DNA from: Patescibacteria group bacterium
GTDB lineage: Bacteria; Patescibacteriota; Minisyncoccia; Phycocordibacterales; DATDWN01
Reading direction: 5' to 3'
NCBI GenBank assembly: GCA_013816135.1
Contig: JACDEV010000001.1
Coordinates: 28,994-92,993, forward strand
DNA: 64,000 nt
Shown: positions 1 through 64,000 of the stretch, piece by piece
Numbering within the stretch: the first letter of the stretch is position 1
Layout: each line of letters starts with the position of its first letter
Program-made: the position numbers and the translations under genes
The notes under the pieces: generated by a model
The model's input: the letters and a program-made list of their open reading frames with translations, nothing else
Database searches by the model: none
What the model was told of the DNA's origin: nothing

Positions 1-871
1 GTTCATGTTTCAAAAGAATAGATGGCTTTTGACGATCAATTACTAGCCTTGTAAGTATCTCCGCAAAATTTTCCTTTTTAACTGCGTTACTATAATCAAC
101 ACCAACAATCTGAAGTCCTTCGAGATCTTTCATCTCATCCATTAGTACACTTACCCCACTTGCTTTAACTGCTGTAATGAATGCCTCACTGTGACCAGCC
201 ATCTCTTCATGGTTTCCTGTAATATAATACGTACCAAATATCGAGACAATATCTTTCAGAGATTCGCTTAATTTAATTAAGTCTGGCGCGCTAGTACCGT
301 CGAAAAGATCTCCGCCAATAAATACAATGTGTGCTGAAAGTTCATTTACATTATTTACCACTTTTCTTAAGTAATTTTCACCATGAAGCTGTCCTAGGTG
401 CAGATCACTTATCCAAACAGCTTTTCTGTTTTCCCATGCTGCAGGTAAATTTGGTAACATTACTTCTACTTCGCTTACAATGAGTCTCTTAGCATGAAAA
501 ATCCCATATGTTGTGGTTGCTAAAGCGATTAATATAAACAGCTCTCCAATACGACTTACAGAATAACCAGAAATACCAGCAAAGGCGCTGTAGACAACAG
601 AAGCCATAAACAAATAACAAAAATAACCCATCCAAACTGCAGTGACAGAGTAATACAATCGTGTAAATCTATTATAATAATATCCACCAAAAATGATAGA
701 TAACACAAAACTTAAAGACAAAATGCTCAATCCAAGGGCTAAATAAAGCTTTGGGTAAAAAGAGATTATATTAAACATCAAAATCCAAGCTTGAAAAACA
801 ACAAAATTTCCGAGAAACAAAAAACTGAACACTATAGCCATAAAAACAAAAAATGATTGGCGTTTAGTCAT
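1..871 (-). CDS. Membrane-anchored calcineurin-like metallophosphoesterase (3' part of gene cut by window edge)
   Basis: Manual minus-strand translation gives ...VWISDLHLGQLHGENYLRKV...IVFIGGDLFDG...YYITGNHEEMAGH... with the DxH, GD and GNHE phosphoesterase motifs and N-terminal hydrophobic helices. The start ATG is complement of ~869-871. Confidence 0.6.
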   Translation of the reverse strand, partial: MTKRQSFFVFMAIVFSFLFLGNFVVFQAWILMFNIISFYPKLYLALGLSILSLSFVLSIIFGGYYYNRFTRLYYSVTAVWMGYFCYLFMASVVYSAFAGISGYSVSRIGELFILIALATTTYGIFHAKRLIVSEVEVMLPNLPAAWENRKAVWISDLHLGQLHGENYLRKVVNNVNELSAHIVFIGGDLFDGTSAPDLIKLSESLKDIVSIFGTYYITGNHEEMAGHSEAFITAVKASGVSVLMDEMKDLEGLQIVGVDYSNAVKKENFAEILTRLVIDRQKPSILLKHE

Positions 872-923
872 TAGATTGAATTAGAAAATACATATAATCT
901 TATTAATGTAGCATTTTTTAAAC

Positions 924-953
924 AAAAAAGAAGCTTTTTTAGCTTCTTTTTTT
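924..953. terminator. Rho-independent terminator (AAGAAGCT-TTTTT-AGCTTCTT followed by T5)
   Basis: Perfect 8-bp stem at 928-948 with flanking A/T runs, downstream of the minus-strand gene 973..1569. Confidence 0.6.
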
Positions 954-972
954 AATCAACTTATAAAGTTAA

Positions 973-1569
973 TTATTGAAATCTTTTTGCTACCCATCCA
1001 AACAAACTGAATTCGTTTTCATTTGAATCCACAAATGTTTCTATTCGTGCTTCGTCATTTTCCATTACTTTTATTTCAGTTTCTAACTCAACCTTACTCT
1101 CTGCCTTAATTTTTTGCTTTGAAAGTACTTTTAATTTATTGATTCTGTTTCCAGTCTTTACCAATTCGCTTCGTAATAATGCTGTATTCTTGAAATCAGT
1201 TCCAATTAGAAATGTCTTGAAAGCACTTCTTTCTTCTATCTTACTCATTGCTTCTACTGTAGTGGAAGCTGAATCATTTTGTTCCTGAGCAATTACTCTA
1301 ACTTGGCTACCTATTCCTCCCTCTCTACCTGCTACAGCGAGTAAACCTTTAACAAAAACCGATACTGCACTTCTGTGAGTAGATTCTGTGGTACTAGAAA
1401 GACCCATGTCTTCACCAGTTTCAGCTTTTGTATTTAATTCCATTTGTGAATCATTTTTACTTGTTTGAGCTGAAACATTCACACTACTTTCTAATGCTAA
1501 TACAGGCGAATACATACCGGCTAATAATAATAATGCCGCACCTTGGAAAACAAATTTATTTTTAATCAT
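973..1569 (-). CDS. Secreted hypothetical protein (N-terminal signal peptide)
   Basis: 198-aa ORF. The hydrophobic N-terminus MIKNKFVFQGAALLLLAGMYSPVLA is followed by a polar Ser/Thr/Glu-rich body. Confidence 0.45.
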   Translation of the reverse strand: MIKNKFVFQGAALLLLAGMYSPVLALESSVNVSAQTSKNDSQMELNTKAETGEDMGLSSTTESTHRSAVSVFVKGLLAVAGREGGIGSQVRVIAQEQNDSASTTVEAMSKIEERSAFKTFLIGTDFKNTALLRSELVKTGNRINKLKVLSKQKIKAESKVELETEIKVMENDEARIETFVDSNENEFSLFGWVAKRFQ

Positions 1570-1735
1570 ATAAATATTATCTCACTTATTTATTTCCTTG
1601 TATAGGCTAGTTAATAACAGAAATTTAATTTTTGACCTTTTAATTAAAAAGTACCGTTTTCGTTATCTTGACCTATATAGCTTTATTACGTAGATTGAAA
1701 CTAGAACACTCAAGTTCTTCGACATTGGAGGTAGT

Positions 1736-2839
1736 GTGCTTCAACGACACATTCCGGTTCTGGTGCTTACTGGCGGTCCTTGCGGAGGAAAAACTACAGT
1801 TCTGAGTTTCTTGCAACAAAAACTGACAGATCTAGGGTTTTACGTCATCACGGTGAGTGAAGCTGCAACGGAATTCATTCTTTCGGGACTCAAACCGGGA
1901 GTGTTGAAAATACCTGTTTTCCAGCGCCAGATCTTGAAGTACATCATCGAAAAAGAGAACAGATGGAAAACAGCAGCTGAACTCATGTTAATTGAGAAAA
2001 TAGTTATAATCTGTGACCGTGGAGTCGCTGATGCAGCTGCTTACACTTCCCCACACGAATTTGACATGATGCTGGGAAATCTTGGCTACAACATCGTCGA
2101 GCTTCGAGACAAGCGCTATGACGCTGTGATCTTCCTTCGGTCGGTTGCAGTGGATGCTCCCGATGTTTACACATGTCTCAACAACAATGCGAGAAGAGAA
2201 AGTGTTGAAGAAGCATGCACACTCGATGCTCGAACACTGGAAGCTTGGACAGGTCATCCGCATTTGCGAGTGATCGATAACAGCACAGGTATCGAAGAAA
2301 AGTGTGCTCGTGTTCTACAGAGTGCTTGTCGTGTGCTTGGAATTCCTGCTCCACTGGAGATTGAGCGCAAGTATCTTGTCTCTCAATGCGACCTGAACTT
2401 GCTTCCAAGACCGGTTCAACAGGTAAACATTGTTCAGTACTACCTTCAAAGCGAGAAAGAAGGCGATGTGGAAAGAATCAGGGCACGCGGACAAAGTGGT
2501 GGACACACTTACTACCATACGATAAAGCAATTTGTCCGTCCTGGCGTACGAAACGAAGTCGAACGCCAGATCACGAGAGATGAGTACTTCACTTTTCTCA
2601 AGCGAGCTGATCCTTCTTTCGGAAAGATCGATAAGACAAGATACTGTTTTGTCTGGGAAAATCAGTACTTCGAACTCGATTCTTTCCGAAATCCTCCAGG
2701 TCTAACACTTCTCGAGCTGGAACTAACGGAAGAGCACGACAAGTTCACCTTGCCTGACTTCCTTCAGGGTTATCTAACTGATGTTACGGATGACCCTCAA
2801 TTCAGTAACTATGAGATTGCAAGAAGGATTGCTTCATAA
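1736..2839 (+). CDS. P-loop ATPase (NadR/AAA_28-like) fused to a C-terminal CYTH (triphosphate tunnel) domain
   Basis: Walker A VLTGGPCGGKTT near the N-terminus. The C-terminal half begins with the CYTH-type ExExK motif (EIERKYLV) and is rich in Arg/Glu. The gene looks GC-richer than its flanks. Confidence 0.5.
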   Translation: MLQRHIPVLVLTGGPCGGKTTVLSFLQQKLTDLGFYVITVSEAATEFILSGLKPGVLKIPVFQRQILKYIIEKENRWKTAAELMLIEKIVIICDRGVADAAAYTSPHEFDMMLGNLGYNIVELRDKRYDAVIFLRSVAVDAPDVYTCLNNNARRESVEEACTLDARTLEAWTGHPHLRVIDNSTGIEEKCARVLQSACRVLGIPAPLEIERKYLVSQCDLNLLPRPVQQVNIVQYYLQSEKEGDVERIRARGQSGGHTYYHTIKQFVRPGVRNEVERQITRDEYFTFLKRADPSFGKIDKTRYCFVWENQYFELDSFRNPPGLTLLELELTEEHDKFTLPDFLQGYLTDVTDDPQFSNYEIARRIAS

Positions 2840-2855
2840 GATTCGGAAACGCCTT

Positions 2856-2889
2856 AGGCCTGCATTCGCAAGAGTGCAGGCCTATTTTT
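2856..2889 (+). terminator. Rho-independent terminator (AGGCCTGCA...TGCAGGCCT + ATTTTT)
   Basis: 9-bp perfect stem at 2856-2883 followed by a T-run, directly after the stop of 1736..2839. Confidence 0.7.
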
Positions 2890-3484
2890 AATCACTTTTC
2901 TCAAATAAGAATTGTAAATATGTTTTTGCTTTAACAGAAAGTTTCTCAAAATAGATTTCTTTGAAACCGCAATCACTTAAAATATCCTCTACTTCTTTCT
3001 TTTGAAAATAGGTAAATAATCTAGGAGAGTCTTCTCCCATACTTAGCCGAATCTCCTCTCCTTCACCCTCAATTAATCCTAGACCAAAAATTCCTTTATC
3101 CTTAAGTACTCTCTTAATCTCATTTATTGCTACTTTTATTTCGTTCTTATGAATATGCAAAAGAGAGGTATATGCCCACACCCCGTCAAAACTTTTATCT
3201 TCAAATGGAAGGCTTAAAAAATTGCCCACTACAGAATCAAACCCTCGAGATTTACTTATCTTAACCATAGACTCTGAAGCATCAAGACATATAACATCTA
3301 AGGCATTATCTGTAAAAATCTTTGCATCTCTTCCAGAACCGCTTCCAATATCCAGAACTTTCCCTTTTACTAATTTAGTAAATTCATTAGTAAAAGGCGA
3401 TGGGAACCTTTCCCAAAAATCGTCTGTTTCGAGAGTATATTCGTCAGCTTTATTATTATAAGTTTTTATTGTTGTTTCATCCAT
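2888..3484 (-). CDS. Class I SAM-dependent methyltransferase
   Basis: Motif I VLDIGSGSGRD and motif post-I D..ICLDASESM; 198 aa. Confidence 0.65.
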   Translation of the reverse strand: MDETTIKTYNNKADEYTLETDDFWERFPSPFTNEFTKLVKGKVLDIGSGSGRDAKIFTDNALDVICLDASESMVKISKSRGFDSVVGNFLSLPFEDKSFDGVWAYTSLLHIHKNEIKVAINEIKRVLKDKGIFGLGLIEGEGEEIRLSMGEDSPRLFTYFQKKEVEDILSDCGFKEIYFEKLSVKAKTYLQFLFEKSD

Positions 3485-3513
3485 ATAATTTAAAGTTAAA
3501 CATAATCAGTCGA

Positions 3514-3885
3514 TTATTTCGTTAGGCATTCCTTATATGTCTGAAAATTAGAATCTCCTTCGGTTATAAAAGCCGCAACACCTTTATTCCAAAATACTAC
3601 TGATTCATCAGCGTTTGCATAACGTGCACCTGAACCAGATATAGTCTGAGGTAAATACAAACTTCCTAATTTTTTTGTATTTATATGGACAAAATTCTTA
3701 TAAAATTCGGCATCAATGGATTTTCCGTCCGCACAAACAAATTTTGCTACTGAAATACTGTTCCCTAAAACAGACTTATTTTCATATTTTCTCCCAACTG
3801 CAAACCCAATAAAATATACAACTAAAAAAAGTAATATTGCTACAACCTGCGAAACTCGTGTGACTTGATTCCATTCTATTTTCAT
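3514..3885 (-). CDS. Membrane-anchored MliC-like (lysozyme-inhibitor fold) protein
   Basis: N-terminal TM helix, then ...SGSGARYANADESVVFWNKGVAAFITEG...C..., which resembles the MliC family signature (SGSGARY...W.KG.EA). Confidence 0.4.
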   Translation of the reverse strand: MKIEWNQVTRVSQVVAILLFLVVYFIGFAVGRKYENKSVLGNSISVAKFVCADGKSIDAEFYKNFVHINTKKLGSLYLPQTISGSGARYANADESVVFWNKGVAAFITEGDSNFQTYKECLTK

Positions 3886-3914
3886 ATTATTAAATTTACC
3901 TTATATAAAAGAAA

Positions 3915-3939
3915 ACTGCCAACCTCTGGGGTTGGCAGT
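3915..3939 (-). terminator. Terminator hairpin (ACTGCCAACC-TCTGG-GGTTGGCAGT) with T-run on the minus strand
   Basis: 10-bp perfect stem; the minus strand continues TTTTCTTTTAT. Lies between 3961..4437 and 3514..3885. Confidence 0.6.
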
Positions 3940-3960
3940 CCTTTGATGTGACAGTCGTAT

Positions 3961-4437
3961 TTAGAAGGTGCTTGTTGGGTGGATGTCCTCGACCTTACCA
4001 GTCTCGACATTAACCAGCCGAGCTGTCCCCTTGGGAGTGTCGTAACTTTTTTGAATCTGGAATCCATGTTTCTTTCCCCAGATCGTAGGGAATTGGTCGA
4101 TGAATTCCATGTGGGTAGAAAGAATGACGACATCGTGAGTCGACCCATTCTCTTCCAAAAGACGAAAGGTTTCTTCCACTTGCTCGGAATCGAGATTGTA
4201 CCCTCCCGAAAAAAGGCACTCATGTTCTTCGAAGGTAATGCCACCAAGACCAGCTGCAAGAATCACCGAAGTTTCTTTTGCTCGAGTTGCAGTCGAAGAT
4301 AGTAAAGCAATGGATGATTGATGAAGCTGGATGGCCAATGCCGTAGCCAACTCGGCCACTTGTCGCCGTCCTTCAGCCGTTAGGCTCTTTTCAGCGTATT
4401 TACCATGTCGCACAACAATAAGCTTTTTCAATGCCAT
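3961..4437 (-). CDS. Histidine phosphatase family protein (SixA/phosphoglycerate mutase-like)
   Basis: LIVVRHGKYAEKSLTAEGRRQ carries the RHG catalytic motif. 158 aa. GC-richer than flanks. Confidence 0.6.
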   Translation of the reverse strand: MALKKLIVVRHGKYAEKSLTAEGRRQVAELATALAIQLHQSSIALLSSTATRAKETSVILAAGLGGITFEEHECLFSGGYNLDSEQVEETFRLLEENGSTHDVVILSTHMEFIDQFPTIWGKKHGFQIQKSYDTPKGTARLVNVETGKVEDIHPTSTF

Positions 4438-4535
4438 ATCATTTTCCTTTCTAAAACTACTTTAGTTAATTATGGTGCAGATGTCAATTTAAATATATTT
4501 TATCTTGTCTCTTTTATTCTTTATTTTTAAATAAA

Positions 4536-5100
4536 AAAACACCCTCGATGGCATCTTGTGCGTCGAAGGCGGTTCTAAGTTAGCCGAAGCTATCTTATTG
4601 TATAAAGATCTTTCGCGTAGATCAGGGGGTGGGTGATCCCGACACAATTTGTAAGTCTGGCTGTTACACCATTCTAACTTGTTGCTACGGTCTCCCCAGC
4701 TCCCTGATGCTAGCATCCATTGGCCGTTCTTTTGGAACTTCCTAAGATATCCTTTTTCTTCGTGTGGTTTAGAATTTCACCACTTAAGATCCCAGGATGG
4801 GAATTGACTTATCTAGCCTTCTGTTTGAGTCTTAAAACTCGATTGCGGTTATTTCCTGTCCGCGATCCAGACGACGTTTGCGTCTACCAGAACCTCTTTG
4901 GATTTGGAGGTTAGCCCAGTAGAAACAATGTTTCGTTAAGTCAATGTACTTAGGACTGCTCATTTCAGATAAACCTTTACGGTTCACCCTTCGAGAAGGA
5001 TCACTCCTTCACTGAGTTATTGGCTTTTAACCTGAAAGTGGGAATTCCTCCCGCTTTCTAATCAGACAGTCTTTCAATACCTTTCTGATAACCACTCTAT
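4536..5100 (-). ncRNA. Candidate structured ncRNA (~560 nt, GC-rich, no credible ORF), possibly RNase P RNA; ends in a terminator hairpin + U7 at ~4536-4575
   Basis: A long non-coding gap in a gene-dense genome. The minus strand has GAAAGACUGUCUG (5' P4-like), AGGGUGAACCGUAAAGG and GUGGUGAAAUUCUAAACCAC (CR-II/III-like), and ACAGCCAGACUUAC (3' P4-like, pairing AAG-A-CUG/CAG-A-CUU). The terminator is CCUUCGA...UCGAGGG + U7. Confidence 0.3.
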
Positions 5101-5195
5101 ACCTAAAAAAATAAATGTCCACTGTACAAAGTGGATAAACTGTGGAGAAGAATAATACGGTTTTTAGATCAAAAAAACTTTAAATAACCATTTTC

Positions 5196-6071
5196 TTACT
5201 CGGTCCCAACTATATAGCAAACTCTTTGTAGCGGTTTGTAGTTCGAAATAAACACATCTTCTTTTTGTATTCCGTTTGGATATAAAACATTATATGTAAC
5301 CTCAGCGGTATAACCAATCTGTGGAGTGTTGATACATTCTGGTTTGTCTGCTTCTCTTGTAGCTACATTTATATATTTAGTAGGTGGAAAATCAATCACG
5401 TTAGTTATATTTACGTCACTAGTGTTAGCCACTCGACCATCACTTGTTCCATATATTTCAAAAATTGCGTTTTTGTTTTCTGTTTTTCCGCGTATCACGA
5501 TAGGTTTCAGTGTATCGTTTTTAAATTTCAAATCCGGACCAGGATCAGAATAGGTAGCATCAAGTCCTACGTCGTACTTCGCAACAGTAAACGTGTGATT
5601 GTGTCGTTCTGTGATTGGTAGACCAGCTTGGAGCAGACTTCGAAACAATACTGTCGATACTTGGCAGAGTCCACCACCGATACCAGTAGTTACCTCACCA
5701 TTTAAAAAAACTTTTTGTTCAGTAAAACCGTCCTGGGCTCTTACAAGACCAAGAGATTTGGTAAATGAAAATTCCTCCCCTGGTTGTACCACCGTACCAT
5801 TAATACGTGCGACACCAATCTCAATGTTTCGATGTCGTCCTACAGTACCACCTGCATATGACAAGGATGCACGCCCCAACAAGTCTGGAGCTGGAAGTTT
5901 TTCGGAAATTTTTACTGGTGTTGTAGTCGCATCCAGAACAGACTCTATTTTTGAGACAGAATTACTACGCAAAAAAATGTACAGTACCAATCCAAGTATT
6001 AAGAATGCCACAATAGAAGCGATGGTTACATTTCGAACCAACAACTTTCTTTTTTTGTGACGTGATGTCAT
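5196..6071 (-). CDS. VanW family protein (membrane-anchored)
   Basis: N-terminal TM helix, then the VanW signature GGGLCQVSTVLFRSLLQAGLPITER. Confidence 0.65.
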   Translation of the reverse strand: MTSRHKKRKLLVRNVTIASIVAFLILGLVLYIFLRSNSVSKIESVLDATTTPVKISEKLPAPDLLGRASLSYAGGTVGRHRNIEIGVARINGTVVQPGEEFSFTKSLGLVRAQDGFTEQKVFLNGEVTTGIGGGLCQVSTVLFRSLLQAGLPITERHNHTFTVAKYDVGLDATYSDPGPDLKFKNDTLKPIVIRGKTENKNAIFEIYGTSDGRVANTSDVNITNVIDFPPTKYINVATREADKPECINTPQIGYTAEVTYNVLYPNGIQKEDVFISNYKPLQRVCYIVGTE

Positions 6072-6086
6072 GAAGTAAGTATACTA

Positions 6087-6893
6087 TCAAATGTAAATTT
6101 TGGTTTGTTCCTCTAACCACATCCCTAAATTATTACAAACTTTTTTTATTATTTCTAAATCATCTGTCGGATTTAGCACAAGATACAAAGCTTCTTTCAT
6201 TTCTGGTTCTTTTTCCGGATAATACTCAGAGAAAATTTTATAACTCGGATATAAGTCTCTGGTATACAATCCCGCACGTTCCATTGTTAATTCAATACCA
6301 GTTCGGATAAATCTTTTCATTATCCATGCACAAGTATTTTTTATACTTTCACTCTCATGTGGCTTTAAAATCCACTCATCAATATATTTTAAATTTTTTC
6401 CTAAAGAATACACGTGACCCAATGTTTCTTTGCCAACTTTTATTTTTGACATTGATTTATTAAGGTCATCACCATACAAACAGGCACTTTGTAAAATATA
6501 AAGTCTATTTTTATCTGCATCCTCTATTGGATTAACTTCTAATTCAATATCTTGAACAAAAGGATATTTGACTTGAAGTTCTTTATCACATGAACTTATC
6601 CAATCTTTGTCTATTTCCCTTTTTTGCAAAGAAACATATGCAAACGTATCTACATCTGATATGCCTTGAACTGCATTTCCTTTCCCCACTGATCCTCTAA
6701 CATATACACTGTGTAACTTATCTTTGTATTGAACTTTGTATGCATTAACAATATCTTCTACAATAGGTTTCCATTCATCCTGGATTTTTTCTGGAGATGC
6801 AGGATTTGCGAGAAAGCCTTCTTTATCTTTTTCAAAGTATGACCCAATTTCTCGAATAGGTATTTCTTTATTATTCTCTAAATTTTCGGACAT
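6087..6893 (-). CDS. Pol-beta superfamily nucleotidyltransferase, ANT(6)/aminoglycoside-adenylyltransferase-like
   Basis: YVRGSVGKGNAVQGISDVDTFAYV has the GS...D.D nucleotidyltransferase motif. 268 aa, similar in size to AadK/ANT(6). Confidence 0.45.
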   Translation of the reverse strand: MSENLENNKEIPIREIGSYFEKDKEGFLANPASPEKIQDEWKPIVEDIVNAYKVQYKDKLHSVYVRGSVGKGNAVQGISDVDTFAYVSLQKREIDKDWISSCDKELQVKYPFVQDIELEVNPIEDADKNRLYILQSACLYGDDLNKSMSKIKVGKETLGHVYSLGKNLKYIDEWILKPHESESIKNTCAWIMKRFIRTGIELTMERAGLYTRDLYPSYKIFSEYYPEKEPEMKEALYLVLNPTDDLEIIKKVCNNLGMWLEEQTKIYI

Positions 6894-6899
6894 AATTTA

Positions 6900-7457
6900 T
6901 TATGATTCTATAATTGCGTTTAACGCATCGAGACATTGTAGTAATTGTGTCCATCCACTTGAGCCATTTAGATGTCCACCATTTTCAACAACAACAAGAT
7001 TTGCATTTAATTCTCTGGAAAAAGTTTTAGCATTATCTAATGGAACATTTGGATCATTGTCACCATGAATAACAGTAAAAGCATCGCATTTGGATTTTAT
7101 AGTTTCAAAATCAAATGGTGTTTCCAAAAAACTATCTATTTTTCTATTATTATTCTTTTCTGAAGGTCCAGAAACAAGTATTGCACCTTTGATAGTAAAT
7201 GCATCAGATTTTTCTAAGTATCGCAAAATTGCTGGAACACCAAGAGAATGTCCAACAAGGTATACGTCGTCGTTTTTATTTATTTCTACAAATCTAGAAA
7301 TCTCCTCCACCCATTCTGAGCAAACTGGTTCAATTGGTTTAGGCATTGATAACGAACAAGCATAAATATCTTGCTTTTCGAGTTCAGCCATTAGCCAAGG
7401 TCTCCATCCCCCGTTTGGACTTCCTTGAAAACCATGAATGATGAAGACTTTTGGCAT
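6900..7457 (-). CDS. Alpha/beta hydrolase, RBBP9/YdeN-like serine hydrolase
   Basis: Nucleophile elbow GHSLG, a downstream HGDNDPNVP (Asp) and a C-terminal GGH; 185 aa. Confidence 0.6.
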   Translation of the reverse strand: MPKVFIIHGFQGSPNGGWRPWLMAELEKQDIYACSLSMPKPIEPVCSEWVEEISRFVEINKNDDVYLVGHSLGVPAILRYLEKSDAFTIKGAILVSGPSEKNNNRKIDSFLETPFDFETIKSKCDAFTVIHGDNDPNVPLDNAKTFSRELNANLVVVENGGHLNGSSGWTQLLQCLDALNAIIES

Positions 7458-7469
7458 GGTGTTAAATAC

Positions 7470-7982
7470 CTAATGCTTCTCCGTTAAGATTTTTCCGGCC
7501 TCATTTATAAAAGTAGAATCTCTTGTCACCATATAAGTTGCTTCATATACATTCATAGGGCTTTCTGATAATTTCTTTTTAGCTTCTTCAAAAGGTAGCC
7601 AAACTTGTACAAACCCTTCGCTAATTTCATTATCTGTTAATTCTGGAGTCTTTTTTTCACCAACAACTTTTGCTAAATAACAATAAGATATTTGCTTCAG
7701 ATTTTGTTGTGATCTGTATTCAACAATCAAACCAATTTCTTTCCCCACATCAACATTTGATCCTATCTCTTCCAAGCATTCTCTTTTTAAGGCATCTATC
7801 TGATCTTCTCCAGAGTCTATGCCTCCACCAGGTAGTTTATAGTAATCATTTTTTGTTGCATGAAGTATTCCAACTAAATTGTCTTTATCAAAAACAATAG
7901 CTCTAACCGCTTCACGTTTTCTATATCCATTTGCCACTTCCTCAGTAACGTTTTCGTGATTAATGAGCTTAAGGTGTTGCAT
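7470..7982 (-). CDS. NUDIX hydrolase
   Basis: Nudix box GGGIDSGEDQIDALKRECLEEIG. Confidence 0.75.
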   Translation of the reverse strand: MQHLKLINHENVTEEVANGYRKREAVRAIVFDKDNLVGILHATKNDYYKLPGGGIDSGEDQIDALKRECLEEIGSNVDVGKEIGLIVEYRSQQNLKQISYCYLAKVVGEKKTPELTDNEISEGFVQVWLPFEEAKKKLSESPMNVYEATYMVTRDSTFINEAGKILTEKH

Positions 7983-8085
7983 AATGATATTATATAAATT
8001 TATTACTTAGAATAAAGGGAATCTTTCCTTACAGGAACGGTACACCTTTTCTGTTTTACTTAGTAAAACTATCAAAGGTCTTCGA

Positions 8086-8146
8086 TTCCCTACGCAGAGT
8101 CTCCCAGACTCTGCTGTCTCCCAATAAAGCTTAAGCTTTATTTTTG
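8086..8146. repeat. Inverted partial copies of the tRNA-Gln 3' end plus nested palindromes
   Basis: The plus strand TTCGATTCCCT...GTCTCCCAG copies the tRNA T-loop/acceptor. CTGTCTCCCA (8114-8123) is the inverse of TGGGAGACAG (8148-8157). A perfect palindrome ATAAAGCTTAAGCTTTAT lies between them. Confidence 0.6.
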
Positions 8147-8217
8147 CTGGGAGACAGGGAATCGAACCCCGATTAAAGGCTTCAAAGGCCTCTGTCCTAC
8201 CGTTAGACGATCTCCCA
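8147..8217 (-). tRNA. tRNA-Gln (anticodon UUG)
   Basis: Cloverleaf on the minus strand: acceptor TGGGAGA/TCTCCCA, D-loop AACGGTA, anticodon loop CTTTGAA, T-loop TTCGATT. Confidence 0.85.
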
Positions 8218-8262
8218 ATATCTATTTAAAACAGCTTTCATATTAGCACTTTCTTCATTTTT

Positions 8263-8297
8263 TACAAAAAAAAGTGAGTGGCCCGAAGACCACTCAC
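8263..8297 (-). terminator. Rho-independent terminator (GTGAGTGG-loop-CCACTCAC + T-run on the minus strand)
   Basis: 8-bp perfect stem followed on the minus strand by T9; downstream of 8318..8755. Confidence 0.7.
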
Positions 8298-8317
8298 CAA
8301 CATCAGAGAATCGATGT

Positions 8318-8755
8318 TTACGAAAAGATCGCGTAGATGTAGTACGGTGCCATCATGCCTGCAAGCATAACGGTACCGAACGTCAGAGCGCCAGCAAATC
8401 TTGTCGCTCCGTTTCTGTACATCACCCTCGCGATAAGTGCGGAAAGCACAATGAGCCCAACCGCATACCACGAGTAGAGGAACCATTCCCCTGCCACGAG
8501 CAGGTTGTAGTACGGTTCCACATATAGGGGCTTCAGATTGCCCAAGATGTACAGGATTACGAAGCTGACGCAGACGAGAAGTGTCATCATGGCAATCGGA
8601 TGACGAACGAGCCATGGACGATCGTCGTAATGGGAACTCCTCGACTTCTGTTGTTGACCAATAATCCAGTAGTGGAAGGTCAACCAGATGCCGAAGATCG
8701 CCATGAGGTACTTCGTACCCCAGTAAACAAGCGGTAACGTCGCTGGTAATTCCAT
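8318..8755 (-). CDS. Integral membrane protein (about 4 TM helices), hypothetical; clearly GC-rich
   Basis: 145-aa hydrophobic ORF. The overlapping 183-aa ORF in another frame is Arg-rich and looks like a GC-driven alternative frame. Confidence 0.5.
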   Translation of the reverse strand: MELPATLPLVYWGTKYLMAIFGIWLTFHYWIIGQQQKSRSSHYDDRPWLVRHPIAMMTLLVCVSFVILYILGNLKPLYVEPYYNLLVAGEWFLYSWYAVGLIVLSALIARVMYRNGATRFAGALTFGTVMLAGMMAPYYIYAIFS

Positions 8756-8948
8756 TTGTGGGCCCTCCAGAGCCTCTGAAAATTAGAATAGCTAAGAAAT
8801 CTATTGCTGTCAAAACAAAGTTTATACAAATTTATTAATCATTCAATAATTTTTTTGTAATTTTTCTCATCTACATATAGTATAAAGAAGTATTAAAATT
8901 AACATTTTAAATCCAGGTTTCTAATAATTCATTAACTTATTAATAAAA

Positions 8949-9419
8949 ATGAACGAATTTACTGCAAAGAAGTTAGGCGAGGTTTTGGCTTTCGCAAAAG
9001 TAGGCCAAGAAACTTTGGAAAAAGGTCAGTCTGCCCTATCGTCAGTTTTAGGTGAAGATGAAGTTGAAAAGATGACTTCTGCTTGTGAAGAACATCAGGA
9101 AGTTATCATGAGCTTAGCAAAAGCTGAAAACGTAGAAGAAGTAGTAACAAAGAAAATGGAAGCTACTAGCGAAAAGCTTCGAAAGATGCGAGACCTATAT
9201 GTCGGTGAGCAATGGGACAATCCAACGGAGCTTCTTGAGTGGTCAGGATTTTTTGAAGGAGCGGCTTTGGTGCATTGGTCACTGGTCAAAGGAGCGGGAG
9301 AAGCAAAAAATGACCCAAAGCTTGTTGACCTTGCAAAGATTGGTTTTGACTTCCACCAGAAGTTTCTAGATAAAGCCACAACCTTGCTACACAACGTAGG
9401 AAAAACCAAAGGAATATAA
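8949..9419 (+). CDS. Hypothetical protein (helical, possibly ferritin-like)
   Basis: 156-aa ORF with no diagnostic motif recognised. Confidence 0.35.
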   Translation: MNEFTAKKLGEVLAFAKVGQETLEKGQSALSSVLGEDEVEKMTSACEEHQEVIMSLAKAENVEEVVTKKMEATSEKLRKMRDLYVGEQWDNPTELLEWSGFFEGAALVHWSLVKGAGEAKNDPKLVDLAKIGFDFHQKFLDKATTLLHNVGKTKGI

Positions 9420-9456
9420 AAATAAGTTAAAATAATTAAAATTAACTAATAAAAAA

Positions 9457-9750
9457 ATGATTATAGTACACGACACTTTTGTTTGTAAACCAGGTAATGC
9501 GTCAAAATACGCTAAGATTTTTAAAGAAGTTATGGGTGGAGAAGAAAATGTTCTTAATGTGTTGACAGATATGACAGGGCAGTATCATCGAATAATAATG
9601 GTAAGCACTTATGAAAATCTCGCTGATTTTGAAAAATCATTTGAAAAGTATAATAATCCAACTCCAGAGATGACTGAAGCTATGAATAAAATGAAAGACT
9701 TTTCAGAAATGTATACAACGGGTTCAAGAGAGATCTTTAAGGTTTGGTAA
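9457..9750 (+). CDS. Hypothetical small protein (possibly Dabb/NIPSNAP-like alpha/beta barrel)
   Basis: 97-aa ORF. Confidence 0.3.
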   Translation: MIIVHDTFVCKPGNASKYAKIFKEVMGGEENVLNVLTDMTGQYHRIIMVSTYENLADFEKSFEKYNNPTPEMTEAMNKMKDFSEMYTTGSREIFKVW

Positions 9751-9812
9751 TAGAAGGACTCTTTTCTTTTTTTTAATTTATGGTATAGTTAAGAAAGAAA
9801 AGGAGTGAGTAA

Positions 9813-10688
9813 ATGAGTGGAAACTTGAATATCGGATCAGTGAACGGACACATAGTTGGAAGGGTCTTGAAAGAGACAGTTCGACGAGCAGCGGTGGTCA
9901 TCCGAAACGAAACGATGATCTTCGACGCGAGAACAAAGGAAAGCTACAGTGGGACGATGGACGATGTGTTCACGTCGGCAGATACGAAGGCACAAGCTCT
10001 CTACCTGCGTACCTTCGATGAATGCTTCCCTCTCTGTGGAGTCATCGGCGAGGAAAACAATCTTACGATCAAACCCGAAGAAGGGTGCACCGCGTATTTC
10101 ACGGTAGACCCTTTGGATGGAACCAAAGCCTATGTCCGTCGGCAATCCCATGGAGTTGCAACAATGGTTGCACTCGTGGACAAAGGTGAAGTTCTGTCCG
10201 CCTATATCGGAGATATCAACACCGACGAAGTGTATGGTTTCCGACCTGGTTCGAATAAAGTTTTCCGGATCACGAGATTGGATTCATTCGAAGAATTACT
10301 TCCCGGCAAAACGCTTGGAAGTCTCAAGGAAGCCCACTGCCTACTTCGGGATCCTGTCGAGATATACAGTACTTCCACTCAGACCCTCGTCAAGAAGTTC
10401 AAAAACTACGAGGTTATGGGGTCATCTATCGGTACCTGGATGGCACGACTTTGGAAACAAGAGATTCCTGCTGTGCTCATTGAAGCAGGATGGGAAACCC
10501 CATGGGATTCAACACCCATAATCGGAATTTCCCAGAAACTTGGATATGTGTTCCTCCGTCCTGGAGGATTAGGTCTTCCTGGAGAGCGTGTGTGGAAAAT
10601 ATTTCAACCCAAGCTTGTCCAAAAAAAAGAACGACGGAATCACGATACGTTAGTTATCCACGCAAACAATCTACATCTTCTCTACTGA
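9813..10688 (+). CDS. Inositol monophosphatase/CysQ family phosphatase
   Basis: Motifs VIGEEN, VDPLDGTKAY (DPxDGT) and ETPWDSTP (WD..); 291 aa; GC-richer than flanks. Confidence 0.6.
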   Translation: MSGNLNIGSVNGHIVGRVLKETVRRAAVVIRNETMIFDARTKESYSGTMDDVFTSADTKAQALYLRTFDECFPLCGVIGEENNLTIKPEEGCTAYFTVDPLDGTKAYVRRQSHGVATMVALVDKGEVLSAYIGDINTDEVYGFRPGSNKVFRITRLDSFEELLPGKTLGSLKEAHCLLRDPVEIYSTSTQTLVKKFKNYEVMGSSIGTWMARLWKQEIPAVLIEAGWETPWDSTPIIGISQKLGYVFLRPGGLGLPGERVWKIFQPKLVQKKERRNHDTLVIHANNLHLLY

Positions 10689-10697
10689 TCTTTACCC

Positions 10698-10733
10698 TAA
10701 AGGGTCCGCAGCAATGCGGACCCTTTCTTATAT
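10698..10733. terminator. Bidirectional terminator (AAAGGGTCCGC-AGCAAT-GCGGACCCTTT)
   Basis: 11-bp stem between the convergent genes 9813..10688 and dnaX, with T-rich sequence after it. Confidence 0.7.
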
Positions 10734-11774
10734 TTATTTATACTCTTTTATTATTTTCACCAGTGCCAGTTCAAGTGGAAGCTGAGGAATATACGCCCCA
10801 GTTGTTTTTTCATAAGCAGTAAGAAGTTCTATCATAGTTTGAGAACTGAAACTTCCCTCTTTCTTAGAAAGTTTTTCCGCAAAGCTAAATTCTTTTTCAG
10901 ATAGATCATTTTTTATTACAGATGGGGCGCCAAATCTTACAAGTAGCACAGCACGAGTTGTGTGTAATATAAGTTTTAGAAACACAGACATATCCACATT
11001 CTGGCTAGTAGCTTTTTTTACAGCTTCCAATCCTAGTGTTAAATCTTTTTCTGCAATAGCAGTTACAACATCATGAACCAATGTTATAGCTGGAGCTCCC
11101 GTCACCAATCTAACTTCATCTTCTGAAATTTTCTTATCTTTACTATAAGCTAGAATTTTTTGAATAATTCCTTGAGTGTCTCGAAAAGATCCATCCCCAA
11201 GAAGTGCCACCAATTCTGCAGAAGCCTCGTCAATAATATAACCTTCTTTTTTTGCAATATTTATAACAACTTTTTTCAAAACCTCTTGGCTAGGTTTTTT
11301 GAATGTATAAACTTCGCAACGTGAAAGAACTGTTTCCGGAATTTTGTGAGTTTCAGTAGTGGCCAGAATAAAAACAACATGAGCAGGTGGTTCTTCCAGA
11401 GTCTTTAATAATGCATTTGCTGCAGCCTTTGAAAGCATATGGACTTCGTCCAAGATATAAACTTTGTATTTTGATTCGAAAGGAAGAGTAAAAACTGATT
11501 CATTCAATGCTCGAATGTCATCGATGGAAGTATTTGATGCTGCATCTATTTCATAAATATCGTTCTTACTAGTTCCAATGGTGCTAGCAAAAATTCTAGC
11601 AACAGAAGTCTTTCCTGTTCCACGAGTCCCTGAAAAAAGATAAGCGTGAGAAATTTCACCAGATTTTGCTTCTGCTTCCAAGACTTTCACTATATGTTCT
11701 TGACCAATTACGTCTGCAAACTTTGCAGGTCGATATTTTCTATAGAGTGCTTCTGACATATTTAGAACTTTCAT
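10734..11774 (-). CDS. dnaX: DNA polymerase III subunit gamma/tau (short form)
   Basis: YRPAKFADVIGQEHIVKVL...AYLFSGTRGTGKTSVARIFA (Walker A) and DEVHMLS (Walker B). Confidence 0.85.
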   Translation of the reverse strand: MKVLNMSEALYRKYRPAKFADVIGQEHIVKVLEAEAKSGEISHAYLFSGTRGTGKTSVARIFASTIGTSKNDIYEIDAASNTSIDDIRALNESVFTLPFESKYKVYILDEVHMLSKAAANALLKTLEEPPAHVVFILATTETHKIPETVLSRCEVYTFKKPSQEVLKKVVINIAKKEGYIIDEASAELVALLGDGSFRDTQGIIQKILAYSKDKKISEDEVRLVTGAPAITLVHDVVTAIAEKDLTLGLEAVKKATSQNVDMSVFLKLILHTTRAVLLVRFGAPSVIKNDLSEKEFSFAEKLSKKEGSFSSQTMIELLTAYEKTTGAYIPQLPLELALVKIIKEYK

Positions 11775-11914
11775 ATTTGGTCGATTTCTTTGTCGGAGTT
11801 CAAAAAATAATTCTCATCTTATATCGTATAAGCCTCCAATTATTTTTCTTCTCCTCCTTGAACTCACCTCAAATCTGTAAGTTCTACTAGTATAACTTAT
11901 AATTTTGAAAACAA

Positions 11915-11945
11915 AAAAACCGCTTGCATTGCAAGACGGATTCTG
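11915..11945 (-). terminator. Terminator hairpin + T7 carrying the shared motif GGTTTTTTTGTTTTCAAAAT
   Basis: Minus-strand CCGTCTTGCAATGCAAGCGG followed by T7. The flanking 21-nt motif recurs at 12366-12386. Confidence 0.55.
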
Positions 11946-11984
11946 GCACCACCGAGCCAAAAATAGCTCGGTGGCTGAGTAGGT

Positions 11985-12314
11985 TCAGCTCAAACAGTCG
12001 GGATAGTCACTGTTTATGGAATTGCAATTGTTCGTCCAGTGTTCGCGCAAACATGGATCCTTCAATAGGAATCCCTCTTTTCCATTGTAGCTGAGTTCGA
12101 AGTTGTTTATTATCATTTGTTCCCAAGCCCTTAGAATATCTGATGATAATTGAGAAAGTCCGAAACTCTCACGAATGAGGTTGTGTCCTTTAAATGATAT
12201 GTCCTCACACTCACAACAGATCTGAATGTGAATCGGTTTCACTTCGTTCTTATGTGCGGGTACGCGCATTATGACTCGTTTGCATTCCGGACAAACGACA
12301 CATCGCTCAAACAT
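11985..12314 (-). CDS. Small Cys-rich zinc-ribbon protein, hypothetical
   Basis: CVVCPECKRV...CCECED. 109 aa. Confidence 0.45.
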   Translation of the reverse strand: MFERCVVCPECKRVIMRVPAHKNEVKPIHIQICCECEDISFKGHNLIRESFGLSQLSSDILRAWEQMIINNFELSYNGKEGFLLKDPCLREHWTNNCNSINSDYPDCLS

Positions 12315-12365
12315 ATCGAGACCTCCAGATCAATTTGCTTTATCTGTTTAAACCATAACATATTG

Positions 12366-12445
12366 ATGAAAAATTTTGAAAACAAAAAAACCGAGCTCAA
12401 TGAGTCGGTATTCGTAACCACGGCAGGCAAAGCCTGCCGTGGTTA
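12366..12445 (-). terminator. Tandem-hairpin terminator (12-bp perfect stem ACCACGGCAGGC/GCCTGCCGTGGT, then a second hairpin, then T7) with the shared motif
   Basis: Minus strand reads AACCACGGCAGGCTTTGCCTGCCGTGGTT...CCGACTCATTGAGCTCGG TTTTTTTGTTTTCAAAAT; downstream of 12453..12797. Confidence 0.6.
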
Positions 12446-12452
12446 GATATTC

Positions 12453-12797
12453 TTACGCTCCGTCGTCTTCTGTTTTACTACGATAAGGAGTCTCGTAATC
12501 AGAAGGAGTTGGATAAGATTGATAATCTACCAATTCGTTTACTTGACGTTCCAAACTATGGAGGATACGCCTTCTTACAAGGAAGCCGTATTCTTTCAAA
12601 CTTGAATAAGGTAAAACATCCGCAGTCAGGTTTGGAGACCTTAGAAGTTCCACTCTGGAACATGCTCCGCAAACCCGAAGTCCGAAGAACTGTTGTTCAG
12701 TCTTGGTAGAAGTCTTGCCGCACTTTTTTCCACACCCTCGGCAGTAGACAGGTACCGTTCTAATCTCCATCCGACACCTCCGCGAACTTGAGGACAA
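12453..12797 (-). CDS. Small Cys-rich zinc-ribbon protein, hypothetical (likely distant paralog of 11985..12314)
   Basis: CRGCGKKCG...CGAC; a shared L..L(S/T)(S/A)D(I/V)L segment; 114 aa. Confidence 0.45.
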   Translation of the reverse strand: MSSSSRRCRMEIRTVPVYCRGCGKKCGKTSTKTEQQFFGLRVCGACSRVELLRSPNLTADVLPYSSLKEYGFLVRRRILHSLERQVNELVDYQSYPTPSDYETPYRSKTEDDGA

Positions 12798-12829
12798 AGA
12801 AACTTTCTCTTTTTAAACACTATCATAAT

Positions 12830-13165
12830 TCTAGAAAAAAAAGCAATAAATAAAATATAAAAAACACCTGCCGTGATGGAAGATGTGTGTGCTTTACTGG
12901 CTCTCGCTCCAAGATGGAGCGAGAGCCAGTATGGAAGGTGCTGCGATCTACACTACTGGTAAAAATTGTATTTTTCCTAGCCCTACGGATTTGTACTTTT
13001 ACATACCTCACCGCAGGGTCGATGAGCAGTTGGGAGCCTCCTTTTGTCCGATTTATTAGGTTCGGACAGGAATTACGCGTAATGTGGACATTGCCTCAAC
13101 AGAGGGATGGCACATCAGGGCGTCTCTTTCTAAGTAGAACCCTATCACAGACCAATAATGTGTCA
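12830..13165 (-). other. Structured non-coding leader/ncRNA candidate between dus and the zinc-ribbon gene
   Basis: About 330 nt without a credible ORF. Contains a 12-bp perfect hairpin GGCTCTCGCTCC-AAGAT-GGAGCGAGAGCC (12899-12927), the palindrome ATTACGCGTAAT, and a minus-strand T6 run about 35 nt after the hairpin. Confidence 0.35.
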
Positions 13166-13169
13166 AATA

Positions 13170-14153
13170 CTATTGTTTTAGATAATCTTCTACTATTTCT
13201 TCCACTTCTTTTGCATCTTTAGCTTCCATAAGTTTCATCCGTAGTTCCTTAGCACCATCCCATCCATTCACATAAGCCTTATAATGTTTTTTCATTATAG
13301 CAAAGCTTTTTTGAGGAAGTAATTCTTCAAAAAGTTTAGTGTGCTCTACCATCACTCTTAATCTATCGGGAATAGAGACTTCTTCTCTCTTTACTTCCCT
13401 ACTAAAACACCAAGGGTTTCCAAAAATTGCTCGTCCAAGCATTACGCCATCACATCTAGTTTCTACAACTTTATTTTCCGCATCTACAAGATCTGTTACG
13501 TCCCCATTTCCAAAAATAAGAGTTTCACTTTTTTTTCCATTAGAATCAACAAAGTTATCACGTATTTCAACTGCTCTCTTTATATGTTCCCATCTGGCAG
13601 GAACAGAAGACATTTCTTTTCTAGTTCTCGCATGGATAGTTATTATTGCGGGATTTGTCTCAAGTAACACAGGAAGCCAAGTTTCAAGTTCATTTCTGTT
13701 ATATCCGATACGAGTTTTCACACTTACCGGCAAATCTTTGCCATTTTTCTTTGCTCCTCGCATAGCTGCCAAAATAACTTCTTGGGAGTTCTTGAAGTTC
13801 TTTATATGGGCTGAGCCTGAACCTTGCTTTTCAATTGGCACTGCAGGACATCCCATATTCAAATCTATACCATCAAAACCAAGATCACATGCTAATTCCG
13901 CAGCTTTTTCTATCATCTCAGCTTTACCAGAAAAAAACTGGGCAACTATTGGTCGTTCTTCTTCGGTAAACGCTAAATCCTTTATCAAGTGATTATAACC
14001 TCCCAGAAAAAGTCCATCGGCAGAAACAAATTCTGTCCACATAACATCTGGCTTTCCATACTTGGCAATTATCCGCCGAAAAGCCGGATCTGTAACATCG
14101 GCCATAGGAGCTAGCACCATTATTGGTTTTTTTAAGTCTTTCCAAAAATTCAT
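13170..14153 (-). CDS. dus: tRNA-dihydrouridine synthase
   Basis: IMVLAPMADVTDPAFRRI...TIHARTR...GNGDV TIM-barrel Dus motifs; 327 aa. Confidence 0.8.
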   Translation of the reverse strand: MNFWKDLKKPIMVLAPMADVTDPAFRRIIAKYGKPDVMWTEFVSADGLFLGGYNHLIKDLAFTEEERPIVAQFFSGKAEMIEKAAELACDLGFDGIDLNMGCPAVPIEKQGSGSAHIKNFKNSQEVILAAMRGAKKNGKDLPVSVKTRIGYNRNELETWLPVLLETNPAIITIHARTRKEMSSVPARWEHIKRAVEIRDNFVDSNGKKSETLIFGNGDVTDLVDAENKVVETRCDGVMLGRAIFGNPWCFSREVKREEVSIPDRLRVMVEHTKLFEELLPQKSFAIMKKHYKAYVNGWDGAKELRMKLMEAKDAKEVEEIVEDYLKQ

Positions 14154-14208
14154 GAATTGACTATATTATATTTATTCTATATAAACAATTAAAGAGGAAA
14201 CTAATCAT

Positions 14209-14832
14209 ATGAACAAACCGAAATTAACAGTCTTTGCATCGGGATCTAAAACAGGAGGCGGATCAGGTTTCGAAAACTTGGTTAAAGCTTCTCGTAACGG
14301 AATTCTAGATGCAGAAATACGTGTAGTTTCCAGCCGTGAAAATACAGGTGTTAAAAAGATCGCAGATGAGCTAGGAGTGCCGTTCACATATTCAGCAGGA
14401 CCATGGACCAAAGAGACATATCAAGAACTCGCTAAGGGTTCAGACTTTGTCGCCCTCTCTGGGTGGCTGAAGCTAGTTACTGGTCTTGATCCTCGAACGA
14501 CTTTCAATATCCATCCTGGACCTCTTCCTCGATTTGGTGGCGAGCGCATGTATGGGCATTATGTACACGAAGCCGTAATAGAAGCCTTCAATCGTGGTGA
14601 AATCACACACTCCGCAGTGACAATGCACTTCGTGACTGAGAAATTTGATGAAGGCCCAGTATTCTTTCGGAAAGCCATCGAGATTATCCCCGGCGATACT
14701 GCCGACAGCCTTAGTGCACGAGTTAACACTGTTGAGCATCTATACCAACCGATCGTTACGGATGCAGTTCTGAAGGGCAAAATTTGGTGGGATGGCAAGA
14801 ACCCAGACTCACTACATTCGATCTATATATAG
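14209..14832 (+). CDS. Formyltransferase family protein, phosphoribosylglycinamide formyltransferase (PurN)-like
   Basis: NIHPGPLPRFGGERMYGHYVHEAV and FDEGPV correspond to the formyl-transferase N/H/D motifs; 207 aa. Confidence 0.55.
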   Translation: MNKPKLTVFASGSKTGGGSGFENLVKASRNGILDAEIRVVSSRENTGVKKIADELGVPFTYSAGPWTKETYQELAKGSDFVALSGWLKLVTGLDPRTTFNIHPGPLPRFGGERMYGHYVHEAVIEAFNRGEITHSAVTMHFVTEKFDEGPVFFRKAIEIIPGDTADSLSARVNTVEHLYQPIVTDAVLKGKIWWDGKNPDSLHSIYI

Positions 14833-14842
14833 AAGAGTAGGT

Positions 14843-14880
14843 AAATCCGCGTTGAAAGACGCGGATTTCGTTTATTTCAA
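14843..14880. terminator. Bidirectional terminator (AAATCCGCG-TTGAAAGA-CGCGGATTT + T-rich)
   Basis: 9-bp stem between convergent genes. Confidence 0.65.
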
Positions 14881-15735
14881 TTTATAAAATAATTTATTAC
14901 CGTAACGCATATCGATGTATTGTATAGGAAGGTCTGGAGTTGAACTTGCAACAAATACTTTTGATTTTAGAAGTGCAACTAGATTTTCCATTACTTTAGA
15001 AAGTGACTCTTTAGTATCAAAATAAATTTCTCCCCCTCCACGCAATACTAGTGAATACTCGCCTCCGCCTTTGGAAACAAGATAGATTGGATGCAAGGAA
15101 ATTGAGCGAGTAAAATCAATGAATCTAGATATCTCACTAAATTCTGTACTAGAGGCTATATACTGTGAACCAATAGGACTGCTTGATGAAATTTCTCCAT
15201 AATATTTGAAATAAGCATCTCCCGAAAAGTAAGGTGATTCTGCAAATATAGTGCTATTTTGATCTAAAAAATAACATTGCTCAGTTACAGAATTATTCGG
15301 TAAATTGTCACACCAAATAGCAAAGGGCTTTTTCTCAGTAATGACAATTGAAAGTGTGTGAAAATTCTTTGGAGAAATTTTTATGGTGTCAATTCTTTTG
15401 AATATATCTCTCAAATCATTCTCCAAATGTATTTTTGGATACCAAAAATAATTATTCTTGGGATACAGCCAAAAATATGATCCTCCCAAAAAATCCAAGG
15501 ATTCTCTTTCAATTTCATTTGAAGTAAGAAGGATTCCACCCGACAGCTCGACTTTTGAAATCCTAAGTTTTTGACGATAAGAAATAAAAGAAGATAATCC
15601 TAGTATAAAAAAAATAACAACAAGAATAATGGTATACCTAATAAGCCTTTTATTTCGCTTTTTTTTTAAATACTCCTCACGTTGTGGAAGATTGTTAAAT
15701 GACATAATAATTCTTTTAAAAACAGAACAAAACAA
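14872..15735 (-). CDS. FtsQ/DivIB-like cell-division protein (single TM + POTRA-like domain)
   Basis: Basic N-terminus KKKRNKRLIRY, one TM helix and a periplasmic beta-rich domain. The position in a cell-division/replication neighbourhood supports the call. Confidence 0.4.
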   Translation of the reverse strand: MFCSVFKRIIMSFNNLPQREEYLKKKRNKRLIRYTIILVVIFFILGLSSFISYRQKLRISKVELSGGILLTSNEIERESLDFLGGSYFWLYPKNNYFWYPKIHLENDLRDIFKRIDTIKISPKNFHTLSIVITEKKPFAIWCDNLPNNSVTEQCYFLDQNSTIFAESPYFSGDAYFKYYGEISSSSPIGSQYIASSTEFSEISRFIDFTRSISLHPIYLVSKGGGEYSLVLRGGGEIYFDTKESLSKVMENLVALLKSKVFVASSTPDLPIQYIDMRYGNKLFYKLK

Positions 15736-15748
15736 ACAAAACTATTAT

Positions 15749-17044
15749 CTATTTTTTAGATATGATAGTTTGTCCGCCCATATAAGGTTGTAGGACTTCT
15801 GGAATTTTTATTGAACCATCAGCTTGCTGATAATTCTCTACTATCATAATTAAGGGACGTCCGGATAAAGCCGTGTTGTTGAGTGAGTGAGCAAACTTCA
15901 TTTTTCCATCGTCGTCTCTATATCGTATATTCAACCTTCGTGTCTGGAAGTCATGGAAATAAGAAGCAGAGCCGGTTTCCCTGTATGTATTTTCAGATGG
16001 CATCCAAACCTCAATATCATATTTTTTTACTTGGCCCAATCCTAAGTCTCCACCGCAGTTTACGACAACATGATAAGGCAATCCCAAAGCTTCAGTGATC
16101 TCTTCAGAATTCCTTTCTATTTCTTCATGATGCTTAACTGATTCAGCATGAGATGCTTCACAAAGAACCACTTGTTCAAATTTATAAAATTCATGGACCC
16201 TAAGAATGCCTTTCGTATCTTTTCCATGACTACCTGCTTCTCGTCTAAAAGCCGAAGAAAAAGCTAAAGTCTTTAGAGGTAAATCTTTCTTATCTACAAC
16301 TTCATCCATGTAGTAGCCCATTGTTGCAACTTCGGCAGTACCTGATAAATATTCTCCGTCTTGAGTTTTATAAAGATCTTCTTCTCCTTGTGGAAGATAG
16401 CCTGTGCCCATAAGCAATTCTCTTTTTAATAAAGACGGTACTATCATTTGTGTCCAATCTTGTTTTCCCGCTTCAGAACCTGCACCTTTCTTATAAAAAA
16501 ACTCTTGTACGAACTGCCATAAAGCAAACTGCAATCTTGCGCCATCCCCTTTCAAAAAATATCCACGGAAACCTGCGACTTTTGTACCTCGCTCAAGATC
16601 AAGCATATCCAAATCCTGCATCAGTTCTACATGATTCTTTGGAGTAAAATCAAATTTTGGAATTTCTCCCCAAACCTTTACTTCTTTATTATCTTTATCA
16701 TCTATACCATCCGGAACTGACATATCGGGAATATTAGGAACAGCTACCATGAGTTTTTGCCACTGAAGCATGACATCCTTCAACTCTTCCTGTTCTTTTT
16801 GTAATTCCTCCTTCAATATTTTCATCTCAGCTATCATCTGAGATTTTTCAGCTTGATCTTCAGTTCTTACCATTTTCTCGCTGACCTCATTTTGTTCTGC
16901 CTTTTTTTTATCTGTGGAAAGTATGAGCTCACGTCTTCGGTCATCAATCTTTAGCAGTGCTTCAACATCAAAATCTATATGCTTCTTTACAGCTCCCGCA
17001 GAAATAAGATCTTTATTTTCTCGAATGAATTTAATATCCAACAT
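15749..17044 (-). CDS. serS: Seryl-tRNA synthetase
   Basis: N-terminal coiled-coil arm (MLDIKFIRENKDLI...) and a class II catalytic core with motifs FRRE...GILRVHEF...GSALNNT-like (SLNNTALSGRPL). Confidence 0.85.
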   Translation of the reverse strand: MLDIKFIRENKDLISAGAVKKHIDFDVEALLKIDDRRRELILSTDKKKAEQNEVSEKMVRTEDQAEKSQMIAEMKILKEELQKEQEELKDVMLQWQKLMVAVPNIPDMSVPDGIDDKDNKEVKVWGEIPKFDFTPKNHVELMQDLDMLDLERGTKVAGFRGYFLKGDGARLQFALWQFVQEFFYKKGAGSEAGKQDWTQMIVPSLLKRELLMGTGYLPQGEEDLYKTQDGEYLSGTAEVATMGYYMDEVVDKKDLPLKTLAFSSAFRREAGSHGKDTKGILRVHEFYKFEQVVLCEASHAESVKHHEEIERNSEEITEALGLPYHVVVNCGGDLGLGQVKKYDIEVWMPSENTYRETGSASYFHDFQTRRLNIRYRDDDGKMKFAHSLNNTALSGRPLIMIVENYQQADGSIKIPEVLQPYMGGQTIISKK

Positions 17045-17118
17045 AATATATATAGTATCAAAAGGTCACAGATATGAGAATAGCGGGACCTTCCGGGCCC
17101 GCTATGAATTCAAACATT

Positions 17119-17650
17119 TTAGTTTTTCTTTTTAGGTGGCCACGGCTCGCTGAACTTTCGAAGCTCAGAACTAAGCACCCATAACGGATTTCTTTCTCCA
17201 CTCTGAAAGCTTACGACCTTGCGTGGATTCCGCCAACCTGAACACATTACTTTTTTATTTCTGAGTTGTCCGATTGAGAGCACTTCGCGACATTTCAGGG
17301 TATCCATCGGATGCACCATATCTTTACCTACGATGCAATAACAAGAAATATCCTTTTTCAATCTAACTTGTTCTCTCAATAGATTATCTCCTACTCTGCA
17401 TGGGATTATTGTTGACCTCTTCCCATGCATTCGAACATTCAGATTGCAGGAAGTAGAAGACTGTGTGATGTGACGGAAAACAAAACGGAATAGCGTTATG
17501 TTTCTCCTTATTGTATGTCACTACTTCCACTCCCTGGATCTCTATGAGTTCACCTTCTCTTACCCAGTTTCCTGTCCTAACACAGTCTCCTTTGGGAGAA
17601 CTCCAGAGATGTCTCACTTCTTTCTTCATTCGAACTAACTTCCTGAGCAT
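17119..17650 (-). CDS. Hypothetical protein; two overlapping ORFs (88 aa + 103 aa) that may be one frameshifted gene
   Basis: ORFs 17384..17650 and 17119..17430 overlap by ~47 nt in different frames. Both are GC-rich and no family was recognised. Confidence 0.25.
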
Positions 17651-17721
17651 ATGCCCTCCGAAAGATACCTTACACTAATTTAACAAAATTTCAACAATCT
17701 AATCTGATACAATATATATGT

Positions 17722-18576
17722 ATGGAAATAAAGGATTTATCAAAAAAAGAGTTTCCTTCTCTACTTAAAGAAATAAATGATCCACCGAAATCTCTTCGGA
17801 TAATTGGAAATTTCCCAAAAACTGAAAAATATCTTTGTGTTGTAGGGTCTCGAAAGTATAGTGATTATGGACGGGCGGTTTGTGAAAAGTTGATTGAAGG
17901 TCTGTCGGGCTATTCCATAACAATAGTCTCTGGTCTAGCACTTGGTATTGATGCTATTGCCCATCGCGCTGCGCTAAAAGCAGGACTTCCAACTATTGCC
18001 GTTCCAGGTTCTGGACTTAGCGAAAAATCACTTTATCCAAAAACCAATGTTCTCTTAGCTAAAGAAATTGTTGAAAATGGCGGCGCATTAATATCAGAAT
18101 TTCCCGATGATTTTCTACCTCGACCTTACAGCTTTCCACAAAGAAACAGAATAATGGCAGGTATGTGTCATGCAACTTTTATTATCGAAGCAGAACTTAA
18201 ATCAGGAACTCTAATAACTTCAAAATATGCAATCGAATACAATAGAGATGTATTCACTGTTCCAAATTCTATATTTTCAAAAACTTCAGAAGGTCCTCAC
18301 ATGCTTTTAAGGCTAGGTGCGACACCAATAACACAATCAAGTGACATAATCAGCGCGCTTGGATTACAGGCGCATGATGATCTTTTTCAGAAGAAAAACT
18401 ATTCAAACTGTTCGAGTGACGAGCATGAGATTATTAATATTTTAAATGAACCATTATCACGAGATGAGATTATCCGTCGACTAGGGAAACCTGTCTACGT
18501 AACACAGACAATATTAGCCACTATGGAAATCAAAAACCTTATAGAAGAAACTATGGGAGAGATCCACCTAAGGTAG
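17722..18576 (+). CDS. dprA: DNA processing protein DprA/Smf
   Basis: Rossmann-like VVGSRKYSDYG...IVSGLALGIDAIAHRAAL...TIAVPGSGL. Confidence 0.8.
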   Translation: MEIKDLSKKEFPSLLKEINDPPKSLRIIGNFPKTEKYLCVVGSRKYSDYGRAVCEKLIEGLSGYSITIVSGLALGIDAIAHRAALKAGLPTIAVPGSGLSEKSLYPKTNVLLAKEIVENGGALISEFPDDFLPRPYSFPQRNRIMAGMCHATFIIEAELKSGTLITSKYAIEYNRDVFTVPNSIFSKTSEGPHMLLRLGATPITQSSDIISALGLQAHDDLFQKKNYSNCSSDEHEIINILNEPLSRDEIIRRLGKPVYVTQTILATMEIKNLIEETMGEIHLR

Positions 18577-18620
18577 TTGCTAAACAAATATTCTTTGATA
18601 TTCTAAAAGTTGGAGGTAGC

Positions 18621-18878
18621 ATGAAAACGATTGTTGTTATGACTTTGGTTCAGGTATTGGAAAGTATGGATGGAAAAAACCTCCAGCCTACACACAAATT
18701 CATTGAACCAGGGACAGTGATTAAGGTTGCTGATCCTGAAACATGTACATTCGAAGGACAAGATTGCATCGCTCTACATCTAGAAGGTCATTCTGGAAAC
18801 TTCTATATTATTGAAAAAGACCTGGATGTAGCTCAAGGTGATGCGCCTAAAAGAAGAAAAAAAGATAAAATTAATTAA
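18621..18878 (+). CDS. Hypothetical small protein with a basic tail
   Basis: 85-aa ORF ending in PKRRKKDKIN. Confidence 0.35.
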   Translation: MKTIVVMTLVQVLESMDGKNLQPTHKFIEPGTVIKVADPETCTFEGQDCIALHLEGHSGNFYIIEKDLDVAQGDAPKRRKKDKIN

Positions 18879-18881
18879 ATA

Positions 18882-18920
18882 GCCTGGCGGGTTTCCCCGC
18901 CAGGCTATTATTTAATTTTA
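18882..18920 (+). terminator. Rho-independent terminator (TAGCCTGGCGGG-TTTC-CCCGCCAGGCTA + TTATTTAATTTT)
   Basis: 12-bp perfect stem followed by a T-rich tract. Confidence 0.75.
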
Positions 18921-18967
18921 AACTCAAATTTGCAAAATAAATTTTTTGCGGTAATACTAGATGAGTT

Positions 18968-21175
18968 ATGAAACTTTTAATTGTAGAATCTCCAGCAAAA
19001 GCAAAAACAATTTCAAAATATCTCGACGGAGAGTATGAAGTTGTTGCGTCCGTTGGACACATTCGCGATTTGCCGAAATCAAACAAGATAGCTATCGACA
19101 TTGAATCCGGATTTGTTCCTCATTATGAAATCTCAAAAGGAAAGGAGAAAATTGTGGCAGATATAAAAAGTTTAGCAAAGAAAGCTACAGAAGTTTTACT
19201 TGCAACTGACCCTGACCGTGAAGGAGAAGCTATTGCTTGGCATATTGCCGAGGCAACAGGCCTCAAGCATCCAAAGCGAGTAGTCTTCCACGAAATTACC
19301 AAAGAAGCTGTCACAGAAGCAGTTAAACATCCAAGAGATATCGATGATAACTTGAAGCAAGCTCAGGAAGCCAGAAGAGTTCTAGACAGACTAGTAGGTT
19401 ACGATTTATCAGGACTTATTTGGAAAAAGGTTCGTTATGGTCTATCAGCAGGAAGAGTTCAATCCCCTGCACTTCGAATAATCATGGAACGTGAAAGAGA
19501 AATACGAGCTTTCAAGAGCCATACCTTCTGGGTTATTTCTGCTGAAGTAGCAAAGGATAAAAAAATCAACTTCACAGTTGTCTGCGAAGAAGAACCTGTG
19601 GACGAAAAAGTTTTGAAACACATTGTTCTAGTTGCGGAAAAAGGAGGCCAAGATAAAAAGTGGAAAGTAAAAGATGTAAAAGAAACAGAAGTAAAAAAAT
19701 CTCCGAAAGCTCCATTCATCACTTCAACTCTCCAACAGTCTGCCTCAAGCCGTTTAGGTTACGCTCCATCTAGAACTATGGGTATTGCTCAGAAACTATA
19801 CGAATCTGGACACATTACTTATATGAGAACAGACTCAACAAATCTCAGTCAATTAGCTATTTCAGAAATATCTAAAGTTGTTGAAAAGAAATTTGGCAAA
19901 GATTTATTACAAATAAGAACTTATTCTGCAAAAAGTAAAAATGCACAAGAAGCCCACGAAGCAATTCGCCCTACTCATTTTGATATTGAGGAAGTCGGAC
20001 TAAATGACGAACAAAAAAAACTCTACCAACTTATATGGAGAAGAGCTGTAAGTTCACAGATGAAAGATGCTCAGACTTTGAGGACAAAGATAACTGCTAA
20101 TGTAGATGGAAATGATATTCCTGATTTTTCCATCACTGGTTCTCAAATAAAATTTCCAGGCTGGCTTATGGGAGACCCGGCTTCGAGAGGCGACGATGTT
20201 GAATTACCAAAGGTCAAAGTCGGCGAACAATTAGAACTAATTAAAGTTTCTTCAGAAGAAAAGCAGACCGAACCACCAACACGCTATTCTGAAGCTGGTC
20301 TCGTGAAGGAATTAGAAAAAAGAGGTATCGGACGTCCTTCAACTTATGCTTCTATAATCAAAACCATTGAAGACAGAGGTTATGTAGAAAAGATAAATAA
20401 AGCTCTAGTTCCAACAGACACAGGAGATGTAGTTTCGAGTTTCCTTGAAGCAAACTTTGCAGACTATATAAGTGACAGCTTCACTGCTGAGATGGAAGAC
20501 AAATTAGACCTCATTGCTGAAGGTAAGGAAGAATATGTAAAAACTCTAAAGACATTTTATAAACCTTTCCTTGCGGAAGTGAAAAGCAAAGACAAGATGG
20601 ATAAGGTTACAAATCTGGGAGATGCTGATCCAAAATTCAAATGTCCTACCTGCGGAAAAGATATGATAATCAAACTCTCCCGAAGTGGAAAATTTCTTTC
20701 ATGCTCTAATTATCCTGATTGTGAAGGTGCACTTACAATGGAAGGAGTTGAGATAAAGAAAGATGAACCAATTGGTATGGATCCTGAAACAGGCCTGCCA
20801 ATATTTCTTATGATCGGAAAGTACGGACCATATGTTCAACTTGGAGAAAGAGTGAAAGGTAAAGGTTCTAAAAAAGCCAAAAAGCCAAAAATGGCTAGTG
20901 TTCCAAAGACAAAAGATCTGACTTCTGTAACTCTTGAAGATGCTCTAACATATCTGACTTTGCCAAGAATACTCGGAGTTCATCCCGACACAGGCGAAAA
21001 CATATCTGCAAATATAGGAATGTTCGGACCTTATGTTGTTCATCAAAAAGATTTCCGATCACTTAAAGAAGATGATGTTTATAAAATTGAACTTCCTAGA
21101 GCTCTTGAAATATTTTCCCAAGAAAAAAAGTCCCGTAGTAGAGGTCGTTATAGTGCCAAAGGCACGAAAAAATAA
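18968..21175 (+). CDS. topA: DNA topoisomerase I
   Basis: Toprim MKLLIVESPAKAKTISKYL...VGHIRDL and C-terminal Zn-ribbons (CPTCGKDM...CSNYPDCEG). 735 aa. Confidence 0.9.
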   Translation: MKLLIVESPAKAKTISKYLDGEYEVVASVGHIRDLPKSNKIAIDIESGFVPHYEISKGKEKIVADIKSLAKKATEVLLATDPDREGEAIAWHIAEATGLKHPKRVVFHEITKEAVTEAVKHPRDIDDNLKQAQEARRVLDRLVGYDLSGLIWKKVRYGLSAGRVQSPALRIIMEREREIRAFKSHTFWVISAEVAKDKKINFTVVCEEEPVDEKVLKHIVLVAEKGGQDKKWKVKDVKETEVKKSPKAPFITSTLQQSASSRLGYAPSRTMGIAQKLYESGHITYMRTDSTNLSQLAISEISKVVEKKFGKDLLQIRTYSAKSKNAQEAHEAIRPTHFDIEEVGLNDEQKKLYQLIWRRAVSSQMKDAQTLRTKITANVDGNDIPDFSITGSQIKFPGWLMGDPASRGDDVELPKVKVGEQLELIKVSSEEKQTEPPTRYSEAGLVKELEKRGIGRPSTYASIIKTIEDRGYVEKINKALVPTDTGDVVSSFLEANFADYISDSFTAEMEDKLDLIAEGKEEYVKTLKTFYKPFLAEVKSKDKMDKVTNLGDADPKFKCPTCGKDMIIKLSRSGKFLSCSNYPDCEGALTMEGVEIKKDEPIGMDPETGLPIFLMIGKYGPYVQLGERVKGKGSKKAKKPKMASVPKTKDLTSVTLEDALTYLTLPRILGVHPDTGENISANIGMFGPYVVHQKDFRSLKEDDVYKIELPRALEIFSQEKKSRSRGRYSAKGTKK

Positions 21176-21387
21176 TACCGACCTCACTACGGATTAATCC
21201 GGTAGTGTAGTTGGTATTAGCATTTGCGCAAGGTATTCCTTGTCATACCAACTTCTACTAGCGGAAAGCGTGGTTTTGCAAAGAAAAAGAAAGTTTAGTT
21301 GAATTTAGATAATAGAAAAGATCTCGACGTGTCGAGAGTTCGTGATACGCACGAGACCCTTTCCATATCGAGACCAAATGCCTCATT

Positions 21388-21660
21388 TTATTTGATGTAA
21401 CCCAGAAGTTGTCTGTGTCCACACTTCATGCACTGGCGGATTTCAAGACCCTCCTTCTTGATGACATGAGCGAAGAGTGAGGAGCAGTTACCGCAAAGCT
21501 GAAATCGTCCAGAGGCTCTGCCTGCTGCGAAGACCACGAAGGTAATGATGAGAATTACGATCAACACGACGCCGACAACGAACTGTCCGTCCTGAGTCTG
21601 CAACATGTTGAGAAAACGGTAGACAGGGACCATGTGATCCTCCGCGCTATTAAAGCGCAT
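21388..21660 (-). CDS. Small membrane protein with a C-terminal zinc ribbon, hypothetical
   Basis: TM helix VVGVVLIVILIITFVVFAAG, then CGNC...CMKCGH. GC-rich. Confidence 0.4.
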   Translation of the reverse strand: MRFNSAEDHMVPVYRFLNMLQTQDGQFVVGVVLIVILIITFVVFAAGRASGRFQLCGNCSSLFAHVIKKEGLEIRQCMKCGHRQLLGYIK

Positions 21661-21747
21661 TACTTACATCTTTTATAATTATACCAATCTATATAACTAA
21701 AGTCAATACCATATAAAAAGCTCTAGAATTGGGTTATAATCGAAAAT

Positions 21748-23301
21748 ATGAATGATATTAAAGAGATAACTTCCCTACTGCATGACCCCAGCCCAAGTGA
21801 TATGGCGCTTATTTCAAAGGCTTATGATTTTGCAAAAAAAGCTCACGAGGGTCAGGACAGAAAAGCTGGAGATCCGTACTTCAATCACCTTTTTGCGACT
21901 GCAAAGAATATTGCAGAGCTTGGAATGGGTCCGACTACTATTTCGGCAGGTTTTCTTCATGACACAATAGAAGACACCAAAGCAACAGCTGAACAGATTG
22001 AAAATGAGTTTGGTAAAGAAATTCTATTTCTTGTGGAAGGTGTAACAAAACTAGGTAAAATCCGCTACCAAGGAAGTGCTAGGCACAATGAAAGTTTGAG
22101 AAAATTATTTGTAGCAATGTCCCAAGATATCCGAGTGTTGATAATAAAGCTATGTGACAGACTTCACAACATGCAGACTCTTGAGCATGTCGCAAAGGAA
22201 AAGCAAGTTCGTATCGCTACAGAAACACTGGAAATTTATGCACCGATTGCATATCGACTTGGAATTAGAAAATTAAATCGTGAACTTGAAGATCTAGCTT
22301 TCAAATATGTTTATCCAGAAGAATATAAGCAAGTAATTGATCTTCTGAATCAGCACAAAGGAACTGAATTGGAATATTTGGAAAAGTTCAATAAAAGTTT
22401 GAAAAAAGAGTTGGCAAAAGGAGAAGTTACTGACTTCCATACAGATTTCCGTATCAAAGGACTTTACAGTCTTCATAAAAAGCTAAAACGTAAAGAACTT
22501 GATATTGAAAATGTCCATGATATATCAGCTTTAAGAGTAGTCGTCCCAAACATAGCAGACTGCTATAAAGTATTAGGAATCATTCATAGCAACTGGAGAC
22601 CTCTTCCTGGGCGCATAAAGGACTATATCGCCTTTCCAAAACCTAATGGATACAGATCTCTTCACACAACCATCTTTACCGGTGATGGAGGAATAATTGA
22701 AGTTCAAATTAAAACAGATGAAATGTATCGTGAAGCAGAATATGGAATCACTTCACATATTTCCTATAAACAAGTCCAGAATGATAATTCCAAAAAAACC
22801 AAACTTACTACTAATCCGAATTTGCAATGGGTAAAACAAATTTTACCAACAATGGAAAAATGGAATAACGACGACCCAATAAATTTAGGTAAAAAAATAC
22901 CCAAAAGATCACTAAATCTTGAAGATGTTCCAAGCTGGGTAAAGGACCTTGTCGAGTATCAAAAAGAAGCCGGTGATGAGTTTTTGGATGACATCAAGAC
23001 TGATTTCTTTGAAGAGAGGATTTTTGTATTTACACCTAAAGGAGATGTGATAGATCTACCAAAAGGCTCATCTATAATTGATTTCGCGTTTGCAATTCAT
23101 ACAGATATTGGTGGCCACATGGCCGGTGCAAAAGTAAATGGCAAATTTGTAACTATAAACACTATCCTAAAAAATGGTGATCGAGTAGAAATTGAAACTA
23201 AAAAAAATGCTAAACCTAGTGTTAAATGGCTGGAGCACTGCAAAACAACAATGGCGAAACGAAGAATAATTAGAGCTGTTGAGACTTTGAAAACAAAGTA
23301 G
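21748..23301 (+). CDS. rel: Bifunctional (p)ppGpp synthetase/hydrolase, RelA/SpoT family (short; HD + synthetase + TGS, no ACT)
   Basis: HD domain HLFATAKNIAELGMGPTTISAGFLHDTIEDT, synthetase RVVVPNIADCYKVLGIIH..W.P, and a TGS domain IFVFTPKGDVIDLPKGSSIIDFAFAIHT. Confidence 0.85.
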   Translation: MNDIKEITSLLHDPSPSDMALISKAYDFAKKAHEGQDRKAGDPYFNHLFATAKNIAELGMGPTTISAGFLHDTIEDTKATAEQIENEFGKEILFLVEGVTKLGKIRYQGSARHNESLRKLFVAMSQDIRVLIIKLCDRLHNMQTLEHVAKEKQVRIATETLEIYAPIAYRLGIRKLNRELEDLAFKYVYPEEYKQVIDLLNQHKGTELEYLEKFNKSLKKELAKGEVTDFHTDFRIKGLYSLHKKLKRKELDIENVHDISALRVVVPNIADCYKVLGIIHSNWRPLPGRIKDYIAFPKPNGYRSLHTTIFTGDGGIIEVQIKTDEMYREAEYGITSHISYKQVQNDNSKKTKLTTNPNLQWVKQILPTMEKWNNDDPINLGKKIPKRSLNLEDVPSWVKDLVEYQKEAGDEFLDDIKTDFFEERIFVFTPKGDVIDLPKGSSIIDFAFAIHTDIGGHMAGAKVNGKFVTINTILKNGDRVEIETKKNAKPSVKWLEHCKTTMAKRRIIRAVETLKTK

Positions 23302-24375
23302 TTATATAGAAAAATTCTTTATTGAGTATATTTCTTCTTCAGAATTATCATCAGATTTAACTTGTTCAGGAGTCCGATCATCTAGATTGTTTAAATCTTC
23401 AACTGTCATCTCAGCAATCTTTGGATCTCGGACATAGTTGGGAATGTGTTCATTTATTGGAGCTATTGGGTTCGCCTCAATATGCCGATCTAACATCTGT
23501 GTAGGAGAAGCTGCTATTTTGTTTGATTTCAATAAATCTAGAATTACATGCAGATCATCTACTGAAAAATAATCGATCATGATCTTTCCCCCATTCTCTC
23601 TTTTCTCAATAGAAACTCGAGTACCGAGAGTTTCAGTAAGCTTCTCTTCCATTTCCTGTGTTTCAGGATCTAGTGTAGCTCCTTTCTTTCGTATCTTGTC
23701 ATAAGCTATTCGACGGCCAATAGCTTCTGCCTCACGTACGGTCAACTTCTTAAACATTATTTCCTTAAACAAGGTTAGCTGTTCCTCGGGTCTGTCACCG
23801 AGCATCATCAAAGGTCTAGCATGACCTTCCGATATTTTCCCTAATGATAAGGCATCCAAGATTTCCGGTGGTAGTGCGAGAAGTCTAAGTGAGTTAGAAA
23901 CATACTCGCGACTTTTTCCGACTTTCTTGGCAATCTCAATATGCTTAAAACCAAATTCTTCAGAAAGTCTCATGAAAGCGCGAGCTCTGTCGACAGGATT
24001 CAAATCCTCTCGCTGGATGTTTTCAATAATTGCTAGTTCTAACTTCATCAAGTCATTTGTCTCATCACCCACTTTGATCAGGACTGGTACCTGGCTTAAG
24101 CCTGCTAGTTTGGAAGCTCGTAGACGTCGCTCACCCGCAATTAATTCGTATTCCACAGACAAGCCACCATCTTCCTTTGGAACTTCCTTACGAGTAACCA
24201 CAAGAGCTTGGAGAACTCCATACTGTCTTATCGAATCAGAAAGACTCTTTAGCTGAGTTTCATCAAAATCACGACGAGGCTGAAAGGGATTTGGAACTAT
24301 CTTGTCGACGTCGATCCAAAAAATAGAATCATTGTAGAATTGGGACATAATTTTTATGTAAAACAATTTTATCAT
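23302..24375 (-). CDS. parB: ParB/Spo0J chromosome partitioning protein
   Basis: IVPNPFQPRRDFDETQLKSLSDSIRQYGVLQALVV and ELIAGERRLRAS. Confidence 0.85.
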   Translation of the reverse strand: MIKLFYIKIMSQFYNDSIFWIDVDKIVPNPFQPRRDFDETQLKSLSDSIRQYGVLQALVVTRKEVPKEDGGLSVEYELIAGERRLRASKLAGLSQVPVLIKVGDETNDLMKLELAIIENIQREDLNPVDRARAFMRLSEEFGFKHIEIAKKVGKSREYVSNSLRLLALPPEILDALSLGKISEGHARPLMMLGDRPEEQLTLFKEIMFKKLTVREAEAIGRRIAYDKIRKKGATLDPETQEMEEKLTETLGTRVSIEKRENGGKIMIDYFSVDDLHVILDLLKSNKIAASPTQMLDRHIEANPIAPINEHIPNYVRDPKIAEMTVEDLNNLDDRTPEQVKSDDNSEEEIYSIKNFSI

Positions 24376-24420
24376 GGAAAGTTCAACAGCTCAAATATAG
24401 TGGCTTTTAACCATGTTATA

Positions 24421-25758
24421 ATGCCCAAGATGAAAAAAGCCGAAACTACTGAAAAAGATAAAGACGATTTCAAAGTGGAAGGTGGTAGAAAACTTTCTGG
24501 AACGATCGAAACAAACACATCTAAAAATGGAGCTTTGGGACTCTTTTGTGCTTCCCTCTTAAATCGTAGTCAGACTATCCTTCACGGTATTCCAAGAATT
24601 GAAGAGATTTCCAGGATCATTGAAATCTTCGAAAGTATTGGCGTGAGTGTTGAATGGATAGAGAAAAATTCAGTACGTATTTCTCCACCTATAAAGTTTA
24701 GTTTAAATAAAATAGATAGCAGTGCATCTACGCGCATCAGATCAATACTTATGATGATAGGAGCTCTCATTCACTTTGAAAAAGAGTTTAAAATTCCACA
24801 TGCTGGTGGGTGCAAGATGGGACAGCGGACAATTGCGGCTCACAGATATGGTCTGGAAGCTTTGGGAGTAAGCATCAATACTGAAGAATCTTTCTACGAA
24901 ATAAAAAGTAGAGTTCTCAAAGCTAATAACATTGTGTTATACGAGGCCAGTGACACAGCTACGGAAAATCTTCTTATCGCCGCAGCCTTAATACCAGGAG
25001 TGACCACTTTTCGATTTACTCCTCCTAACTATCAAGTTCAGGAAGTCTGTTTCTTTTTAGAAAAATGCGGAGTAAAAATAGAAGGTATAGGCACAAGCAC
25101 ATTGATTGTCCACGGTGTAAAAGAAATAAATACTCCAATTGAGTATTACAACAGTGAAGATCCCGTGGAATCAATGATGTTTATCTCAGCAGCAATTATT
25201 ACTAAATCTGATTTGAAAATTACTCGCTGCCCTATTGATTTCTTATCACTGGAATTACTAAAACTAGAAATAATGGGTTTGAAATATAAAAAATCTGAAA
25301 TATATAAAGCAAAAAACGGAAGAACCGATCTGTGCGACCTTACTATTTATGACTCCAAACTAACAGCATTAGTAGACAAAATACATGCAGCAGCTTATCC
25401 AGGAATAAATTCTGATAATCTTCCTTTTTTTGTTCCAATTGCTACAACAGCAGAAGGTTCAACACTGATCCATGATTGGATGTGGGAAAATAGAGCAATT
25501 TATTTCACAGAACTAAACAAGCTTGGTGCAAACATTATTTTAGCTGATCAACATCGCGTTTTCGTAAATGGACCAACAGAGCTTAGAGCCAACGAAATCA
25601 TCTGTCCTCCTGCTTTACGTCCAGCAATGATAGTTCTAGTTGCTATGCTAGGGAGCAAAGGTACATCTATACTTCGAAATGTATACTCAATAAAACGTGG
25701 CTACGAAAACATAGCAGAAAGACTGAATGCTATTGGGGCGGATATTACGATATTGTAA
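24421..25758 (+). CDS. murA: UDP-N-acetylglucosamine 1-carboxyvinyltransferase
   Basis: VEGGRKLSGTIETNTSKNGALGLFCASLL is MurA/EPSP-synthase-fold. The start was moved to the internal ATG at 24421 to avoid overlap with the parB start. Confidence 0.8.
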   Translation: MPKMKKAETTEKDKDDFKVEGGRKLSGTIETNTSKNGALGLFCASLLNRSQTILHGIPRIEEISRIIEIFESIGVSVEWIEKNSVRISPPIKFSLNKIDSSASTRIRSILMMIGALIHFEKEFKIPHAGGCKMGQRTIAAHRYGLEALGVSINTEESFYEIKSRVLKANNIVLYEASDTATENLLIAAALIPGVTTFRFTPPNYQVQEVCFFLEKCGVKIEGIGTSTLIVHGVKEINTPIEYYNSEDPVESMMFISAAIITKSDLKITRCPIDFLSLELLKLEIMGLKYKKSEIYKAKNGRTDLCDLTIYDSKLTALVDKIHAAAYPGINSDNLPFFVPIATTAEGSTLIHDWMWENRAIYFTELNKLGANIILADQHRVFVNGPTELRANEIICPPALRPAMIVLVAMLGSKGTSILRNVYSIKRGYENIAERLNAIGADITIL

Positions 25759-25795
25759 AACACCTACAACATTTCTGTTGTAGGTGTTTTATGAG
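25759..25795 (+). terminator. Rho-independent terminator (AACACCTACAAC-ATTTCT-GTTGTAGGTGTT + TTAT)
   Basis: 12-bp perfect stem directly after the murA stop. Confidence 0.7.
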
Positions 25796-26009
25796 TGACC
25801 AATTTAATTTATTTTCTTGGTATAGAACTCAAGAAAACCAATATCGAGTCAATTTCTAAGGCCTCTTTTAGTTATGCTTTCGCTTAATACGTTTGATTGC
25901 CTGAAGTTTACTTGTTTCTTTTGAATTAGAACGAGATACTGATTTTCTTGAACTCTTAAGGATTGGAGAAAATACCTTGTCTATATACTATCATAAGTGA
26001 AGAAATATG

Positions 26010-26555
26010 TCAAGCTTTTAATTTGATCTCATTAATTTTATTCCATATTCCTATGTCTCCTATTTTTTTATAAAGATCCACAGAATAAACAATAAATGTA
26101 AACGTTTCAGCAACATTAGTGAGTTCATCCTTAATTTCAGTAAATAGTTTATCAGCTATACCAGCAGAAATAGTCATGTGAGGATTGAAATCTGATATAT
26201 TGTCATCATATTTAAGTAAAACACGACCTTTAAGAACAACAGAAGATGCTGAATTAATTTCTTTCAAGTAAATAATGGACTTAGAATTTGGTTTGAAATA
26301 AACTACATTACTATCATTTCTGTTTTCAAAATAACCAATCGAGTCTAGCGTAACTTCTTCCGATTTTAAACTAAATAATTCCTCAGATAGTTTTTTTATT
26401 ATGATGTCTAAATCCTCAGTATGAAATGGAGGGTAGATAGTTATATGTGGCTCGATTGAAGAAATAAGCTTTTTATATATTTTTCTATATTCATCTACTT
26501 TTCTAGACACTTCATTGGGTGGTGTGATAGCTAAGAGGTACGAAATTTTATCCAT
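26010..26555 (-). CDS. 2H phosphoesterase superfamily protein (LigT/2'-5' RNA ligase-like)
   Basis: Two H-x-T-x motifs (EPHITIYPPF and NPHMTISAG) at the spacing typical of LigT. Confidence 0.65.
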   Translation of the reverse strand: MDKISYLLAITPPNEVSRKVDEYRKIYKKLISSIEPHITIYPPFHTEDLDIIIKKLSEELFSLKSEEVTLDSIGYFENRNDSNVVYFKPNSKSIIYLKEINSASSVVLKGRVLLKYDDNISDFNPHMTISAGIADKLFTEIKDELTNVAETFTFIVYSVDLYKKIGDIGIWNKINEIKLKA

Positions 26556-26563
26556 AAATAAAT

Positions 26564-26700
26564 CATATCATGAAGCCGGAGGTGAGAATCTTTCCCTCGA
26601 CTCAAACTCTCGCCGTCGCTCATGTTTGGTCTGGGCACCAACTCGCGTTTTCGTTTTGCTAAACGAAAAATCGCTCCGTTGTTCAAGTCTCTCGCGCGAA
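26564..26700 (+). other. Degenerate tRNA-Leu(CAA)-like pseudo-tRNA with two insertions, convergent with the real tRNA-Leu(CAA)
   Basis: Plus strand GCCGGAG...CGACTCAAA[~37-nt insert]CGCGT[~22-nt hairpin insert TTTTCGTTT-AGCA-AAACGAAAA]CGCTCCGTTGTTCAAGTCTCTC mirrors the acceptor, anticodon arm and T-arm of the adjacent tRNA. The 3' acceptor is not matched. Confidence 0.5.
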
Positions 26701-26723
26701 ACATGTTTCGCTCTCTAGCACAA

Positions 26724-26745
26724 ACCAAAAACCGCTTTCGCGGTT
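26724..26745 (-). terminator. Terminator after tRNA-Leu(CAA) (AAACCGC-GAAA-GCGGTTT + T5 on the minus strand)
   Basis: 7-bp stem and T5 immediately 3' of the tRNA. Confidence 0.6.
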
Positions 26746-26752
26746 TGTTTTG

Positions 26753-26834
26753 TGCCGGAGGAGAGACTTGAACTCTCAACCCTTGCGAGACGCGATTTTG
26801 AGTCGCGCGCGTATACCAATTCCGCCACTCCGGC
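26753..26834 (-). tRNA. tRNA-Leu (anticodon CAA)
   Basis: Acceptor GCCGGAG/CTCCGGC, anticodon loop CTCAAAA, long variable arm, T-loop TTCAAGT. Confidence 0.9.
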
Positions 26835-26898
26835 ATAAACAAAAGAATACCTTATATAAACAAAAAATCAAACATAAATTTTATAATCTTATCCGTAT

Positions 26899-26935
26899 AA
26901 TAGAGAAAGGTCGGCACGGATGCCGACCTTTTTTT
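26899..26935. terminator. Terminator hairpin (AAAGGTCGGC-ACGGAT-GCCGACCTTT + T7)
   Basis: 10-bp perfect stem with T7 on the plus strand, between tRNA-Leu and the 3' end of 26938..27459. Confidence 0.6.
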
Positions 26936-26937
26936 AT

Positions 26938-27459
26938 TTACTTTGAATTCTTCTTTCTTGCACGTTTTCTTTTTTTCCACGCCTTATTGCGTACTGTGGC
27001 GGGGAGAAGTTTCGTTTCTCTAAACAACAACTTCCTGACAGTAAGAGCCTCGTGGATATGGGTATTGCTAACTTTAATACCCATAAGCATTACTGGATCT
27101 CCCACTCGACTTAGACGGCTTTGATAAAGAACGTACTTTTCATCCTCCTCGATGATTTCGATTTCATACCCCAATGCAACAATCAAGGGAAAATGCGCTA
27201 CACACAATCGCTTCGCCAAGTCCACATATCTGCTTGGAGACATCGTACGAACGAAACTCTCCGCAGCAATCCACACGGTGGCGCTTTGAGACTTCTGACC
27301 TCGACTGTAAGCTTTCCAAATACCGTTAAGTACTTGAATGAGAATCTTACGTCTAATCAGTTCTTCGGGTTGAAGCCGTAGTACTTCCCACTTTTTTATC
27401 TTTTTGAGAATCCCTTGTCTATCTTTCTTGGTCTTGATATCGAGCACAACACGTGACAT
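26938..27459 (-). CDS. Hypothetical protein with a Lys/Arg-rich C-terminal tail; tRNA-adjacent and GC-richer than flanks
   Basis: 173-aa ORF ending KAWKKRKRARKKNSK; no family recognised. Confidence 0.35.
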   Translation of the reverse strand: MSRVVLDIKTKKDRQGILKKIKKWEVLRLQPEELIRRKILIQVLNGIWKAYSRGQKSQSATVWIAAESFVRTMSPSRYVDLAKRLCVAHFPLIVALGYEIEIIEEDEKYVLYQSRLSRVGDPVMLMGIKVSNTHIHEALTVRKLLFRETKLLPATVRNKAWKKRKRARKKNSK

Positions 27460-27519
27460 CTTTGCCTCCTCATAGCAATTGCTCTATAACTGAATCCGTC
27501 GTATAGTCTGACAGACTTT

Positions 27520-28428
27520 ATGAAAAATACAAGACTCCAAATTAAACCTAAGATATTGGTGATTTTAGGTCCAACTGCTTCTGGGAAAAGCGCACTCGCT
27601 GTAAATATTGCTAAAAAATATAATGGCGAGATTATTTCTGCTGATTCTAGACAAGTGTATATTGGTCTGGATATTGGAACAGGTAAAATAACAAAGAAAG
27701 AAATGATGGCTATTCCCCACTACATGCTCGACGTTGTCTCTCCAAAAAAAGTTTTTTCAGTTTCTGATTGGAAAAAACAAACAGAAAGAATCATTAAAGA
27801 TATCCTTGCTAGAGGGAAACTACCTATTATATGTGGTGGAACTGGTTTTTATATTCAGTCTATTGTAGAGGGTATTATTCTTCCAGAAGTTTCAGCAAAC
27901 AAGAAACTAAGAAAAACACTAGAGAGAGAAAGTTTATCTGAACTTTTAAATACACTGATCAGACTGGATCCAAAAAAAGCAAAAGAAATAGATACAAAAA
28001 ATCCTGTAAGACTTATTCGTGCAATCGAGATTGCTACAGCTCTTGGCTCGGTTCCAAAGATTAAAAAAAATGAAGCCTATGATGTATTACAAATTGGTTT
28101 GAAGATTGAAGACAATGATCTCAAAAGAAGAATAAATAAAAGAATAACTTCTAGACTAAAATCCGGAATGATACAAGAAGTAAAATCTCTTCATAAACAA
28201 GGACTTTCTTGGAAGAGAATGAATGAACTAGGTCTTGAATACAAACTGCTCGCTACATACATTCAGGAAAAAACTACAAAAAAAGAATTGATAAAAAACT
28301 TAAACAATGAAATTTGGCACTATGCCAAAAGACAAATGACCTGGTTCAAGAGAGATAAGAATATAAAGTGGTACTCACCAATAAGCAAAAAAATAAATTC
28401 GGAAATTAAGGATTTTTTAAGTGTCTAA
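27520..28428 (+). CDS. miaA: tRNA dimethylallyltransferase
   Basis: P-loop ILGPTASGKSALAVNIAKK...IISADSRQVY.GLDIGT.K. Confidence 0.85.
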   Translation: MKNTRLQIKPKILVILGPTASGKSALAVNIAKKYNGEIISADSRQVYIGLDIGTGKITKKEMMAIPHYMLDVVSPKKVFSVSDWKKQTERIIKDILARGKLPIICGGTGFYIQSIVEGIILPEVSANKKLRKTLERESLSELLNTLIRLDPKKAKEIDTKNPVRLIRAIEIATALGSVPKIKKNEAYDVLQIGLKIEDNDLKRRINKRITSRLKSGMIQEVKSLHKQGLSWKRMNELGLEYKLLATYIQEKTTKKELIKNLNNEIWHYAKRQMTWFKRDKNIKWYSPISKKINSEIKDFLSV

Positions 28429-28475
28429 AAATTACAATTCAAATTAAATAAATATTGTGTTATTATGTTGCCCAC

Positions 28476-28546
28476 GGGGGATTAGTTAAGTGGTATAACA
28501 GCGCTCTCCAAAAGCACTGTCGGGAGTTCGATTCTTCCATCCCCCG
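28476..28546 (+). tRNA. tRNA-Trp (anticodon CCA)
   Basis: Acceptor GGGGGAT/ATCCCCC, D-loop AGTGGTA, anticodon loop CTCCAAA, T-loop TTCGATT. One C·A mismatch in the anticodon stem. Confidence 0.75.
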
Positions 28547-28604
28547 CAAAAATTACGGAGTAATTTTTTTCTGGGGGATGAGCAGAGCATGGGTATGCTC
28601 TGCG

Positions 28605-28745
28605 TGAAGAATCGAAGCCCGATTGAGATATTTTGTGAGCAATGCGATACAAAATATCCAATTGGGATACTGCTCCTGTAAGGAGAGATTCTTCTATGGA
28701 GACGGCGAGTTTTGAGTCGCGGAAGATTCTTCCATTTTTTGTTAT
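28605..28745. repeat. Patchwork of tRNA-derived fragments: partial tRNA-Tyr 3'-half copy, tRNA-Leu anticodon-arm-like segment and an 11-nt repeat of the tRNA-Trp 3' region
   Basis: 28629-28639 TCGAAGCCCGA equals the tRNA-Tyr variable/T region at 31184-31194. 28706-28717 TTTTGAGTCGCG equals the antisense tRNA-Leu(CAA) anticodon arm. 28727-28737 GATTCTTCCAT equals 28531-28541. A 9-bp hairpin GCAGAGCAT-GGGT-ATGCTCTGC also sits here. Confidence 0.5.
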
Positions 28746-28756
28746 AATTATGTTAT

Positions 28757-29389
28757 ATGAAAATTACTAAACTTGGACACTGTTGTTTATTAGTAGAAAC
28801 TAAAGGAAAAAGAATCCTTACTGATCCAGGTAGTTATACTGTTGAAGCTCATTCTAAATTAGAAAATATTGATTTCATTCTTTTTACGCACGAGCATCAA
28901 GATCATTATCACGTTGATTCTCTAAAATTGATCATTCAAAATAATCCCCATGCAGTTGTTTTTTCTAACAGTTCAGTTAGTGAACTTCTAACTCAAGAAG
29001 GGATTCCACACACTAAAATAAGTCATGATGAAAGTTTTGATCTAGGAGGTATTCCAGTACTAGGTTTGGGAGAAAAGCACGCACAAATGCATAGTTCTAT
29101 TCCAGTTTCTTCAAACCTAGGTTTTTATATAGATAAGAAACTTTGGTATCCGGGGGATGCATTTACAGATCCAGAGAGATCTGTAGAAGTATTAGCTCTT
29201 CCTGTATCTGGACCATGGATGAAAATTGGAGAAGCAATTGATTATGCACTTTTGATTCAACCAAAGAAAGCATTCCCTGTTCATGATGGTACACGATTTG
29301 GTTCTGCGCATGTTCTTCCCGGCAAAGTTCTTCCTCAACATGGAATAGAATTCGTTGTCATGGTTGAAGGTGATACTAAAGAATTTTAA
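28757..29389 (+). CDS. MBL-fold metallo-hydrolase
   Basis: THEHQDHYH has the HxHxDH motif; 210 aa. Confidence 0.65.
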   Translation: MKITKLGHCCLLVETKGKRILTDPGSYTVEAHSKLENIDFILFTHEHQDHYHVDSLKLIIQNNPHAVVFSNSSVSELLTQEGIPHTKISHDESFDLGGIPVLGLGEKHAQMHSSIPVSSNLGFYIDKKLWYPGDAFTDPERSVEVLALPVSGPWMKIGEAIDYALLIQPKKAFPVHDGTRFGSAHVLPGKVLPQHGIEFVVMVEGDTKEF

Positions 29390-29674
29390 TAACAAAAAAG
29401 CGCTCTAGAGCGCTTTTTTGTTATTTCTTAGACTCTTTGAAACTAACTCGTTTTCTGAGTTTCTTGCTGTATTTCATAAGGTCGATTTTTCGCTCAACTT
29501 TCTTCTTATTCTTTGAAGTCCAGCGTACCTCCCCTGTTTCCTTATTTCTTAGTATGATCAATCGGTCTTGTGACATATGCGTTATTTAAGTAGATAGAGC
29601 ATACCTAAATACGGGTAAAATTGCAAATCGAATGAAAAACGAAAGGCACCCGATGTTCTGGGTGCCTTATAATT

Positions 29675-30316
29675 TTAGAGACTATCTTCAGGTCCAATGA
29701 TAGGAAGGCGATGACTCATCCGAAGCCATCGGGCAAACGTGATCCATGAACCATCGATTGAAACGTAGCTTTCCCTTTTAATTGAGAATCGGGCCAGGCT
29801 GTACCCACTTTCATCCTTAATCCCCAGTCCTTCGAATACTCCCCGAGCAATCTCGATTGCTGTATCACAGAATTGTTCTCTATGAGCAAGAACAAAGAAC
29901 AATTTGAAGGTTGTGTCCGTCCATCTTTTTGTAGCTGGGAATTCGATGTGGACTCCAAACTCATTTGGCTTTTTTGAATTTCCAGAAGGATTGTTTAATC
30001 TTGCTTCAAGAAATTTCACAATTGCTTCTGAATTTGGAGGAATGTTCGGCCCACGTTGCCGTCGAATATCGAGAACTATTTCACCCTTGCGCTGGTCATG
30101 CTCTCCGTCTCTTGGTTGAGAGATAGCTTCCATTCTAAACAAGCCATGAACTTTTTCTTGAGCCTGGTAATCAATGACTTTTGAGTCAACCAAACCAAGA
30201 TCCAAATTCCCATCCATAGACAAGCTAGTTGGAAGACCCATGCCGTAGCAATCCCAAGTTAAAGTAACTTTGTCCCAAATCTTCATCTGACTCTCCTTGT
30301 CGCTCATTATACCCAC
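29675..30316 (-). CDS. Hypothetical protein, GC-richer than flanks, probable mobile-element cargo
   Basis: 213-aa ORF divergent from the recombinase remnant; no family recognised. Confidence 0.35.
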   Translation of the reverse strand: MGIMSDKESQMKIWDKVTLTWDCYGMGLPTSLSMDGNLDLGLVDSKVIDYQAQEKVHGLFRMEAISQPRDGEHDQRKGEIVLDIRRQRGPNIPPNSEAIVKFLEARLNNPSGNSKKPNEFGVHIEFPATKRWTDTTFKLFFVLAHREQFCDTAIEIARGVFEGLGIKDESGYSLARFSIKRESYVSIDGSWITFARWLRMSHRLPIIGPEDSL

Positions 30317-30346
30317 ATGGGCGTCCAGTATTAGACTGGATCATTT

Positions 30347-31150
30347 AGGAGCGATCTAAGGTCAATATTATTTAAAATAGGTAAAAAAGGAAGACCTAGA
30401 GCTCAAAAACACATATTTCCTTTTACTGGAATAATGACTTGTGGTGAGTGTGGAGCAAGAGTTACAGCTTCAGAAAAAAAGAAGTTGAATAAAACCAGTG
30501 GGAAAATAGAAACTTACGTTTACTATCATTGTACAAAAAGAAAGAAGTATATAGATTGCAAAGCACAACCAGTTACTGTATCTAAGCTTGAAGATGACAT
30601 TGTAAAAACAATAGAAACAAATCTGATTGATCCAGAGTTTTATAAACTAGGTTTAGAGACTTGGAAAGAAGTGCACGAACTGGAAACAGACCAAAGACAG
30701 AAAATATACGAGGCACAATTCAAAAATGTAGAAGAAACAGAAAAGAAATTGGATCGAGCACTTACATTTCTTTTTGATGGAACAGTTACAAAAGAACAAT
30801 ACAACATCCAAAAACAAGAATTAGAAAAATTACTAACAAGAGAAAAAGACAAACTCGCACAAACAGAAAAAAGAGCTACGAACTGGAGAGAACTTACTGA
30901 AAATGTTTTACACTTCTCTGCTTTAGCTGTAGAAGCGCTTAAACATGGAGATGTTCAGGTCCGGAGAGAGACACTGAGTAGTCTAGGTTGGAACCACAGG
31001 ATAGAATCTAAAAAACTGTTTATAAACCTACATTCTTGGTTTACTGTTCTTAAAAAAGGTGAGGAAGAGCTTTTACCAGAAATAAAAGCGTTGGAACTGG
31101 AAAAAATCGTTGATAAGCAAAGACGGATGGAAGCTTTTGCCACCATCCGT
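30347..31150 (+). pseudogene. Large serine recombinase, 5'-truncated remnant (recombinase + Zn-ribbon + coiled-coil part only; resolvase catalytic domain missing)
   Basis: The frame is open from the stop at 30344: ...KKGRPRAQKHIFPFTGIMTCGECGARVTA...YYHCTKRKK...C... is the typical Zn-ribbon_recom motif, followed by a long coiled coil. The annotated ORF (30434..31306) runs on antisense through tRNA-Tyr, which looks spurious. Confidence 0.6.
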
Positions 31151-31159
31151 CCTAGGTTG

Positions 31160-31242
31160 TGCGTCGGGAAGGATTCGAACCTTCGAAGCCCGAAGGCGCC
31201 AGATTTACAGTCTAGTGCGATTGACCACTCCGCCACCGACGC
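31160..31242 (-). tRNA. tRNA-Tyr (anticodon GUA)
   Basis: Acceptor GCGTCGG/CCGACGC, anticodon loop CTGTAAA, long variable arm CGCCTTCGGGCTTC, T-loop TTCGAAT. Confidence 0.85.
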
Positions 31243-31402
31243 ATTCTCGATACTCATTATTCCCTCATCTGCTTTGTTGCTGATTGTGCCCGCTTCCGCA
31301 GAGTAGTTTTCTACACTTTGGTCGCGGTACTCATCAGCGCCTCGCATCTGTGGGAATTCTGTGCTCGAGAAATACTTTAACACATTTTATTTAATTGAGA
31401 AA

Positions 31403-34075
31403 CTATACTAAAGTTTTTTCGTGAACAAAGCTGTCTGAGACGAAGGAGCCATTCCTCCCTTTTTTAACAGTAAAATCAAATTCTCCATTTTTTATATCAA
31501 CAGTTATTGAACCCCCTTTAGACAAACCTTTACTTACCATAAGCGAAGCAATAGAAGTTAGTATTTTAGTTTGGATTAAACGCTTTAGAGGCCTCGCTCC
31601 GTACTGAGGGCTATAACCTTCCTTACTTAAATGTTCAAAGACTGCATCAGACAAAATTAATTTGATTTCTTTTTGAGCCAAGCGATCTTTCACGATACCT
31701 ACCTGTATCTTTACAATTTCCTTGATTGCTTCCCTGCTCAAAATATCGAAGACAATTATGTCATCTAAACGATTTAGAAATTCTGGCCTAAAATGATCTC
31801 GTAAAGCATCGAGAACTTTGGACTTAGCATCCTCATATCCGGCTTTTTCATTCCCAGAAGCAAAACCTATTTTTTCCATTTTATCTATATAGCGAGCACC
31901 GATGTTTGAAGTAAGGATGATGACAGTATTTCTGAAATTTACCAACCTGCCTTTTGCATCAGTTAATCTTCCATTATCCAGAACCTGAAGAAGAATGTTG
32001 AAAACTTCTGGGTGTGCTTTTTCAATTTCATCAAACAATATAACTGAATATGGTCGATGTCTGACCATCTCAGTAATAGTTCCACCTTCTTCGTGTCCAA
32101 CATAACCTGGAGGAGCACCAATTATCTTTGATACGCTGTGCTTTTCCATAAATTCAGACATATCTATCCTAATGAGAGATTTATCATCATCAAATAAGAA
32201 TTCTGCCAAAGCTTTGGTCAGTTCTGTTTTACCGACACCTGTTGGTCCAAGAAATAGAAATGAACCGATCGGACGGTTAGGGTCAGCAATACCAGCTCGT
32301 GAACGTTTGATAGTATCTGAAATCTTTTTCACAGCATCTACCTGGCCTACTATTCTTTTTCGGAGAACTTCTTCCATTCTGTTTAACTTTTCTGCTTCTT
32401 CTTCTAGCATTCTGGAAACAGGAACCCCTGTCCATTTGGATACGACTGTAGCGATATCGTTTTCAGTTATTTCTTCATTTAATATCCTTCGTGAACTCTG
32501 AAGTTTTTTTAATCTTTTTGCTTTGTTATCTAAATCTTTTTCGTAAGCAGGAATTTTGCCATATCGAATCTCTGCTGCTTTTGCTAATTCAGCCTTCGCT
32601 TCTGCTGTCTCTGCTTCCCGTCTCAACTCTTCTAACCTCTTTTTAATACCCTTAATATCGTTTACTGTTTCTTTTTCATTATTCCACTTAATCTCAATTT
32701 CTGAGGTTTGTTCTTTAAGATCTGCAATATTCTTGTCAATTTCCTTCAATCTGGTTTTAGATTTAGGATCTGTTTCCTTTTTAAATGCTTCATGCTCTAT
32801 TTGGAGCTTTACAATCTTTGAATGAGCACTCTGAAGAACTGGAGGTTTATTTTCTAGAGCAATCTTCAAAAACGAAGCTGACTCATCTATCAGGTCTACT
32901 GCCTTATCAGGTAAAAATCTATCAGTGATATAACGACTAGAAAGATTGACTGCAGAAATAATTGCCTCATCAGTTATTCTGACACCATGATATAACTCAT
33001 ATTTTTCTTTCAAACCACGTAAAATAGTAACTGCATCATCTACGCTTGGCTCATTTACATAAACTGGCTGAAATCTTCTTGAAAGTGCTGGATCTTTTTC
33101 GATATGCTTTTGATACTCTTTCAAAGTAGTAGCACCAATTGCCCTAAGTTCACCTCTAGCTAAAGCTGGTTTAAGCATATTGGAAGCATCAAGTGATCCT
33201 TCTGCTGAGCCTGCTCCGACAATAGTATGTATCTCATCGACGAACAAAATAACTTTGCCGTCTGATCTTTCAATTTCCTTTAAGATATTTTTTAGTCTCT
33301 CTTCGAATTCTCCTCGGTACTTTGTTCCCGCAACCAAAAGTCCTAGATCAAGGGATACTAGTTCTTTATCTTTTAATGATTCAGGCACATCTCCCATCGA
33401 CATTCGAATAGCTAAACCTTCAACGATTGCGGTTTTTCCCACGCCAGCTTCCCCAATAAGCATCGGATTATTTTTTGTCCGCCTTGAAAGAATCTGAATT
33501 ATTCTAGAAATTTCATCATCGCGACCAATAACGGGGTCAAGTTTATTTTGCTGAGCGAGCTTTGTGAGGCTTCTAGTAAATTTTCCTAAAGCTTTGAATT
33601 TCTTCGGTGCATCAGGCTCAACTGTTTTTGTACTTCTAATATCCTCGATGACTCGCAGTACTGCATCTTTATCTATTTTAAATTTTGAAAGTAGGTCTTT
33701 GGCAGGACTTGGGATTTCCATAAGAGCCATGAACAAATGTTCAGTAGATACGAACTCATCATTTAAATGTGAAAGTTCTTTACCTGAAGCTTCAATTGTC
33801 TGAGCTAATTCAGGAGTGAGATAGATTTGATAAGATGCAGATAAAGTTTGTCCAGCTTCAGTGCCTTCAATAGCTTCCAAAAGTGAATCTGTCAGTAATA
33901 TAGTATCAACTTCCAATCTGTCTAAAATTGATGTGACGATGCTTTCTTCCTGCAAAATAAGAGCTGTGAGTAAATGAAGTGGGTTTACATGATTCTGTCC
34001 GCGTTCAATAGCGAGCTCATGAGCTCGGCGGATGGCTTCTTTTGCTTTTGTTGTAAAGTGACTGAATGGAGGCAT
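31403..34075 (-). CDS. clpB: ATP-dependent chaperone ClpB
   Basis: Clp N domain, two AAA+ modules ([15 protein letters not shown]; [17 protein letters not shown]) and a long middle coiled-coil; 890 aa. Confidence 0.9.
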
Positions 34076-34214
34076 GTTTTGTATTTATACAATGTAATTT
34101 ATAATTTTATTACGATTTCATCACGAATATAGACAATCCGGAAGAACAATATGCTTAATATATGTGAATTTTACTCTATATTTCACAAAAGTCAACATGA
34201 ATTTTAATATTAAT

Positions 34215-35054
34215 TTAATTCAAGAGAATGCTAATCTCTTTTTTCAAAATAGCTGAGAAAGTAAAGGCTTTTAGACCTTCTCCTGTGGTTTTAATACCTA
34301 CAACATTTCCCGATAAGTCGAATAATGGACTGCCATGAATAAGATCCTTGCTTGGAAGATCTGTATCAATTGATGACAAATATTCTACAGTTGTACTACC
34401 AATTCCAGATTCTTTCATATCTAAAGAAACTATTCTACCTACAGAAACTGAATTTGTGACTAAACCTCCTAGACCAATAATAGTTTGACCTAATTTTGGT
34501 GGAATCTCAGTAATCACCGCTGGAACAAAAACGTAAGGCCCTTTAGGAGATTTTTCTTGACCAGCTCTAAACAAAATAAAAGTAGTTGATTTATTTTCAC
34601 CTACTGGTGTAAGTGGTAATTCAGTTCCATCATTTGTAATTCCAATATATCCGTTTCCCGTAGTGTCGCCATTCCTATCTGCTGCAATTATTCCTTCTTT
34701 AGTTACCACCAACCCAATTCCATATGTCCTAGTTGTGAAATTTCCACCATCTTTTTCTTTTATTCTTACTATGCTGTTAATATTTTTCTTTATGGAATCT
34801 AAAATAAGATCCTCCTCCTTCAACACTACTGTTGTTGTGACTTTGTTATTACTTGTAGTCACAGTAGTAGTAGGTGTAGCAGGAGTAACTGTCTCGATAG
34901 TCTTTTCTACAATCCTATTAATATTTCTTGTCACTTCAAGTGGAGCTTCCTGTAAAAGAGAAACTGTAATGATTCCTGTAGCAATTGAAGTAACAAAGCT
35001 AATAAGCAAAACTAGAAGGACTAGTTGATTTTTATTTAAGTCTTCCATAGGCAC
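34215..35054 (-). CDS. Membrane-anchored trypsin-like (S1/HtrA-like) serine protease without PDZ
   Basis: N-terminal TM helix. HGSPLFDLSGNVVGI is the Ser-region motif, with GSP in place of the canonical GDSGG. Confidence 0.45.
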   Translation of the reverse strand: MPMEDLNKNQLVLLVLLISFVTSIATGIITVSLLQEAPLEVTRNINRIVEKTIETVTPATPTTTVTTSNNKVTTTVVLKEEDLILDSIKKNINSIVRIKEKDGGNFTTRTYGIGLVVTKEGIIAADRNGDTTGNGYIGITNDGTELPLTPVGENKSTTFILFRAGQEKSPKGPYVFVPAVITEIPPKLGQTIIGLGGLVTNSVSVGRIVSLDMKESGIGSTTVEYLSSIDTDLPSKDLIHGSPLFDLSGNVVGIKTTGEGLKAFTFSAILKKEISILLN

Positions 35055-35067
35055 ATATTAACATAAT

Positions 35068-36264
35068 TTATTTTATTATTTTTGAGAGTGCTTCAACTAA
35101 TGCGTCAACATCAGATTTATTGGAATACTTTCCGAATGTAAATCTCAGGCTAGAGTTGGCACAATTAGGTTTACCTAAAGCATTAACAACATACGAGGAT
35201 GAATCTTCTTTCAAAGTCCGACATGAGGATGAATAAGAAGCAGAAATTCCGCAAACATCCAGAGAAATAACAGCAAACTCAGAATCAATACTAGGAAAAC
35301 ATATATTTATATTGTTCGGTAATCTAAATTCTCTGGAACCATTAATTTTAGCTTTTGGAAATTTTTTTAATAATACATCTATTCCGTAATCTCGTATTGA
35401 AGTTAGTCTTTGGCTTTCTCCTAATCTATCATTATTTGCCAAACTTAATGCTTCTGCTAAACCAACGATAGCTTGTAGATTTTCCGTTCCGCTTCTAATT
35501 CCCTTCTCTTGTCCTCCTCCAAACAAAATAGGAAATATATTTGTTTCTGTTTTTGCATATAACAATCCAGAGCTTCGCGGACCATACATCTTTATTCCAT
35601 CCAACGTTAAAAGATCAACACGAAGTTTCAAGACATCGATATCCAAGTAAACTGCAGCCTGACAGGCATCTGTATGAAAGTATGGTAATTCTGTATTTTT
35701 GTTTCGTTTGTATTCTTTAATTAATTTTCCAATTTGGTTTATTGGTTGGATAGTTCCAATCTCATTATTAGCATACATTACACTAACCAGAACCGTGTTA
35801 TCTTTTATCGCTTTTATAATATCTTTCTCAGAAACAATTCCTTCTTCGGAAACTGGCACATAGGTTACTTCTCCTCCACGTCTCTCTATCTCTTTGCATA
35901 TCTCCAGAATAGCGGGATGCTCAATTACGGTTGTTACTATATGAGGAATAAAATCATCTCTCTTGCAAGCTTCGAAGACTCCAAGTAAAGCGAGGTTGTT
36001 ACCTTCAGTCCCTCCACTTGTAAAAATAATTTCGCTTTTTTGGCAATTCAAAATATTAGCAATCTTTTCTCTTGCCTCTTTGATTTTTTCTTTCACAACC
36101 AATGCTTCACTATAAAGCGCTGATGGATTTGCAAAATTTCCACCACTTGTGGATTCCTTCATAACTTTAAGTACCTGCTCATCTATCGGAGTAGTGGAAG
36201 CATAATCCAAAAAAATTCGTTTGTTTGGAGTTTTGTTTATTTTAAATGGGTTCGGAAAATTCAT
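35068..36264 (-). CDS. Cysteine desulfurase (class V aminotransferase, IscS/NifS-like)
   Basis: PLP-fold motifs FTSGGTEGNNLAL and HTDACQA; C-terminal active-site region SSSCRT. 398 aa. Confidence 0.75.
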   Translation of the reverse strand: MNFPNPFKINKTPNKRIFLDYASTTPIDEQVLKVMKESTSGGNFANPSALYSEALVVKEKIKEAREKIANILNCQKSEIIFTSGGTEGNNLALLGVFEACKRDDFIPHIVTTVIEHPAILEICKEIERRGGEVTYVPVSEEGIVSEKDIIKAIKDNTVLVSVMYANNEIGTIQPINQIGKLIKEYKRNKNTELPYFHTDACQAAVYLDIDVLKLRVDLLTLDGIKMYGPRSSGLLYAKTETNIFPILFGGGQEKGIRSGTENLQAIVGLAEALSLANNDRLGESQRLTSIRDYGIDVLLKKFPKAKINGSREFRLPNNINICFPSIDSEFAVISLDVCGISASYSSSCRTLKEDSSSYVVNALGKPNCANSSLRFTFGKYSNKSDVDALVEALSKIIK

Positions 36265-36320
36265 ATCTGTATCATACTAATTATTTTGCAAAAAACAATA
36301 AAATATGCCATAATATCGAA

Positions 36321-36788
36321 ATGATTTTTGATCCTATCTATATTTCATATGCACTTATTGGTGTTATGTTGATATTGGTAGGATGGATAATTAGGCTTGA
36401 AATAAAAATTTCTCATCTTTTAATTGGTAAGGATTCAAAGTCCTTAGAAGACTCAATTGTCTCTGCAGGGGAAAATCTAAAGAAATTAAACGATTTCCAA
36501 AGAGAAGCCATCATGCATTTCATGAACGTCGAAAAACGACTGAATCGCAGTATCCAAGCAGTTGAAACTATCCGCTTTAACCCTTTCAAAGGAACGGGTG
36601 AAGGCGGAAGCCAAAGCTTCTCAACTTCTTTTCTTTCAGAGGATGGTAATGGAGTTGTTATATCCAGTATTTATTCCAGAGAACGTGTAAGCGTCTTTTC
36701 AAAACCATTAAATAAATTTGAAAGTAAATTTGAACTGACTGAAGAAGAAAAAGAAGTTATTGTAAACTCAAAAAAAACTCTAGACTAA
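36321..36788 (+). CDS. Membrane protein, DUF4446-like hypothetical
   Basis: TM helix ISYALIGVMLILVGWII followed by RFNPFKGTGEGGSQSF. The start was moved to the internal Met to avoid overlapping the desulfurase start. Confidence 0.35.
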   Translation: MIFDPIYISYALIGVMLILVGWIIRLEIKISHLLIGKDSKSLEDSIVSAGENLKKLNDFQREAIMHFMNVEKRLNRSIQAVETIRFNPFKGTGEGGSQSFSTSFLSEDGNGVVISSIYSRERVSVFSKPLNKFESKFELTEEEKEVIVNSKKTLD

Positions 36789-36815
36789 ACGTCATGGACT
36801 TAAAAATTCACAATC

Positions 36816-38321
36816 ATGGAAACAACAAATACCAACATGAAAGAAAGATCTCCTATTGTGGCCATAATGGGACATATAGACCATGGAAAATCTACTCTAC
36901 TTTCTTATATAAGACACAGCACTGAACCTCTTAATGAAGCAGGAGGTATCACTCAACATATTTCAGCATATGAAGTTGAACATTTTGCTACTGATGGTAA
37001 AAAACATACGTTAACTTTCATAGATACTCCGGGACACGAAGCTTTTAGTGGAATAAGAAAACGAGGAGCAAAAGTGGCGGATGTAGCTATTTTGGTAGTT
37101 TCTGCAGAAGATGGAGTTAAACCACAAACTATTGAAGCACTCCATTCTATTACTGAAAGCAAGACTCCTTATATTGTCGCTATAAATAAGATAGATAAGC
37201 CTGGTATAGATATTGAAAGAACAAAGCAAAGCTTAGCTGAAAATCAGATATATGTGGAAGGTTATGGAGGCGATGTACCATTAGTTCTGATATCTGCAAA
37301 AACAGGTCAAGGAATTCCAGAACTTTTCGATATGATTATATTAGTCTCACAACTGGAATCACTTCAAGGAGACTCTAGTATTTCTGCAAACGGAATAGTT
37401 ATAGAGAGTAATCGAGATGTAAAAAAAGGAATATCTGCAACATGCATAATCAAAAATGGAACTCTCACCAAAAGCATGTATATTACTTCAGGTTTATCAT
37501 CTGCCCCAATAAGAATAATGGAAAATTATTTAGGTAAACAAATTGAAAATGCTACATTTTCTAGCCCTATAAAAATAATTGGTTGGGATAGTCTGCCAGA
37601 AGTTGGAAATGAGTTTAAATCTTTTAAATCCAGAGATGAAGCTAGAGAACAAATTGAAAAAGAAAAAGAGCTGAGAAGTTCAAATAAAGGAGAGAAGGAA
37701 TCCATTGTAGACACGACCAACTCAATACCTGTCATTCTTAAAGCAGATACAGGAAGTAGTTTGGAAGCGATGATCTCAGAAATAAAGAAATTGACCACAG
37801 AAAGGATAAGTGCAAAGGTTATTTCGTCAGGTATAGGAACTATTTCTGAAAATGATGTCAGACTGGCCGATGGTAATGAAAAAGCAATAATAATTGGATT
37901 CAATGTGAAAGTTGACTCTCCTGCAAAAAACTTAGCAGACAGAAACGAGATTGAAATTCAGAAATTCGACATAATTTACAAAATGAATGAGTGGTTGAAG
38001 GAAGTGCTAGCAACACGTACACCAAAAATGAAAGTTGAAGAATCAACAGGCTTAGCTAAAATATTGAAGCTATTTAGTAAAGTAAAAGATAAGCAGATAA
38101 TAGGTGGTCGAGTAGAAAAAGGTAGTATCGTAGTAGGATCCTTGGTAAAGATATCCAGACGTGATGTAGAGATTGGAGAAGGCAGGATTCGAGAACTCCA
38201 ACAGCAGAAATCTGCTTGTACTGAAGTTAAAGAAGGTAAAGAATTTGGAGGACTTATAGTTGCAAATATTGAAATTGCTGCGGGTGATAAAATCGAGAGC
38301 TTTATAACTATCGAAAAATAA
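36816..38321 (+). CDS. infB: Translation initiation factor IF-2 (short form lacking the N-terminal extension)
   Basis: G domain IVAIMGHIDHGKSTLL, DTPGHEAF, NKID; C-terminal beta-barrel domains; 501 aa. Confidence 0.85.
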   Translation: METTNTNMKERSPIVAIMGHIDHGKSTLLSYIRHSTEPLNEAGGITQHISAYEVEHFATDGKKHTLTFIDTPGHEAFSGIRKRGAKVADVAILVVSAEDGVKPQTIEALHSITESKTPYIVAINKIDKPGIDIERTKQSLAENQIYVEGYGGDVPLVLISAKTGQGIPELFDMIILVSQLESLQGDSSISANGIVIESNRDVKKGISATCIIKNGTLTKSMYITSGLSSAPIRIMENYLGKQIENATFSSPIKIIGWDSLPEVGNEFKSFKSRDEAREQIEKEKELRSSNKGEKESIVDTTNSIPVILKADTGSSLEAMISEIKKLTTERISAKVISSGIGTISENDVRLADGNEKAIIIGFNVKVDSPAKNLADRNEIEIQKFDIIYKMNEWLKEVLATRTPKMKVEESTGLAKILKLFSKVKDKQIIGGRVEKGSIVVGSLVKISRRDVEIGEGRIRELQQQKSACTEVKEGKEFGGLIVANIEIAAGDKIESFITIEK

Positions 38322-38322
38322 T

Positions 38323-38646
38323 ATGAGCAATCGTAATGAAAAAATAGAAGAAATACTTCACGATTTAGGAGCTCGTTTCTTACTCTTAAATGGAAACACC
38401 TCATCACTTTTGACTGTTACGCGAGTAGAGTTAACAAGGGATGGAAAACGTGCTACTATTTTCTTTACGGTATTTCCCGAGACTTTTGAGAAAACCGCTC
38501 TAGAATTTGCTAAACGCAAAAGGAGCGAATTCAAGGAATTTGTTAAGGATAATTCAAAATTAGGCAGAATACCTCAGCTTGATTTTGAAATAGATACTGG
38601 AGAAAAGAATCGTCAGAAAATTGACTCTCTTCTAAACGAAAGCTAA
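38323..38646 (+). CDS. rbfA: Ribosome-binding factor A
   Basis: LLTVTRVELTRDGKRATIFFTV KH-like RbfA signature; it immediately follows infB, as is usual for this operon. Confidence 0.8.
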   Translation: MSNRNEKIEEILHDLGARFLLLNGNTSSLLTVTRVELTRDGKRATIFFTVFPETFEKTALEFAKRKRSEFKEFVKDNSKLGRIPQLDFEIDTGEKNRQKIDSLLNES

Positions 38647-38653
38647 TATTCAG

Positions 38654-38728
38654 GGCCTGGTCGCCAAGTGGTAAGGCAAAGATCTGCAAAATCTTTATAC
38701 GGCGGTTCGATTCCGCCTCAGGCCTCCA
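38654..38728 (+). tRNA. tRNA-Cys (anticodon GCA), CCA encoded
   Basis: Acceptor GGCCTGG/TCAGGCC, anticodon stem-loop AAGAT-CTGCAAA-ATCTT, T-loop TTCGATT. Confidence 0.8.
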
Positions 38729-38745
38729 GGAAAAAAGTGTACTTT

Positions 38746-38829
38746 GCCCGGGTGGCGGAATTGGTATACGCGTTCGACTTAAAATCGAATCTCGAAAGAG
38801 GTATGGGTTCGACTCCCATCCTGGGCACA
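38746..38829 (+). tRNA. tRNA-Leu (anticodon UAA)
   Basis: Acceptor GCCCGGG/CCTGGGC, anticodon loop CTTAAAA, long variable arm, T-loop TTCGACT. Confidence 0.9.
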
Positions 38830-38881
38830 GAAAAACTGTTTTAAATAGTTTTTCGTTTGCTAGAGTTTTAGAAATATATTT

Positions 38882-38956
38882 GCACCCATAACTCAGCTGG
38901 TAGAGTAGCTCCCTCTTAAGGAGAATGTCGTTGGTTCGACTCCAACTGGGTGCACA
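38882..38956 (+). tRNA. tRNA-Lys (anticodon CUU)
   Basis: Acceptor GCACCCA/TGGGTGC, D-loop AGCTGGTA, anticodon loop CTCTTAA, T-loop TTCGACT. Confidence 0.8.
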
Positions 38957-39115
38957 AGTCAAAAAATTCTAAACTGCTTTAGAATTTTTCGGACTTGTGC
39001 AAGCCGGAAGTATGTTTGCGAGTACGCAAACAACTGAGGCGGGGTCGAGGAAATTTCAATTCGACGGAATTGAAATTATCCTTGACCACAAGTGCACGCT
39101 AATGTATTTACATTT

Positions 39116-39199
39116 GGGCAAGTGGCGGAATTGGTATACGCGCTAGTCTTAGGAACTAGTTCCTCACGGATTGGGAGTTCGAGTCTCCCCTTGCCCACA
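39116..39199 (+). tRNA. tRNA-Leu (anticodon UAG)
   Basis: Acceptor GGGCAAG/CTTGCCC, anticodon loop CTTAGGA, long variable arm, T-loop TTCGAGT. Confidence 0.9.
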
Positions 39200-39236
39200 A
39201 TTAAAAAACACCTTTACCGGTGTTTTTTAATTGTGG
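39190..39236. repeat. 23-bp perfect inverted repeat that includes the last 10 nt of tRNA-Leu(UAG) and a terminator core
   Basis: CTTGCCCACAATTAAAAAACACC-TTTACC-GGTGTTTTTTAATTGTGGGCAAG. Confidence 0.7.
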
Positions 39237-39254
39237 GCAAGAGCAAAGCGATGC

Positions 39255-39345
39255 TTTGCGCGGGAGACTCGAACAACGGAGCGACTCTTGTTTTAGCAAA
39301 AACAAGACGCGAGTTGGTGTCCAGACCATAATTTTCTGACGAGAA
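39255..39345 (-). other. Second degenerate tRNA-Leu(CAA)-like element (homolog of 26564..26700), convergent with tRNA-Leu(UAG)
   Basis: Plus strand GCGCGGGAGACTCGAACAACGGAGCGA[CTCTTGTTTT-AGCA-AAAACAAGA]CGCGAGTTGGTGTCCAGACCA[CATAATTTTC-TGACGAG-GAAAATTATG]AGTCGCGG. It is ~80% identical to the reverse complement of 26590-26700, with compensatory changes in the inner hairpin. Confidence 0.5.
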
Positions 39346-39360
39346 AATTATGAGTCGCGG

Positions 39361-39467
39361 ACGAGTCTCATTCAATATCCAAACACGGGTACTGATCCTG
39401 TAAGGATCGAGTCTCCCTCTGAGTTCATGAAAAGTGAGAGTTGTGACCGAGTCTCCCTTTTCCCACC
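39361..39467 (+). repeat. Direct partial copies of the tRNA-Leu(UAG) T-arm/3' end (att-site-like scars)
   Basis: Copies of TCGAGTCTCCC(C)TT.CCCAC at 39405-39425 and 39447-39467, and a truncated copy at 39361-39373. The real tRNA 3' end is at 39180-39199. Confidence 0.55.
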
Positions 39468-39515
39468 TGTTGACACTCTATTTTTACAGTTGTATTATCG
39501 AGCACAGAGGTACAG

Positions 39516-39770
39516 ATGAAAATAATTTTGACGAAAAGAAGTCACGATTGGCATGCTTGCCTTGATGGAAACACCGTCATTTGGGGGTGTGGAGAATCAC
39601 CCAAAGAGGCTATTGGAGACCTGATATACTCGCATCAAGCTATGTTTCCAATCTTGGTCGTCAATCAAGAACAAACATCTGAACCATTTGCTCACAATCG
39701 AGTGGAGCTACCTGGAGGCAAAGTGGTTATGATGACTGACCAGGAGTTTTCTGCAGACTGCAATAGGTAA
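39516..39770 (+). CDS. Hypothetical small protein (GC-richer than flanks)
   Basis: 84-aa ORF followed by repeated terminator element copy 1. Confidence 0.35.
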   Translation: MKIILTKRSHDWHACLDGNTVIWGCGESPKEAIGDLIYSHQAMFPILVVNQEQTSEPFAHNRVELPGGKVVMMTDQEFSADCNR

Positions 39771-39782
39771 AGAAGTAACCAC

Positions 39783-39829
39783 GCCCGCTCGACAGCACTA
39801 CCCGTGCAGTCGCGCGGGTTTTGCTTTGA
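39783..39829 (+). repeat. Repeated terminator element copy 1 (CCCGCTCGACAGCACTACCCGTGCAGTCGCGCGGG + TTTTGCTTT)
   Basis: Nearly identical to 40228-40273. Confidence 0.6.
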
Positions 39830-39942
39830 ATTCCCAAAAATGGAAAATTCTGATCGAGTCTCTTTTTGAATTTCGAGATTATCTCCCCTCCTAATATGCA
39901 AATATAAGTTAATATGTATAATGAAAACAGAAAGGAGCTCTT

Positions 39943-40209
39943 GTGGTTAACAAATCTCAACGAAACGACCCTCGTTTCTGGAAAAAGTGGCACAACGCTG
40001 GTGCTGTCTTCGGGAAAATGACTCGCGAAACCCTTGAGCAAATGTTTAATCGCAAGATTGCTCAGCGTATTGGGGTTTCCATCGAAGAAGTTCGATTAAA
40101 CATGGTCCAGTGCTCATGCTGTTGGACTCCTGAATTCAGAGCTCGAATGAGGAAAGCTATCATAGAGGTTGGGGGTGACCCTAGCTCTGTCCATGATCCT
40201 CTATTCTAA
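39943..40209 (+). CDS. Hypothetical small protein (GC-richer than flanks)
   Basis: 88-aa ORF followed by repeated terminator element copy 2. Confidence 0.35.
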   Translation: MVNKSQRNDPRFWKKWHNAGAVFGKMTRETLEQMFNRKIAQRIGVSIEEVRLNMVQCSCCWTPEFRARMRKAIIEVGGDPSSVHDPLF

Positions 40210-40227
40210 CCCACTCCATAACGACAG

Positions 40228-40273
40228 ACCCGCTCGACAGCACTACCCGTGCATCGCGCGGGTTTTGCTTTAT
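40228..40273 (+). repeat. Repeated terminator element copy 2
   Basis: CCCGCTCGACAGCACTACCCGTGCATCGCGCGGGTTTTGCTTT. It shares a ~43-nt near-identity (one single-base indel) with copy 1. Confidence 0.6.
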
Positions 40274-40708
40274 TTAATTTACCTTCTCCCACCCAATTAC
40301 TGGATGTAGTTCCCACCAACGATGGGCAATATCATATCTAGTTACACCCCATATCTTTATTTTATCTCCTGAAATTGGAAGTGTTAATGGATATTCAGGT
40401 ATTATTTCTGTAACCAGAGTACCTGATTTACTTTTAATATTTATATGTACATCTCCATCTTGAGCAGAAACAACATCTGTTACTGTACCTTCCAAACTTG
40501 CTCGAGGCCCAGCATACAATCCGCTATTTAAAATTCCTATGTCGATTAAAGGATAATTAGCGGTCTCTTTTGCCAACATTTGCCGTCGCATGAAAAAACC
40601 ATAAACAGGTGTTATGAATTGTGGATTATATAAGGTGTAGTTTAGGAAAAAATCAAATGCCACAAAGGCAAAAATAATTAAAAATATTTTAGCGAATTTT
40701 ATTTTCAC
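40274..40708 (-). CDS. Membrane-anchored hypothetical protein (possible OB-fold exported domain)
   Basis: N-terminal TM helix IFLIIFAFVAFDFFL; 144 aa. Confidence 0.35.
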   Translation of the reverse strand: MKIKFAKIFLIIFAFVAFDFFLNYTLYNPQFITPVYGFFMRRQMLAKETANYPLIDIGILNSGLYAGPRASLEGTVTDVVSAQDGDVHINIKSKSGTLVTEIIPEYPLTLPISGDKIKIWGVTRYDIAHRWWELHPVIGWEKVN

Positions 40709-40742
40709 AGATTTATTATATCATTTTTTAAAACTGGGTTGA

Positions 40743-41255
40743 TTGACAATAACCAGCTTGAATAGTATTTTTCACCTAGAGGAGGATGGAATGAGAAAAC
40801 CTATCAAACTCGACATCCTTCAATGGATAAGAGTGCAGAGAAAATATCTACCACCATTACGGCTGGGGGTAATTTCACTTCGAATTGACCGAAGTTGGAC
40901 TGAAATTTCTCAGTATGGAATGAAATATTTGGCGACTGAGTTGATTGTTCGATGGCCAAGGTTCCTAATGATAAGATTAGATTTAGCTAATTATCATGTA
41001 GGAGGTTTCCTTGAGCCACACATCGATCCAACTTTCGAAGAAGTGCGCCAATACAATTCTATATTAGTCCTAAAAAGTCCTGAAGTAGGTGGCGAATTGA
41101 TTTCGGAAAAGTTTGTCTATAACAGTAAGTACTTGAAGATCATCGAGCCAAATAGATATCAGCACGAAGTTACTAAAATCACGCAAGGCGAAAGACTTGT
41201 GTTGAATCTAAGCCTCCGTTTTTCTTTTGAAAAGCTTCCTTCTCCCCCGTTCTGA
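40743..41255 (+). CDS. Possible 2OG-Fe(II) oxygenase superfamily protein
   Basis: HVGGFLEPHIDP and a downstream His fit the HxD...H pattern weakly; 170 aa. Confidence 0.3.
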   Translation: MTITSLNSIFHLEEDGMRKPIKLDILQWIRVQRKYLPPLRLGVISLRIDRSWTEISQYGMKYLATELIVRWPRFLMIRLDLANYHVGGFLEPHIDPTFEEVRQYNSILVLKSPEVGGELISEKFVYNSKYLKIIEPNRYQHEVTKITQGERLVLNLSLRFSFEKLPSPPF

Positions 41256-41359
41256 AAAACCAAGACCGCTCGCCTTAAAAGCCAGCGGTCTTCTTCATGA
41301 GAATTTTAGTATATATATGTTATAAAAAATAAAGAATTGTTCCATTTTTAGGAGGTTGT

Positions 41360-42151
41360 GTGAACAGGATTTACATGTTTTTGATGGTAATTGCAACTGT
41401 TTTGCTTTGGTCTTGTGGCACAGGAAGTAATCCAGTAGAACCAAGCAGGGAAAGTGATGTAATCTTTTCAGATGGTTTCAGTACTTACAGTAATGGATTA
41501 ATTACCAATGAATTTGCATATTGGAATCCAAACAATCCAAATGCAAAACATTCGATTATTTGGGAACTTACAAGTGGCTCACTTTTTGCTCAAAATGGTG
41601 AAGGATGGACTGGAATTCCTGACAATATAGGTCCTAATGCATTGTCTACAAACGGAACGAACTCTGCTGTCTTTCGTCTAACTACAAAAAGAAGTGACTT
41701 CAGAGATGTTTCTGTAAGTTTTTCTTTGCTCAATCAAAACTTAGTAGAAACCTCCATAACTCCACAGAGTAGTGTAGACGGCGTTCATTTCTTTCTACGC
41801 TACCAAAGTGAGGAAAATCTTTATTACGCCAGTATAAATCGAAGAGATAATACGGCAGTGATAAAGAAAAAAATCCCGGGTGGAATCTCAAATGGTGGAA
41901 CCTATTACGAGTTGAGTTCTTACGTAAGTCACACGGTTCCGTATGGAAGTTGGCAAAATGTAACCTCAACAATAAAGAACAACACTGACGGATCAGTATC
42001 AATTGAACTTTATTCTGAAGGCCAACTGGTAGTCCAAGCTAATGATAAAGGGAATGTAGGAGGACCACCAATACTAAACGCAGGAAAGTTGGGTATTAGG
42101 GGTGACAACGCAAACCTAAAGTTCAAGAACTTTGTTGTAAAGTCATTCTAA
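41360..42151 (+). CDS. Secreted lipoprotein with a LamG/concanavalin-like jelly-roll domain (DUF1080-like)
   Basis: Lipobox LLWSCG; the C-terminus GKLGIRGDNANLKFKNFVVK resembles the DUF1080 C-terminus. Confidence 0.35.
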   Translation: MNRIYMFLMVIATVLLWSCGTGSNPVEPSRESDVIFSDGFSTYSNGLITNEFAYWNPNNPNAKHSIIWELTSGSLFAQNGEGWTGIPDNIGPNALSTNGTNSAVFRLTTKRSDFRDVSVSFSLLNQNLVETSITPQSSVDGVHFFLRYQSEENLYYASINRRDNTAVIKKKIPGGISNGGTYYELSSYVSHTVPYGSWQNVTSTIKNNTDGSVSIELYSEGQLVVQANDKGNVGGPPILNAGKLGIRGDNANLKFKNFVVKSF

Positions 42152-42226
42152 CTTTTAAAAGGCTGGTAACAGCCTTTTGCTTTTATCCATTTGCCACATT
42201 AACCAACCACTAGTATTCTTAATAAT

Positions 42227-43219
42227 ATGCAAACATATAAAGATACGCTTAGCTGGCAGGCGCTTGGAAGAATAGTGATTACAGCTGCTTTGGTGTTACT
42301 AGCTTGGAAATCAGTTGAAGCTATTGTCCTAATTCTAATCTCACTTGTTCTGAGTGTGGCTATGTACCCTATTGTGGAAAAATTTCATAAAAAAATGCCA
42401 CTCCTACCAGCTACTATCTTGGTGCTATTACTTTTACTTATTCCTCTTATAGGACTCATCGTATATATAGTAATGAATCTAACTTCTCAATTTCCACAAA
42501 TAGTAGAAGCTGTAAATTCTATACTCCACAGTTCTCGATTTCTTTCTAGTTTAACTGGAAATATAGATATCTCAACTTATCTGCAAAATTATTCTGGATT
42601 ACTTCTGAGCTCAACAAAAAATATTGCTATAACAGCCACGGAAGTTTTGACTGTCTTTTTTCTTTCATTCTACCTTATATACGACTACAAAATCCTTTTT
42701 AATTTATTTTTAAATTTCTTTTCTAATGATGAAAAGAAAAAAGTGACTGAAGTCTTGTCCGAAGTTGCTAGAGTAACGGGCTTATATGTCAGAGGAAATG
42801 TTTTGATATCAATTATTTCCGGAGTAGTTATTTATATTGGCTTACTTTTGCTTCATATTCCTTTTGCTCTTCCACTTGCCTTATTTACTGCAGTACTTGA
42901 TCTTCTCCCTTTGGTTGGACCTACAATAGGAAGTTTGCCAGCTATTCTTATCGGTTTTGCGATATCTCCATTTCAAGGATTTTTAGTAATTATCCTATAT
43001 TTTACTTATCAGCAACTGGAGAATGTCTTTATCAGTCCTGTAATATATAATCAGGCATTAAATCTTTCTCCTGCATTAACCTTCCTTGCAGTGGTAATAG
43101 GTGGCACAGTATTCGGTATCATTGGTGCACTTTTTGCTTTACCTGTTGCGGCGAGCATTCCTGTCTTAATGAAATATAAGGAAGAGTATACGCAAAGGCA
43201 TCAAGAAGTTTCTAATTAA
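42227..43219 (+). CDS. AI-2E family transporter (UPF0118/PerM-like)
   Basis: Multi-TM protein of ~330 aa with the characteristic N- and C-terminal helix bundles. Confidence 0.6.
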   Translation: MQTYKDTLSWQALGRIVITAALVLLAWKSVEAIVLILISLVLSVAMYPIVEKFHKKMPLLPATILVLLLLLIPLIGLIVYIVMNLTSQFPQIVEAVNSILHSSRFLSSLTGNIDISTYLQNYSGLLLSSTKNIAITATEVLTVFFLSFYLIYDYKILFNLFLNFFSNDEKKKVTEVLSEVARVTGLYVRGNVLISIISGVVIYIGLLLLHIPFALPLALFTAVLDLLPLVGPTIGSLPAILIGFAISPFQGFLVIILYFTYQQLENVFISPVIYNQALNLSPALTFLAVVIGGTVFGIIGALFALPVAASIPVLMKYKEEYTQRHQEVSN

Positions 43220-43224
43220 TAAAA

Positions 43225-43800
43225 ATGACAAACTCAGAACAAGATGGAGAGCAGATATTTTTGCTCGAAGCTTTGCGCAAATTCAAACAAATTGGTTCCA
43301 TACTTCCTAGCAGTAAATATCTTGGAAAAAGTATGGCTAAGTTTGTTTCAGGAAAAGAAGGATTTGTAGTTGTGGAGCTTGGCGCAGGTACTGGAGTAAT
43401 CACAAAAGAAATTCTAAAAAAACTTTCTAAAACTGGAAGGCTTATTGCTTTTGAGAACAACAAAGATCTCGCTGAATACCTCCGACAAAACATAATGGAC
43501 CCAAGACTAATAGTTTTGGAAAAAAATGTCTTGTCTATGAAAAAATATCTTAACGATCTTGGGTATAGCAAAGTGGATTGTATTATTTCCGGACTACCAC
43601 TAGGAACTATAAAAAAATCTGATAGAACGAAGATACTAGAAACTATACAAAAACTACTAAAGAAAGATGGAGCTTACATCCAATTTCAATATTTTCTTTC
43701 TTCCCTTTCTATGATAAAAAAACACTTTAGCCGGACAAAGATAAAGAATTATGAGCTTCGAAATTTTCCACCAGCTTTTGTCTATGAGTGCAAGAAATAG
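43225..43800 (+). CDS. Class I SAM-dependent methyltransferase
   Basis: Motif I VVELGAGTGVITKEIL; 191 aa. Confidence 0.6.
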   Translation: MTNSEQDGEQIFLLEALRKFKQIGSILPSSKYLGKSMAKFVSGKEGFVVVELGAGTGVITKEILKKLSKTGRLIAFENNKDLAEYLRQNIMDPRLIVLEKNVLSMKKYLNDLGYSKVDCIISGLPLGTIKKSDRTKILETIQKLLKKDGAYIQFQYFLSSLSMIKKHFSRTKIKNYELRNFPPAFVYECKK

Positions 43801-43904
43801 CATTGACTTTTTCACTTTTTTATGATACTAATTTGGGCAGAGCTGAAGTTTGCCAAGAGGTAAACAGCATACGTTCATTGACGTTTCTAGATGTTAAAAG
43901 GAAA

Positions 43905-45086
43905 AGTATGAAAGAATTTGAAAGAGGTTTTGCACTAATAGTATTAGTACTATTAGGCTCCGTCTGGTATTCAATGGGATTTCTGGGGGTACTGGTAATC
44001 TTGGTTCTTATTTCCGGTTTAATTGCTTCTTGTGTCTTTGCTGCGTGGCAAATGGCAAAAGCAGACATTCTATTCACATTTATCGGCATCGGTGAAATCA
44101 AAATGGTGGATAGAGGTGTCGGCAACTTCTGGAAGATTTTGGCTAATTTGCCAGGTCATCATGTTGAAGGCGAAAAAATCGTTGAAGATAGTAAAGAAGA
44201 ACATACAAAAAGTTATCTGGAAAAACGTTATGGTCTTTACTTTATCGGCTTCTCGCCGGCAAAGCTTCATGAATTTGAGTTTGTTCATGAAAGGATCAAT
44301 CCGGACATCAAAAAAGGTATGCCTCCAGACGAGTGGATCAAAAGGGATGATCATGCACAGAAAACCACCACTCTGCTCTGGGAGATTCCACATTGGTATT
44401 TGGTCTCCGGGGTAGAATTCCATGATCAAATGAGTGGTGAACTACTCTTCAATTGCATGTCACGAGTCACTAGACCTGTAGTTGCTATCTACCTTCGTAG
44501 AGGGCAATTCATCGACTATTCTGCACAATATGTAAACGGTGCAGTAATTGATTCTGTAAGAAATGAGAATTTTTCTGATCTTCAAGGTCTCCAGAAAATG
44601 GAGAGTGCAATTAAGGAAGAAGGAGGGAAAACACCTCTTTCAGAGGAAATTGTATCGAAGGTCAACGTGCTTCTTGAAGACGCTGTTGGTCTGAAGATGC
44701 AATGGGGATTTATTTCCCAGTACGATGCATCTGATAAGTCTGACCAGAAAGCGCTTGAAGCTAGAAAGGTAGCTCAATTAGAGGGTGAAGCTAAGATTGA
44801 GACAGCTAAGCAAGCTGTTGCAATCTCTAAGCAAACCGCAAAACAAACCAACATTGAAGCGAAAGCTCAGCTTAAAGCTGACGAGATCAAGTCTAAGGGA
44901 CAAATGTCAGGGCTAGAAGCTGCACTCAACATCATCAAGGAAAGATTCCCAGATATTGACCCATCAGAAGCTCTACAAAGAGCAACTGAACTTGCAGTCG
45001 CAACAAAAATGTCTCACCCACAATCTCCAGTAACAGTACTGGGAGCAAGTGTGAGTATTGGTGTTAAAACTGCGGAGAAAAAGTAA
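43905..45086 (+). CDS. SPFH/band-7 (flotillin/stomatin-like) membrane protein
   Basis: N-terminal TM helices, SPFH-like FIGIGEIKMVDRGVGNFWKILANLPGHHV, and a C-terminal Ala/Lys/Glu/Gln-rich coiled coil. The start was taken at the internal Met to avoid overlap with the methyltransferase. Confidence 0.4.
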   Translation, partial: SMKEFERGFALIVLVLLGSVWYSMGFLGVLVILVLISGLIASCVFAAWQMAKADILFTFIGIGEIKMVDRGVGNFWKILANLPGHHVEGEKIVEDSKEEHTKSYLEKRYGLYFIGFSPAKLHEFEFVHERINPDIKKGMPPDEWIKRDDHAQKTTTLLWEIPHWYLVSGVEFHDQMSGELLFNCMSRVTRPVVAIYLRRGQFIDYSAQYVNGAVIDSVRNENFSDLQGLQKMESAIKEEGGKTPLSEEIVSKVNVLLEDAVGLKMQWGFISQYDASDKSDQKALEARKVAQLEGEAKIETAKQAVAISKQTAKQTNIEAKAQLKADEIKSKGQMSGLEAALNIIKERFPDIDPSEALQRATELAVATKMSHPQSPVTVLGASVSIGVKTAEKK

Positions 45087-45844
45087 TGTTTAAATACATT
45101 GCTGGAACTATTTTTGGGTTAATCATCATTGCTGTATGTGTTGGTCTATGGGCTAAATCACTAAATCCATCACTTCCTCCGGACTCACTTGAGGATTCAC
45201 CTGAAGCTATTAAGTGGAGACAAAAGTACTGGAAAAAACATGATTGGATACCGATTCTTGTCTTTCTACTCATGTTGCATGCAATGGCCTGGATGACTTG
45301 GCCCAATTCTTGGATGTCGATTTGGCAAGAGAGCGGTAAATTTTCTCTAACCAAAACAATAATGATCCTAGCTTTCCACGCTTTTGCGATCATTTTCTTC
45401 GACATACTACCAGAAAAAAAAGACAGTCCATGGAAATACCTCGTTGCAAGGATAGGTGTGGGACTCTGCTTTATCGGATTTTTGATAGTAATCGGGGCTC
45501 TTCCGTGGTTTGGTGAAAAATACTGGGAAGAGAAGGAGAAGGCTGAAATGGTAAGGGTTGCTTTAACTGAGGCGATTCGTATCGAACAGCAAAAACCTTT
45601 TGAAGTAACCGCTCCTGCTTATTATATCTTGAGTGAAAGAATCCTGACTCCAGAATATACAGAAGTAACTACTTCAGGTCCGATTTACGTCGTTACTGAC
45701 AGGGGTGACTGGATAGAGTATGAAAACAACCTAACTGAAAAGACTATTCTTCCTTACTACACTGCTGGAATGAGATTCACATCTAGAACGTTTGAAAATG
45801 AAGGAGAACATAAAAATGTTACGGTCATTGTAAAAAGACCCTAA
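45086..45844 (+). CDS. Multi-TM membrane protein with a soluble C-terminal domain (possible NfeD-like partner of the SPFH protein)
   Basis: 252 aa; start overlaps the stop of the SPFH gene. Confidence 0.35.
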   Translation: MFKYIAGTIFGLIIIAVCVGLWAKSLNPSLPPDSLEDSPEAIKWRQKYWKKHDWIPILVFLLMLHAMAWMTWPNSWMSIWQESGKFSLTKTIMILAFHAFAIIFFDILPEKKDSPWKYLVARIGVGLCFIGFLIVIGALPWFGEKYWEEKEKAEMVRVALTEAIRIEQQKPFEVTAPAYYILSERILTPEYTEVTTSGPIYVVTDRGDWIEYENNLTEKTILPYYTAGMRFTSRTFENEGEHKNVTVIVKRP

Positions 45845-45850
45845 CTACTA

Positions 45851-45893
45851 TGAAAAACCGCGCTTATCCCTAAAGATGAGCGCGGTTTTCACT
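45851..45893. terminator. Bidirectional terminator (AAAACCGCGCT-loop-AGCGCGGTTTT)
   Basis: 11-bp perfect stem between convergent operons. Confidence 0.7.
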
Positions 45894-45908
45894 TTTGTTT
45901 ATTTTTGA

Positions 45909-46208
45909 TTATAAATTCAAATATTGCTGAGAAATTGGTTCATCGTTTAAATTAATACCAAACGAATACAGAACAAATTTTATAAGACCATATACAGAAA
46001 ACATCACAAACATGCCAACTAATCCCCATAAAATTGCATCTTGAGCTTGTTTTCTATCCTTATCACCAGCTTCAAGAGAAAGATATTTTACTATTCCCCA
46101 TGTAAAGTAAGCAAAAGCTAGAGCAAATGCCAAAAGAATTAAAGGGTTCAGAATCAATTTATTGACCTTATTTAAGAAAGGTACAATAGTAATTGAATTC
46201 GATGGCAT
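45909..46208 (-). CDS. Small two-helix membrane protein, VirB2/TrbC pilin-like paralog 1
   Basis: ...FAYFTWGIVKYLSLEAGDKDRKQAQDAILWGLVGMFVMFSVYGL. Confidence 0.4.
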   Translation of the reverse strand: MPSNSITIVPFLNKVNKLILNPLILLAFALAFAYFTWGIVKYLSLEAGDKDRKQAQDAILWGLVGMFVMFSVYGLIKFVLYSFGINLNDEPISQQYLNL

Positions 46209-46226
46209 ATATAAAAACTTAAATTA

Positions 46227-46574
46227 TTATAGACCTGGAACTGTAGGAAGTGGAACTGCAGTAACTGTGCTGATTCCTAATGCATTCTGAAGCCAAATAA
46301 CCAAACCATAAACAGAGACCATAACAGCAATAGCTATGACACCATAGATCATATGACTCTTTCCTTGTTCCTGAGCCTTTGGATCACCTGCACCTCGTAA
46401 GAACTGGATAACTCCCCAAAAGAAGAAGATTATGGCAAGAGCAAACATAATTGGAATGATCTTTGCAATGATCTGACCAATTGCAGTAACTAGTTGTGAA
46501 AGACCACTAAGGTTTCCCTGAGCAAATGCGAATGCTGGAGAGAAAGCCATGACTGCGTAAATAACTTTTTTCAT
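46227..46574 (-). CDS. Small two-helix membrane protein with Sec signal peptide, VirB2/TrbC pilin-like paralog 2
   Basis: Signal peptide ...AFAFA|QG; IFFFWGVIQFLRGAGDPKAQEQGKSHMIYGVIAIAVMVSVYGL. Confidence 0.4.
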   Translation of the reverse strand: MKKVIYAVMAFSPAFAFAQGNLSGLSQLVTAIGQIIAKIIPIMFALAIIFFFWGVIQFLRGAGDPKAQEQGKSHMIYGVIAIAVMVSVYGLVIWLQNALGISTVTAVPLPTVPGL

Positions 46575-46657
46575 ATTAAATTTTACTTATTGATATTATG
46601 TGTAATGACTTAATTCTACTATAAAAACGTTGGAAAACAAGGCTACTGTGGATAGCT

Positions 46658-47134
46658 TTAACAAGGATTTGCAGCAAAAGGATCTTCACCAGAAGTGCAG
46701 TGTCCAGGAGTTTGATATATACCACTTGAACCGCCAACTGTTCCAGTGAAGTTAGGAACAGTTGTATGACTCTCTAATGTAGTTCCACCTGCTCCAGCCC
46801 CTATTCCACTTGGTTTTATCCCAAGAGCATTTCCAATAAAGGAAATTATTCCCATTATGGAAATAATAACAAAGAGAGCAACCACTCCCCAAATCATTTT
46901 CTGTTTACCCTCATCTCGAGTTTTTGAATCTCCTGCATGTAAAATGAATTGTCCAACTCCCCAGAAGAAATACAGAAATGCCAAACCTATTATGACAGGT
47001 TCTGTAAGGTGTAATATTTGTCTAATATCCAAAAGCAAACCTTTAATCCCATCGAGTGCTGCAAAAGAAACAACTGGAAATAAAACCAACACTGACAATA
47101 TTGCAAATGATATTTTATTTATATTTTTTTTCAT
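46658..47134 (-). CDS. VirB2/TrbC pilin-like paralog 3 (with a Gly/Thr-rich C-terminal extension)
   Basis: Signal peptide ...VSFA|AL; LYFFWGVGQFILHAGDSKTRDEGKQKMIWGVVALFVIISIMGI. Confidence 0.4.
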   Translation of the reverse strand: MKKNINKISFAILSVLVLFPVVSFAALDGIKGLLLDIRQILHLTEPVIIGLAFLYFFWGVGQFILHAGDSKTRDEGKQKMIWGVVALFVIISIMGIISFIGNALGIKPSGIGAGAGGTTLESHTTVPNFTGTVGGSSGIYQTPGHCTSGEDPFAANPC

Positions 47135-47139
47135 AATTA

Positions 47140-47547
47140 TTATTTATTAGGATACCCTACTTTACTACTATATTCCGGCGTTAAAACATCAGTCCTGAGA
47201 AGTACTCCATTTGGATCAGAGCCACCTGCAAAAAACTCACCCGCAGCAAGTCCAACCAATATACGATAGGTTACCATAATAAAAAGTGCTAACACTCCCC
47301 AGATCATATATTGTTTTCCTTTTGCTATTTCCTCAGGTTTACTGGAGCTAAGGATGAACTTGGAAAGACCCCAGAAGAAAACAAGTGATGCAAGGATTTC
47401 TAATATAGGAATAAGGGTATTAACAATTTCAGTAGCATATTGAACTATAGTCTGGAAATTAGATCCTGCTAGATCGAAATCTGCTCCGAAAACAATAGTA
47501 GGTACATATAATAAAGTCAGAAGGAAAATAATTTTCAAAGTTTTCAT
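47140..47547 (-). CDS. VirB2/TrbC pilin-like paralog 4
   Basis: LVFFWGLSKFILSSSKPEEIAKGKQYMIWGVLALFIMVTYRIL. Confidence 0.4.
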   Translation of the reverse strand: MKTLKIIFLLTLLYVPTIVFGADFDLAGSNFQTIVQYATEIVNTLIPILEILASLVFFWGLSKFILSSSKPEEIAKGKQYMIWGVLALFIMVTYRILVGLAAGEFFAGGSDPNGVLLRTDVLTPEYSSKVGYPNK

Positions 47548-47548
47548 G

Positions 47549-47938
47549 TTAAGTAGTTAATGCCGTTACTGTATTCTCAACAACCTGTGCAATCCCTGCG
47601 GCACCCAGCAATATACCAGCACCAATCAAAGCCCAGAGTAATCGTTGTTTAGCTATCTTGATTTCCTTGGGGTTACCTTGAGCTAAGACAAAACTGAAAC
47701 CTGCCCAGATAATCCAAACAACCACAATTACAGACGCTACAGGCATAATTATATTTTTAAGTATAGTTTTCAATAAAGCTGGAAGTGAATCACCTGCTTT
47801 TTTTGCTGGATTATCAATTCTTATATCATATGTTTGGGGAGGATTTACAAGCGGAGCTGATGGGACAGATGCACTAATGAAAAAAGGAACGGAGAGTAGA
47901 AACAAAAACATCAAAAGAAAACTTTTTTGTATTTTCAT
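47549..47938 (-). CDS. VirB2/TrbC pilin-like paralog 5
   Basis: IIWAGFSFVLAQGNPKEIKIAKQRLLWALIGAGILLGAAGI. Confidence 0.4.
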   Translation of the reverse strand: MKIQKSFLLMFLFLLSVPFFISASVPSAPLVNPPQTYDIRIDNPAKKAGDSLPALLKTILKNIIMPVASVIVVVWIIWAGFSFVLAQGNPKEIKIAKQRLLWALIGAGILLGAAGIAQVVENTVTALTT

Positions 47939-47943
47939 AAAAA

Positions 47944-48423
47944 TTATTTAAAAAATATTACAGGTTTATCTAGCAAAGAATTTGTTATCAAAGTGACAAT
48001 AAGCCATGCAGCCAATATAAATCCCATTCCTATTAACACTTTTACCAACATAGCATTAATCTTGGTTCTTTCACTAGGATTAGAGCCATTTATCATGTAC
48101 TTAAATCCTGCCCAAGCTAATATAACCACGCAAAACATCAATGCAAACTTCGATCCCCAAGCAACGATATCTACTGTTGCCGCAACCAAGTCCTTGAGAC
48201 CACAATTACCATACACTGCTGTGTCTCCAGAACCTTGAATGCATTCATAGGTTATACCCGTATTAGTATTTTTTCTGACCGGCTCATTGACTGGATTAGA
48301 GGATGGATTAACAAGGGGAGCATCTGTTGCGTAAATTACGACAGGTAGAACTAATAAGCAACAGAATAAAATAAGTATTGGTAAGAATAAAAATTTGTTT
48401 TTTATATTATTTGAAAATCTCAT
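47944..48423 (-). CDS. VirB2/TrbC pilin-like paralog 6 (Cys-containing N-terminal extension)
   Basis: ILAWAGFKYMINGSNPSERTKINAMLVKVLIGMGFILAAWLIV. Confidence 0.4.
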   Translation of the reverse strand: MRFSNNIKNKFLFLPILILFCCLLVLPVVIYATDAPLVNPSSNPVNEPVRKNTNTGITYECIQGSGDTAVYGNCGLKDLVAATVDIVAWGSKFALMFCVVILAWAGFKYMINGSNPSERTKINAMLVKVLIGMGFILAAWLIVTLITNSLLDKPVIFFK

Positions 48424-49703
48424 TTCAGTTCTGTTCCAAGCTCATCATTTGCAGTATTTAAAGCTTCGCTAACCCTATTTCTTCCGCTGGTTATTGATTC
48501 AATCATATCACGCAAAGTTCCTGCGCTTTTGTATGCATCAGGATCTATCCAAGAATGGGCAATTAAGGCGGAGCTATAAAAAACAGACCGGAATGCATCT
48601 GCTGGCTTATTAGATAACAAATCTCTTCTAACAGGAGGTAGGTTAGTTATAGTCTCTAATGCTGTCAAAGCTGTGGCTTCTGTAAGAGCGTTTACGGCAA
48701 GAAAGGACCCACCTATCTGTTTAGACTGCTTTACGATAGCTAGAGAGTACATATGACCAAAGACAGACTTCTTTGCTGAATCACGAATTTGAGGAACATA
48801 AGTAACATCAAAATTCAAATTAGAATTCTTCTGTTGGATTGGAAATATTTCACTAGCAAATCCAAGATACATAGAAAGATTACCAGACAAAAAGAAGTTG
48901 AGTGATGATGGCAATGCTCTGTTCCATGTATAAGTAGCAGAAGTAGGGTTGGAGAATTGAGTGTAGAAGTTAATTGCTGATGTGCCTGGAGCTATAGGGT
49001 AATCAAACTGAGAATTCAAAACAGCCATTACACCTTGACTAGTTCTGCTTGTTATCGGTGTTCCCGCTTGGAGCAAAAGCATTGAAATAATTTCTTTTGC
49101 GTTTGTAATATTTCTCCATTCACCTAACGCAATAGCACTTTTCAATATGTTTCCGGAGCTATCCTTATTTGTAATCTTGTCTACCAATGGGTATATCTGA
49201 TCCCAGTACTGAGGTGGTTGTGAGATTTGATTATTAGAAAACATATCTCGATTCCAATACAGAACCATAGGATCTATTATAAATGGAACAGCTACTATTC
49301 CATCTGTTGAAAGAAAGATTTCTCCTTCTTCAATAAATTTATCTTTAAAAGTCCTTGCTGGATAACTCTTGTAAGGAATTACAAAAAGCTTCTTACTATT
49401 CTTGTAGATAAAATCATCTCTGAGAATAACGATATCTGGACCGGTACCTTCAGCCAAAGCCTCCACGAATTCTGAGTCAAAGTTTGCTGTGTCCTTTTTT
49501 ACATAGGCAATTTTCACTTCCTTGTTTGATTTCAAAGTCGAATTTTGATATGCGCTATCAAATGCTTCGTTGGAAATAGTTCCCCAAACCACTAGATTTG
49601 CACTTTGTGGGGAGACAGTGGCTTTAGAAAGAGCAAAAACAGCAATTCCTACTACAGAAGAAATGCCGAAAATGGTAAGGATGGCTATCTTGAAATTACT
49701 CAT
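48420..49703 (-). CDS. Membrane-anchored extracellular solute-binding protein (family 1, MalE-like)
   Basis: N-terminal TM anchor, then LVVWGT...EALAEGTGPDIV...VPFIIDPMVLYWNRDMF, typical of SBP_bac_1; 427 aa. Its start overlaps the methyltransferase stop. Confidence 0.5.
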   Translation of the reverse strand: MSNFKIAILTIFGISSVVGIAVFALSKATVSPQSANLVVWGTISNEAFDSAYQNSTLKSNKEVKIAYVKKDTANFDSEFVEALAEGTGPDIVILRDDFIYKNSKKLFVIPYKSYPARTFKDKFIEEGEIFLSTDGIVAVPFIIDPMVLYWNRDMFSNNQISQPPQYWDQIYPLVDKITNKDSSGNILKSAIALGEWRNITNAKEIISMLLLQAGTPITSRTSQGVMAVLNSQFDYPIAPGTSAINFYTQFSNPTSATYTWNRALPSSLNFFLSGNLSMYLGFASEIFPIQQKNSNLNFDVTYVPQIRDSAKKSVFGHMYSLAIVKQSKQIGGSFLAVNALTEATALTALETITNLPPVRRDLLSNKPADAFRSVFYSSALIAHSWIDPDAYKSAGTLRDMIESITSGRNRVSEALNTANDELGTELK

Positions 49704-50227
49704 AATTTTTTAAAAATGAATCCATAGTGATGGCTTCCCGCAAATATCTCACGGTCTAAATGAAATCCGTGGTGAAGAAAAAGATCTTTGACCGTTTCTT
49801 TTTTCATAACATGCTCTGGTATAGGTCCAAGTCCGCCGAATGAATCCGTCCAATCTACCACCAATACTTTCCCGGCAGGCTTCAATACCCTTTTAGCTTC
49901 ATTTATTGTACCTTTTTTATCCTCAACTTGAAAAAGAACATTACATAGAAACACAATGTCTGCTGAAGCACTCTTGAGTTTTGTGCCATTTTCTTTTTCA
50001 ATATCTCCCCAAATGACTTCGATATTATAAAGTCCATCCTTTGCTGCTGTATTCTTCAGTTTTGTCAGAAGGTCTTTCTGGGCATCAATTGCATAAACTC
50101 TTCCTGTAGCCATGAGAGCTCTTGCTGCTGCTATAGAGTAATGTCCTGACCCACTGCCAAAATCTGCAATTTCTTGACCTACTTGTATTCCGCACTGCTC
50201 GACATTTTTTACCGGATCAGAAAACAT
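49700..50227 (-). CDS. Class I SAM-dependent methyltransferase (first gene of the pilin-like operon)
   Basis: Motif I IADFGSGSGHYS and LKPAGKVLVVDW; 175 aa. Confidence 0.6.
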   Translation of the reverse strand: MFSDPVKNVEQCGIQVGQEIADFGSGSGHYSIAAARALMATGRVYAIDAQKDLLTKLKNTAAKDGLYNIEVIWGDIEKENGTKLKSASADIVFLCNVLFQVEDKKGTINEAKRVLKPAGKVLVVDWTDSFGGLGPIPEHVMKKETVKDLFLHHGFHLDREIFAGSHHYGFIFKKL

Positions 50228-50254
50228 ATAACTTTATTATAGTATGAAAAAATC

Positions 50255-50278
50255 CCTTAAGTAAGGGAGTTATTAACA
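50255..50278 (-). terminator. Terminator hairpin (TCCCTT-AAGT-AAGGGA + T6 on the minus strand) immediately upstream of the methyltransferase start
   Basis: Either terminates gyrA transcripts about 250 nt downstream of gyrA, or acts as an attenuator in front of the operon. Confidence 0.5.
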
Positions 50279-50414
50279 AATAAAATCTCATACTCACAAC
50301 ATGCTTTCCTCAACACGCGTAAATCGCTGTTGCGATTTCGCTATGCTCGCTTACCCAGCTGTGCAAGTCTCGGAAAACATATTATTCGATGAGATTTAGT
50401 TAAAATGAATATTT

Positions 50415-50530
50415 CTCGTTGAGTCATAAGTTTTCTGAGACCTTCGCAAGGCTGACGAGCCGAGAAAAGCAAAATCTTTTCAAAGATTTATGCGTGTTGA
50501 AGAAAACTTATGACGAGAAAGAGATTTCTA
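50415..50530. repeat. Conserved ~115-nt structured element, copy Y (paralog of 57135..57245)
   Basis: About 75% identity to copy X. Hairpins covary: AAATCTTT-TC-AAAGATTT here versus AAATCTC-AGCA-GAGATTT in X, and GGCT-GACG-AGCC here versus GCG-ACGG-CGC in X. Confidence 0.5.
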
Positions 50531-53012
50531 CAAACATATCAAACTTGCTATCGAGTCGCCCTCCCGCAACTTCATAACCCTCACTCCCTGAGTCTGACGG
50601 CCTAGAACCGGAATCTCCTTTGCGTCTACACGTATAACCTGAGATTTCTTTGAGATGGCTACAACTTCTGCCTCGTCACTAGAGAATATCTTCGCTGAGA
50701 TGATATTTCCGGTCTTTGGAGTGACCTTTGCTGTTTTTATTCCTGACCCACCTCTATTTTGGATTTTGTATTCATCAATATCGGTTTTCTTTCCATATCC
50801 ATTATTTGAAATAACCATTATGGTAGCTGAGTTAACTGAGTTTGAAACGGTTTCAGCTGATATAACTTCATCGCCCTTGCCAAGCTTCATTCCACGAACA
50901 CCCATTGCTGTCCTACCCATCTCTCTTATATCTGATTCTTTGAAATGTATAGCCTGACCTTTTGCTGTAACGATAATCACAGTATCTTTCTTGTGAACAA
51001 ACGAAGCAGAGATTAGGGAATCACCACCATCTAGTTTGATCGCAATAATTCCAGAGATGCGCACATCATGAAAGCTGGCAGTAGAAACTTTCTTGGCTAC
51101 TCCTTGTTTGGTCACCATCATAAGTGAGCTTTCTGACTTCTTAACTTCCTTTGGCATTGGAAGAATAGAGGTGATTTTTTCACCTTCGAATAATGGGAGA
51201 AAATTCTGGACTGATTTACCTCGAGTTGCTCGCCTACCTTCTGGAATATCATACATTTTGGTCTGATATACCTTTCCTTTGTCAGTAAAGAACAAAAGGT
51301 CGGAATGAGTGGAAGTTATGAGAAGCATAGTTACAAAATCCTCTTCTTTGGTATCAAGGTCCACAACACCGACTCCCCCTCGTTTTTGTTTTCTAAATTC
51401 ATCTGGATTTGTACGCTTAATATATCCGCCTGCTGTCAAAACAAGTGCGTTCTCTTCATCTGCGATTAAATCTTCAACAGATAATATTTGAGCTCCGCCT
51501 TTGATTATTCGAGTTCTCCTTTCATCTCCGTACTTTTCTTTAATCTCTTTGCTCTCATCTTTAATTATTCCAAGAATCTTTTTTGGACTAGATAAAATAG
51601 CTTTCATTTCATCTATGAAAAGCTGGACTGCCTTCAATTCATCCTCGATTTTCTTTCTTTCAAGACCTGCAAGTCGTGAAAGCTTCATTTCCAAAATAGC
51701 TGTGGCCTGGATAGCAGAGAACTTGAACTCTGACATCAATTTTTTGTGTGCTTCCGGTGTATCTTTGGAACCACGGATGAGTTTGATTATCTGATCAATA
51801 TGATCGAGAGCTTTTTTCAATCCAAGAAGGATATGTTCTCTTTCTTGTGCCTTTCTTAAATCATATTCTGTTCGTTTTCTGATCACTGTCATTCGGTGAG
51901 TAACAAACTCTTCCAAAATTCCTTTTAGAGATAGAGTTTCTGGTACACCATTTACCAATGCAACCATGTTGTAATGGAAAGCTTCTTCAAGCTGAGTGTG
52001 CTTATATATATAATTCAAAACTGACTGTGGGTGAGAAGTTCCTTTGAGGTCAATTGCTATTCGAATATCCTTTGCAGACTCATCTCGCATAGCTTTTACT
52101 CCTTCAAGTTTTTTGTCTCGAACTAGTTCAGCTATCTTTGTAATAAGGTTTGCCTTGTTTACTCTATATGGAATGGAAGTAATAATAATCTGAAAATTCC
52201 CTGCTTTGTTTTCAACAATCTCCGCAACACCTCGAGTAACCACTCCGCCTTTTCCATTTGCATAGGCGTGAGCAATATCTTTTTGATTGAAAGCCACTCC
52301 TCCAATCGGAAAAATCTGGACCTTTAACGAACTGAAGTAGGTCTTCTGTTGTTGCGTCTTTATTGTCCACAAGATGAATTACGGCATCCATGACTTCTCC
52401 TAAGTTATGAGGAGGAATATTTGTTGCCATACCAACTGCAATACCCAAAGTTCCATTCAAAAGAAGGTTGGGGACTCGAGTTGGCAAAACTGCAGGCTCT
52501 TTCTTTGTGCCATCATAGTTCGGAAGAAAATTAACTGTCTCTTTTTCAATATCACGGAGAAGTTCTCCAGCAATCCTAGACATCTTGGCTTCGGTATATC
52601 GATAAGCCGCCGCATTATCACCGTCGATAGAACCAAAGTTTCCTTGTCCGATGATAAGTGGATACCGCATCGTGAAATCCTGAGCCATTTTGACCATAGA
52701 GTCGTAGACGGCAACGTCACCATGAGGATGGTAATCTCCAATAACCGCTCCAACTACTGTCGCTGATTTTCTAGTCTTGCCTGAAACAGTCAAGCCATTT
52801 TCATTCATCGCATGAAGAATCCTTCTATGTACTGGTTTCAATCCATCACGGACGTCAGGAAGGGCACGGTCAGTAATAACAGACATAGCGTAGTCGATAA
52901 AAGAGGTCTTCATTTCATCGATAATTTCCTGAGAAATAACGTTCACTCTTGGCAATATCGGCTCGTCTTTAGGAGTATCTGTAGATTTTTTAGGCATAAA
53001 AATATAGGTCAA
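50528..53012 (-). CDS. gyrA: DNA gyrase subunit A, interrupted by a single-base frameshift (two ORFs 52212..53012 and 50528..52372)
   Basis: The N-terminal ORF has the active-site [11 protein letters not shown] and ends ...KGPDF. The downstream frame continues ...[27 protein letters not shown]... The frames differ by +1 at the A5 run 52311-52315 (T5 on the coding strand). Confidence 0.8.
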
Positions 53013-53052
53013 TTATATCATATTCATAAAGCATTTCAAACACATATTTTAA

Positions 53053-53367
53053 TTATTGATTGCTAGTTTTAGCCCTAGAAGTAGTTGTGGAATAATAAAC
53101 TGAAGAATTTTTAATGGAAGAAAGAGTGTCTTTGATTGCCTTAAATCCTCCTGTAAGAGTTTCACCAAAAGTGGAAAGTGGACTCGGCTCTAAACTAGAA
53201 GCATTTTGTGTCTGAATTTGTTTTTGTCGGAAATCTGGATAAATAACAGAAAGCCAGATTACAAAAATAAGTCCTGAAATAAAGAAGGCAAAAGAAAAAG
53301 CAATTTGTTTTTTCTGACGCGGGGACTTTTGCCTTACTTTTTCAAGTATTTCTAACATTTTAAACAA
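53053..53367 (-). CDS. Small membrane protein, hypothetical
   Basis: 104-aa ORF with one TM helix (FAFFISGLIFVIWLSVIY). Confidence 0.35.
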   Translation of the reverse strand: MFKMLEILEKVRQKSPRQKKQIAFSFAFFISGLIFVIWLSVIYPDFRQKQIQTQNASSLEPSPLSTFGETLTGGFKAIKDTLSSIKNSSVYYSTTTSRAKTSNQ

Positions 53368-53995
53368 TTTCCAATACCGAAACTTCTGCTTCCATTCCTT
53401 CCAAGTCTTTTTTCTTAATAGTTAGCTTGTCTACTGGTTTTACTGCCTCACTACCAGATTCTTTCAAAAATACTTTCAAAGCATTTTTGTCACCCACGTC
53501 TTCAAAATGACTTGGAATGATGAGCTTTGGTTCGAACTGTACAGCGAGCTTATGTGCGCTTGCTGCATCCAAGACTCCGTTACCTCCTATAGGTACAAAA
53601 AGAATATCAATACCATCAATTGCTTCTTTAGTTTCAGAGCTTAAATCCTTGTCACCCAATGCACCAAGAAAACAGAGATTAATACCTTCTAGATACACTG
53701 TATATATAGTATTGACCTTTTCTTCACCGCCGTAATTAGATTTAGATAGAAAGCCTTTGATAAAAACTCCTGATACTTCGTACTCACCTGGACCTTTAAT
53801 TAGAAATGATTCTTTGTCACCGCGTGAAGTGACGTCTGAGCCATTGTGTTCAGGGCTGTTTAAAGAAATTAGGGTTATATCGCTTCCGAATCTAGTAGCT
53901 TTTAATTTTGAATCTTTTGAAATAGGATTAACTGCAATAGTAGTGTCTCCGAAGGTAACTTTGAAAAAATCTGCACCATGGTATGTAATTATCAT
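53360..53995 (-). CDS. MBL-fold metal-dependent hydrolase (UPF0173-like)
   Basis: 211 aa, beta-lactamase-fold-like with His/Asp motifs (ITYHGADFF...SPEHNGSD...PSHFED). Confidence 0.45.
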   Translation of the reverse strand: MIITYHGADFFKVTFGDTTIAVNPISKDSKLKATRFGSDITLISLNSPEHNGSDVTSRGDKESFLIKGPGEYEVSGVFIKGFLSKSNYGGEEKVNTIYTVYLEGINLCFLGALGDKDLSSETKEAIDGIDILFVPIGGNGVLDAASAHKLAVQFEPKLIIPSHFEDVGDKNALKVFLKESGSEAVKPVDKLTIKKKDLEGMEAEVSVLEIV

Positions 53996-54085
53996 AAGTC
54001 GATTATATAGGAATATTCTTTAATTTTCAATTTATACAACAACACCGCCAGACAAACGATGTTGTTGGCGGTGTTCCACAATCTA

Positions 54086-54340
54086 CTAACCTTTGATTCC
54101 AATCCAATCTGCTTTCGTTTGTCCCTTTTGAAAAGCTTCGAGTCGCTCTTTGTACATACGTAAGTCCAAAGCTTCGACTTCTTTCTGAGGAACCTGACGA
54201 TATATAGGGTCGAATCTCAATCTACCGTACTCTTTTCCCCCTTTGGTAATCGAAAGAATATCTCCGACAGAACGACCTATCACATACTCCTTCTTCTGGG
54301 GATTGTGCAACTGCGAGAATTCAACAAAAATTGGTGTCAT
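54086..54340 (-). CDS. Hypothetical small protein (GC-richer than flanks)
   Basis: 84-aa ORF. Confidence 0.3.
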   Translation of the reverse strand: MTPIFVEFSQLHNPQKKEYVIGRSVGDILSITKGGKEYGRLRFDPIYRQVPQKEVEALDLRMYKERLEAFQKGQTKADWIGIKG

Positions 54341-54486
54341 TAACTAACCTCCTTGATTACCCTCTCATATATCCCTACCGGGGTCAATTACGTAGACAAA
54401 ACTTTAATTTTCGATTTATTTTTAAATTTACGACAAAAGAAAAGCCCCGATTGAAGCCGGCCACAGTTGGCCGACTTCTTTCGAGA

Positions 54487-54630
54487 CTAGCACTGATGAA
54501 TTGCAATGATGATGGAAAGTAGCCCGGCAAGCACAGCGACAAACGCAGTGAGCCACCGGTAACGAGTATCCCCGCCAACATACAAACTGACATTAAACGC
54601 GCACACCACTGCACACACAAAAGAACCCAT
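54487..54630 (-). CDS. Possible 47-aa hydrophobic micro-protein with a strong RBS (GGAGGATTAGATC-ATG)
   Basis: Manual translation MGSFVCAVVCAFNVSLYVGGDTRYRWLTAFVAVLAGLLSIIIAIHQC. GC-rich. The listed 78-aa ORF in another frame looks less plausible. Confidence 0.25.
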   Translation of the reverse strand: MGSFVCAVVCAFNVSLYVGGDTRYRWLTAFVAVLAGLLSIIIAIHQC

Positions 54631-54801
54631 GATCTAATCCTCCTATTCTATATTATACACAATAATACAATATTGTCAAGTAGATTAAAAACTCTCATTC
54701 ATGTATAGTCAGACTCGTACATTAATAGCCGTAGTTTGCCTTAACCTTATCTCTTCCTGAATGCTTACTGTCCGAGATAAAAAGCTAACTACACACAACT
54801 A

Positions 54802-55947
54802 ATGTCAACAGCAACAGTAGGTAACGAAGAAGAAGTTAGAGATGAAACTCTAGAAAATGATGCAGAGCCAGTAAAGAAGGAAGGAACTATGTCTCGCATC
54901 TTGAATGCGAGTGCAAACCCTCCATCAATAGATGATGTTATAGAAGGAAAAGTAATCGGGATTGAAAAGTCATCGGTTTATATCGACATACCTCCATTTG
55001 GAACAGGTATTATTTATGGACGAGAATATATCAACGCTCGAGACATTATAAAGAAGATAAATGTTGGAGACAGCGTTGCTGGAAAAGTGGTTAGCCTTTC
55101 AAACAAAGATGGTTATATCGAAATTTCACTAAAAGAAGCAAGGCAAGCACTTATCTGGAGCGAAGCAGAAGACGCTATTCGAGACAAGAAAATCTTTGAA
55201 TTACCTATTCAAGAAGCCAACAAAGGAGGACTTATCCTCGCATGGCAAGGTATTTCTGGTTTTCTTCCAGCTTCACAGCTTAAAACTGAACACTACCCAC
55301 GAGTAGCTGATGGAGACAAAGAAAGAATCTTAGAAGAACTAAAGAAACTTGTTGGTCAGAAAATCTCAGTTGCAATCATTGGAGCAAGCCCTAAGGAAGG
55401 TAAGCTTATTTTCTCTGAAAAGAATCCTGAACAGAAGAATAAAGACTATATTATTGGCAAATATGCTTTGGGTGACGAAGTTATGGGAGAAATCACAGGA
55501 ATGGTTGATTTCGGAGTGTTCGTAAAACTTGAAGAAGGCTTAGAAGGACTTGTTCACATTTCTGAAATCGATTGGGCACTTGTTGAAAGTCCAAAACTTC
55601 TATTCCACATCGGAGAAAAAGTTAAAGTAAAAATAATAGAAATAAAGGAAGGCAAGATTTCTCTATCTATCAAGGCACTGAAAGAAAACCCTTGGAAAGA
55701 AGCTGAGAAGAAATACAAAAAAGACGACGTTGTTGAAGGTGTAGTTATAAAATTCAACAAGCACGGTGCACTAGCTTCTATCGAAGAAGGAATCGCAGGA
55801 CTTGTTCATATTTCTGAATTCGGTAGCGACCAAGTTCTTCACGACAAGCTTGAATTAGGTAAAAACTATAAATTCAAGATTTCAATGTTCGATGCAAAGG
55901 AACAGAAAATGACTTTGTCTTATATTGACCCAAGTAAGAAAGAGTAG
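54802..55947 (+). CDS. rpsA: 30S ribosomal protein S1 (four S1 domains)
   Basis: Repeated S1 motifs (GKVIGIEKSSVYIDI..., GEITGMVDFGVFVKL..., GVVIKFNKHGALASI...). Confidence 0.8.
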   Translation: MSTATVGNEEEVRDETLENDAEPVKKEGTMSRILNASANPPSIDDVIEGKVIGIEKSSVYIDIPPFGTGIIYGREYINARDIIKKINVGDSVAGKVVSLSNKDGYIEISLKEARQALIWSEAEDAIRDKKIFELPIQEANKGGLILAWQGISGFLPASQLKTEHYPRVADGDKERILEELKKLVGQKISVAIIGASPKEGKLIFSEKNPEQKNKDYIIGKYALGDEVMGEITGMVDFGVFVKLEEGLEGLVHISEIDWALVESPKLLFHIGEKVKVKIIEIKEGKISLSIKALKENPWKEAEKKYKKDDVVEGVVIKFNKHGALASIEEGIAGLVHISEFGSDQVLHDKLELGKNYKFKISMFDAKEQKMTLSYIDPSKKE

Positions 55948-55964
55948 TTATCCTAATAATTTTC

Positions 55965-56140
55965 CAAGACACGCATAAAGCCCTACTAGGGCTTTTGCTA
56001 TGCTCGTCAATCAAGAAAACAATCAATAAAATGAATTGTGTCCTTTCGCAAACTCGGCTACTGCCTCAAACAGTGCTTCGGACTATTCATTTTATTGTTG
56101 TTTTCTAATTGACTGTGCAATGTCTTGGAAAATTATTACT
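55965..56140. repeat. Nested palindromic element after rpsA: terminator + 12-nt outer IR + 21-nt inner IR + a conserved core shared with 59850-59900
   Basis: Terminator AAAGCCCTA-CT-AGGGCTTTT. Outer IR TTTTCCAAGACA/TGTCTTGGAAAA. Inner IR GAAAACAATCAATAAAATGAAT/ATTCATTTTATTGTTGTTTTC. Core CAAACTCGGCTACTGCCTCAAACAGTG. Confidence 0.5.
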
Positions 56141-56194
56141 CAAACTTATTGTTAAACAAACTCAAGTGCACGTCTTGACAATTAGAGGTTTATA

Positions 56195-56518
56195 GTGTAT
56201 ACATCTGCGATGAAATTTATTGCAGGTACATGCCTTTTTATAGCCCTACTCTCACCTAACTTTGCTGTTGCTGCGGGTTTTCAGAGTGAAAAAGTTTCAG
56301 CTTCCATCGAAGATAACGGCAACTGGCAATTAACTGACCTACAGTCACATGTAACTTGGCATGGAGAGTGGCTTTTCGGCCACATGATGAAAGTCAGCGG
56401 AAGTGATGATTCATGCTTTATTCTAGGAGAAAATGAAAAAGGTTTGGTTCAACTTGATTGCACAAATTTGAAAGAAATCAGTATACTTATCTATTACGAA
56501 CACTCAAATTCTAATTAA
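56195..56518 (+). CDS. Secreted hypothetical small protein
   Basis: Signal peptide ...FAVAA|GF; 107 aa. Confidence 0.35.
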   Translation: MYTSAMKFIAGTCLFIALLSPNFAVAAGFQSEKVSASIEDNGNWQLTDLQSHVTWHGEWLFGHMMKVSGSDDSCFILGENEKGLVQLDCTNLKEISILIYYEHSNSN

Positions 56519-57098
56519 ATCCAGTCATTGCCTTATCAAGTCCATCTGAGATGAAAGTTTCGATTGTTTGATTTACTTTTTTAGATAGTTTCTTTAATTC
56601 GGCTACTTCTTCTGGTTTGAATTTACCTAAAATAACTTTTGTAACAGCAGCTTCACCAGAAGGCTTTTTTATTTTGCCTGTTGGGGTCGTTGGAGAAATT
56701 CCAATCCTAACTCTGGAAAATTTTTCAGTCTTTATAGCTTTTATTATTGATTCAACTCCCCTATGACCTCCTGAAGAACGGTTAAAAGAGATTTTGGACT
56801 TTCCGAAAGGCATATCTAAATCATCATAGATTATAATCATTTTTTCCGCTGCTTTAACACTGCCCACTAGTGGCTTAACGGATTTACCAGAATCATTCAT
56901 AAAAGTATCTGGTAACACTAAAGTTACTGTTTGCTTCCCGACTTTTACTTTCGCCACTTGGGCATTCAGTTTCTTATCAGCTTTCCAATCAGCATCTAAA
57001 GATTTTCCAAACCATTCTACCAACATTCGTCCAGTATTATGGCGTGTTTCTTCATATTCAGCACCTGGATTACCCAACCCTACTAATATGTATGACAT
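56511..57098 (-). CDS. pth: Peptidyl-tRNA hydrolase
   Basis: LVGLGNPGAEYEETRHNTGRMLVEWF Pth signature. Confidence 0.85.
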   Translation of the reverse strand: MSYILVGLGNPGAEYEETRHNTGRMLVEWFGKSLDADWKADKKLNAQVAKVKVGKQTVTLVLPDTFMNDSGKSVKPLVGSVKAAEKMIIIYDDLDMPFGKSKISFNRSSGGHRGVESIIKAIKTEKFSRVRIGISPTTPTGKIKKPSGEAAVTKVILGKFKPEEVAELKKLSKKVNQTIETFISDGLDKAMTGFN

Positions 57099-57134
57099 AA
57101 AAATAATTATAACATACCTCCTTTACTGTAAAAA

Positions 57135-57245
57135 CTCGTTGAGATCATTTGTTTTTAGAGACTTCGCAGTGCGACGGCGCGAGATAAGCAAAATCTCAGC
57201 AGAGATTTATGCGGTTTATAAAAACAAATGTTGAGAAAGAGTTTT
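57135..57245. repeat. Conserved ~115-nt structured element, copy X (paralog of 50415..50530), in the divergent pth/lepB intergenic region
   Basis: CTCGTTGAG...GAGACTTCGCAGTGCGACGGCGCGAGATAAGCAAAATCTCAGCAGAGATTTATGCGG...ATGTTGAGAAAGAG aligns along its full length with copy Y. Confidence 0.5.
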
Positions 57246-57306
57246 GATTTATTACGTCACGCAAAATCCCATTGTGTCAAACGTACATCACCTGTATACT
57301 GCAACC

Positions 57307-57891
57307 ATGAATGAAGAAACTCCTTTAATTTCTCCTATTAAACCCCAATCTTCCAATAAAGCTGTTCTGAAAGAAATAATAATATTGGGCCTCATTGCAC
57401 TTGGAATCATACTTCCATTTCGGCTTTTTATTGCCGAGCCTTATATAGTTTCAGGAGCCTCAATGGACCCTACATTTAAAACTGGAGACTATTTAATAGT
57501 AGATAAGCTTTCATATGAACTAGGAACCCCAAAAAGGAATACAGTTATAGTATTCAAATACCCTAACGACCCTACAAAAAGCTTCATCAAAAGAGTGATT
57601 GGTTTACCCGGCGAAACTGTAATTATGGAAGGTAATAATGTTCGAATAATAAATAAGGACAAACCACAAGGTTTTGAAGTTGATCAATCCTATGTAACTC
57701 ATCCCCAAGCAGAATCTTTCCAAAAAACATTAAAAAGCGATGAGTATTTCGTTATGGGAGATAATAGAAGGGAAAGTTTTGATTCCAGATCATGGGGACC
57801 ACTTCAGAAAAAGTTTATTCTTGGTAAACCAATACTAAGATTATTTCCAATAAATAAAATAAGTGTGCAGCCAGGAAAGGATGATAAGTAA
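57307..57891 (+). CDS. lepB: Signal peptidase I
   Basis: SGASMDPTFKTGDYLIVDK (S26 SM.PT box) and GDNRRESFDSR. The start was moved to the Met at 57307 (MNEETPLI...) inside the listed ORF. Confidence 0.8.
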   Translation: MNEETPLISPIKPQSSNKAVLKEIIILGLIALGIILPFRLFIAEPYIVSGASMDPTFKTGDYLIVDKLSYELGTPKRNTVIVFKYPNDPTKSFIKRVIGLPGETVIMEGNNVRIINKDKPQGFEVDQSYVTHPQAESFQKTLKSDEYFVMGDNRRESFDSRSWGPLQKKFILGKPILRLFPINKISVQPGKDDK

Positions 57892-57908
57892 AAAATAGTT
57901 TAATTACA

Positions 57909-59108
57909 ATGGGTAAAAAAGAACCAATCAAAGAAAAAACCCATTTAGAAAGTATTACCGATAAGATCGGTGAAATTGCTGTGCACTATGGTTTTACTGT
58001 TATCAAACCTCCAACAGTTTCAAACGACGATCTGTCAAAATCAAAGCAATTCAAAGAATTTGACCATTATGGAGATGTTGAAGAGAAAGTAGCCCTTACT
58101 CGATGGTACATGGATGCAAGACTAGATTTAGAATCGCAGCCACTAGCTATTCATTTCAAAAAACCACTGCCGGGAAGTTTATTGAGGAAGAAAGCAACTC
58201 ACGAAATGTATGGCTTTGAGATAATGGGAAGCAACAGATGTACGAGTGAAGCTCTACTTATAAAATGTGCTTTAGCAGTTCTAGAGGAGCAAGGTTATGA
58301 AGACATATATATAGACATAAACAGCATCGGAGATCGTGAATCTATAAACAAATTTGAGAGGGAATTAAACACCTATTTCCGTAAGAACGGCAATGCTTTG
58401 CCAGTAAAACATAGACAGGAATTCAAAAAAAATCACTATTCAATACTCTTGAGGCCGACAGCAGAAACAAAAGAATTTCTTGATAACGCACCACAACCTG
58501 TAGCTTCCCTTTCAGAACTCGGAAGGATTCATTTTAAGGAAGTTCTTGAATCTATCGAAGCTTTTGATGTTGCCTACAAAATAAAATCTAATATTTTATC
58601 TAACAAGAACTACGCCTCTTATACAATTTTTGAGATAAGACAATCTTCAAAAACAGAAGGTGAAGCAGATGAGTTGTTAGCTTACGGCTATCGATACAAT
58701 CACTTAGCAAAAAAACTAGGAGGTAAAAGAGAGATACCTTCAATCGGTGTAACTATTATAGTAAAAAAAGATCCTAAACTCTTAAAGAAGGTTTTAGTAA
58801 AAAACATAAAAAAGCCTAGATTTTACCTCGTACAGCTAGGTTCGACTGCAAAACTCAAAGCTTTAAATATTGTTGAAATGCTTCGAAAGTTAAAAATACC
58901 TGTTTACCATTCAATTACTAAAGACAAGATTACTGGGCAATTAAACGGAGCAGAATATATGAAAGCTACTCACGTACTCATAATGGGTCAGAAAGAAGCT
59001 ATTGAGAACTCTATCGTCGTTCGTAATGTCTCAAACAGAGAGCAAGAAACTATCCCTTTAGAAGAGCTTGGTGAATTCTTGAGGAACTTAGATAGCGGCA
59101 AGAAATAA
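57909..59108 (+). CDS. Histidyl-tRNA synthetase-like class II aaRS (divergent motif 2; may be a true HisRS or a HisZ-like paralog)
   Basis: Motif-3-like YGYRYNHLAKKLGGKREIPSIGVTI and the HisRS-like EMYGFEIMGSN...IYIDINSIGD. C-terminal HGTP-type anticodon-binding domain (YLVQLGSTAKLKALNIVEMLRKLKIPVY). Confidence 0.5.
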   Translation: MGKKEPIKEKTHLESITDKIGEIAVHYGFTVIKPPTVSNDDLSKSKQFKEFDHYGDVEEKVALTRWYMDARLDLESQPLAIHFKKPLPGSLLRKKATHEMYGFEIMGSNRCTSEALLIKCALAVLEEQGYEDIYIDINSIGDRESINKFERELNTYFRKNGNALPVKHRQEFKKNHYSILLRPTAETKEFLDNAPQPVASLSELGRIHFKEVLESIEAFDVAYKIKSNILSNKNYASYTIFEIRQSSKTEGEADELLAYGYRYNHLAKKLGGKREIPSIGVTIIVKKDPKLLKKVLVKNIKKPRFYLVQLGSTAKLKALNIVEMLRKLKIPVYHSITKDKITGQLNGAEYMKATHVLIMGQKEAIENSIVVRNVSNREQETIPLEELGEFLRNLDSGKK

Positions 59109-59149
59109 GCCTTGAACTCATTTTAATCTTGTGCTAGAGTAGACCTCAT

Positions 59150-59398
59150 ATGATAAACGCAGAAGTAGTAAAAACTGGAAACGAAAACAACCTTAACCTC
59201 ATCAGACGATTTACCAAAAGAGTCCAAGGTTCAGGTATTTTGCCACGAGTAAGAAGCATAAGATATGCTTCAAGAAAAATGTCTGAATACGTAAAGCAGA
59301 AAAAAACCTTGAAGGTCTTGAAAAGACGAGAAGAGGTAAATGAACTAATAAAAATGGGAAAAATGTCTGAATATACAGGACGAGGAGCAAAGAAATAG
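59150..59398 (+). CDS. rpsU: 30S ribosomal protein S21
   Basis: LIRRFTKRVQGSGILPRVRSIRYASRKMSEYVKQKK matches the basic S21 pattern; 82 aa. Confidence 0.55.
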   Translation: MINAEVVKTGNENNLNLIRRFTKRVQGSGILPRVRSIRYASRKMSEYVKQKKTLKVLKRREEVNELIKMGKMSEYTGRGAKK

Positions 59399-59400
59399 TA

Positions 59401-59787
59401 ATGAAGGAGGAAAGATTTAGCATAACAAACAAAACAAAAGACACGCTCCCACGCGTGCCTTTTGCTAATATAGCTGAAACGACTTTACCAAAAGATTATG
59501 TATTATCGTTAGTTTTCGTAGGAACAGGTGAATCAAAAAAACTAAATAAGAGTTATAGAAATAAAGATAAGCCCACAAACATTCTCAGCTTCCCTCTTGA
59601 TAAAAAAAATGGAGAAATATTTATTACTTTGTCTGTTGCGAAAAAAGAAGCCAAAAATTTTGATAGAAAAATTGATAATTTTGTAGCATTTCTGTTTATC
59701 CACGGTTTAATGCATTTGAAAGGATTCGATCACGGTAGTACAATGGAAAGAGCTGAGATAAAATTGCGAAAGCAATTTCGTATCTAG
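59401..59787 (+). CDS. ybeY: Endoribonuclease YbeY (rRNA maturation factor)
   Basis: H..HGLMHLKGFDHGS is the YbeY H-x-x-H-G-x-x-H-L-x-G-x-D-H zinc motif. Confidence 0.8.
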   Translation: MKEERFSITNKTKDTLPRVPFANIAETTLPKDYVLSLVFVGTGESKKLNKSYRNKDKPTNILSFPLDKKNGEIFITLSVAKKEAKNFDRKIDNFVAFLFIHGLMHLKGFDHGSTMERAEIKLRKQFRI

Positions 59788-59839
59788 CACTTACTTTTCC
59801 TAAAATTTTCGAAAGCCTTGCACAGGAAATTAGAAAATA

Positions 59840-59915
59840 ACAGCGAGTCCCGTCAGCCGGAGACACTGTTTGAGGCTGCAGCCGAGTTTGTCGGGAGGCA
59901 AGGGACGAGCGCTTT
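59840..59915. repeat. GC-rich palindromic element containing the second, inverted copy of the ~27-nt core seen at 56058-56087
   Basis: The reverse complement of 59861-59890 reads CAAACTCGGCTGCAGCCTCAAACAGTG (25/27 identical to the 56058 copy). It is flanked by the IR AGCGAGTCCC/GGGACGAGCGCT. Confidence 0.45.
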
Positions 59916-59994
59916 ATTTTCTTGATTTCCGAGCAGAGCAAAAGTCTAGAAAGACTTTATGCGAGCTTAAGAAAATTTTTTAGGAAAAAACCTT

Positions 59995-61176
59995 ATGTTA
60001 CGTAATATTGCAGTTGGAATAGATATTGGAACATACCAAGTGAAGGTGGTAGTTGCAGAACTTGTGAAGGAAAACGGAAAATCTGTTACAAAAATCATTG
60101 GTAGTGGGCTGACAGAATCAAAAGGCCTACGACATGGTTATATAATTAATAGCTCAGATGTAACTGAAAGCATTAGAACGGCTGTAAGACTTGCTGAAAA
60201 GACCTCAGGTGTAAAAATAAATAAAGCTTATATTGCAGTTGGTGGAATAGGTCTAACAGGTTTTACAGGCACAGCAAGTACTGTTATCAGCAGAGCAGAC
60301 TTACAAATCACAGAATTGGATATAGATAAGCTACACAAGATCTGCGAAGAAAGCTTGCCACAAAATTTGATCCAGAATCATAAGATACTACACAGCATTC
60401 CACTATCCTACAAAATCGATGGAAAAACACTTTTAGCAAAAAGCCCAATCGACATGAAAGGCACAAAGCTAGACGTAAAAATGCTTTTTGTAACTTGTCT
60501 GGAACCACATTTAAATGATTTATTAGAAGCAGTTGATGAAACAGGAATTCATGTAGTTGATGTCATGGCATCTCCTATTGCTGCTTCATTTGTTACTTTA
60601 TCCAAATCACAAAAAATGGCTGGTTGTGTCCTGGCAAATATCGGTGCGGAAACTGTTTCTATTGTCGTGTTTGAAAATAACATTCCTGTTTCATTGGAAG
60701 TATTCCCGATTGGCTCAACGGACATAACCAACGACATTGCCTTAGGTCTGAAAATTCCTCTTGAAGAAGCTGAAAATCTAAAGGTAGGAGGTATAGGAGC
60801 GAACTCTTATTCAAAAAAGAAACTTGATGAAATCATAACGGCAAGACTTTCTGATATGTTCGAATTGATAGAAAATCATTTAAAAAAAATTGGAAGAAAT
60901 GGACTACTTCCAGCTGGTATTTTTATTACTGGAGGAGGTGGAGGAGTCGGAACTATCGAAGACTTTGCTAAAATAGCTTTAAAACTTCCTTCCCGGATAG
61001 CGGCACTTTCTCTTGGCAATGAAAAAAATAATATGAAAGACTCTACTTGGGCAGTAGCTTACGGTTTATGTATGTTAGGACTATCAAAGGAAGAAAAAGT
61101 TAATCTCGGAATACAAAACACTATGCAGAAATCTGGAAAAATAATATCGGGTTGGATTCAAAAGTTTTTACCTTAA
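59995..61176 (+). CDS. ftsA: Cell division protein FtsA
   Basis: Actin-fold start IAVGIDIGTYQVKVVVAEL, phosphate-2 motif GGIGLTG, and FITGGGGGVGTIEDF. Confidence 0.8.
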   Translation: MLRNIAVGIDIGTYQVKVVVAELVKENGKSVTKIIGSGLTESKGLRHGYIINSSDVTESIRTAVRLAEKTSGVKINKAYIAVGGIGLTGFTGTASTVISRADLQITELDIDKLHKICEESLPQNLIQNHKILHSIPLSYKIDGKTLLAKSPIDMKGTKLDVKMLFVTCLEPHLNDLLEAVDETGIHVVDVMASPIAASFVTLSKSQKMAGCVLANIGAETVSIVVFENNIPVSLEVFPIGSTDITNDIALGLKIPLEEAENLKVGGIGANSYSKKKLDEIITARLSDMFELIENHLKKIGRNGLLPAGIFITGGGGGVGTIEDFAKIALKLPSRIAALSLGNEKNNMKDSTWAVAYGLCMLGLSKEEKVNLGIQNTMQKSGKIISGWIQKFLP

Positions 61177-61312
61177 TTTTTATATTTTTCTTCAAATTTA
61201 GCTTAAATTTGGCTGTAAATCACAGCACAAGGCTTTTTAGTGTCAATTGTTTTTATTTAAATCCTTTTCTGATATAGTACTCTTACTATTCAGAATTAAT
61301 CACAATCACCAC

Positions 61313-62458
61313 ATGCCCTTAATCAAACCAGACGTAGAAGCATTTGCTCGGATAAAAGTACTTGGTATCGGCGGTTCAGGAAAAAATGCACTGAATCACA
61401 TGATAAACTCTAAAGTAAAAGGTGTAGATTTTATTGCTATCAATACTGACTCTCAGGATCTTCATCATGTAATGGCAAAGAGAAAGATTCATATCGGAAA
61501 GAATCTTACACGGGGATTAGGAGCTGGAATGAACCCTGAACTTGGTAAGAGGGCTGTTGAGGAGACAAAGGAAGAGATTCAAGAAGCTGTAAAAGGAGCT
61601 GATATGGTTTTCATAACTTGCGGATTGGGTGGAGGTACTGGTACTGGTGCAGCTCCTATTGTTGCGCGAATCTCAAAAGAGATGGGAGCACTGACTGTTG
61701 CTGTAGTTACCAAGCCATTCTTTTTTGAAGGACAGCAGAGAATGAGACTTGCTGATGCTGGCTTGGATGAATTACGACAAGCAGTTGATGCGATAATCGT
61801 CATTCCTAATGACCGTTTACTTTCTACTATTAGCAAAGAAACTACAGCTAAAAATGCTTTTGGAATGGCCGATGACGTTTTGAAATCTGCAGTTGAAGGT
61901 ATTTCAGACCTTATTACTACTCCAGGAATAATCAACATCGACTTTGCAGATATAAAAGCTGTCATGGCTGATGCAGGGCCAGCTCTGATGGGTATCGGAA
62001 CAGCCTCAGGTGAAAAGCGTGCTGAGGAAGCTGCAAAGATGGCTATCAATTCCCCACTTTTGGAAGTTTCAATAAACGGAGCAAAAGGTGTTCTATTTTC
62101 TATAGCAGGTGGGGATGACTTAGGAATGTTCGAAATTCAAGATGCTGCCAAGATAATAACTGAATCTGTTGATCCAAATGCAAAAATCATATTTGGAACG
62201 GTTAAAGATGATAAGTTAAAAAAAGGAGAAGTTAAAATAACTGTCATTGCTTCAAATTTTCCTGAAAACTACACAAAGAAAACTCTCTTTCAATCAAATA
62301 AACCTGAAGTAGAAAAAGAGGTGGTTAGAGAAGAAAAAGGTAAAATTTATAATTCAATGCCATCATCTGCTCCTGAAGAAAAATCAAATGATAATTCCGA
62401 TGATGATGACGAATGGGGTGCTGTTCCTGCTTTTCTCCGACGTTCAAAGTTAAAATAA
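61313..62458 (+). CDS. ftsZ: Cell division protein FtsZ
   Basis: IKVLGIGGSGKNALNHMI and tubulin signature GGGTGTGAAP. The start was taken at the Met at 61313 inside the listed ORF. Confidence 0.9.
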   Translation: MPLIKPDVEAFARIKVLGIGGSGKNALNHMINSKVKGVDFIAINTDSQDLHHVMAKRKIHIGKNLTRGLGAGMNPELGKRAVEETKEEIQEAVKGADMVFITCGLGGGTGTGAAPIVARISKEMGALTVAVVTKPFFFEGQQRMRLADAGLDELRQAVDAIIVIPNDRLLSTISKETTAKNAFGMADDVLKSAVEGISDLITTPGIINIDFADIKAVMADAGPALMGIGTASGEKRAEEAAKMAINSPLLEVSINGAKGVLFSIAGGDDLGMFEIQDAAKIITESVDPNAKIIFGTVKDDKLKKGEVKITVIASNFPENYTKKTLFQSNKPEVEKEVVREEKGKIYNSMPSSAPEEKSNDNSDDDDEWGAVPAFLRRSKLK

Positions 62459-62486
62459 AGACTACATAAATTTATTTTATTCACGT

Positions 62487-62632
62487 CCTCTTTTTTGTCG
62501 GATACAGCACAATTTCTTCTGTCTTCCGCAGACTCCCTCGGCTTCGGTCGCCCCACTAGGGTGGGGTTTAGTGCTCACGACTAGAAGAAATTGTTGGTAT
62601 CCGAGTCAAAAAATGCGGATGCTCAGAAAATA
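62487..62632. repeat. Long imperfect inverted-repeat element (~35-bp stem) downstream of ftsZ, flanked by a T6 and an A6 run
   Basis: TTTTTTGTCGGATACAGCACAATTTCTTCT...AGAAGAAATTGTTGGTATCCGAGTCAAAAAA, with an inner hairpin CCCCAC-TAG-GGTGGGG. Confidence 0.45.
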
Positions 62633-62674
62633 AATTTACTTCCGTTAATAGGAAATTCAGTATAAAATATTTAT

Positions 62675-63595
62675 ATGACTTATGATTTAATTATTATCGG
62701 TGGAGGTCCTGCGGGTGTTGCAGCAGGAGTTTATGCTGCACGTAAAAGGTTAAAAACACTCCTTATTGCTCCGGAATTCGGTGGACAATCAGTTGTTTCA
62801 GATGGAATTGAAAATTGGATTGGTACAGTAAAAATTTCTGGCTCTGATTTAGCCCACGACCTTAAAGCACACTTACTTGCATATGCTGGAGAAACTGTTG
62901 ATATCAAGGAAGGTGAAACTGTAACAGATATTGTTAAAAATGAATCAGGATTTATAGTAAAATCAGAAAGTGAATACTCAGCAAAATCAATCCTAATAGC
63001 TACTGGAAGTACTCGACGGAAACTAGAAATTCCTGGTGCGGCAGAATTCGACAACAAAGGACTAACTTACTGCGCTTCATGTGATGGACCACTTTTTAGC
63101 GGACAGGATGTGGTTGTAATAGGTGGTGGTAATGCAGCATTTGAATCTGCAGCTCAGCTTTTAGCTTATTGTAAATCCGTAACCTTACTCAATCGAACTG
63201 ATAGTTTCAAAGCTGATGAGATAACAATTTCCAAACTAGAAAAAAATCCAAATTTTAAGATAATAAAAAATGCTGTGCCTACAGAAATAAAAGGCGATGG
63301 TTTTGTAAAAAGTATTATATACACTGATACAAAAACAGGAGAAAACCATGAAATAATTGCTCCAGGAATATTTGTAGAAATAGGACTTATACCTACAACT
63401 TATTTTGCAAAAAACATTATTGAATTAAATAAAATAGGTCAAATCCCTGTAGACCCTAGAAATCAACAAACAAAAGTTCCTGGAATATGGGCTGCTGGTG
63501 ATTGTACTGACGGACTTTACCACCAGAACAACATAGCCTCAGGAGACGCCGTAAAGGCTCTTGAGGACATCTATGTTTCAATGCACACCAAATAA
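62675..63595 (+). CDS. trxB: Thioredoxin-disulfide reductase-like FAD/NAD(P) oxidoreductase
   Basis: FAD site DLIIIGGGPAGVAAGVYAAR, redox CASCDG, NAD site VVVIGGGNAAFESA; 306 aa. Confidence 0.75.
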   Translation: MTYDLIIIGGGPAGVAAGVYAARKRLKTLLIAPEFGGQSVVSDGIENWIGTVKISGSDLAHDLKAHLLAYAGETVDIKEGETVTDIVKNESGFIVKSESEYSAKSILIATGSTRRKLEIPGAAEFDNKGLTYCASCDGPLFSGQDVVVIGGGNAAFESAAQLLAYCKSVTLLNRTDSFKADEITISKLEKNPNFKIIKNAVPTEIKGDGFVKSIIYTDTKTGENHEIIAPGIFVEIGLIPTTYFAKNIIELNKIGQIPVDPRNQQTKVPGIWAAGDCTDGLYHQNNIASGDAVKALEDIYVSMHTK

Positions 63596-63596
63596 A

Positions 63597-63914
63597 CTAC
63601 TTGATATCTTTAATTTCTTTTTTAATCTTTCCTTCTATATTATCCAATTCTTCCTTCAAATCATCTTTTGTTTTCTGTTCTCTTCTTTTAACACCGGCAG
63701 CAGTTTTTGCACTGACTAGATAAGTTACATATGTAGATAAGCCATCTCTCAATTTATCAAATGATGTATGAAGCATCTCTTCAGCTTCTGATATTTCGTG
63801 ACCTTTTTTCTTCTTTGATCGTCTATAAAGGATCCACAAAATTATTAGAAGTAGCAAAAGAAGCAGTAACAATGAAAGGAGTGTGATTATTATCGTCATG
63901 TAATTTAAAATCAA
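63597..63914 (-). CDS. Small membrane protein with a Leu-rich TM helix and a charged coiled-coil tail, hypothetical
   Basis: MTIIITLLSLLLLLLLLLIILWILYRRSKKKK...; 105 aa. Confidence 0.35.
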   Translation of the reverse strand: MILNYMTIIITLLSLLLLLLLLLIILWILYRRSKKKKGHEISEAEEMLHTSFDKLRDGLSTYVTYLVSAKTAAGVKRREQKTKDDLKEELDNIEGKIKKEIKDIK

Positions 63915-64000
63915 GCCACCTAAACGAATAAAGCTAGACGACGTTACCTCAACAGTTATAGGATCTGATAAGCCACTAGCTGATCCACTTTCAGAAACGT

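Follow-up and report, generated by a model that had tools for sequence, protein, structure and literature searches.

A candidate orphan multi-domain structured RNA in the gap between vanW and a histidine-phosphatase gene of a Patescibacteria chromosome

Background

Large structured RNAs whose function is unknown are rare, and new biochemistry has repeatedly come from them. OLE, ROOL, GOLLD and raiA, which came to light as long intergenic regions of high GC content in AT-rich genomes, are the closest described counterparts of the element reported here. All four are large structured bacterial non-coding RNAs whose function is unknown, and they have been the subject of cryo-EM work (PMC12286853). 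The present element resembles them in its length (~550 nt), in having many helices arranged in separate domains, in standing alone, in a GC content above that of the neighbouring spacers and in being non-coding. In contrast to them, it is represented by a single sequence with no family match and no conserved gene neighbourhood, it offers no evidence of a pseudoknot or of multimerisation, and its host belongs to the Patescibacteria, not to the Firmicutes or to phage. Covariance models for OLE, ROOL, GOLLD, raiA and HEARO gave no match to it at E <= 10.

A second point of comparison is bacterial RNase P RNA, which is usually ~350-450 nt long. A preceding reading of the same DNA, made from the sequence only, had proposed that the region encodes RNase P RNA on the minus strand and had named a different structured RNA or a decayed gene as fallbacks. 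The likeness to RNase P RNA lies in the size class (~550 nt here), in the presence of its own terminator and in short strings that recall CR-I, CR-II and CR-V. However, the region differs from RNase P RNA in having no model match, no excess of motifs and no P1/P2/P4 core, and in placing the supposed P4 strand in the tip of a hairpin. Our preferred reading, which we hold tentatively and with slightly less than even confidence, is a stand-alone minus-strand gene for an orphan, multi-domain structured non-coding RNA of ~550 nt that is independently transcribed and restricted to its lineage.

Results and discussion

The locus and its predicted transcription signals

The window, that is, the whole 64-kb stretch of DNA that was analysed, is ordinary chromosome containing dnaX, dus, serS, dprA, topA, relA/spoT, parB, miaA, clpB and infB, and eight tRNAs were its sole matches to Rfam 15 at the gathering score. 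The gene-less element is located between vanW (5196-6071; Pfam VanW), which lies upstream of the RNA, and a small histidine-phosphatase gene (3961-4437; 158 aa), which lies downstream of the RNA and on the same strand. The gap between these two genes (4438-5195, 758 nt) contains no ORF above ~75-80 codons and is the largest internal one in the window, which bears out the statement of the sequence-only reading that no credible ORF is present. Its description of the region as GC-rich also proved correct, since the GC content was 0.439 (43.9%) at 4536-5100, whereas the window as a whole has 0.375 (37.5%) and the two short flanking spacers have 0.19-0.27. The 64-kb window holds one copy of the RNA element; a second copy was not found there, and neither tandem repeats nor terminal inverted repeats were found in the element.

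The terminator and the promoter-like sites of the region are confined to the minus strand. The 5' boundary of the RNA unit is formed by the terminator-like hairpin and T-run that ends vanW (5118..5135, minus strand), which overlaps DnaA-box-like 9-mers. A candidate sigma-70-type promoter of the RNA, TGGACA-16 nt-TAGAGT (5094..5121, minus strand), overlaps the same hairpin; it matches the consensus at only 9 of 12 positions, a weak match, and the promoter scan found such sites to be no commoner than in shuffles. The position of this candidate would place the start of the RNA near 5087, which would remove a possible closing stem between the 5' and 3' ends. At the other end lies an intrinsic terminator (4533..4571, minus strand; 4571-4533 when read along that strand), in which a G+C-rich hairpin of 9+3 bp with a pair probability of 0.98 is followed by U7, just as the earlier description of a hairpin and U7 terminator had stated.

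Two adjoining DnaA-box-like 9-mers, TTCTCCACA and TTATCCACT, were observed just upstream of the RNA (5130-5149, minus strand), and an inverted partial copy lies inside the vanW terminator hairpin. A replication origin was considered and rejected: DnaA-box-like sites across the window numbered 26 against 17.7 expected, a count only marginally above chance that 4 of 100 shuffles reached, and a GC-skew switch was absent.

The position of the RNA directly upstream of the phosphatase gene, on the same strand, would suit a role in cis, as a regulator or long structured leader of the phosphatase operon, in which the hairpin and U7 would act as a regulated attenuator. Such a role would also be in keeping with a second lineage (P0129, JGI sample 3300071358), in which ~800 nt without genes lie directly upstream of the phosphatase homologue. 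However, the ~100-nt AT-rich spacer that separates the RNA terminator from the phosphatase start codon contains the phosphatase gene's own promoter, TTGACA-17 nt-TAAAGT (4459..4487, minus strand; 10/12 matches), and relatives without the RNA have a promoter of the same type at the same position before the phosphatase gene. Because the phosphatase gene keeps its own promoter, which is also present in the RNA-less relatives, the RNA is taken to be a separate unit. Furthermore, no riboswitch model matched, and ~550 nt is far above the size of known riboswitch and T-box leaders. A cis-acting leader is thus quite improbable.

The predicted fold

Positions in the RNA were numbered along the minus strand, RNA position n corresponding to window position 5111-n. 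The minus strand folded at -184 kcal/mol with z = -6.2, compared with z = -3.6 for the plus strand, so that the folding asymmetry between the strands is modest. When 580-nt windows were scanned across the 64 kb (mean z -1.5, SD 2.3), values of -6 to -8 were not unique to the region: 4-5 other places fell below -6, among which two hold tRNAs and one a long palindrome. The z-scores of the sub-domains, together with minimum free energy (MFE) structures that lie close to the centroid, are more convincing evidence of structure than the z-score of the whole region. Three sub-domains (A, B and F) were individually far better than shuffles (z -4.07, -4.10 and -4.80, respectively), and most helices had predicted pair probabilities of 0.9-1.0. 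The predicted fold is a series of independent domains, not a single long palindrome.

All of these domains lie on the minus strand. Domain A (4946..5080, RNA 31-165; z -4.07, MFE close to the centroid) contains four hairpins, with GUGA and GUAAA loops among them, and a closing helix interrupted by an internal loop. Domain B (4803..4945, RNA 166-308; z -4.10, MFE equal to the centroid) is closed by a 9-bp helix, inside which lie a three-way junction and a long arm whose loop (CAAAUCCAAA) is 10 nt. It is followed by two small hairpins (4757..4802, RNA 309-354; z -1.96), the second of which pairs GUGGU with ACCAC around the loop GAAAUUCUAA, and by hairpin E with a linker (4715..4756, RNA 355-396), whose z of -1.25 is not significant alone. 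Arm F (4615..4714, RNA 397-496; z -4.80) is an irregular hairpin of 100 nt with pair probabilities of 0.95-1.0, the tip of which pairs UGGU with GCCA around the loop GUAACA. The 3' linker is predicted to fold into a UUCG-capped hairpin (4576..4597, RNA 514-535); alternatively, its residues 516-539 could pair with residues 2-25 at the 5' end in the possible closing stem mentioned above, for which the 5'-3' duplex gave p = 0.05. The 3' tail with the terminator had a z of -3.43. The predicted fold and the boundaries of the RNA are well defined, and the folding domains and the terminator together support the fallback of the sequence-only reading, a different structured RNA that is encoded on the minus strand and ends in a terminator.

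Comparison with RNase P RNA

The four strings on which the RNase P RNA proposal had been built are all present on the minus strand, at RNA 36-48, 121-137, 328-347 and 447-460. In the predicted fold, those called CR-I and CR-II fall in domain A, the one called CR-III-like corresponds to the second small hairpin, and the supposed 3' P4 strand (ACAGCCAGACUUAC) lies in the tip of arm F. Their resemblance to the CR elements was no better than chance when compared with the consensus. With up to three mismatches, GGAAAGTCCGG had 113 matches in the window against 95 expected and zero on the minus strand of the region, and ACAGAANCCGGCTTA had no match in the region; AAGGGTGAA occurred twice in the window against 0.69 expected. 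The P4 strand consensuses CR-I (GGAAAGUCCGG) and CR-V (ACAGAANCCGGCUUA) were absent from the minus strand of the region within three mismatches, and their counts in the window were those expected by chance. Pairing of the 3' P4 string with the first motif, as had been suggested, was not supported either: the best duplex between domain A and arm F had a z of +0.43, not above shuffles, and the alleged P4 3' strand (RNA 447-460) forms the apical hairpin of arm F with pair probabilities of 0.85-0.99.

The covariance-model searches that the sequence-only reading had recommended (RNase P, tmRNA and 6S) returned no match at E <= 10. None of the RNase P models (RF00010, RF00011, archaeal and nuclear) reached its gathering score, and the searches of 851-, 376- and 166-nt stretches gave none of them a match at E <= 10. 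Likewise, no Rfam match to tmRNA, 6S or SRP RNA was obtained at E <= 10, and a tmRNA was not found by ARAGORN. It has been reported that the diverged RNase P RNAs of candidate phyla radiation (CPR) genomes score under the Rfam thresholds and were still detected in whole-genome scans (PMC8172020). In our small-region searches, E <= 10 corresponds by our estimate to a bar of about 15-20 bits, which we judge to be comparable to or lower than the bar in those whole-genome scans.

In place of a full-length custom RNase P covariance model, a topology descriptor of the P1/P2/P4 core was used. In this core, the two P4 strands form a long-range pseudoknot, and the 3' one is flanked immediately by P2 on its 5' side and by P1 on its 3' side. 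In the control, the true helices were recovered in an E. coli M1 sequence entered by hand, with a score of 58, within the top 2% of shuffles. For the present RNA, the best score was 43 at unrelated positions, compared with a shuffle mean of 48, and 97% of the shuffles scored at least as high.

A very diverged RNase P RNA would fit the size and the stand-alone transcription unit, which suit a housekeeping RNA, and the existence of CPR forms below the Rfam thresholds. Furthermore, the Rfam scans revealed no RNase P RNA elsewhere in the 64-kb window, and RNA 38-48 and 448-458 are complementary, by inspection, at 9 of 11 positions. However, these points are opposed by the empty model searches, by motifs at chance level, by the P4 3' strand lying in a near-certain hairpin tip with no A-F duplex above shuffles, by a P1/P2/P4 score under the shuffle mean and by relatives that have no RNA at the same locus. 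We regard this reading as very improbable, and we advise against annotating the region as rnpB.

Coding potential

Stop-free frames reach 82 codons in the region, which might point to a decayed protein-coding gene, the other fallback of the sequence-only reading. In contrast, when the stop-free segments of all six frames were joined as a pseudo-protein and compared with 5.8 billion proteins, nothing was found at E <= 10, and when the longest frame (82 aa) was compared with 1.84 billion representatives in a full HMMER scan, the only proteins to appear were tandem-repeat ones, whose multi-stretch scores are artefacts. Neither of the two gene callers, including the caller on the identical Logan contig L001, predicted a gene in the region. 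As the translated searches gave no protein similarity, a decayed gene is hardly credible. The sequence-only reading had also named two outcomes that, taken together, would speak against it, of which the lack of a significant match to any RNA family was observed and a protein-level match to a pseudogene was not.

Relatives of the locus and the search for homologues

The homologues of vanW and of the phosphatase gene assign the organism to Patescibacteria/Parcubacteria, and the nearest relatives are distant, their VanW being 57-68% and their phosphatase 44-67% identical. In four Logan contigs (L007-L010), vanW immediately precedes the phosphatase gene, the spacer being only 93 nt. The RNA was not seen in any of the 12 vanW/phosphatase homologues that were looked up, and the other vanW neighbourhoods showed no comparable gap. 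Since the syntenic relatives have a 93-nt spacer, the ~650-nt RNA unit was either inserted in this lineage or lost from the others. The short spacer also implies that the element is dispensable in those relatives and that it could be a recent functionless insertion.

The search for homologues of the RNA itself gave no diverged copy. When all fetched loci were searched with nhmmer, the identical copy in Logan contig L001 was the only match, and blastn against phage and plasmid collections gave no match to the RNA. Six degenerate 24-nt seeds per collection, derived from the stop-free translations of the RNA, detected no relative in the viral, GTDB-species and JGI metagenome sets. Two structure-aware DNA patterns, in which loops and junctions were fixed and helices were represented as N, were also used. 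These patterns gave 6 chance matches in GTDB, from unrelated phyla and with no helix complementarity, and 36 matches in JGI, none of which was similar by nhmmer. By our estimate, relatives below ~90% identity would escape the seed and pattern scans, and even the closest of the sampled genomes are far more diverged than that. Because only close relatives are detectable in this way, the empty scans do not show that the RNA is unique. With respect to covariation, the RNA is a single sequence for which scans limited to close relatives retrieved no homologue.

A gene-free gap of ~800 nt (about 3206-4006) was observed on a 17,069-nt contig of JGI sample 3300071358, directly upstream of the gene for P0129 (4007-4471), a distant phosphatase homologue with 52% identity. 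This gap may hold a diverged copy of the RNA. A further candidate, an apparent 1.3-kb gene-free gap in L002, was rejected as an RNA of this kind, as it is an uncalled GC-rich collagen-like gene: in this Parcubacteria relative (C7867-003), an uncalled collagen-like ORF with a GDKGDRGDK repeat was observed at 7295-8335, with ~60% GC in a genome of ~35% GC.

Possible insertion, mobile element or intron

The absence of the element from the conserved vanW/phosphatase pair of relatives raises the possibility of a non-functional or selfish insertion, in which a decayed mobile or foreign piece (for example, ORF-less intron-like or IS-derived) would lie behind the vanW terminator and the good folding would reflect its origin and not its use by the host. 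The GC content, unlike that of the surroundings, is consistent with such an origin, as is an imperfect AT-rich direct repeat on both sides of the unit. This repeat, an A/T-only 17-nt sequence with 82% identity at 4524-4540 and 5161-5177 (637-nt spacing), flanks the RNA unit and could be an insertion relic or merely a low-complexity spacer; it was not counted as a target-site duplication because its complexity is too low.

Class C group II introns prefer targets behind terminator hairpins, and the element starts right after such a hairpin. It also resembles an ORF-less class C group II intron in its length of ~0.55 kb, in its multi-domain structure and in a weak match to RF02003, a model of a group II intron domain-1 piece. 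Domain A matched RF02003 over its full length with 14.8 bits, compared with a gathering score of 49; the E-value was 0.18 in the smallest search (166 nt), and this was the only sub-threshold Rfam match of note. We treated it as a chance match or, at most, as a shared local motif. In contrast to such an intron, the element has its own terminator, no GUGYG 5' end was present at the 5' boundary of the RNA, and neither group II domain 5/6 (RF00029) nor any other intron model matched at E <= 10. The other group II D1-D4 pieces had no match, including in the 3' two-thirds of the region.

The insertion reading is further weakened by the occurrence of a single copy in 64 kb, by the lack of terminal inverted repeats and of any protein remnant, by the absence of copies from the phage, plasmid, GTDB and JGI collections as judged by the seeds used, by a clean terminator that belongs to the element itself and by the low A/T complexity of the flanking repeat. 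Taken together, an insertion of no use to the host, which is the main rival reading, seems somewhat unlikely. Two specific elements were considered and rejected: a MITE or repeated mobile element, for which no terminal inverted repeat, no exact target-site duplication and only a single copy in the window were found, and a TIGR- or CRISPR-like array, for which no tandem or direct repeats were found.

Possible role and significance of the RNA

Patescibacteria genomes are tiny and gene-dense, and half a kilobase of folded non-coding RNA in such a genome therefore suggests a real function. If the element is a stand-alone RNA gene, as we tentatively prefer, transcription would begin from the promoter-like TGGACA-16-TAGAGT site, the transcript would be released at the hairpin and U7 terminator, and the folded RNA would act in trans. 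We infer a protein-binding or scaffold RNA as the most plausible form of such action, rather than a base-pairing sRNA, because of the size of the RNA and its compact domain architecture. The RNA would have been acquired or retained only in this lineage.

A broader and more speculative proposal, which we consider unlikely at present, is that this RNA is the first member to be seen of a hitherto undescribed class of Patescibacteria RNAs, large (~550 nt), multi-domain and genetically linked to a small histidine-phosphatase gene. In that case, the gap before P0129 would contain a diverged copy, and the RNA would serve these reduced-genome episymbionts specifically, as a ribozyme or as the scaffold of a ribonucleoprotein. 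The significance of the RNA would rise sharply if the P0129 gap proved to be homologous. The practical value of the present work is that of a lead, in the form of a single-sequence candidate, and of a correction against annotation as rnpB.

Other structured or atypical stretches in the window

Several other stretches of the window were conspicuous in their folding or composition. A near-perfect inverted repeat of ~190 nt is located between two genes (55953-56140) and forms a long hairpin with small internal branches; the plus strand gave a z of -12.9 and the minus strand one of -11.6, and the E-value scan of the whole window gave no Rfam match for this repeat. Because both strands fold strongly, it was interpreted as a palindrome at the DNA level, either MITE-like or a long 6S-like hairpin. 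A structured stretch of ~290 nt (39233-39520, plus strand) is immediately preceded by tRNA-Leu (39116-39198) with its terminator and followed by an 84-aa ORF. Its z was -7.0 when folded with the tRNA terminator hairpin (39199-39232), it contains a CGAGUCUC(CC)-type motif four times, once in inverted orientation, and it matched no Rfam family at E <= 10 except for terminator-like noise. Two strong hairpins (z -3.4) are found in the intergenic region after topA (21176-21400, plus strand), where the surrounding 580-nt window had a z of about -6 on both strands. Finally, a gene for a 145-aa membrane protein (8318-8755, minus strand), which overlaps a 183-aa frame without a Pfam match and adjoins tRNA-Gln, has a GC content of ~50%, compared with the window mean of 37.5%, and was possibly acquired horizontally.

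Follow-up and report, generated by a model that had tools for sequence, protein, structure and literature searches.

We find that two similar stretches of DNA, each beside a tRNA-Leu gene in a Patescibacteria genome, belong to what is, on balance, a conserved and previously undescribed family of structured trailers that lie behind tRNA and tmRNA genes of Patescibacteria and share their layout with the tRNA-linked repeats (TLRs) known from E. coli. The core of these elements, of about 90 nt, is a three-way junction maintained by covariation, and the arms that close it are, by sequence comparison, DNA-level copies of the 3' end of the neighbouring gene.

Copies in the window

Copies A (26570-26695, first read in the + sense) and B (39260-39385, first read in the - sense) of the window (the whole stretch of 64,000 nt that was analysed) have a mean column identity of 81% by alignment, in agreement with the figure of about 80% in a preliminary description, and each does lie about 60 nt from a real tRNA-Leu gene, which is on the opposite strand in the sense in which that description read them (Table 1). 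Exact blocks of 22 and 27 nt are present exactly twice in the window, as against 0 of 100 shuffles. Like folds are predicted for both copies, and their inner (P3) hairpins differ by three double, pair-preserving substitutions (TTTTCGTTT/AAACGAAAA in A, TCTTGTTTT/AAAACAAGA in B), which bears out the compensatory changes reported earlier. The P4 hairpin also shows compensating changes (GCGAAAC/GTTTCGC in A vs GCAAAGC/GCTTTGC in B), and most family members have a hairpin at this position. The core of copy A consists of P2, with a bulged base and an apical CCGTCG loop, and P3, with CAAC/GTTG, CGCG and a 9-bp hairpin. Between tRNA and element both copies have a terminator-like hairpin of good quality, and a separate promoter would not fit, so that expression would need read-through.

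A third family member, absent from the preliminary description, retains the CCGTCG-loop hairpin and the P3 hairpin, and its arms derive from the acceptor end and trailer of tRNA-Lys. Two unrelated cores, family 1 and family 2, occur on one chassis. The tRNA-Trp locus runs from a terminator through an acceptor-5'-like strand (CTGGGGGAT), P4, an inverted copy (GAAGAATCGAA), the family-2 core and a direct copy (GATTCTTC) to a family-1 P2 remnant and a second direct copy, with a weak family-1 covariance-model (CM) match at 28603-28747; at the tRNA-Gln locus the order is terminator-like hairpin, GGGAGACAG, P4, inverted copy (AGGGAATCGAA), core 2 and direct copy (GATTCCCT).

Table 1. Elements and partner genes in the window (IR, inverted copy; DR, direct copy)
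Feature	Position	Strand	Evidence
tRNA-Leu(CAA), partner of copy A	26752-26834	-	ARAGORN; Rfam tRNA, 58.4 bits
T1, palindromic bidirectional terminator-like hairpin between tRNA-Leu(CAA) and copy A	26718-26755	.	Terminator-like on both strands at 26729-26746; sequence
Copy A, P4 hairpin (26696-26711) and degenerate acceptor-like strand (~26711-26719)	26696-26719	-	Sequence
Copy A, IR; + strand GTTCAAGTCTCTC = tRNA-Leu(CAA) T loop and T-stem 3' strand	26681-26693	-	Exact 12-13 nt match to 26761-26772
Copy A, core, three-way junction, P2 and P3	26594-26680	-	CM match 26570-26695, 119.2 bits; covariation
Copy A, DR, decayed copy of tRNA-Leu(CAA) 3' end, CCTCCGGC exact; pairs with IR as P1, closing the core	26575-26593	-	Sequence comparison, fold
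tRNA-Leu(UAG), partner of copy B	39116-39198	+	ARAGORN; Rfam tRNA
Perfect palindrome: tRNA-Leu(UAG) acceptor 3' strand, trailer, terminator-like hairpin, acceptor-5'-like GGGCAAG	39190-39241	.	Sequence; long hairpin in folds
Copy B	39243-39369	+	CM match 39260-39385 (-), 112 bits; fold z = -6.3 to -6.6
Copy B, P4	39243-39259	+	
Copy B, IR GGGAGACTCGAAC	39262-39274	+	
Copy B, core	39275-39361	+	
Copy B, DR CGAGTCTC	39362-39369	+	
Third, diverged family-1 copy, spacer between tRNA-Lys(CUU) (38882-38955) and tRNA-Leu(UAG)	38988-39110	+	CM match on - strand, 36.8 bits, E ~1e-10; sequence
Partial family-2 module (39373-39423) and two decayed direct copies of tRNA-Leu(UAG) 3' end (39408-39427, 39448-39468)	39373-39468	+	nhmmer; sequence; pattern match 39406-39417
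tRNA-Trp (28476-28547) locus, same chassis, family-2 core	28548-28735	+	nhmmer 28596-28704, E = 3.7e-31 with a model derived from the query itself; sequence
tRNA-Gln (8146-8217) locus, same chassis, family-2 core	8015-8145	-	nhmmer 8015-8102 (-), E = 2.4e-6; sequence

A family across Patescibacteria

A covariance-model search, of the kind proposed in the preliminary description, gave 47 family-1 matches in 38 CPR loci or sources, and the core was found across CPR lineages (Wolfebacteria, Saccharibacteria) in elements of about 130-170 nt. Wherever the flank suffices and the neighbour is recognisable, the partner gene is a tRNA or tmRNA gene, the tRNA partners spanning 12 amino-acid types (ARAGORN); among the family copies checked, the partner went unrecognised at two loci (L018 and L065). 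All 33 copies with an ARAGORN tRNA on that side are convergent with it in the sense first read, at 19-217 nt, and in the other sense they lie downstream of the tRNA on the same strand. We found no recombinase or any conserved protein gene near the copies, no copy in the IMG/VR and INPHARED phage collections, and no match of the elements to an Rfam family, even at E<=10. Copies within one genome are diverged, not near-identical (A and B; L028). We note that some copies are in tandem, nested or truncated (L003, L005, L028 and the tRNA-Trp locus; at L005 identical units follow one another with a 137-nt period), and that these resemble spreading repeats.

The conserved core

Structure cells are paired in 87.3% of cases, against 63.8% in shuffles and 29-44% in slid controls; changes on both sides affect 375 structure cells, and of 24 pairs called by RNAalifold 19 are compensated. 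The core further has internal loops rich in purines, a bulged A and fixed loops at its hairpins. Copy B is 85% identical to its counterpart in another genome, L002, with the core conserved to the same degree as the tRNA; alignment is limited to the tRNAs and the element, the flanks being saturated and unalignable. L073 and L120, which come from different genomes and each follow a tRNA-Leu(CAG), are separated by 4 double-compensated pairs.

The preliminary description had taken both copies for degenerate copies of tRNA-Leu(CAA) carrying two insertions. ARAGORN calls neither copy as a tRNA, and the Rfam tRNA model sees none even at E<=10. CGACTC, in the supposed anticodon arm, pairs with GGTC to form the base of P2, and CGCG belongs to P3; CGACTCA and CGCGT are conserved core positions that are present whatever the neighbour, also beside Ser, Glu, Ala, Asp, Thr and other tRNAs, and the two "insertions" are themselves conserved core.

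Arms copied from the neighbouring gene

On the tRNA strand a unit runs from the tRNA through a palindromic terminator-like hairpin and often an acceptor-5'-like strand and P4 to an inverted copy of the tRNA T loop and T-stem 3' strand (IR), the core, and a direct copy of the tRNA 3' end (DR). The repeats begin in the T loop and reach the 3' end and beyond: the DR matches the 3' end of the neighbour exactly over up to 27 nt, the upper limit of the comparison, and the match often extends into the trailer or terminator (about 45 nt at L111). Most CPR tRNA genes do not encode CCA, and the repeat ends at the discriminator or in the trailer. The IR complements the 3' strand by strict Watson-Crick pairing and is not a copy of the tRNA's own 5' strand (L056, L038, L005), and this arm is usually broken by a hairpin where the acceptor stem meets the T stem. 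The DR of the window copies is only partly intact (8-11 nt exact), and its outer part has decayed in several old copies, including copy B and L073/L120.

The 13-nt block of copies A and B that had been read as a T arm does match the T loop and T-stem 3' strand of each copy's own neighbour without a difference. A T-stem 5' strand is absent, however, and the pairing partner of the block is the 5' arm. What had been read as the acceptor of copy A is its neighbour's 3' end in reverse complement. Judged from these matches, only the closing arms are tRNA-derived, and their source is the adjacent tRNA or tmRNA gene, not tRNA-Leu(CAA). The earlier suggestion of a conserved tRNA-derived structured RNA family comes closest, in that the family is large and covaries, but derivation from a tRNA holds for the arms only, and these come from the adjacent gene.

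The folded strand

Of 38 copies, 35 fold more stably as the reverse complement of the sense first read, that is as the tRNA strand (mean -5.5 kcal/mol, p = 4e-7). A.C outnumber G.U appositions by 9:1 in P3 and 41:20 in P1 in the sense first read, and a recurrent TC/TC apposition at the P2 apex becomes tandem G.A on the tRNA strand. The third window copy sits within a tRNA operon spacer, and reading of the sequences places a terminator-like hairpin with a T-run after the DR on the tRNA strand at several loci (L017, L068, L088, L111, L112). From this thermodynamic and mismatch asymmetry, which that strand would share if it were single-stranded DNA, the folded strand is most likely that of the tRNA, which makes the elements 3' trailers rather than convergent genes. 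The tail-to-tail arrangement described earlier exists in the sense in which it was read, but most likely on the wrong strand.

Discussion

The closest known elements are the E. coli TLRs (rtT/RttR of the tyrT operon and RrA/RrB/RrF), with which the CPR elements have the layout in common but not the sequence. Like the CPR elements, they lie directly downstream of a tRNA or rRNA on the same strand, are of comparable length (100-180 nt) and form tandem units. Their last 18-19 bp repeat the 3' terminus of the tRNA or rRNA that precedes them; the three that were studied, rrA, rrB and rrF, follow 5S rRNA and have a terminator on either side, their transcripts arising by read-through; and the repeat is thought to be a processing signal, the TLRs of tRNA operons having no known function (PMC8144298). 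In the tyrT units we find, about 100 nt before the direct copy, 10 nt of the tRNA-Tyr 3' end in inverted form as well (GGGGAAGGAT). The CPR elements differ from TLRs in that their core, a three-way junction, is conserved from one CPR phylum to another and covaries heavily, that one chassis bears two unrelated cores, that tmRNA genes are among the partners, that the repeat ends at the discriminator or trailer of genes mostly without CCA, and that the inverted arm is longer and usually interrupted by a hairpin at the acceptor/T-stem junction. There is no sequence or covariance-model similarity between the two (Rfam, which presumably includes the rtT family, E<=10).

An unlikely alternative is a miniature non-autonomous mobile element that would spread in single-stranded, folded form (as DNA, or as RNA by way of cDNA). 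The 3'-end copy and its complement would make up a stem mimicking the duplex from T loop to 3' end of a tRNA or tmRNA gene, and a host tyrosine recombinase would join this stem to that gene. The parallel is with CTX phage attP(+) and integron attC, where likewise a stem of two inverted copies imitates a duplex target, one strand is active, structure in the stem is conserved more than sequence, and long attC sites have branched tips. Integration of such a hairpin would leave X - loop - rc(X) - cargo - X, a layout that we derived ourselves from the published CTX mechanism rather than computed, and the observed order of tRNA 3' end (X), terminator loop, rc(X), core and X is the one expected. Like the repeats at T-loop-class integrase sites, for example that of mycobacteriophage Ms6 at tRNA-Ala (PMC1762012), those of the CPR elements extend from the T loop to and past the 3' end. 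As with the direct repeats of tyrosine integrases, the block runs from the T loop to or beyond the gene's 3' end, both tRNA and tmRNA genes serve as targets, and decayed copies can accumulate behind one gene, here tRNA-Leu(UAG); the identical tandem units of L005, the nested and truncated copies and the two cores on one chassis also fit. Unlike integrase repeats, however, the CPR elements have about 150 nt between repeats, no ORF, no integrase, an extra inverted copy and a covarying single-strand fold between the repeats; unlike attP(+) and attC, their stem varies with the neighbouring gene, their tip sequence is conserved, and they come with no recombinase or cassette. The lack of conserved protein genes nearby, the absence from IMG/VR and INPHARED and the divergence of copies within one genome also argue against mobility, the cargo of about 100 nt has no obvious replication route, and compensatory change in place behind the same tRNA across genomes is not expected of inert insertions.

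It is a rather improbable proposition that the element is a three-segment RNA switch on its partner tRNA, in which the IR has two alternative partners. Pairing with the tRNA 3' half would form a long duplex, unfolding the tRNA and attracting RNase III; pairing with the DR would close the core, which would sense a ligand or protein and so set the yield of mature tRNA or tmRNA from read-through precursors. This would account for both arms tracking the neighbour's sequence, and MFE folds of whole read-through transcripts do pair the tRNA 3' half with the IR via an extended terminator palindrome (A, B and the tRNA-Trp locus); aptamers usually have this layout, a closing helix on a three-way junction whose unpaired bases are conserved, and one core behind many tRNAs would coordinate control. 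Nevertheless, the tRNA is made and able to fold before the IR exists, transcripts ending at the first hairpin escape control, the decayed outer DR of old copies speaks against it, and there is no Rfam riboswitch match, ligand or precedent.

Neutral debris, that is pseudo-tRNA fragments or scars of inverted duplication or old integration at tRNA-Leu genes, is very unlikely: it fits the origin of the arms, whose repeats continue into the trailer and terminator, the eroded DR arms of the window copies and the decayed 3'-end fragments behind tRNA-Leu(UAG), but not the maintenance of the core, which is conserved across CPR lineages, covaries strongly, matches the tRNA in conservation between the window and L002 where flanks are saturated, and has compensated pairs that differ between L073 and L120 and, three in the P3 hairpin alone, between A and B. 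An intron-containing or unusual tRNA-like gene opposite the real tRNA is scarcely tenable, for despite short matches of copy A to tRNA-Leu(CAA) (GCCGGAG, CGACTCAAA, CGCGT and GTTCAAGTCTCTC), it has no cloverleaf, anticodon arm or T-stem 5' strand, escapes ARAGORN and Rfam, shares its supposed tRNA motifs, which are parts of P2 and P3, with elements behind Ser, Glu, Ala and other tRNAs, pairs its "T arm" with the 5' arm, and folds better on the opposite strand.

We therefore return to TLR-like trailer RNAs excised via a tRNA-like closing helix, which we regard, by a modest balance of probability, as the best reading. Pairing of IR and DR would rebuild an acceptor/T-stem-like helix, through which the tRNA-trimming enzymes (RNase P, RNase Z and RNase E) could release a defined RNA of about 130-170 nt. 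In mascRNA of MALAT1, the tRNA punctuation of organelles and the tRNA-like domain of tmRNA there is a similar helix, and that of the CPR elements may likewise recruit RNase P and RNase Z; those modules, however, are of fixed sequence and have a T loop and elbow, whereas the CPR helix copies the adjacent tRNA and the core stands in place of the T loop. We note that a processing role by itself leaves unexplained that the arms copy the neighbour rather than form any generic helix. The level of the RNA released from such a trailer would track transcription of the tRNA, and the core would be its working part, probably binding a protein or small ligand.

Results

The resemblance between the two stretches beside the tRNA-Leu genes is real. 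Copy A, behind tRNA-Leu(CAA), and copy B, behind tRNA-Leu(UAG), show a mean column identity of 81% over ~190 aligned columns, and they share blocks of 22 and 27 nt that occur exactly twice in the window and in none of 100 shuffles. They also adopt a common fold, in which a helix closes the structure, a long hairpin ends in a CCGTCG/CGTC tip, a short CAAC/GTTG helix bears a 9-bp hairpin, and a small hairpin lies downstream. Within the 9-bp hairpin the two copies differ by three double, pair-preserving substitutions, which bears out the compensatory changes that the preliminary description had noticed there. Identity, twice-only blocks, common fold and pair-preserving substitutions together argue that the resemblance is not due to chance. 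It is also of greater interest than a pseudogene would be, although its first reading was mistaken. The copies had been described as degenerate versions of tRNA-Leu(CAA), yet at 26564-26700 and 39255-39385 no tRNA is found by ARAGORN, which identifies 8 tRNA genes in the window, or by the Rfam tRNA model (either strand, E ≤ 10); no other Rfam family matches copy A or B on either strand, at the gathering threshold or at E ≤ 10. The supposed anticodon arm, CGACTCA, is in fact the base of core helix P2, in which CGACTC pairs with GGTC, and the motif also occurs beside non-Leu tRNAs; CGCGT, likewise assigned to a tRNA, is a core position conserved whichever gene is the partner. The "T arm" does reproduce, in sense orientation, the partner's T loop and the 3' strand of its T stem, but the other strand of that stem is absent and the copy pairs instead with the 5' arm, as closing helix P1. 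Thus there is no recognised cloverleaf, no anticodon stem-loop and no two-stranded T arm, as an intron-containing tRNA or tRNA-like gene would have. Open reading frames over A and B differ in frame and lack conservation by eye, and protein coding was rejected.

The elements are associated with tRNA and tmRNA genes. When one genome per species was scanned for the 20-mer GGTCTGGNCACCAACTCGCG, three loci were found, all in the Candidate Phyla Radiation (CPR; one Wolfebacteria genome and two Saccharibacteria), where the core adjoins tRNA-Ser(GCU), tRNA-Leu(UAG) and tRNA-Glu(UUC). A looser pattern applied to metagenome contigs returned 117 loci, about two thirds of which (about 70) were chance matches in GC-rich genes; filtering by an HMM and then by the covariance model R1 retained 47 copies of this core, here called family 1, in 38 sources. 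In all 33 copies that have an ARAGORN tRNA on the relevant side, the tRNA lies 19-217 nt beyond the element and, in the sense in which the copies were first read, on the other strand; the partners are tRNAs for Ser, Leu, Glu, Asp, Thr, Asn, Ala, Phe, Trp, Gln, His and Tyr. At locus L026 the partner is a tmRNA gene identified by Rfam, and three further loci (L033, L046 and L048) share its arms and flank; the arms at these tmRNA-linked loci are built from the tmRNA T loop, GCTTCAATGC.... No partner gene was recognised at L018 and L065, which have in common the segment TAGTGGAGGA..T.AGAACTGT past the terminator. This segment receives no ARAGORN call and no Rfam match at the gathering threshold at either locus, nor at E ≤ 0.1 at L065, and may be an unusual tRNA-like gene.

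All-against-all clustering of the adjoining ORFs revealed no shared protein family near the elements. The neighbouring genes are mutually unrelated and several are housekeeping genes; those downstream, as read from their sequences, include PheS-, RNase J-, RuvX- and ABC-transporter-like proteins. The gene that immediately follows copy A on the tRNA strand belongs to the 2'-5' RNA ligase/2H phosphoesterase family, and its start codon is 20 nt from the direct arm; homologues of this LigT-like gene were examined for empty sites, but because synteny is not conserved the comparison gives no information. At one locus, L122, a tRNA-Glu gene lacks an element, and the small ORF after it appears GIY-YIG-like by eye.

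The arms of the elements originate from the partner gene. What had been described as the 5' part is, in the sense first read, a reverse-complemented copy of the 3' end of the partner; on the tRNA strand it is the direct arm. It begins near C56 of the T loop and takes in the 3' strands of the T stem and acceptor stem up to the discriminator. The former "T arm", on the other side of the core, covers the T loop and the T-stem 3' strand and is the inverted arm on the tRNA strand. The two arms pair with each other as P1. Matches to the partner are often exact over 19-27 nt, as in the direct arms of L001, L005, L010, L017, L056, L057, L085, L088 and L111, and frequently extend into the trailer or even the terminator; the repeat reaches ~45 nt in L111, and L005 carries a 137-nt unit in tandem. 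The direct arms of the window copies match exactly over 8-11 nt, with the remainder decayed. Where the tRNA contains a G.U pair (L056, L038 and the Asp copy of L005), the inverted arm follows Watson-Crick complementarity to the 3' strand instead of reproducing the 5' strand of the tRNA, and where the T loop is non-palindromic (TTCAAGT, TTCAAAT), left and right arms are true inverted copies of each other. This excludes a mini-tRNA with a T-loop insertion, in which the left arm would be a tRNA-sense 5' part. We note that in three copies beside tRNA-Ser(GCU) a 20-nt hairpin (CCTGCCTG CCGTC AGGCAGG) splits the direct arm, its loop being again the CCGTC motif of the P2 apex.

The core behaves as a functional folded nucleic acid and not as decaying debris. 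In the R1-based alignment of the 47 copies, standard pairs occupy 87.3% of cells as against 63.8% after shuffling, changes on both sides of a pair are seen in 375 cells as against 113 in shuffles, and pairing falls to 29-44% when partners are slid by 1-3 columns. Compensated changes affect 19 of 24 RNAalifold pairs in a MAFFT alignment, and the base of P2, CGAC with GTC(G), covaries as GAC/GTC, GCC/GGC and ACC/GGT. The further copies have therefore diverged in a structure-preserving manner, as had been anticipated of a structured RNA family. Elements are also conserved at the same locus in different genomes: copy B and L002, a Saccharibacteria contig, are 85% identical over tRNA, terminator and element, with no alignable sequence beyond the tRNAs and element, and L073 and L120, both behind tRNA-Leu(CAG), are four double-compensated pairs apart. 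Two loci (L005 and L026) have an extra domain of ~80 nt between P2 and the second core helix, P3, that resembles the family-2 core described below. Compared by eye, neither hammerhead nor K-turn motifs fit the core.

Several lines of evidence indicate which strand folds. The reverse complement of the sense first read is the stabler in 35 of 38 copies, by a mean of 5.5 kcal/mol (Wilcoxon p = 4e-7). In well-formed helices read in the original sense, A.C appositions outnumber G.U appositions by 9:1 in P3 and by 41:20 in P1, and each such A.C is a G.U on the tRNA strand; the recurrent CTCG...CTCG of the P2 apex, a TC/TC mismatch in the original sense, becomes a tandem G.A on the tRNA strand. A conserved U.G "pair" in P2 (columns 34/61 of A2, 36/143 of A3) seemed to favour the original strand but is better seen as a bulged base, the following C being the one that pairs with that G. 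The presence of a third, diverged family-1 copy within the spacer of a tRNA operon also points to the tRNA strand, and by reading, T-run-type terminator-like hairpins occur past the direct repeat on that strand at L017, L068, L088, L111 and L112. From fold stability, mismatch asymmetry, the operon-spacer copy and these distal hairpins we conclude that the elements are most likely 3' trailers of tRNA; the "tail-to-tail" arrangement, correct insofar as the tRNA is opposite in the sense then used, most likely arose from reading the wrong strand. Strand asymmetry alone does not prove an RNA, because single-stranded DNA of the tRNA strand would show it too.

On the tRNA strand the units share a layout, or chassis, in the order tRNA, palindromic terminator-like hairpin, acceptor-5'-like strand (by reading, in about two thirds of copies), small hairpin P4, inverted arm, core, and direct arm. 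Behind each of the two tRNA-Leu genes the terminator-like hairpin is a long and perfect palindrome, and that of copy B takes in the acceptor 3' strand of its tRNA-Leu(UAG). In read-through RNA a duplex of ~40 bp with the tRNA 3' half could arise here, which would be a possible substrate for RNase III. A second core, family 2, occupies the same chassis in the window and elsewhere, always on the tRNA strand, with the pattern GCCCGATTGAGATATTTT-hairpin-AAAATATCCAATTGGGRTACTG-hairpin and a TGTAA loop; it stands behind tRNA-Trp and tRNA-Gln, among others, and the window and L003 copies share a conserved G.U pair on the tRNA strand. At the tRNA-Trp locus the family-2 unit is followed by a family-1 P2 remnant and then by a second direct repeat. 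The arms of the third family-1 copy stem from the tRNA-Lys acceptor end and trailer (TGCACAAGTC) and not from a T loop. In the matching spacer of L002 a core-like GACCCGGACTCGCGCC is discernible by eye, and it is absent from the covariance-model matches. A near-consensus promoter-like sequence, TTGACA-17-TATTAT, follows the decayed direct copies downstream of copy B, just ahead of the next ORF.

Coordinates of the elements and associated features in the window and at loci outside it (L-numbers)
Feature	Source	Coordinates	Strand	Remarks
Copy A, family 1	window	26570-26695	- (tRNA strand)	
Copy B, family 1	window	39260-39385	+ (tRNA strand)	
tRNA-Leu(CAA)	window	26752-26834	-	ARAGORN
tRNA-Leu(UAG)	window	39116-39198	+	ARAGORN
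Palindrome behind tRNA-Leu(CAA)	window	26718-26755		
Palindrome behind tRNA-Leu(UAG)	window	39190-39241		
Third family-1 copy	window	38988-39110		tRNA-Lys/tRNA-Leu(UAG) spacer; R1, 36.8 bits, E about 1e-10
Family-2 unit behind tRNA-Trp	window	28548-28735	+	nhmmer match 28596-28704
Family-2 unit behind tRNA-Gln	window	8015-8145	-	core match 8015-8102
Partial family-2 module	window	39373-39423	+	just past copy B
Decayed direct copies of tRNA-Leu(UAG) 3' end	window	39408-39427, 39448-39468		GAGTCTCCC...; downstream of copy B
Promoter-like sequence	window	39470-39498		
2'-5' RNA ligase family gene	window	26010-26555	-	
Family 2	L003	861-974	tRNA strand	
Family 2	L028	10878-10987	tRNA strand	
Family 2	L111	5296-5558	tRNA strand	
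Family 2	L015	2634-2732	tRNA strand	
Family 2	L088		tRNA strand	
tmRNA gene	L026	2293-2835		
Element behind tmRNA	L026	2896-3088		
Split direct arm, tRNA-Ser(GCU)	L011	2542-2665		
Split direct arm, tRNA-Ser(GCU)	L077	7350-7473		
Split direct arm, tRNA-Ser(GCU)	L087	3931-4054		
Shared segment	L018	about 1180-1230		
Shared segment	L065	about 6420-6470		
tRNA-Glu, GIY-YIG-like ORF	L122	about 270-530		
tyrT-tyrV-rttR, E. coli K-12	L196	NC_000913 1286300-1287800		

Discussion

We have found that the CPR elements are a new, widespread variant of the tRNA-linked-repeat design that is absent from Rfam and whose structure is well supported. The tRNA-linked repeats (TLRs) of E. coli have been known since 1978. 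They are located downstream of tRNA or rRNA genes, their last 18-19 bp are the 3' end of the upstream gene, and those of tRNA operons have no function assigned (PMC8144298). The CPR elements resemble them in location, being found past the 3' end of a tRNA gene, past a tmRNA gene and, once, in an operon spacer, and in the 3'-end repeat, exact over 19-27 nt at nine loci and over 8-11 nt in the window; that the repeat is on the same strand as its gene rests on our strand assignment. The two differ in having no sequence or model similarity, since Rfam, whose searched set we take to include the rtT family, has no match to the CPR elements at E ≤ 10. Inspection of the tyrT-tyrV-rttR region of E. coli K-12 shows that each TLR unit there has a 10-nt segment, GGGGAAGGAT, about 100 nt upstream of the known direct repeat. 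Because the tRNA-Tyr 3' segment ATCCTTCCCC gives GGGGAAGGAT when reverse-complemented, the E. coli repeats also possess a pair of inverted and direct arms, and inverted arm, core and direct arm are thus a layout, though only a layout, common to both.

The reading we favour, with moderate confidence, is that each element specifies a TLR-like trailer RNA. Such an RNA would be transcribed together with its tRNA by read-through, be closed by a helical mimic of the partner's acceptor/T-stem stack, and be freed by tRNA-trimming enzymes acting at the arms, leaving the conserved core as its presumed working part. The hairpins that precede the elements, and that follow them at five loci, are, as far as sequence can tell, compatible with read-through and processing of the TLR type.

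A folded single-strand mobile element appears unlikely, although it would account for the tandem, nested and truncated copies and for the presence of two cores on one chassis. By analogy, the order X - loop - rc(X) - cargo - X is also the one we derive for hairpin single-strand integration of the CTX type, and relative to CTX attP(+)/attC sites both the target-mimicking stem and this order are present, whereas a recombinase link was not found. Compensatory evolution in place argues against mobility, as does the lack of an associated enzyme or a viral copy: two IMG/VR pattern scans gave 0 matches and 73 loci, respectively, none of the latter confirmed by the family HMM, and BLAST against INPHARED gave nothing. 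T-loop-class integrases leave direct repeats from the T loop onward (PMC1762012), as is the case here, but an att-site duplication is rejected since the repeats are only ~150 nt apart and A and B have no conserved ORF in common. The unrelated, partly housekeeping neighbours and the lack of viral copies speak against a genomic island or prophage; the inverted arms vary by locus and track the neighbouring tRNA, with the conserved part internal, which is not the organisation of a MITE; and flanks that are mutually inverted copies rule out IS200/IS605 or TnpB-guide-like elements.

It is distinctly improbable, in our view, that the elements act as an alternative-pairing switch on tRNA maturation. 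Pairing of the tRNA 3' half with the inverted arm does appear in minimum-free-energy folds of whole read-through transcripts, and a switch would explain the need for arms to match the partner. A riboswitch or T-box leader was rejected given that no Rfam aptamer matches and the downstream genes are unrelated to each other. Neutral scars, as the preliminary description had suggested, are very hard to defend, being contradicted by covariation and same-locus conservation, and an unusual tRNA gene is harder still to reconcile with the absent tRNA calls and with core motifs beside non-Leu partners.

We tentatively raise the possibility that the elements are programmable tRNA 3'-end mimics, in which a helix that copies the sequence of the partner tRNA or tmRNA clamps a conserved core with a sensor or effector role. 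In one form the inverted arm would compete with the tRNA 3' half, allowing the core to set tRNA and tmRNA maturation genome-wide in a riboswitch-like manner; in the other the hairpin would spread on its own, as a protein-free single-strand element that installs itself behind further tRNA genes. If true, each of the two forms would provide the first mechanistic handle on the E. coli repeats.

Trailer elements are found behind five of the eight tRNA genes of the 64-kb window, and they therefore appear to make up a substantial, unannotated share of tRNA loci in reduced CPR genomes, where they can pass for pseudo-tRNAs, att scars or convergent sRNA genes. The TLR layout thus recurs in a very distant bacterial group, beside many tRNA types and tmRNA. 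This recurrence, the many partners, the structure-defining covariation and the second core on the same chassis argue that the layout itself is selected. The CPR family, in which covariation suffices to define the core structure, offers a tractable model of the tRNA-linked-repeat layout.

Follow-up and report, generated by a model that had tools for sequence, protein, structure and literature searches.

It was concluded that a short open reading frame next to tRNA-Tyr is very probably the remaining 3′ half of a gene for a large serine recombinase (LSR), left behind by a small integrative element that had occupied the 3′ end of the tRNA and was later deleted. The window, that is, the whole 64,000-nucleotide stretch of Patescibacteria DNA analysed here, could be compared with relatives in which the same junction was either filled by an intact element or empty. 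The stub itself is an ordinary decayed recombinase gene of little weight. The trailer module located behind the neighbouring tRNA-Trp is more worth following.

Results

Recombinase stub at tRNA-Tyr

The features of the region are collected in Table 1. The LSR frame was open from 30335 to 31306, with a stop codon at 31304-31306, and its first ATG (30434) gave a 290-aa ORF that is listed without a name in public records. An earlier note on this DNA had described the frame as open back to a stop at 30344; its openness was borne out, and the upstream in-frame stop was found to be the TAG at 30332-30334. The frame crossed the whole of tRNA-Tyr in antisense, as the note had stated, so that its last 48 residues corresponded to antisense tRNA and flank.

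The only Pfam domain of the ORF was Zn_ribbon_recom (PF13408, E 4.2e-11, frame residues 25-89), in which the cysteine ligands were kept (CGEC...YYHC...C). The Resolvase catalytic domain (PF00239), with its serine nucleophile, was missing from the ORF according to Pfam, and the Recombinase domain (PF07508) had no Pfam match in the window, where its last ~10 residues remained (GKKGRPRAQKH). The stretch beyond the zinc ribbon could be aligned along its whole length with intact relatives. The stub is thus predicted to comprise the end of the recombinase domain, the zinc ribbon, a putative coiled-coil and the C-terminal region. When full-length relatives were used as tblastn queries, homology began at GKKGRP, approximately residue 270 of ~545, and the N-terminal 270 aa left no trace in any frame, whether positions 28000-31400 or the entire window was searched (best E 2.7). 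The earlier claim of a 5′-truncated LSR was therefore confirmed, and no N-terminus separated by a frameshift was detected.

Against the full-length LSRs, the fragment aligned with their C-terminal halves at 58-76% identity in L001 and L010-L014 and at ~50% in L015. Since these full-length proteins matched the SPbeta (9dxh) and A118 (4kis) integrases in sequence, the window copy was assigned as a fragment of a family member rather than a functional member. The annotation of the unnamed 290-aa ORF can be corrected to that of a pseudogene fragment with an antisense-tRNA tail.

Table 1. Features between tRNA-Trp and tRNA-Tyr (positions in the window).
Feature	Position	Strand	Basis or remark
tRNA-Trp(CCA)	28476..28547	+	ARAGORN, Rfam; origin or partner of the module that follows it
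tRNA-Trp trailer module	28548..28756	+	MFE -69.6 kcal/mol, z -5.7; repeat analysis; covariance model
Terminator-like hairpin in the module	28548-28570
Inverted acceptor copy in the module, GGGGGATG	28573-28580		Followed by hairpin P0
Inverted T-arm copy in the module, GAAGAATCGAA	28606-28616		Identical, in inverted orientation, to the tRNA-Trp T-loop/T-stem
Three-way junction of the module	28606-28694		Covariance-model match
Direct copies of the tRNA-Trp 3′ part	28687-28694 and 28725-28735
MBL-fold hydrolase, host gene	28757..29389	+	Pfam Lactamase_B_3, E 1e-23
rpmG (ribosomal protein L33), host core gene	29421..29576	-	PF00471, E 3e-8
Gene X, host, ~203-209 aa	29675..30371	-	Includes the conserved upstream leader 30317-30371
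Deletion junction	30372..30376	.	Host homology (gene X leader) stops at 30371; LSR homology from 30377
3′ half of LSR gene (pseudogene remnant)	30377..31158	+	Pfam; tblastn with full-length relatives
Hairpin, 13-bp, probably supplied by the element	31122..31151	-	Starts 8 nt past the tRNA-Tyr 3′ end
tRNA-Tyr(GTA)	31159..31242	-	ARAGORN; Rfam 60.3 bits; 3′ end is the integration point

Intact relatives

Full-length relatives of ~545 aa were found at the tRNA-Tyr/clpB junction of related Patescibacteria genomes, and the same junction as in the window was filled by intact copies in L001, L010, L011, L013 and L015. The arrangement of LSR and tRNA seen in the window was found in eight loci. The LSR abutted tRNA-Tyr in L001, L002, L010, L011, L013 and L015, and tRNA-Phe in L012; clpB lay beyond the tRNA in L001, L010, L011 and L013. 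The full-length proteins were composed of Resolvase, Recombinase and Zn_ribbon domains. The Resolvase domain was recorded in L013 with an E of 2e-19 (motif ...YARKSTES...), and PF07508 was found in L013 and L118.

Homology between the loci of intact relatives defined a conserved element core of ~4.2-4.5 kb, consisting of a ~50-aa ORF, a ~720-750-aa Toprim/DnaG-like primase, sometimes an extra small ORF, and the ~545-aa LSR; in L010 the primase position was taken by a prim-pol/AAA_25 protein. In this subfamily no intact element was recovered as far as its distal junction; attP and attB are thus undefined, and the size given for the element is an estimate based solely on blocks of homology. The 3′ end of the LSR gene abutted the 3′ end of the tRNA and lacked a stop codon of its own, hence the frame continued into the antisense tRNA. 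The divergence of the LSRs was approximately congruent with that of their hosts, which would be compatible with vertical inheritance over a long time instead of recent movement.

Empty site and deletion junction

In the relative L005 the site was empty: tRNA-Tyr was followed by 81 nt and then by gene X and rpmG. DNA homology between the window and L005 covered rpmG, gene X and its upstream leader as far as 30371, where blastn homology to L009 stopped as well, and picked up again at tRNA-Tyr, with the second breakpoint at 31158. The inserted DNA is therefore 30372-31157 only, ~786 bp. The same interval measured 81 nt in L005, 786 nt in the window and >4 kb in L010 and L013. Other genes of the element were not found elsewhere in the window. 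Together, the intact relatives at the same junction and the empty site in L005 upheld the earlier proposal of an integrative element that inserted at tRNA-Tyr and was later largely deleted.

No direct repeat of tRNA-Tyr or tRNA-Phe longer than 12 nt was found within 10 kb in L010-L015, where only chance 9-12-mers occurred.

The hairpin next to tRNA-Tyr was embedded in the final conserved codons of the LSR (EAFATIRP) and had an MFE of -24.1 kcal/mol (z -3.6). It was kept in ten loci, with 93.8% of cells paired and compensatory changes at 5 of the 13 pairs, a value reached by none of 500 shuffles. The hairpin was stabler on the tRNA-sense strand in all ten loci. The tail past it was only weakly U-rich, so that its role as a terminator is putative.

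Possible retention of the truncated protein

The remnant was undecayed, with no stops or frameshifts over 262 codons. The dN/dS of the stub was 0.10-0.27 against intact copies (~0.1-0.13 against the closest ones) and 0.04-0.28 among the intact copies themselves; since dS was saturated, these ratios do not date the truncation. The absence of decay and a dN/dS inside the intact range would be consistent with a retained function. The ORF at 30434-31306 might accordingly be read as an expressed truncated protein, for example one that blocks incoming related recombinases or binds att DNA. The frame ran for 320 codons without interruption despite the AT-rich genome, and the window branch had no excess of substitutions (dN of 0.086 vs 0.069 for L001). 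Both the DNA-binding zinc ribbon and the putative coiled-coil were kept; the coiled-coil of LSRs mediates subunit contacts. Nevertheless, we consider such a protein quite improbable. The + strand upstream had no sigma-70-like promoter and the ATG at 30434 no Shine-Dalgarno sequence, the C-terminal part of the product would be encoded by antisense tRNA and flank, and the truncation was observed solely in the window lineage. Moreover, with saturated dS a recent truncation would give the same picture, and a different, shorter LSR remnant (195 nt) in L017 indicated that piecemeal decay occurs.

Extent of the element and host genes

The earlier note had taken tRNA-Tyr and a supposed partial copy of it at about 28.6 kb as attL and attR, so that the whole 2.6 kb between them would be the element, with the MBL hydrolase and gene X as its cargo. 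The copy was reduced to a single 11-nt exact match in direct orientation (28612-28622 and 31183-31193). In favour of a bracket by tRNA repeats, a tRNA 3′ end is directly repeated on either side of the LSR-bearing element of L118. However, the 11-nt match was at the level of chance: it ranked 7th of 304 window chunks, its blastn-short E of 1.9 was equal to that of another 11-mer at 52239, and under permissive gapped scoring chance alone would yield ~0.84 matches of equal quality in 2.6 kb. It also fell inside the module specific to tRNA-Trp; the tRNA-like look of the 28.6 kb region is apparently due to derivation of this module from the adjacent tRNA-Trp.

The supposed cargo did not fit either. 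Gene X and rpmG belonged to a miaA / tRNA-Trp / rpmG / tRNA-Tyr / clpB neighbourhood in L005 and L009, and gene X adjoined tRNA-Tyr in the empty-site relative L005 as well as in L007. It had 23 homologues (45-100% identity) and no Pfam match, and its AF2 model (pLDDT 82) had no significant match in the PDB. The rpmG gene had been overlooked in the earlier note. The MBL protein had >3800 homologues at E ≤ 1e-20 (the best 120 of >3800 at 73-100% identity), those named among the matches listed were of Patescibacteria type, and in the two relatives checked, L018 and L019, the gene stood in unrelated contexts with no recombinase; this gene, conserved and ubiquitous in these bacteria, occupies a variable slot between tRNA-Trp and rpmG. 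None of the intact relatives of the window LSR carried X, rpmG or MBL genes. All three are host DNA and not cargo, and an element spanning the 2.6 kb is highly improbable.

Finally, an assembly chimera at 30372-30376 in an organism carrying the intact element is scarcely credible: although metagenome assemblies often break at mobile elements (the L011 contig begins 252 nt before the LSR frame), the junction was 100% identical in L003 and L004, two further assemblies in public databases (one NCBI metagenome contig, one Logan assembly of SRR11719869), and the flanks were colinear with L005.

tRNA trailer modules

The module behind tRNA-Trp was one of several, since half of the eight tRNAs in the window were followed by one (tRNA-Gln, tRNA-Leu(CAA), tRNA-Trp and tRNA-Leu(TAG)). 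The tRNA-Trp copy scored 90.6 bits with the covariance model R1, this copy being among the four used in training. Copies of the module were counted in at least 120 metagenome contigs, where the tRNAs that precede it are of 29 types. The family covaried strongly. Its members shared a three-way junction, conserved and with a CUGUAAG loop, which was flanked in each module by the 3′ end of the neighbouring tRNA in both inverted and direct copies.

Rfam 15 gave no module match in the window at the gathering threshold, only tRNAs, and nothing relevant at E ≤ 1-5 in 26000-34000 or 7900-8250. A hammerhead-like ribozyme was rejected by reasoning on its junction-strand order, which does not fit, and a T-box by its missing features; neither had an Rfam match. 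Literature searches returned no description of the trailer module.

The association of the module with an LSR was observed in one locus only, L118, in which an LSR-bearing element of 7.5 kb, flanked by a tRNA repeat of 18 nt, had the module as its far end. The supposition that LSRs never leave long direct repeats was abandoned in view of this repeat. When viral contigs were scanned for the exact pattern of the module core, no match was obtained, and the covariance model gave one match among 50 viral LSR loci.

Discussion

The preferred reading is a deleted element of which the recombinase stub remains. We proposed that recombination by the LSR joined the 3′ terminus of the tRNA to a site on the element that overlaps the 3′ end of the LSR gene, and that the element would thereby have set its conserved hairpin right behind the tRNA, in the place of the native terminator. 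Comparison with the empty site showed that a later deletion in the window lineage took away all the DNA between about codon 270 of the LSR and the leader of gene X, primase and far junction included, and left a catalytically dead stub of 786 bp; the loss would amount to ~3.5 kb, provided that the ancestor was like the intact relatives. The persistence of the stub may reflect a recent deletion and/or the fact that its last ~40 nt now form the hairpin behind an essential tRNA.

Mobile elements of Patescibacteria are poorly described, and the usual targets of LSRs are protein-coding genes. In the literature searched, LSR elements at tRNAs of Patescibacteria were not described. The present loci point to a compact LSR-plus-primase element that recurs at tRNA 3′ ends in these bacteria, whose LSR genes take their stop codon from the target and whose covarying hairpin ends up behind the tRNA.

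It is conceivable, if rather unlikely, that the trailer modules are the functional end-modules of a large undescribed LSR-mobilised family of Patescibacteria and their viruses, including miniature recombinase-less derivatives, in which the arm complementary to the target would, as folded DNA or as RNA, help in defining the attachment site or in presenting it. If so, the window would hold one dead LSR element at tRNA-Tyr and four solo modules. The module, which is very common, strongly covarying and uncatalogued and is found behind many tRNA genes, provides a concrete way to test for a link between such genes and the elements of serine recombinases.

Comparison with known systems

The order of Resolvase, Recombinase and Zn-ribbon/coiled-coil in the full-length relatives is common to the LSRs of phages and transposons, such as SPbeta SprA/YokA, the Listeria A118 integrase and TndX/TnpX. 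Identity to phage and plasmid LSRs was ~25% at most in the collections searched. In contrast to the phage and transposon genes, the gene described here ends against a tRNA 3′ end with no stop of its own, and the window copy is without its catalytic half.

Genomic islands and prophages that target tRNAs with tyrosine integrases leave decayed integrase pseudogenes. Ten of 15 tyrosine-integrase attB sites overlapped tRNA genes (PMC8092301). The window resembles such islands in that a recombinase gene lies at the element edge beside a tRNA 3′ end, the site is empty in a relative, and decay has left a stub. Here, however, a serine recombinase is involved, tRNA-Tyr was not found repeated in direct orientation, and the relatives have a primase as cargo in place of phage or island genes.

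For the trailer module, elements of the CIME type, which are remnants flanked by att sites, and the folded attachment sites of integrons (attC) and CTX-phi (attP) serve as leads only. Like these, the module is short, recombinase-less and bounded by duplicated target sequence, and its inverted copy can fold back onto the direct copy. It differs from them in an LSR association seen at one locus, in its very high copy number, and in a conserved covarying three-way junction with arms specific to 29 tRNAs.

Gene Content and Limits of the Foreign DNA

The segment between tRNA-Trp and tRNA-Tyr was described in an earlier note as a ~2.6-kb element bracketed by attachment-like sites and carrying an MBL-fold hydrolase gene, an unknown gene (X) and the ORF of a large serine recombinase (LSR). 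These three genes were all found, together with an rpmG gene that had been overlooked. MBL and rpmG are convergent, and the perfect palindrome of 19+19 nt that lies between them (29388-29425, AATAACAAAAAAGCGCTCT / AGAGCGCTTTTTTGTTATT) probably acts as a bidirectional terminator.

Features of the window and cores of the related elements
Feature	Locus	Position	Strand	Annotation
tRNA-Trp	window	28476-28547	+	ARAGORN, Rfam
tRNA-Tyr(GTA)	window	31159-31242	-	ARAGORN, Rfam
MBL-fold hydrolase	window	28757-29389	+	
rpmG/L33	window	29421-29576	-	
Gene X	window	29675-30316	-	unknown, 203-213 aa
LSR-remnant frame	window	30335-31306	+	open
Trailer module, spacer behind tRNA-Gln	window	7983-8145	-	
Trailer module	window	about 26560-26751	-	
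Trailer module, spacer behind tRNA-Trp	window	28548-28756	+	
Trailer module, spacer behind tRNA-Leu(TAG)	window	39199-39470	+	
Element core	L012	3440-7820		
Element core	L013	6670-10790		
Element core	L014	2000-6615		
Element core	L015	6260-10815		

The homologues of X led to the locus L005 (GCA_023267045.1), where clpB, a 211-aa ORF, tRNA-Tyr, 81 nt, X, rpmG, a TrpR-like gene, tRNA-Trp and miaA were ordered without a recombinase. By blastn, positions 29484-30371 of the window were homologous to L005 (72%), positions 30372-31157 stood opposite 7835-7915 of L005, and the matching restarted at tRNA-Tyr and clpB. The homology to L009, a more distant genome that groups miaA, tRNA-Trp, a variable gene, rpmG, tRNA-Tyr and clpB, also ended at 30371. 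From the breakpoints against L005 and L009, the foreign DNA is taken to be 786 bp, and X and rpmG to be host backbone. The comparison with an insert-free relative proposed in the earlier note gave an empty site, 81 nt in L005 versus 786 bp in the window, and the 2.6-kb element proved not to be real, since X and rpmG lie beside tRNA-Tyr in the recombinase-free L005. The window sequence across the junction at 30372-30376 recurred with 100% identity in two other public assemblies.

The assignment of MBL and X to a segment between att-like ends had to be abandoned, as X occurs in the host order of L005 and MBL is found elsewhere without a recombinase (two relatives). The slot between tRNA-Trp and rpmG was variable, being occupied by MBL in the window, a TrpR-like gene in L005 and a 148-aa gene in L009. 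More than 3800 homologues of the MBL protein were recorded at E <= 1e-20; the best 120 of these were 73-100% identical, and those with names were of the Patescibacteria type. In the two relatives checked, MBL had unrelated neighbourhoods with no recombinases.

Several further observations were made on these genes. The MBL protein was unusually conserved, nearly all of the best 120 of the >3800 homologues being exactly 210 aa long and 73-100% identical, versus 65-75% for clpB between the same kinds of genomes, and its genomic neighbourhood was different in every genome examined. Gene X encoded a conserved ~205-aa protein without a Pfam domain, for which the AF2 model was confident (pLDDT 82) and gave no significant PDB match; it was located near tRNA-Tyr in L005 and L007 as well as in the window. 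A leader of ~55 nt upstream of X (within the segment 29675-30371 that includes the gene) was conserved as DNA even in L009, where the protein was 49% identical. The 211-aa ORF between clpB and tRNA-Tyr (L005 7130-7765, no Pfam match; L002 589-798) was also present in L002, L010 and L011 by flank similarity and absent from the window and L001. In the window and L009, tRNA-Trp and miaA were co-oriented, and in L005 (tRNA-Trp at 9481-9553) they pointed in opposite directions; the tRNA has been locally inverted between the window and L005, which are close relatives.

Recombinase Remnant and Its Intact Relatives

The remnant frame was preceded by an in-frame TAG at 30332-30334, rather than by the stop placed at 30344 in the earlier note, and its first ATG was found at 30434. 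The sole Pfam domain was Zn_ribbon_recom (E 4e-11). As had been claimed, the frame crossed the entire tRNA-Tyr antisense, its stop lying 62 nt past the tRNA. In tblastn searches with full-length LSR proteins, the homology began at GKKGRP (30377), i.e., at about residue 270, and the first 270 residues had no match when all frames of 28000-31400 and of the full 64 kb were searched. No resolvase domain was found in other frames, so the gene stands as a 5'-truncated LSR. No promoter-like site was found on the + strand ahead of the ORF.

An identical 290-aa protein was present in the protein database, together with P0002, a homologue of 75% identity. In L001, a 1.7-kb contig, the frame ahead of P0002 encoded a complete recombinase domain together with the end part of a resolvase domain, and was separated from P0002 by an N run in the scaffold. 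The L001 frame likewise entered the antisense tRNA-Tyr, with clpB adjoining. The remnant showed a dN/dS of 0.10-0.27 against its relatives, at a saturated dS (above 1), and the intact copies 0.04-0.28 among themselves; the branch dN was 0.086 for the window, barely above the 0.069 of L001. Since no stops occurred in 262 codons, either the truncation was recent or the stub is under continuing constraint. The recombinase stub is real, was correctly recognised in the earlier note, and is biologically ordinary.

A second, independent LSR remnant was observed at 10001-10213 of the locus L017, where the last 65 codons (195 nt) were left. These codons were followed by an 8-nt piece of a tRNA 3' end (GTGCGCCG), past which the sequence was unrelated and had no tRNA.

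In a scan of species-representative genomes, LSR relatives were found at eight loci, seven of which encoded full-length proteins of ~545-560 aa with the catalytic N-terminus ...YARKSTES...Q..SI.DQ.... The LSR of L013 contained the Resolvase, Recombinase and Zn_ribbon domains and matched the SPbeta (9dxh) and A118 (4kis) integrases. In L010, L011 and L013, the LSR, tRNA-Tyr and clpB followed the same order as in the window, and none of the window genes was found upstream of the LSR. This position was occupied by a Toprim/DnaG-like primase of ~720-750 aa in L013, L014 and L015 among the loci covered by the domain scan (L012 has a block homologous to them) and, in L010, by a prim-pol/AAA_25 protein together with a DnaB-like helicase.

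A conserved core of ~4.2-4.5 kb was delimited by the homology between loci in differing host contexts (for example, L013 6672-10806 = L014 2001-6634). It started with a ~50-aa ORF immediately upstream of the Toprim primase, continued with an optional ~150-aa ORF and the LSR, and was located at the 3' ends of tRNA-Tyr or tRNA-Phe. The LSR fragment of L012 (64% identical) adjoined tRNA-Phe, not tRNA-Tyr, and L014 was an exception in which, after the LSR, non-tRNA sequence directly followed GTGC. No LSR gene had its own stop before the junction (window 31159-31306; L001, L002, L010-L015). The conserved protein ended in ...RP.LC, its Cys codon being antisense to the terminal GCA of the tRNA, and the frames ran on into the antisense tRNA, each stopping elsewhere; hence, the protein tail is fixed by the integration target. 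A search within 10 kb of the intact LSR elements for flanking tRNA repeats, as putative attachment sites, found none.

Hairpin behind tRNA-Tyr

A 13-bp hairpin at 31122-31151 (MFE -24.1 kcal/mol, z -3.6) was located directly past the tRNA-Tyr 3' end, within the last conserved LSR codons. The comparison of 10 loci gave 93.8% paired cells and compensatory changes in 5 of the 13 pairs; the covariation score was reached by 0 of 500 shuffles, and slid controls paired at 34-67%. With 15 G-U cells, the pairing was 93.8% on the tRNA-sense strand versus 82.3% on the other, and the tRNA-sense strand gave the higher stability in every locus. L005 had a different, canonical terminator at this position. 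We infer that the element supplies a hairpin ending or insulating the tRNA-Tyr transcript. Such a role may explain the survival of the last part of the LSR gene, of which L017 keeps 195 nt only.

tRNA-Linked Trailer Module

The partial tRNA-Tyr copy claimed at 28.6 kb was reduced by alignment to a single 11-mer (7th of 304 chunks, blastn-short E 1.9), when ~0.84 equally good matches were expected per 2.6 kb. The match was at chance level and the tRNA-Tyr repeat is not real; the 11-mer looked tRNA-like because it overlaps the inverted tRNA-Trp T-arm. The 209-nt spacer behind tRNA-Trp folded unusually well (MFE -69.6 kcal/mol, z -5.7) and resembled three other spacers, those behind tRNA-Gln and tRNA-Leu(TAG) in the window and one from L019. 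At its left edge, the claimed interval contains a copy of a structured, tRNA-linked module that is widespread and uncatalogued, and is a more interesting object than the recombinase stub.

The module was found behind 4 of the 8 window tRNAs. Its spacers contained an inverted copy of the acceptor 3' strand at about +23 to +35 (exact over at least 8 nt in three of four), an inverted copy of the T-loop/T-stem at +55 to +64 (GAAGAATCGAA at 28606-28616 for tRNA-Trp) and, farther downstream, a direct copy of the tRNA 3' part. When 35 tRNA flanks were compared, six downstream flanks and no upstream flank had inverted matches of at least 10 nt. The architecture was that of a three-way junction between the inverted and direct copies of the adjacent tRNA 3' end, which paired as P1 and enclosed two hairpins, the variable P2 and P3 with its conserved CUGUAAG loop, as well as a GUACNG junction.

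The covariance model, trained on the four copies, gave further matches in L010 and L011, behind tRNA-Lys and tRNA-Leu, and a single one in L017. Rfam 15 held no match. A 20-base core pattern was recorded in at least 120 metagenome contigs and was absent from viral contigs in an exact-pattern scan; on the metagenome contigs listed, the model identified 101 copies (module loci outside the window: L010, L011, L017, L019, L020-L139). In the model-fitted alignment of 95 distinct sequences, 93.5% of the cells paired and 21 of the 23 pairs had compensatory changes, with 425 double-change cells versus 117 +/- 9 in shuffles and slid controls at 49-67%. Among the matches listed, a same-strand tRNA lay upstream of 73 of the 86 assessable copies at a median distance of 66 nt. 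These 73 copies spanned 29 anticodons, and 28 of them had 17-20 nt of the tRNA 3' end as a direct repeat.

Relation of the Module to Serine Recombinases

Where no tRNA was adjacent, the cognate tRNA could sit farther upstream with a perfect 18-nt repeat, at 839 nt in L063, 935 nt in L049 and 7.5 kb in L118. In the latter (1745-9400), the 7.5-kb segment between perfect 18-nt copies of the tRNA-Glu 3' end carried two NUDIX genes along with the genes of an unknown 725-aa protein, a PrgI-family protein and an LSR of 431 aa, all situated between tRNA-Glu and the module. This LSR (Resolvase, Recombinase and Zn_ribbon) was 38% identical to that of L013 and began ~310 nt away from the module, which occupied the far end of the segment. 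From this one clear locus, we interpret the module as the distal end piece of LSR-type elements integrated in tRNA genes, and the solo modules as remnants of such elements or miniature derivatives of them. Relatives of the L118 LSR (43-69% identical) were found on 50 IMG/VR contigs, one of which was matched by the covariance model. Several of these viral contigs (L142, L152, L176) had a minus-strand tRNA 120-150 nt past the LSR 3' end, which is the same convergent LSR/tRNA geometry as in the window.
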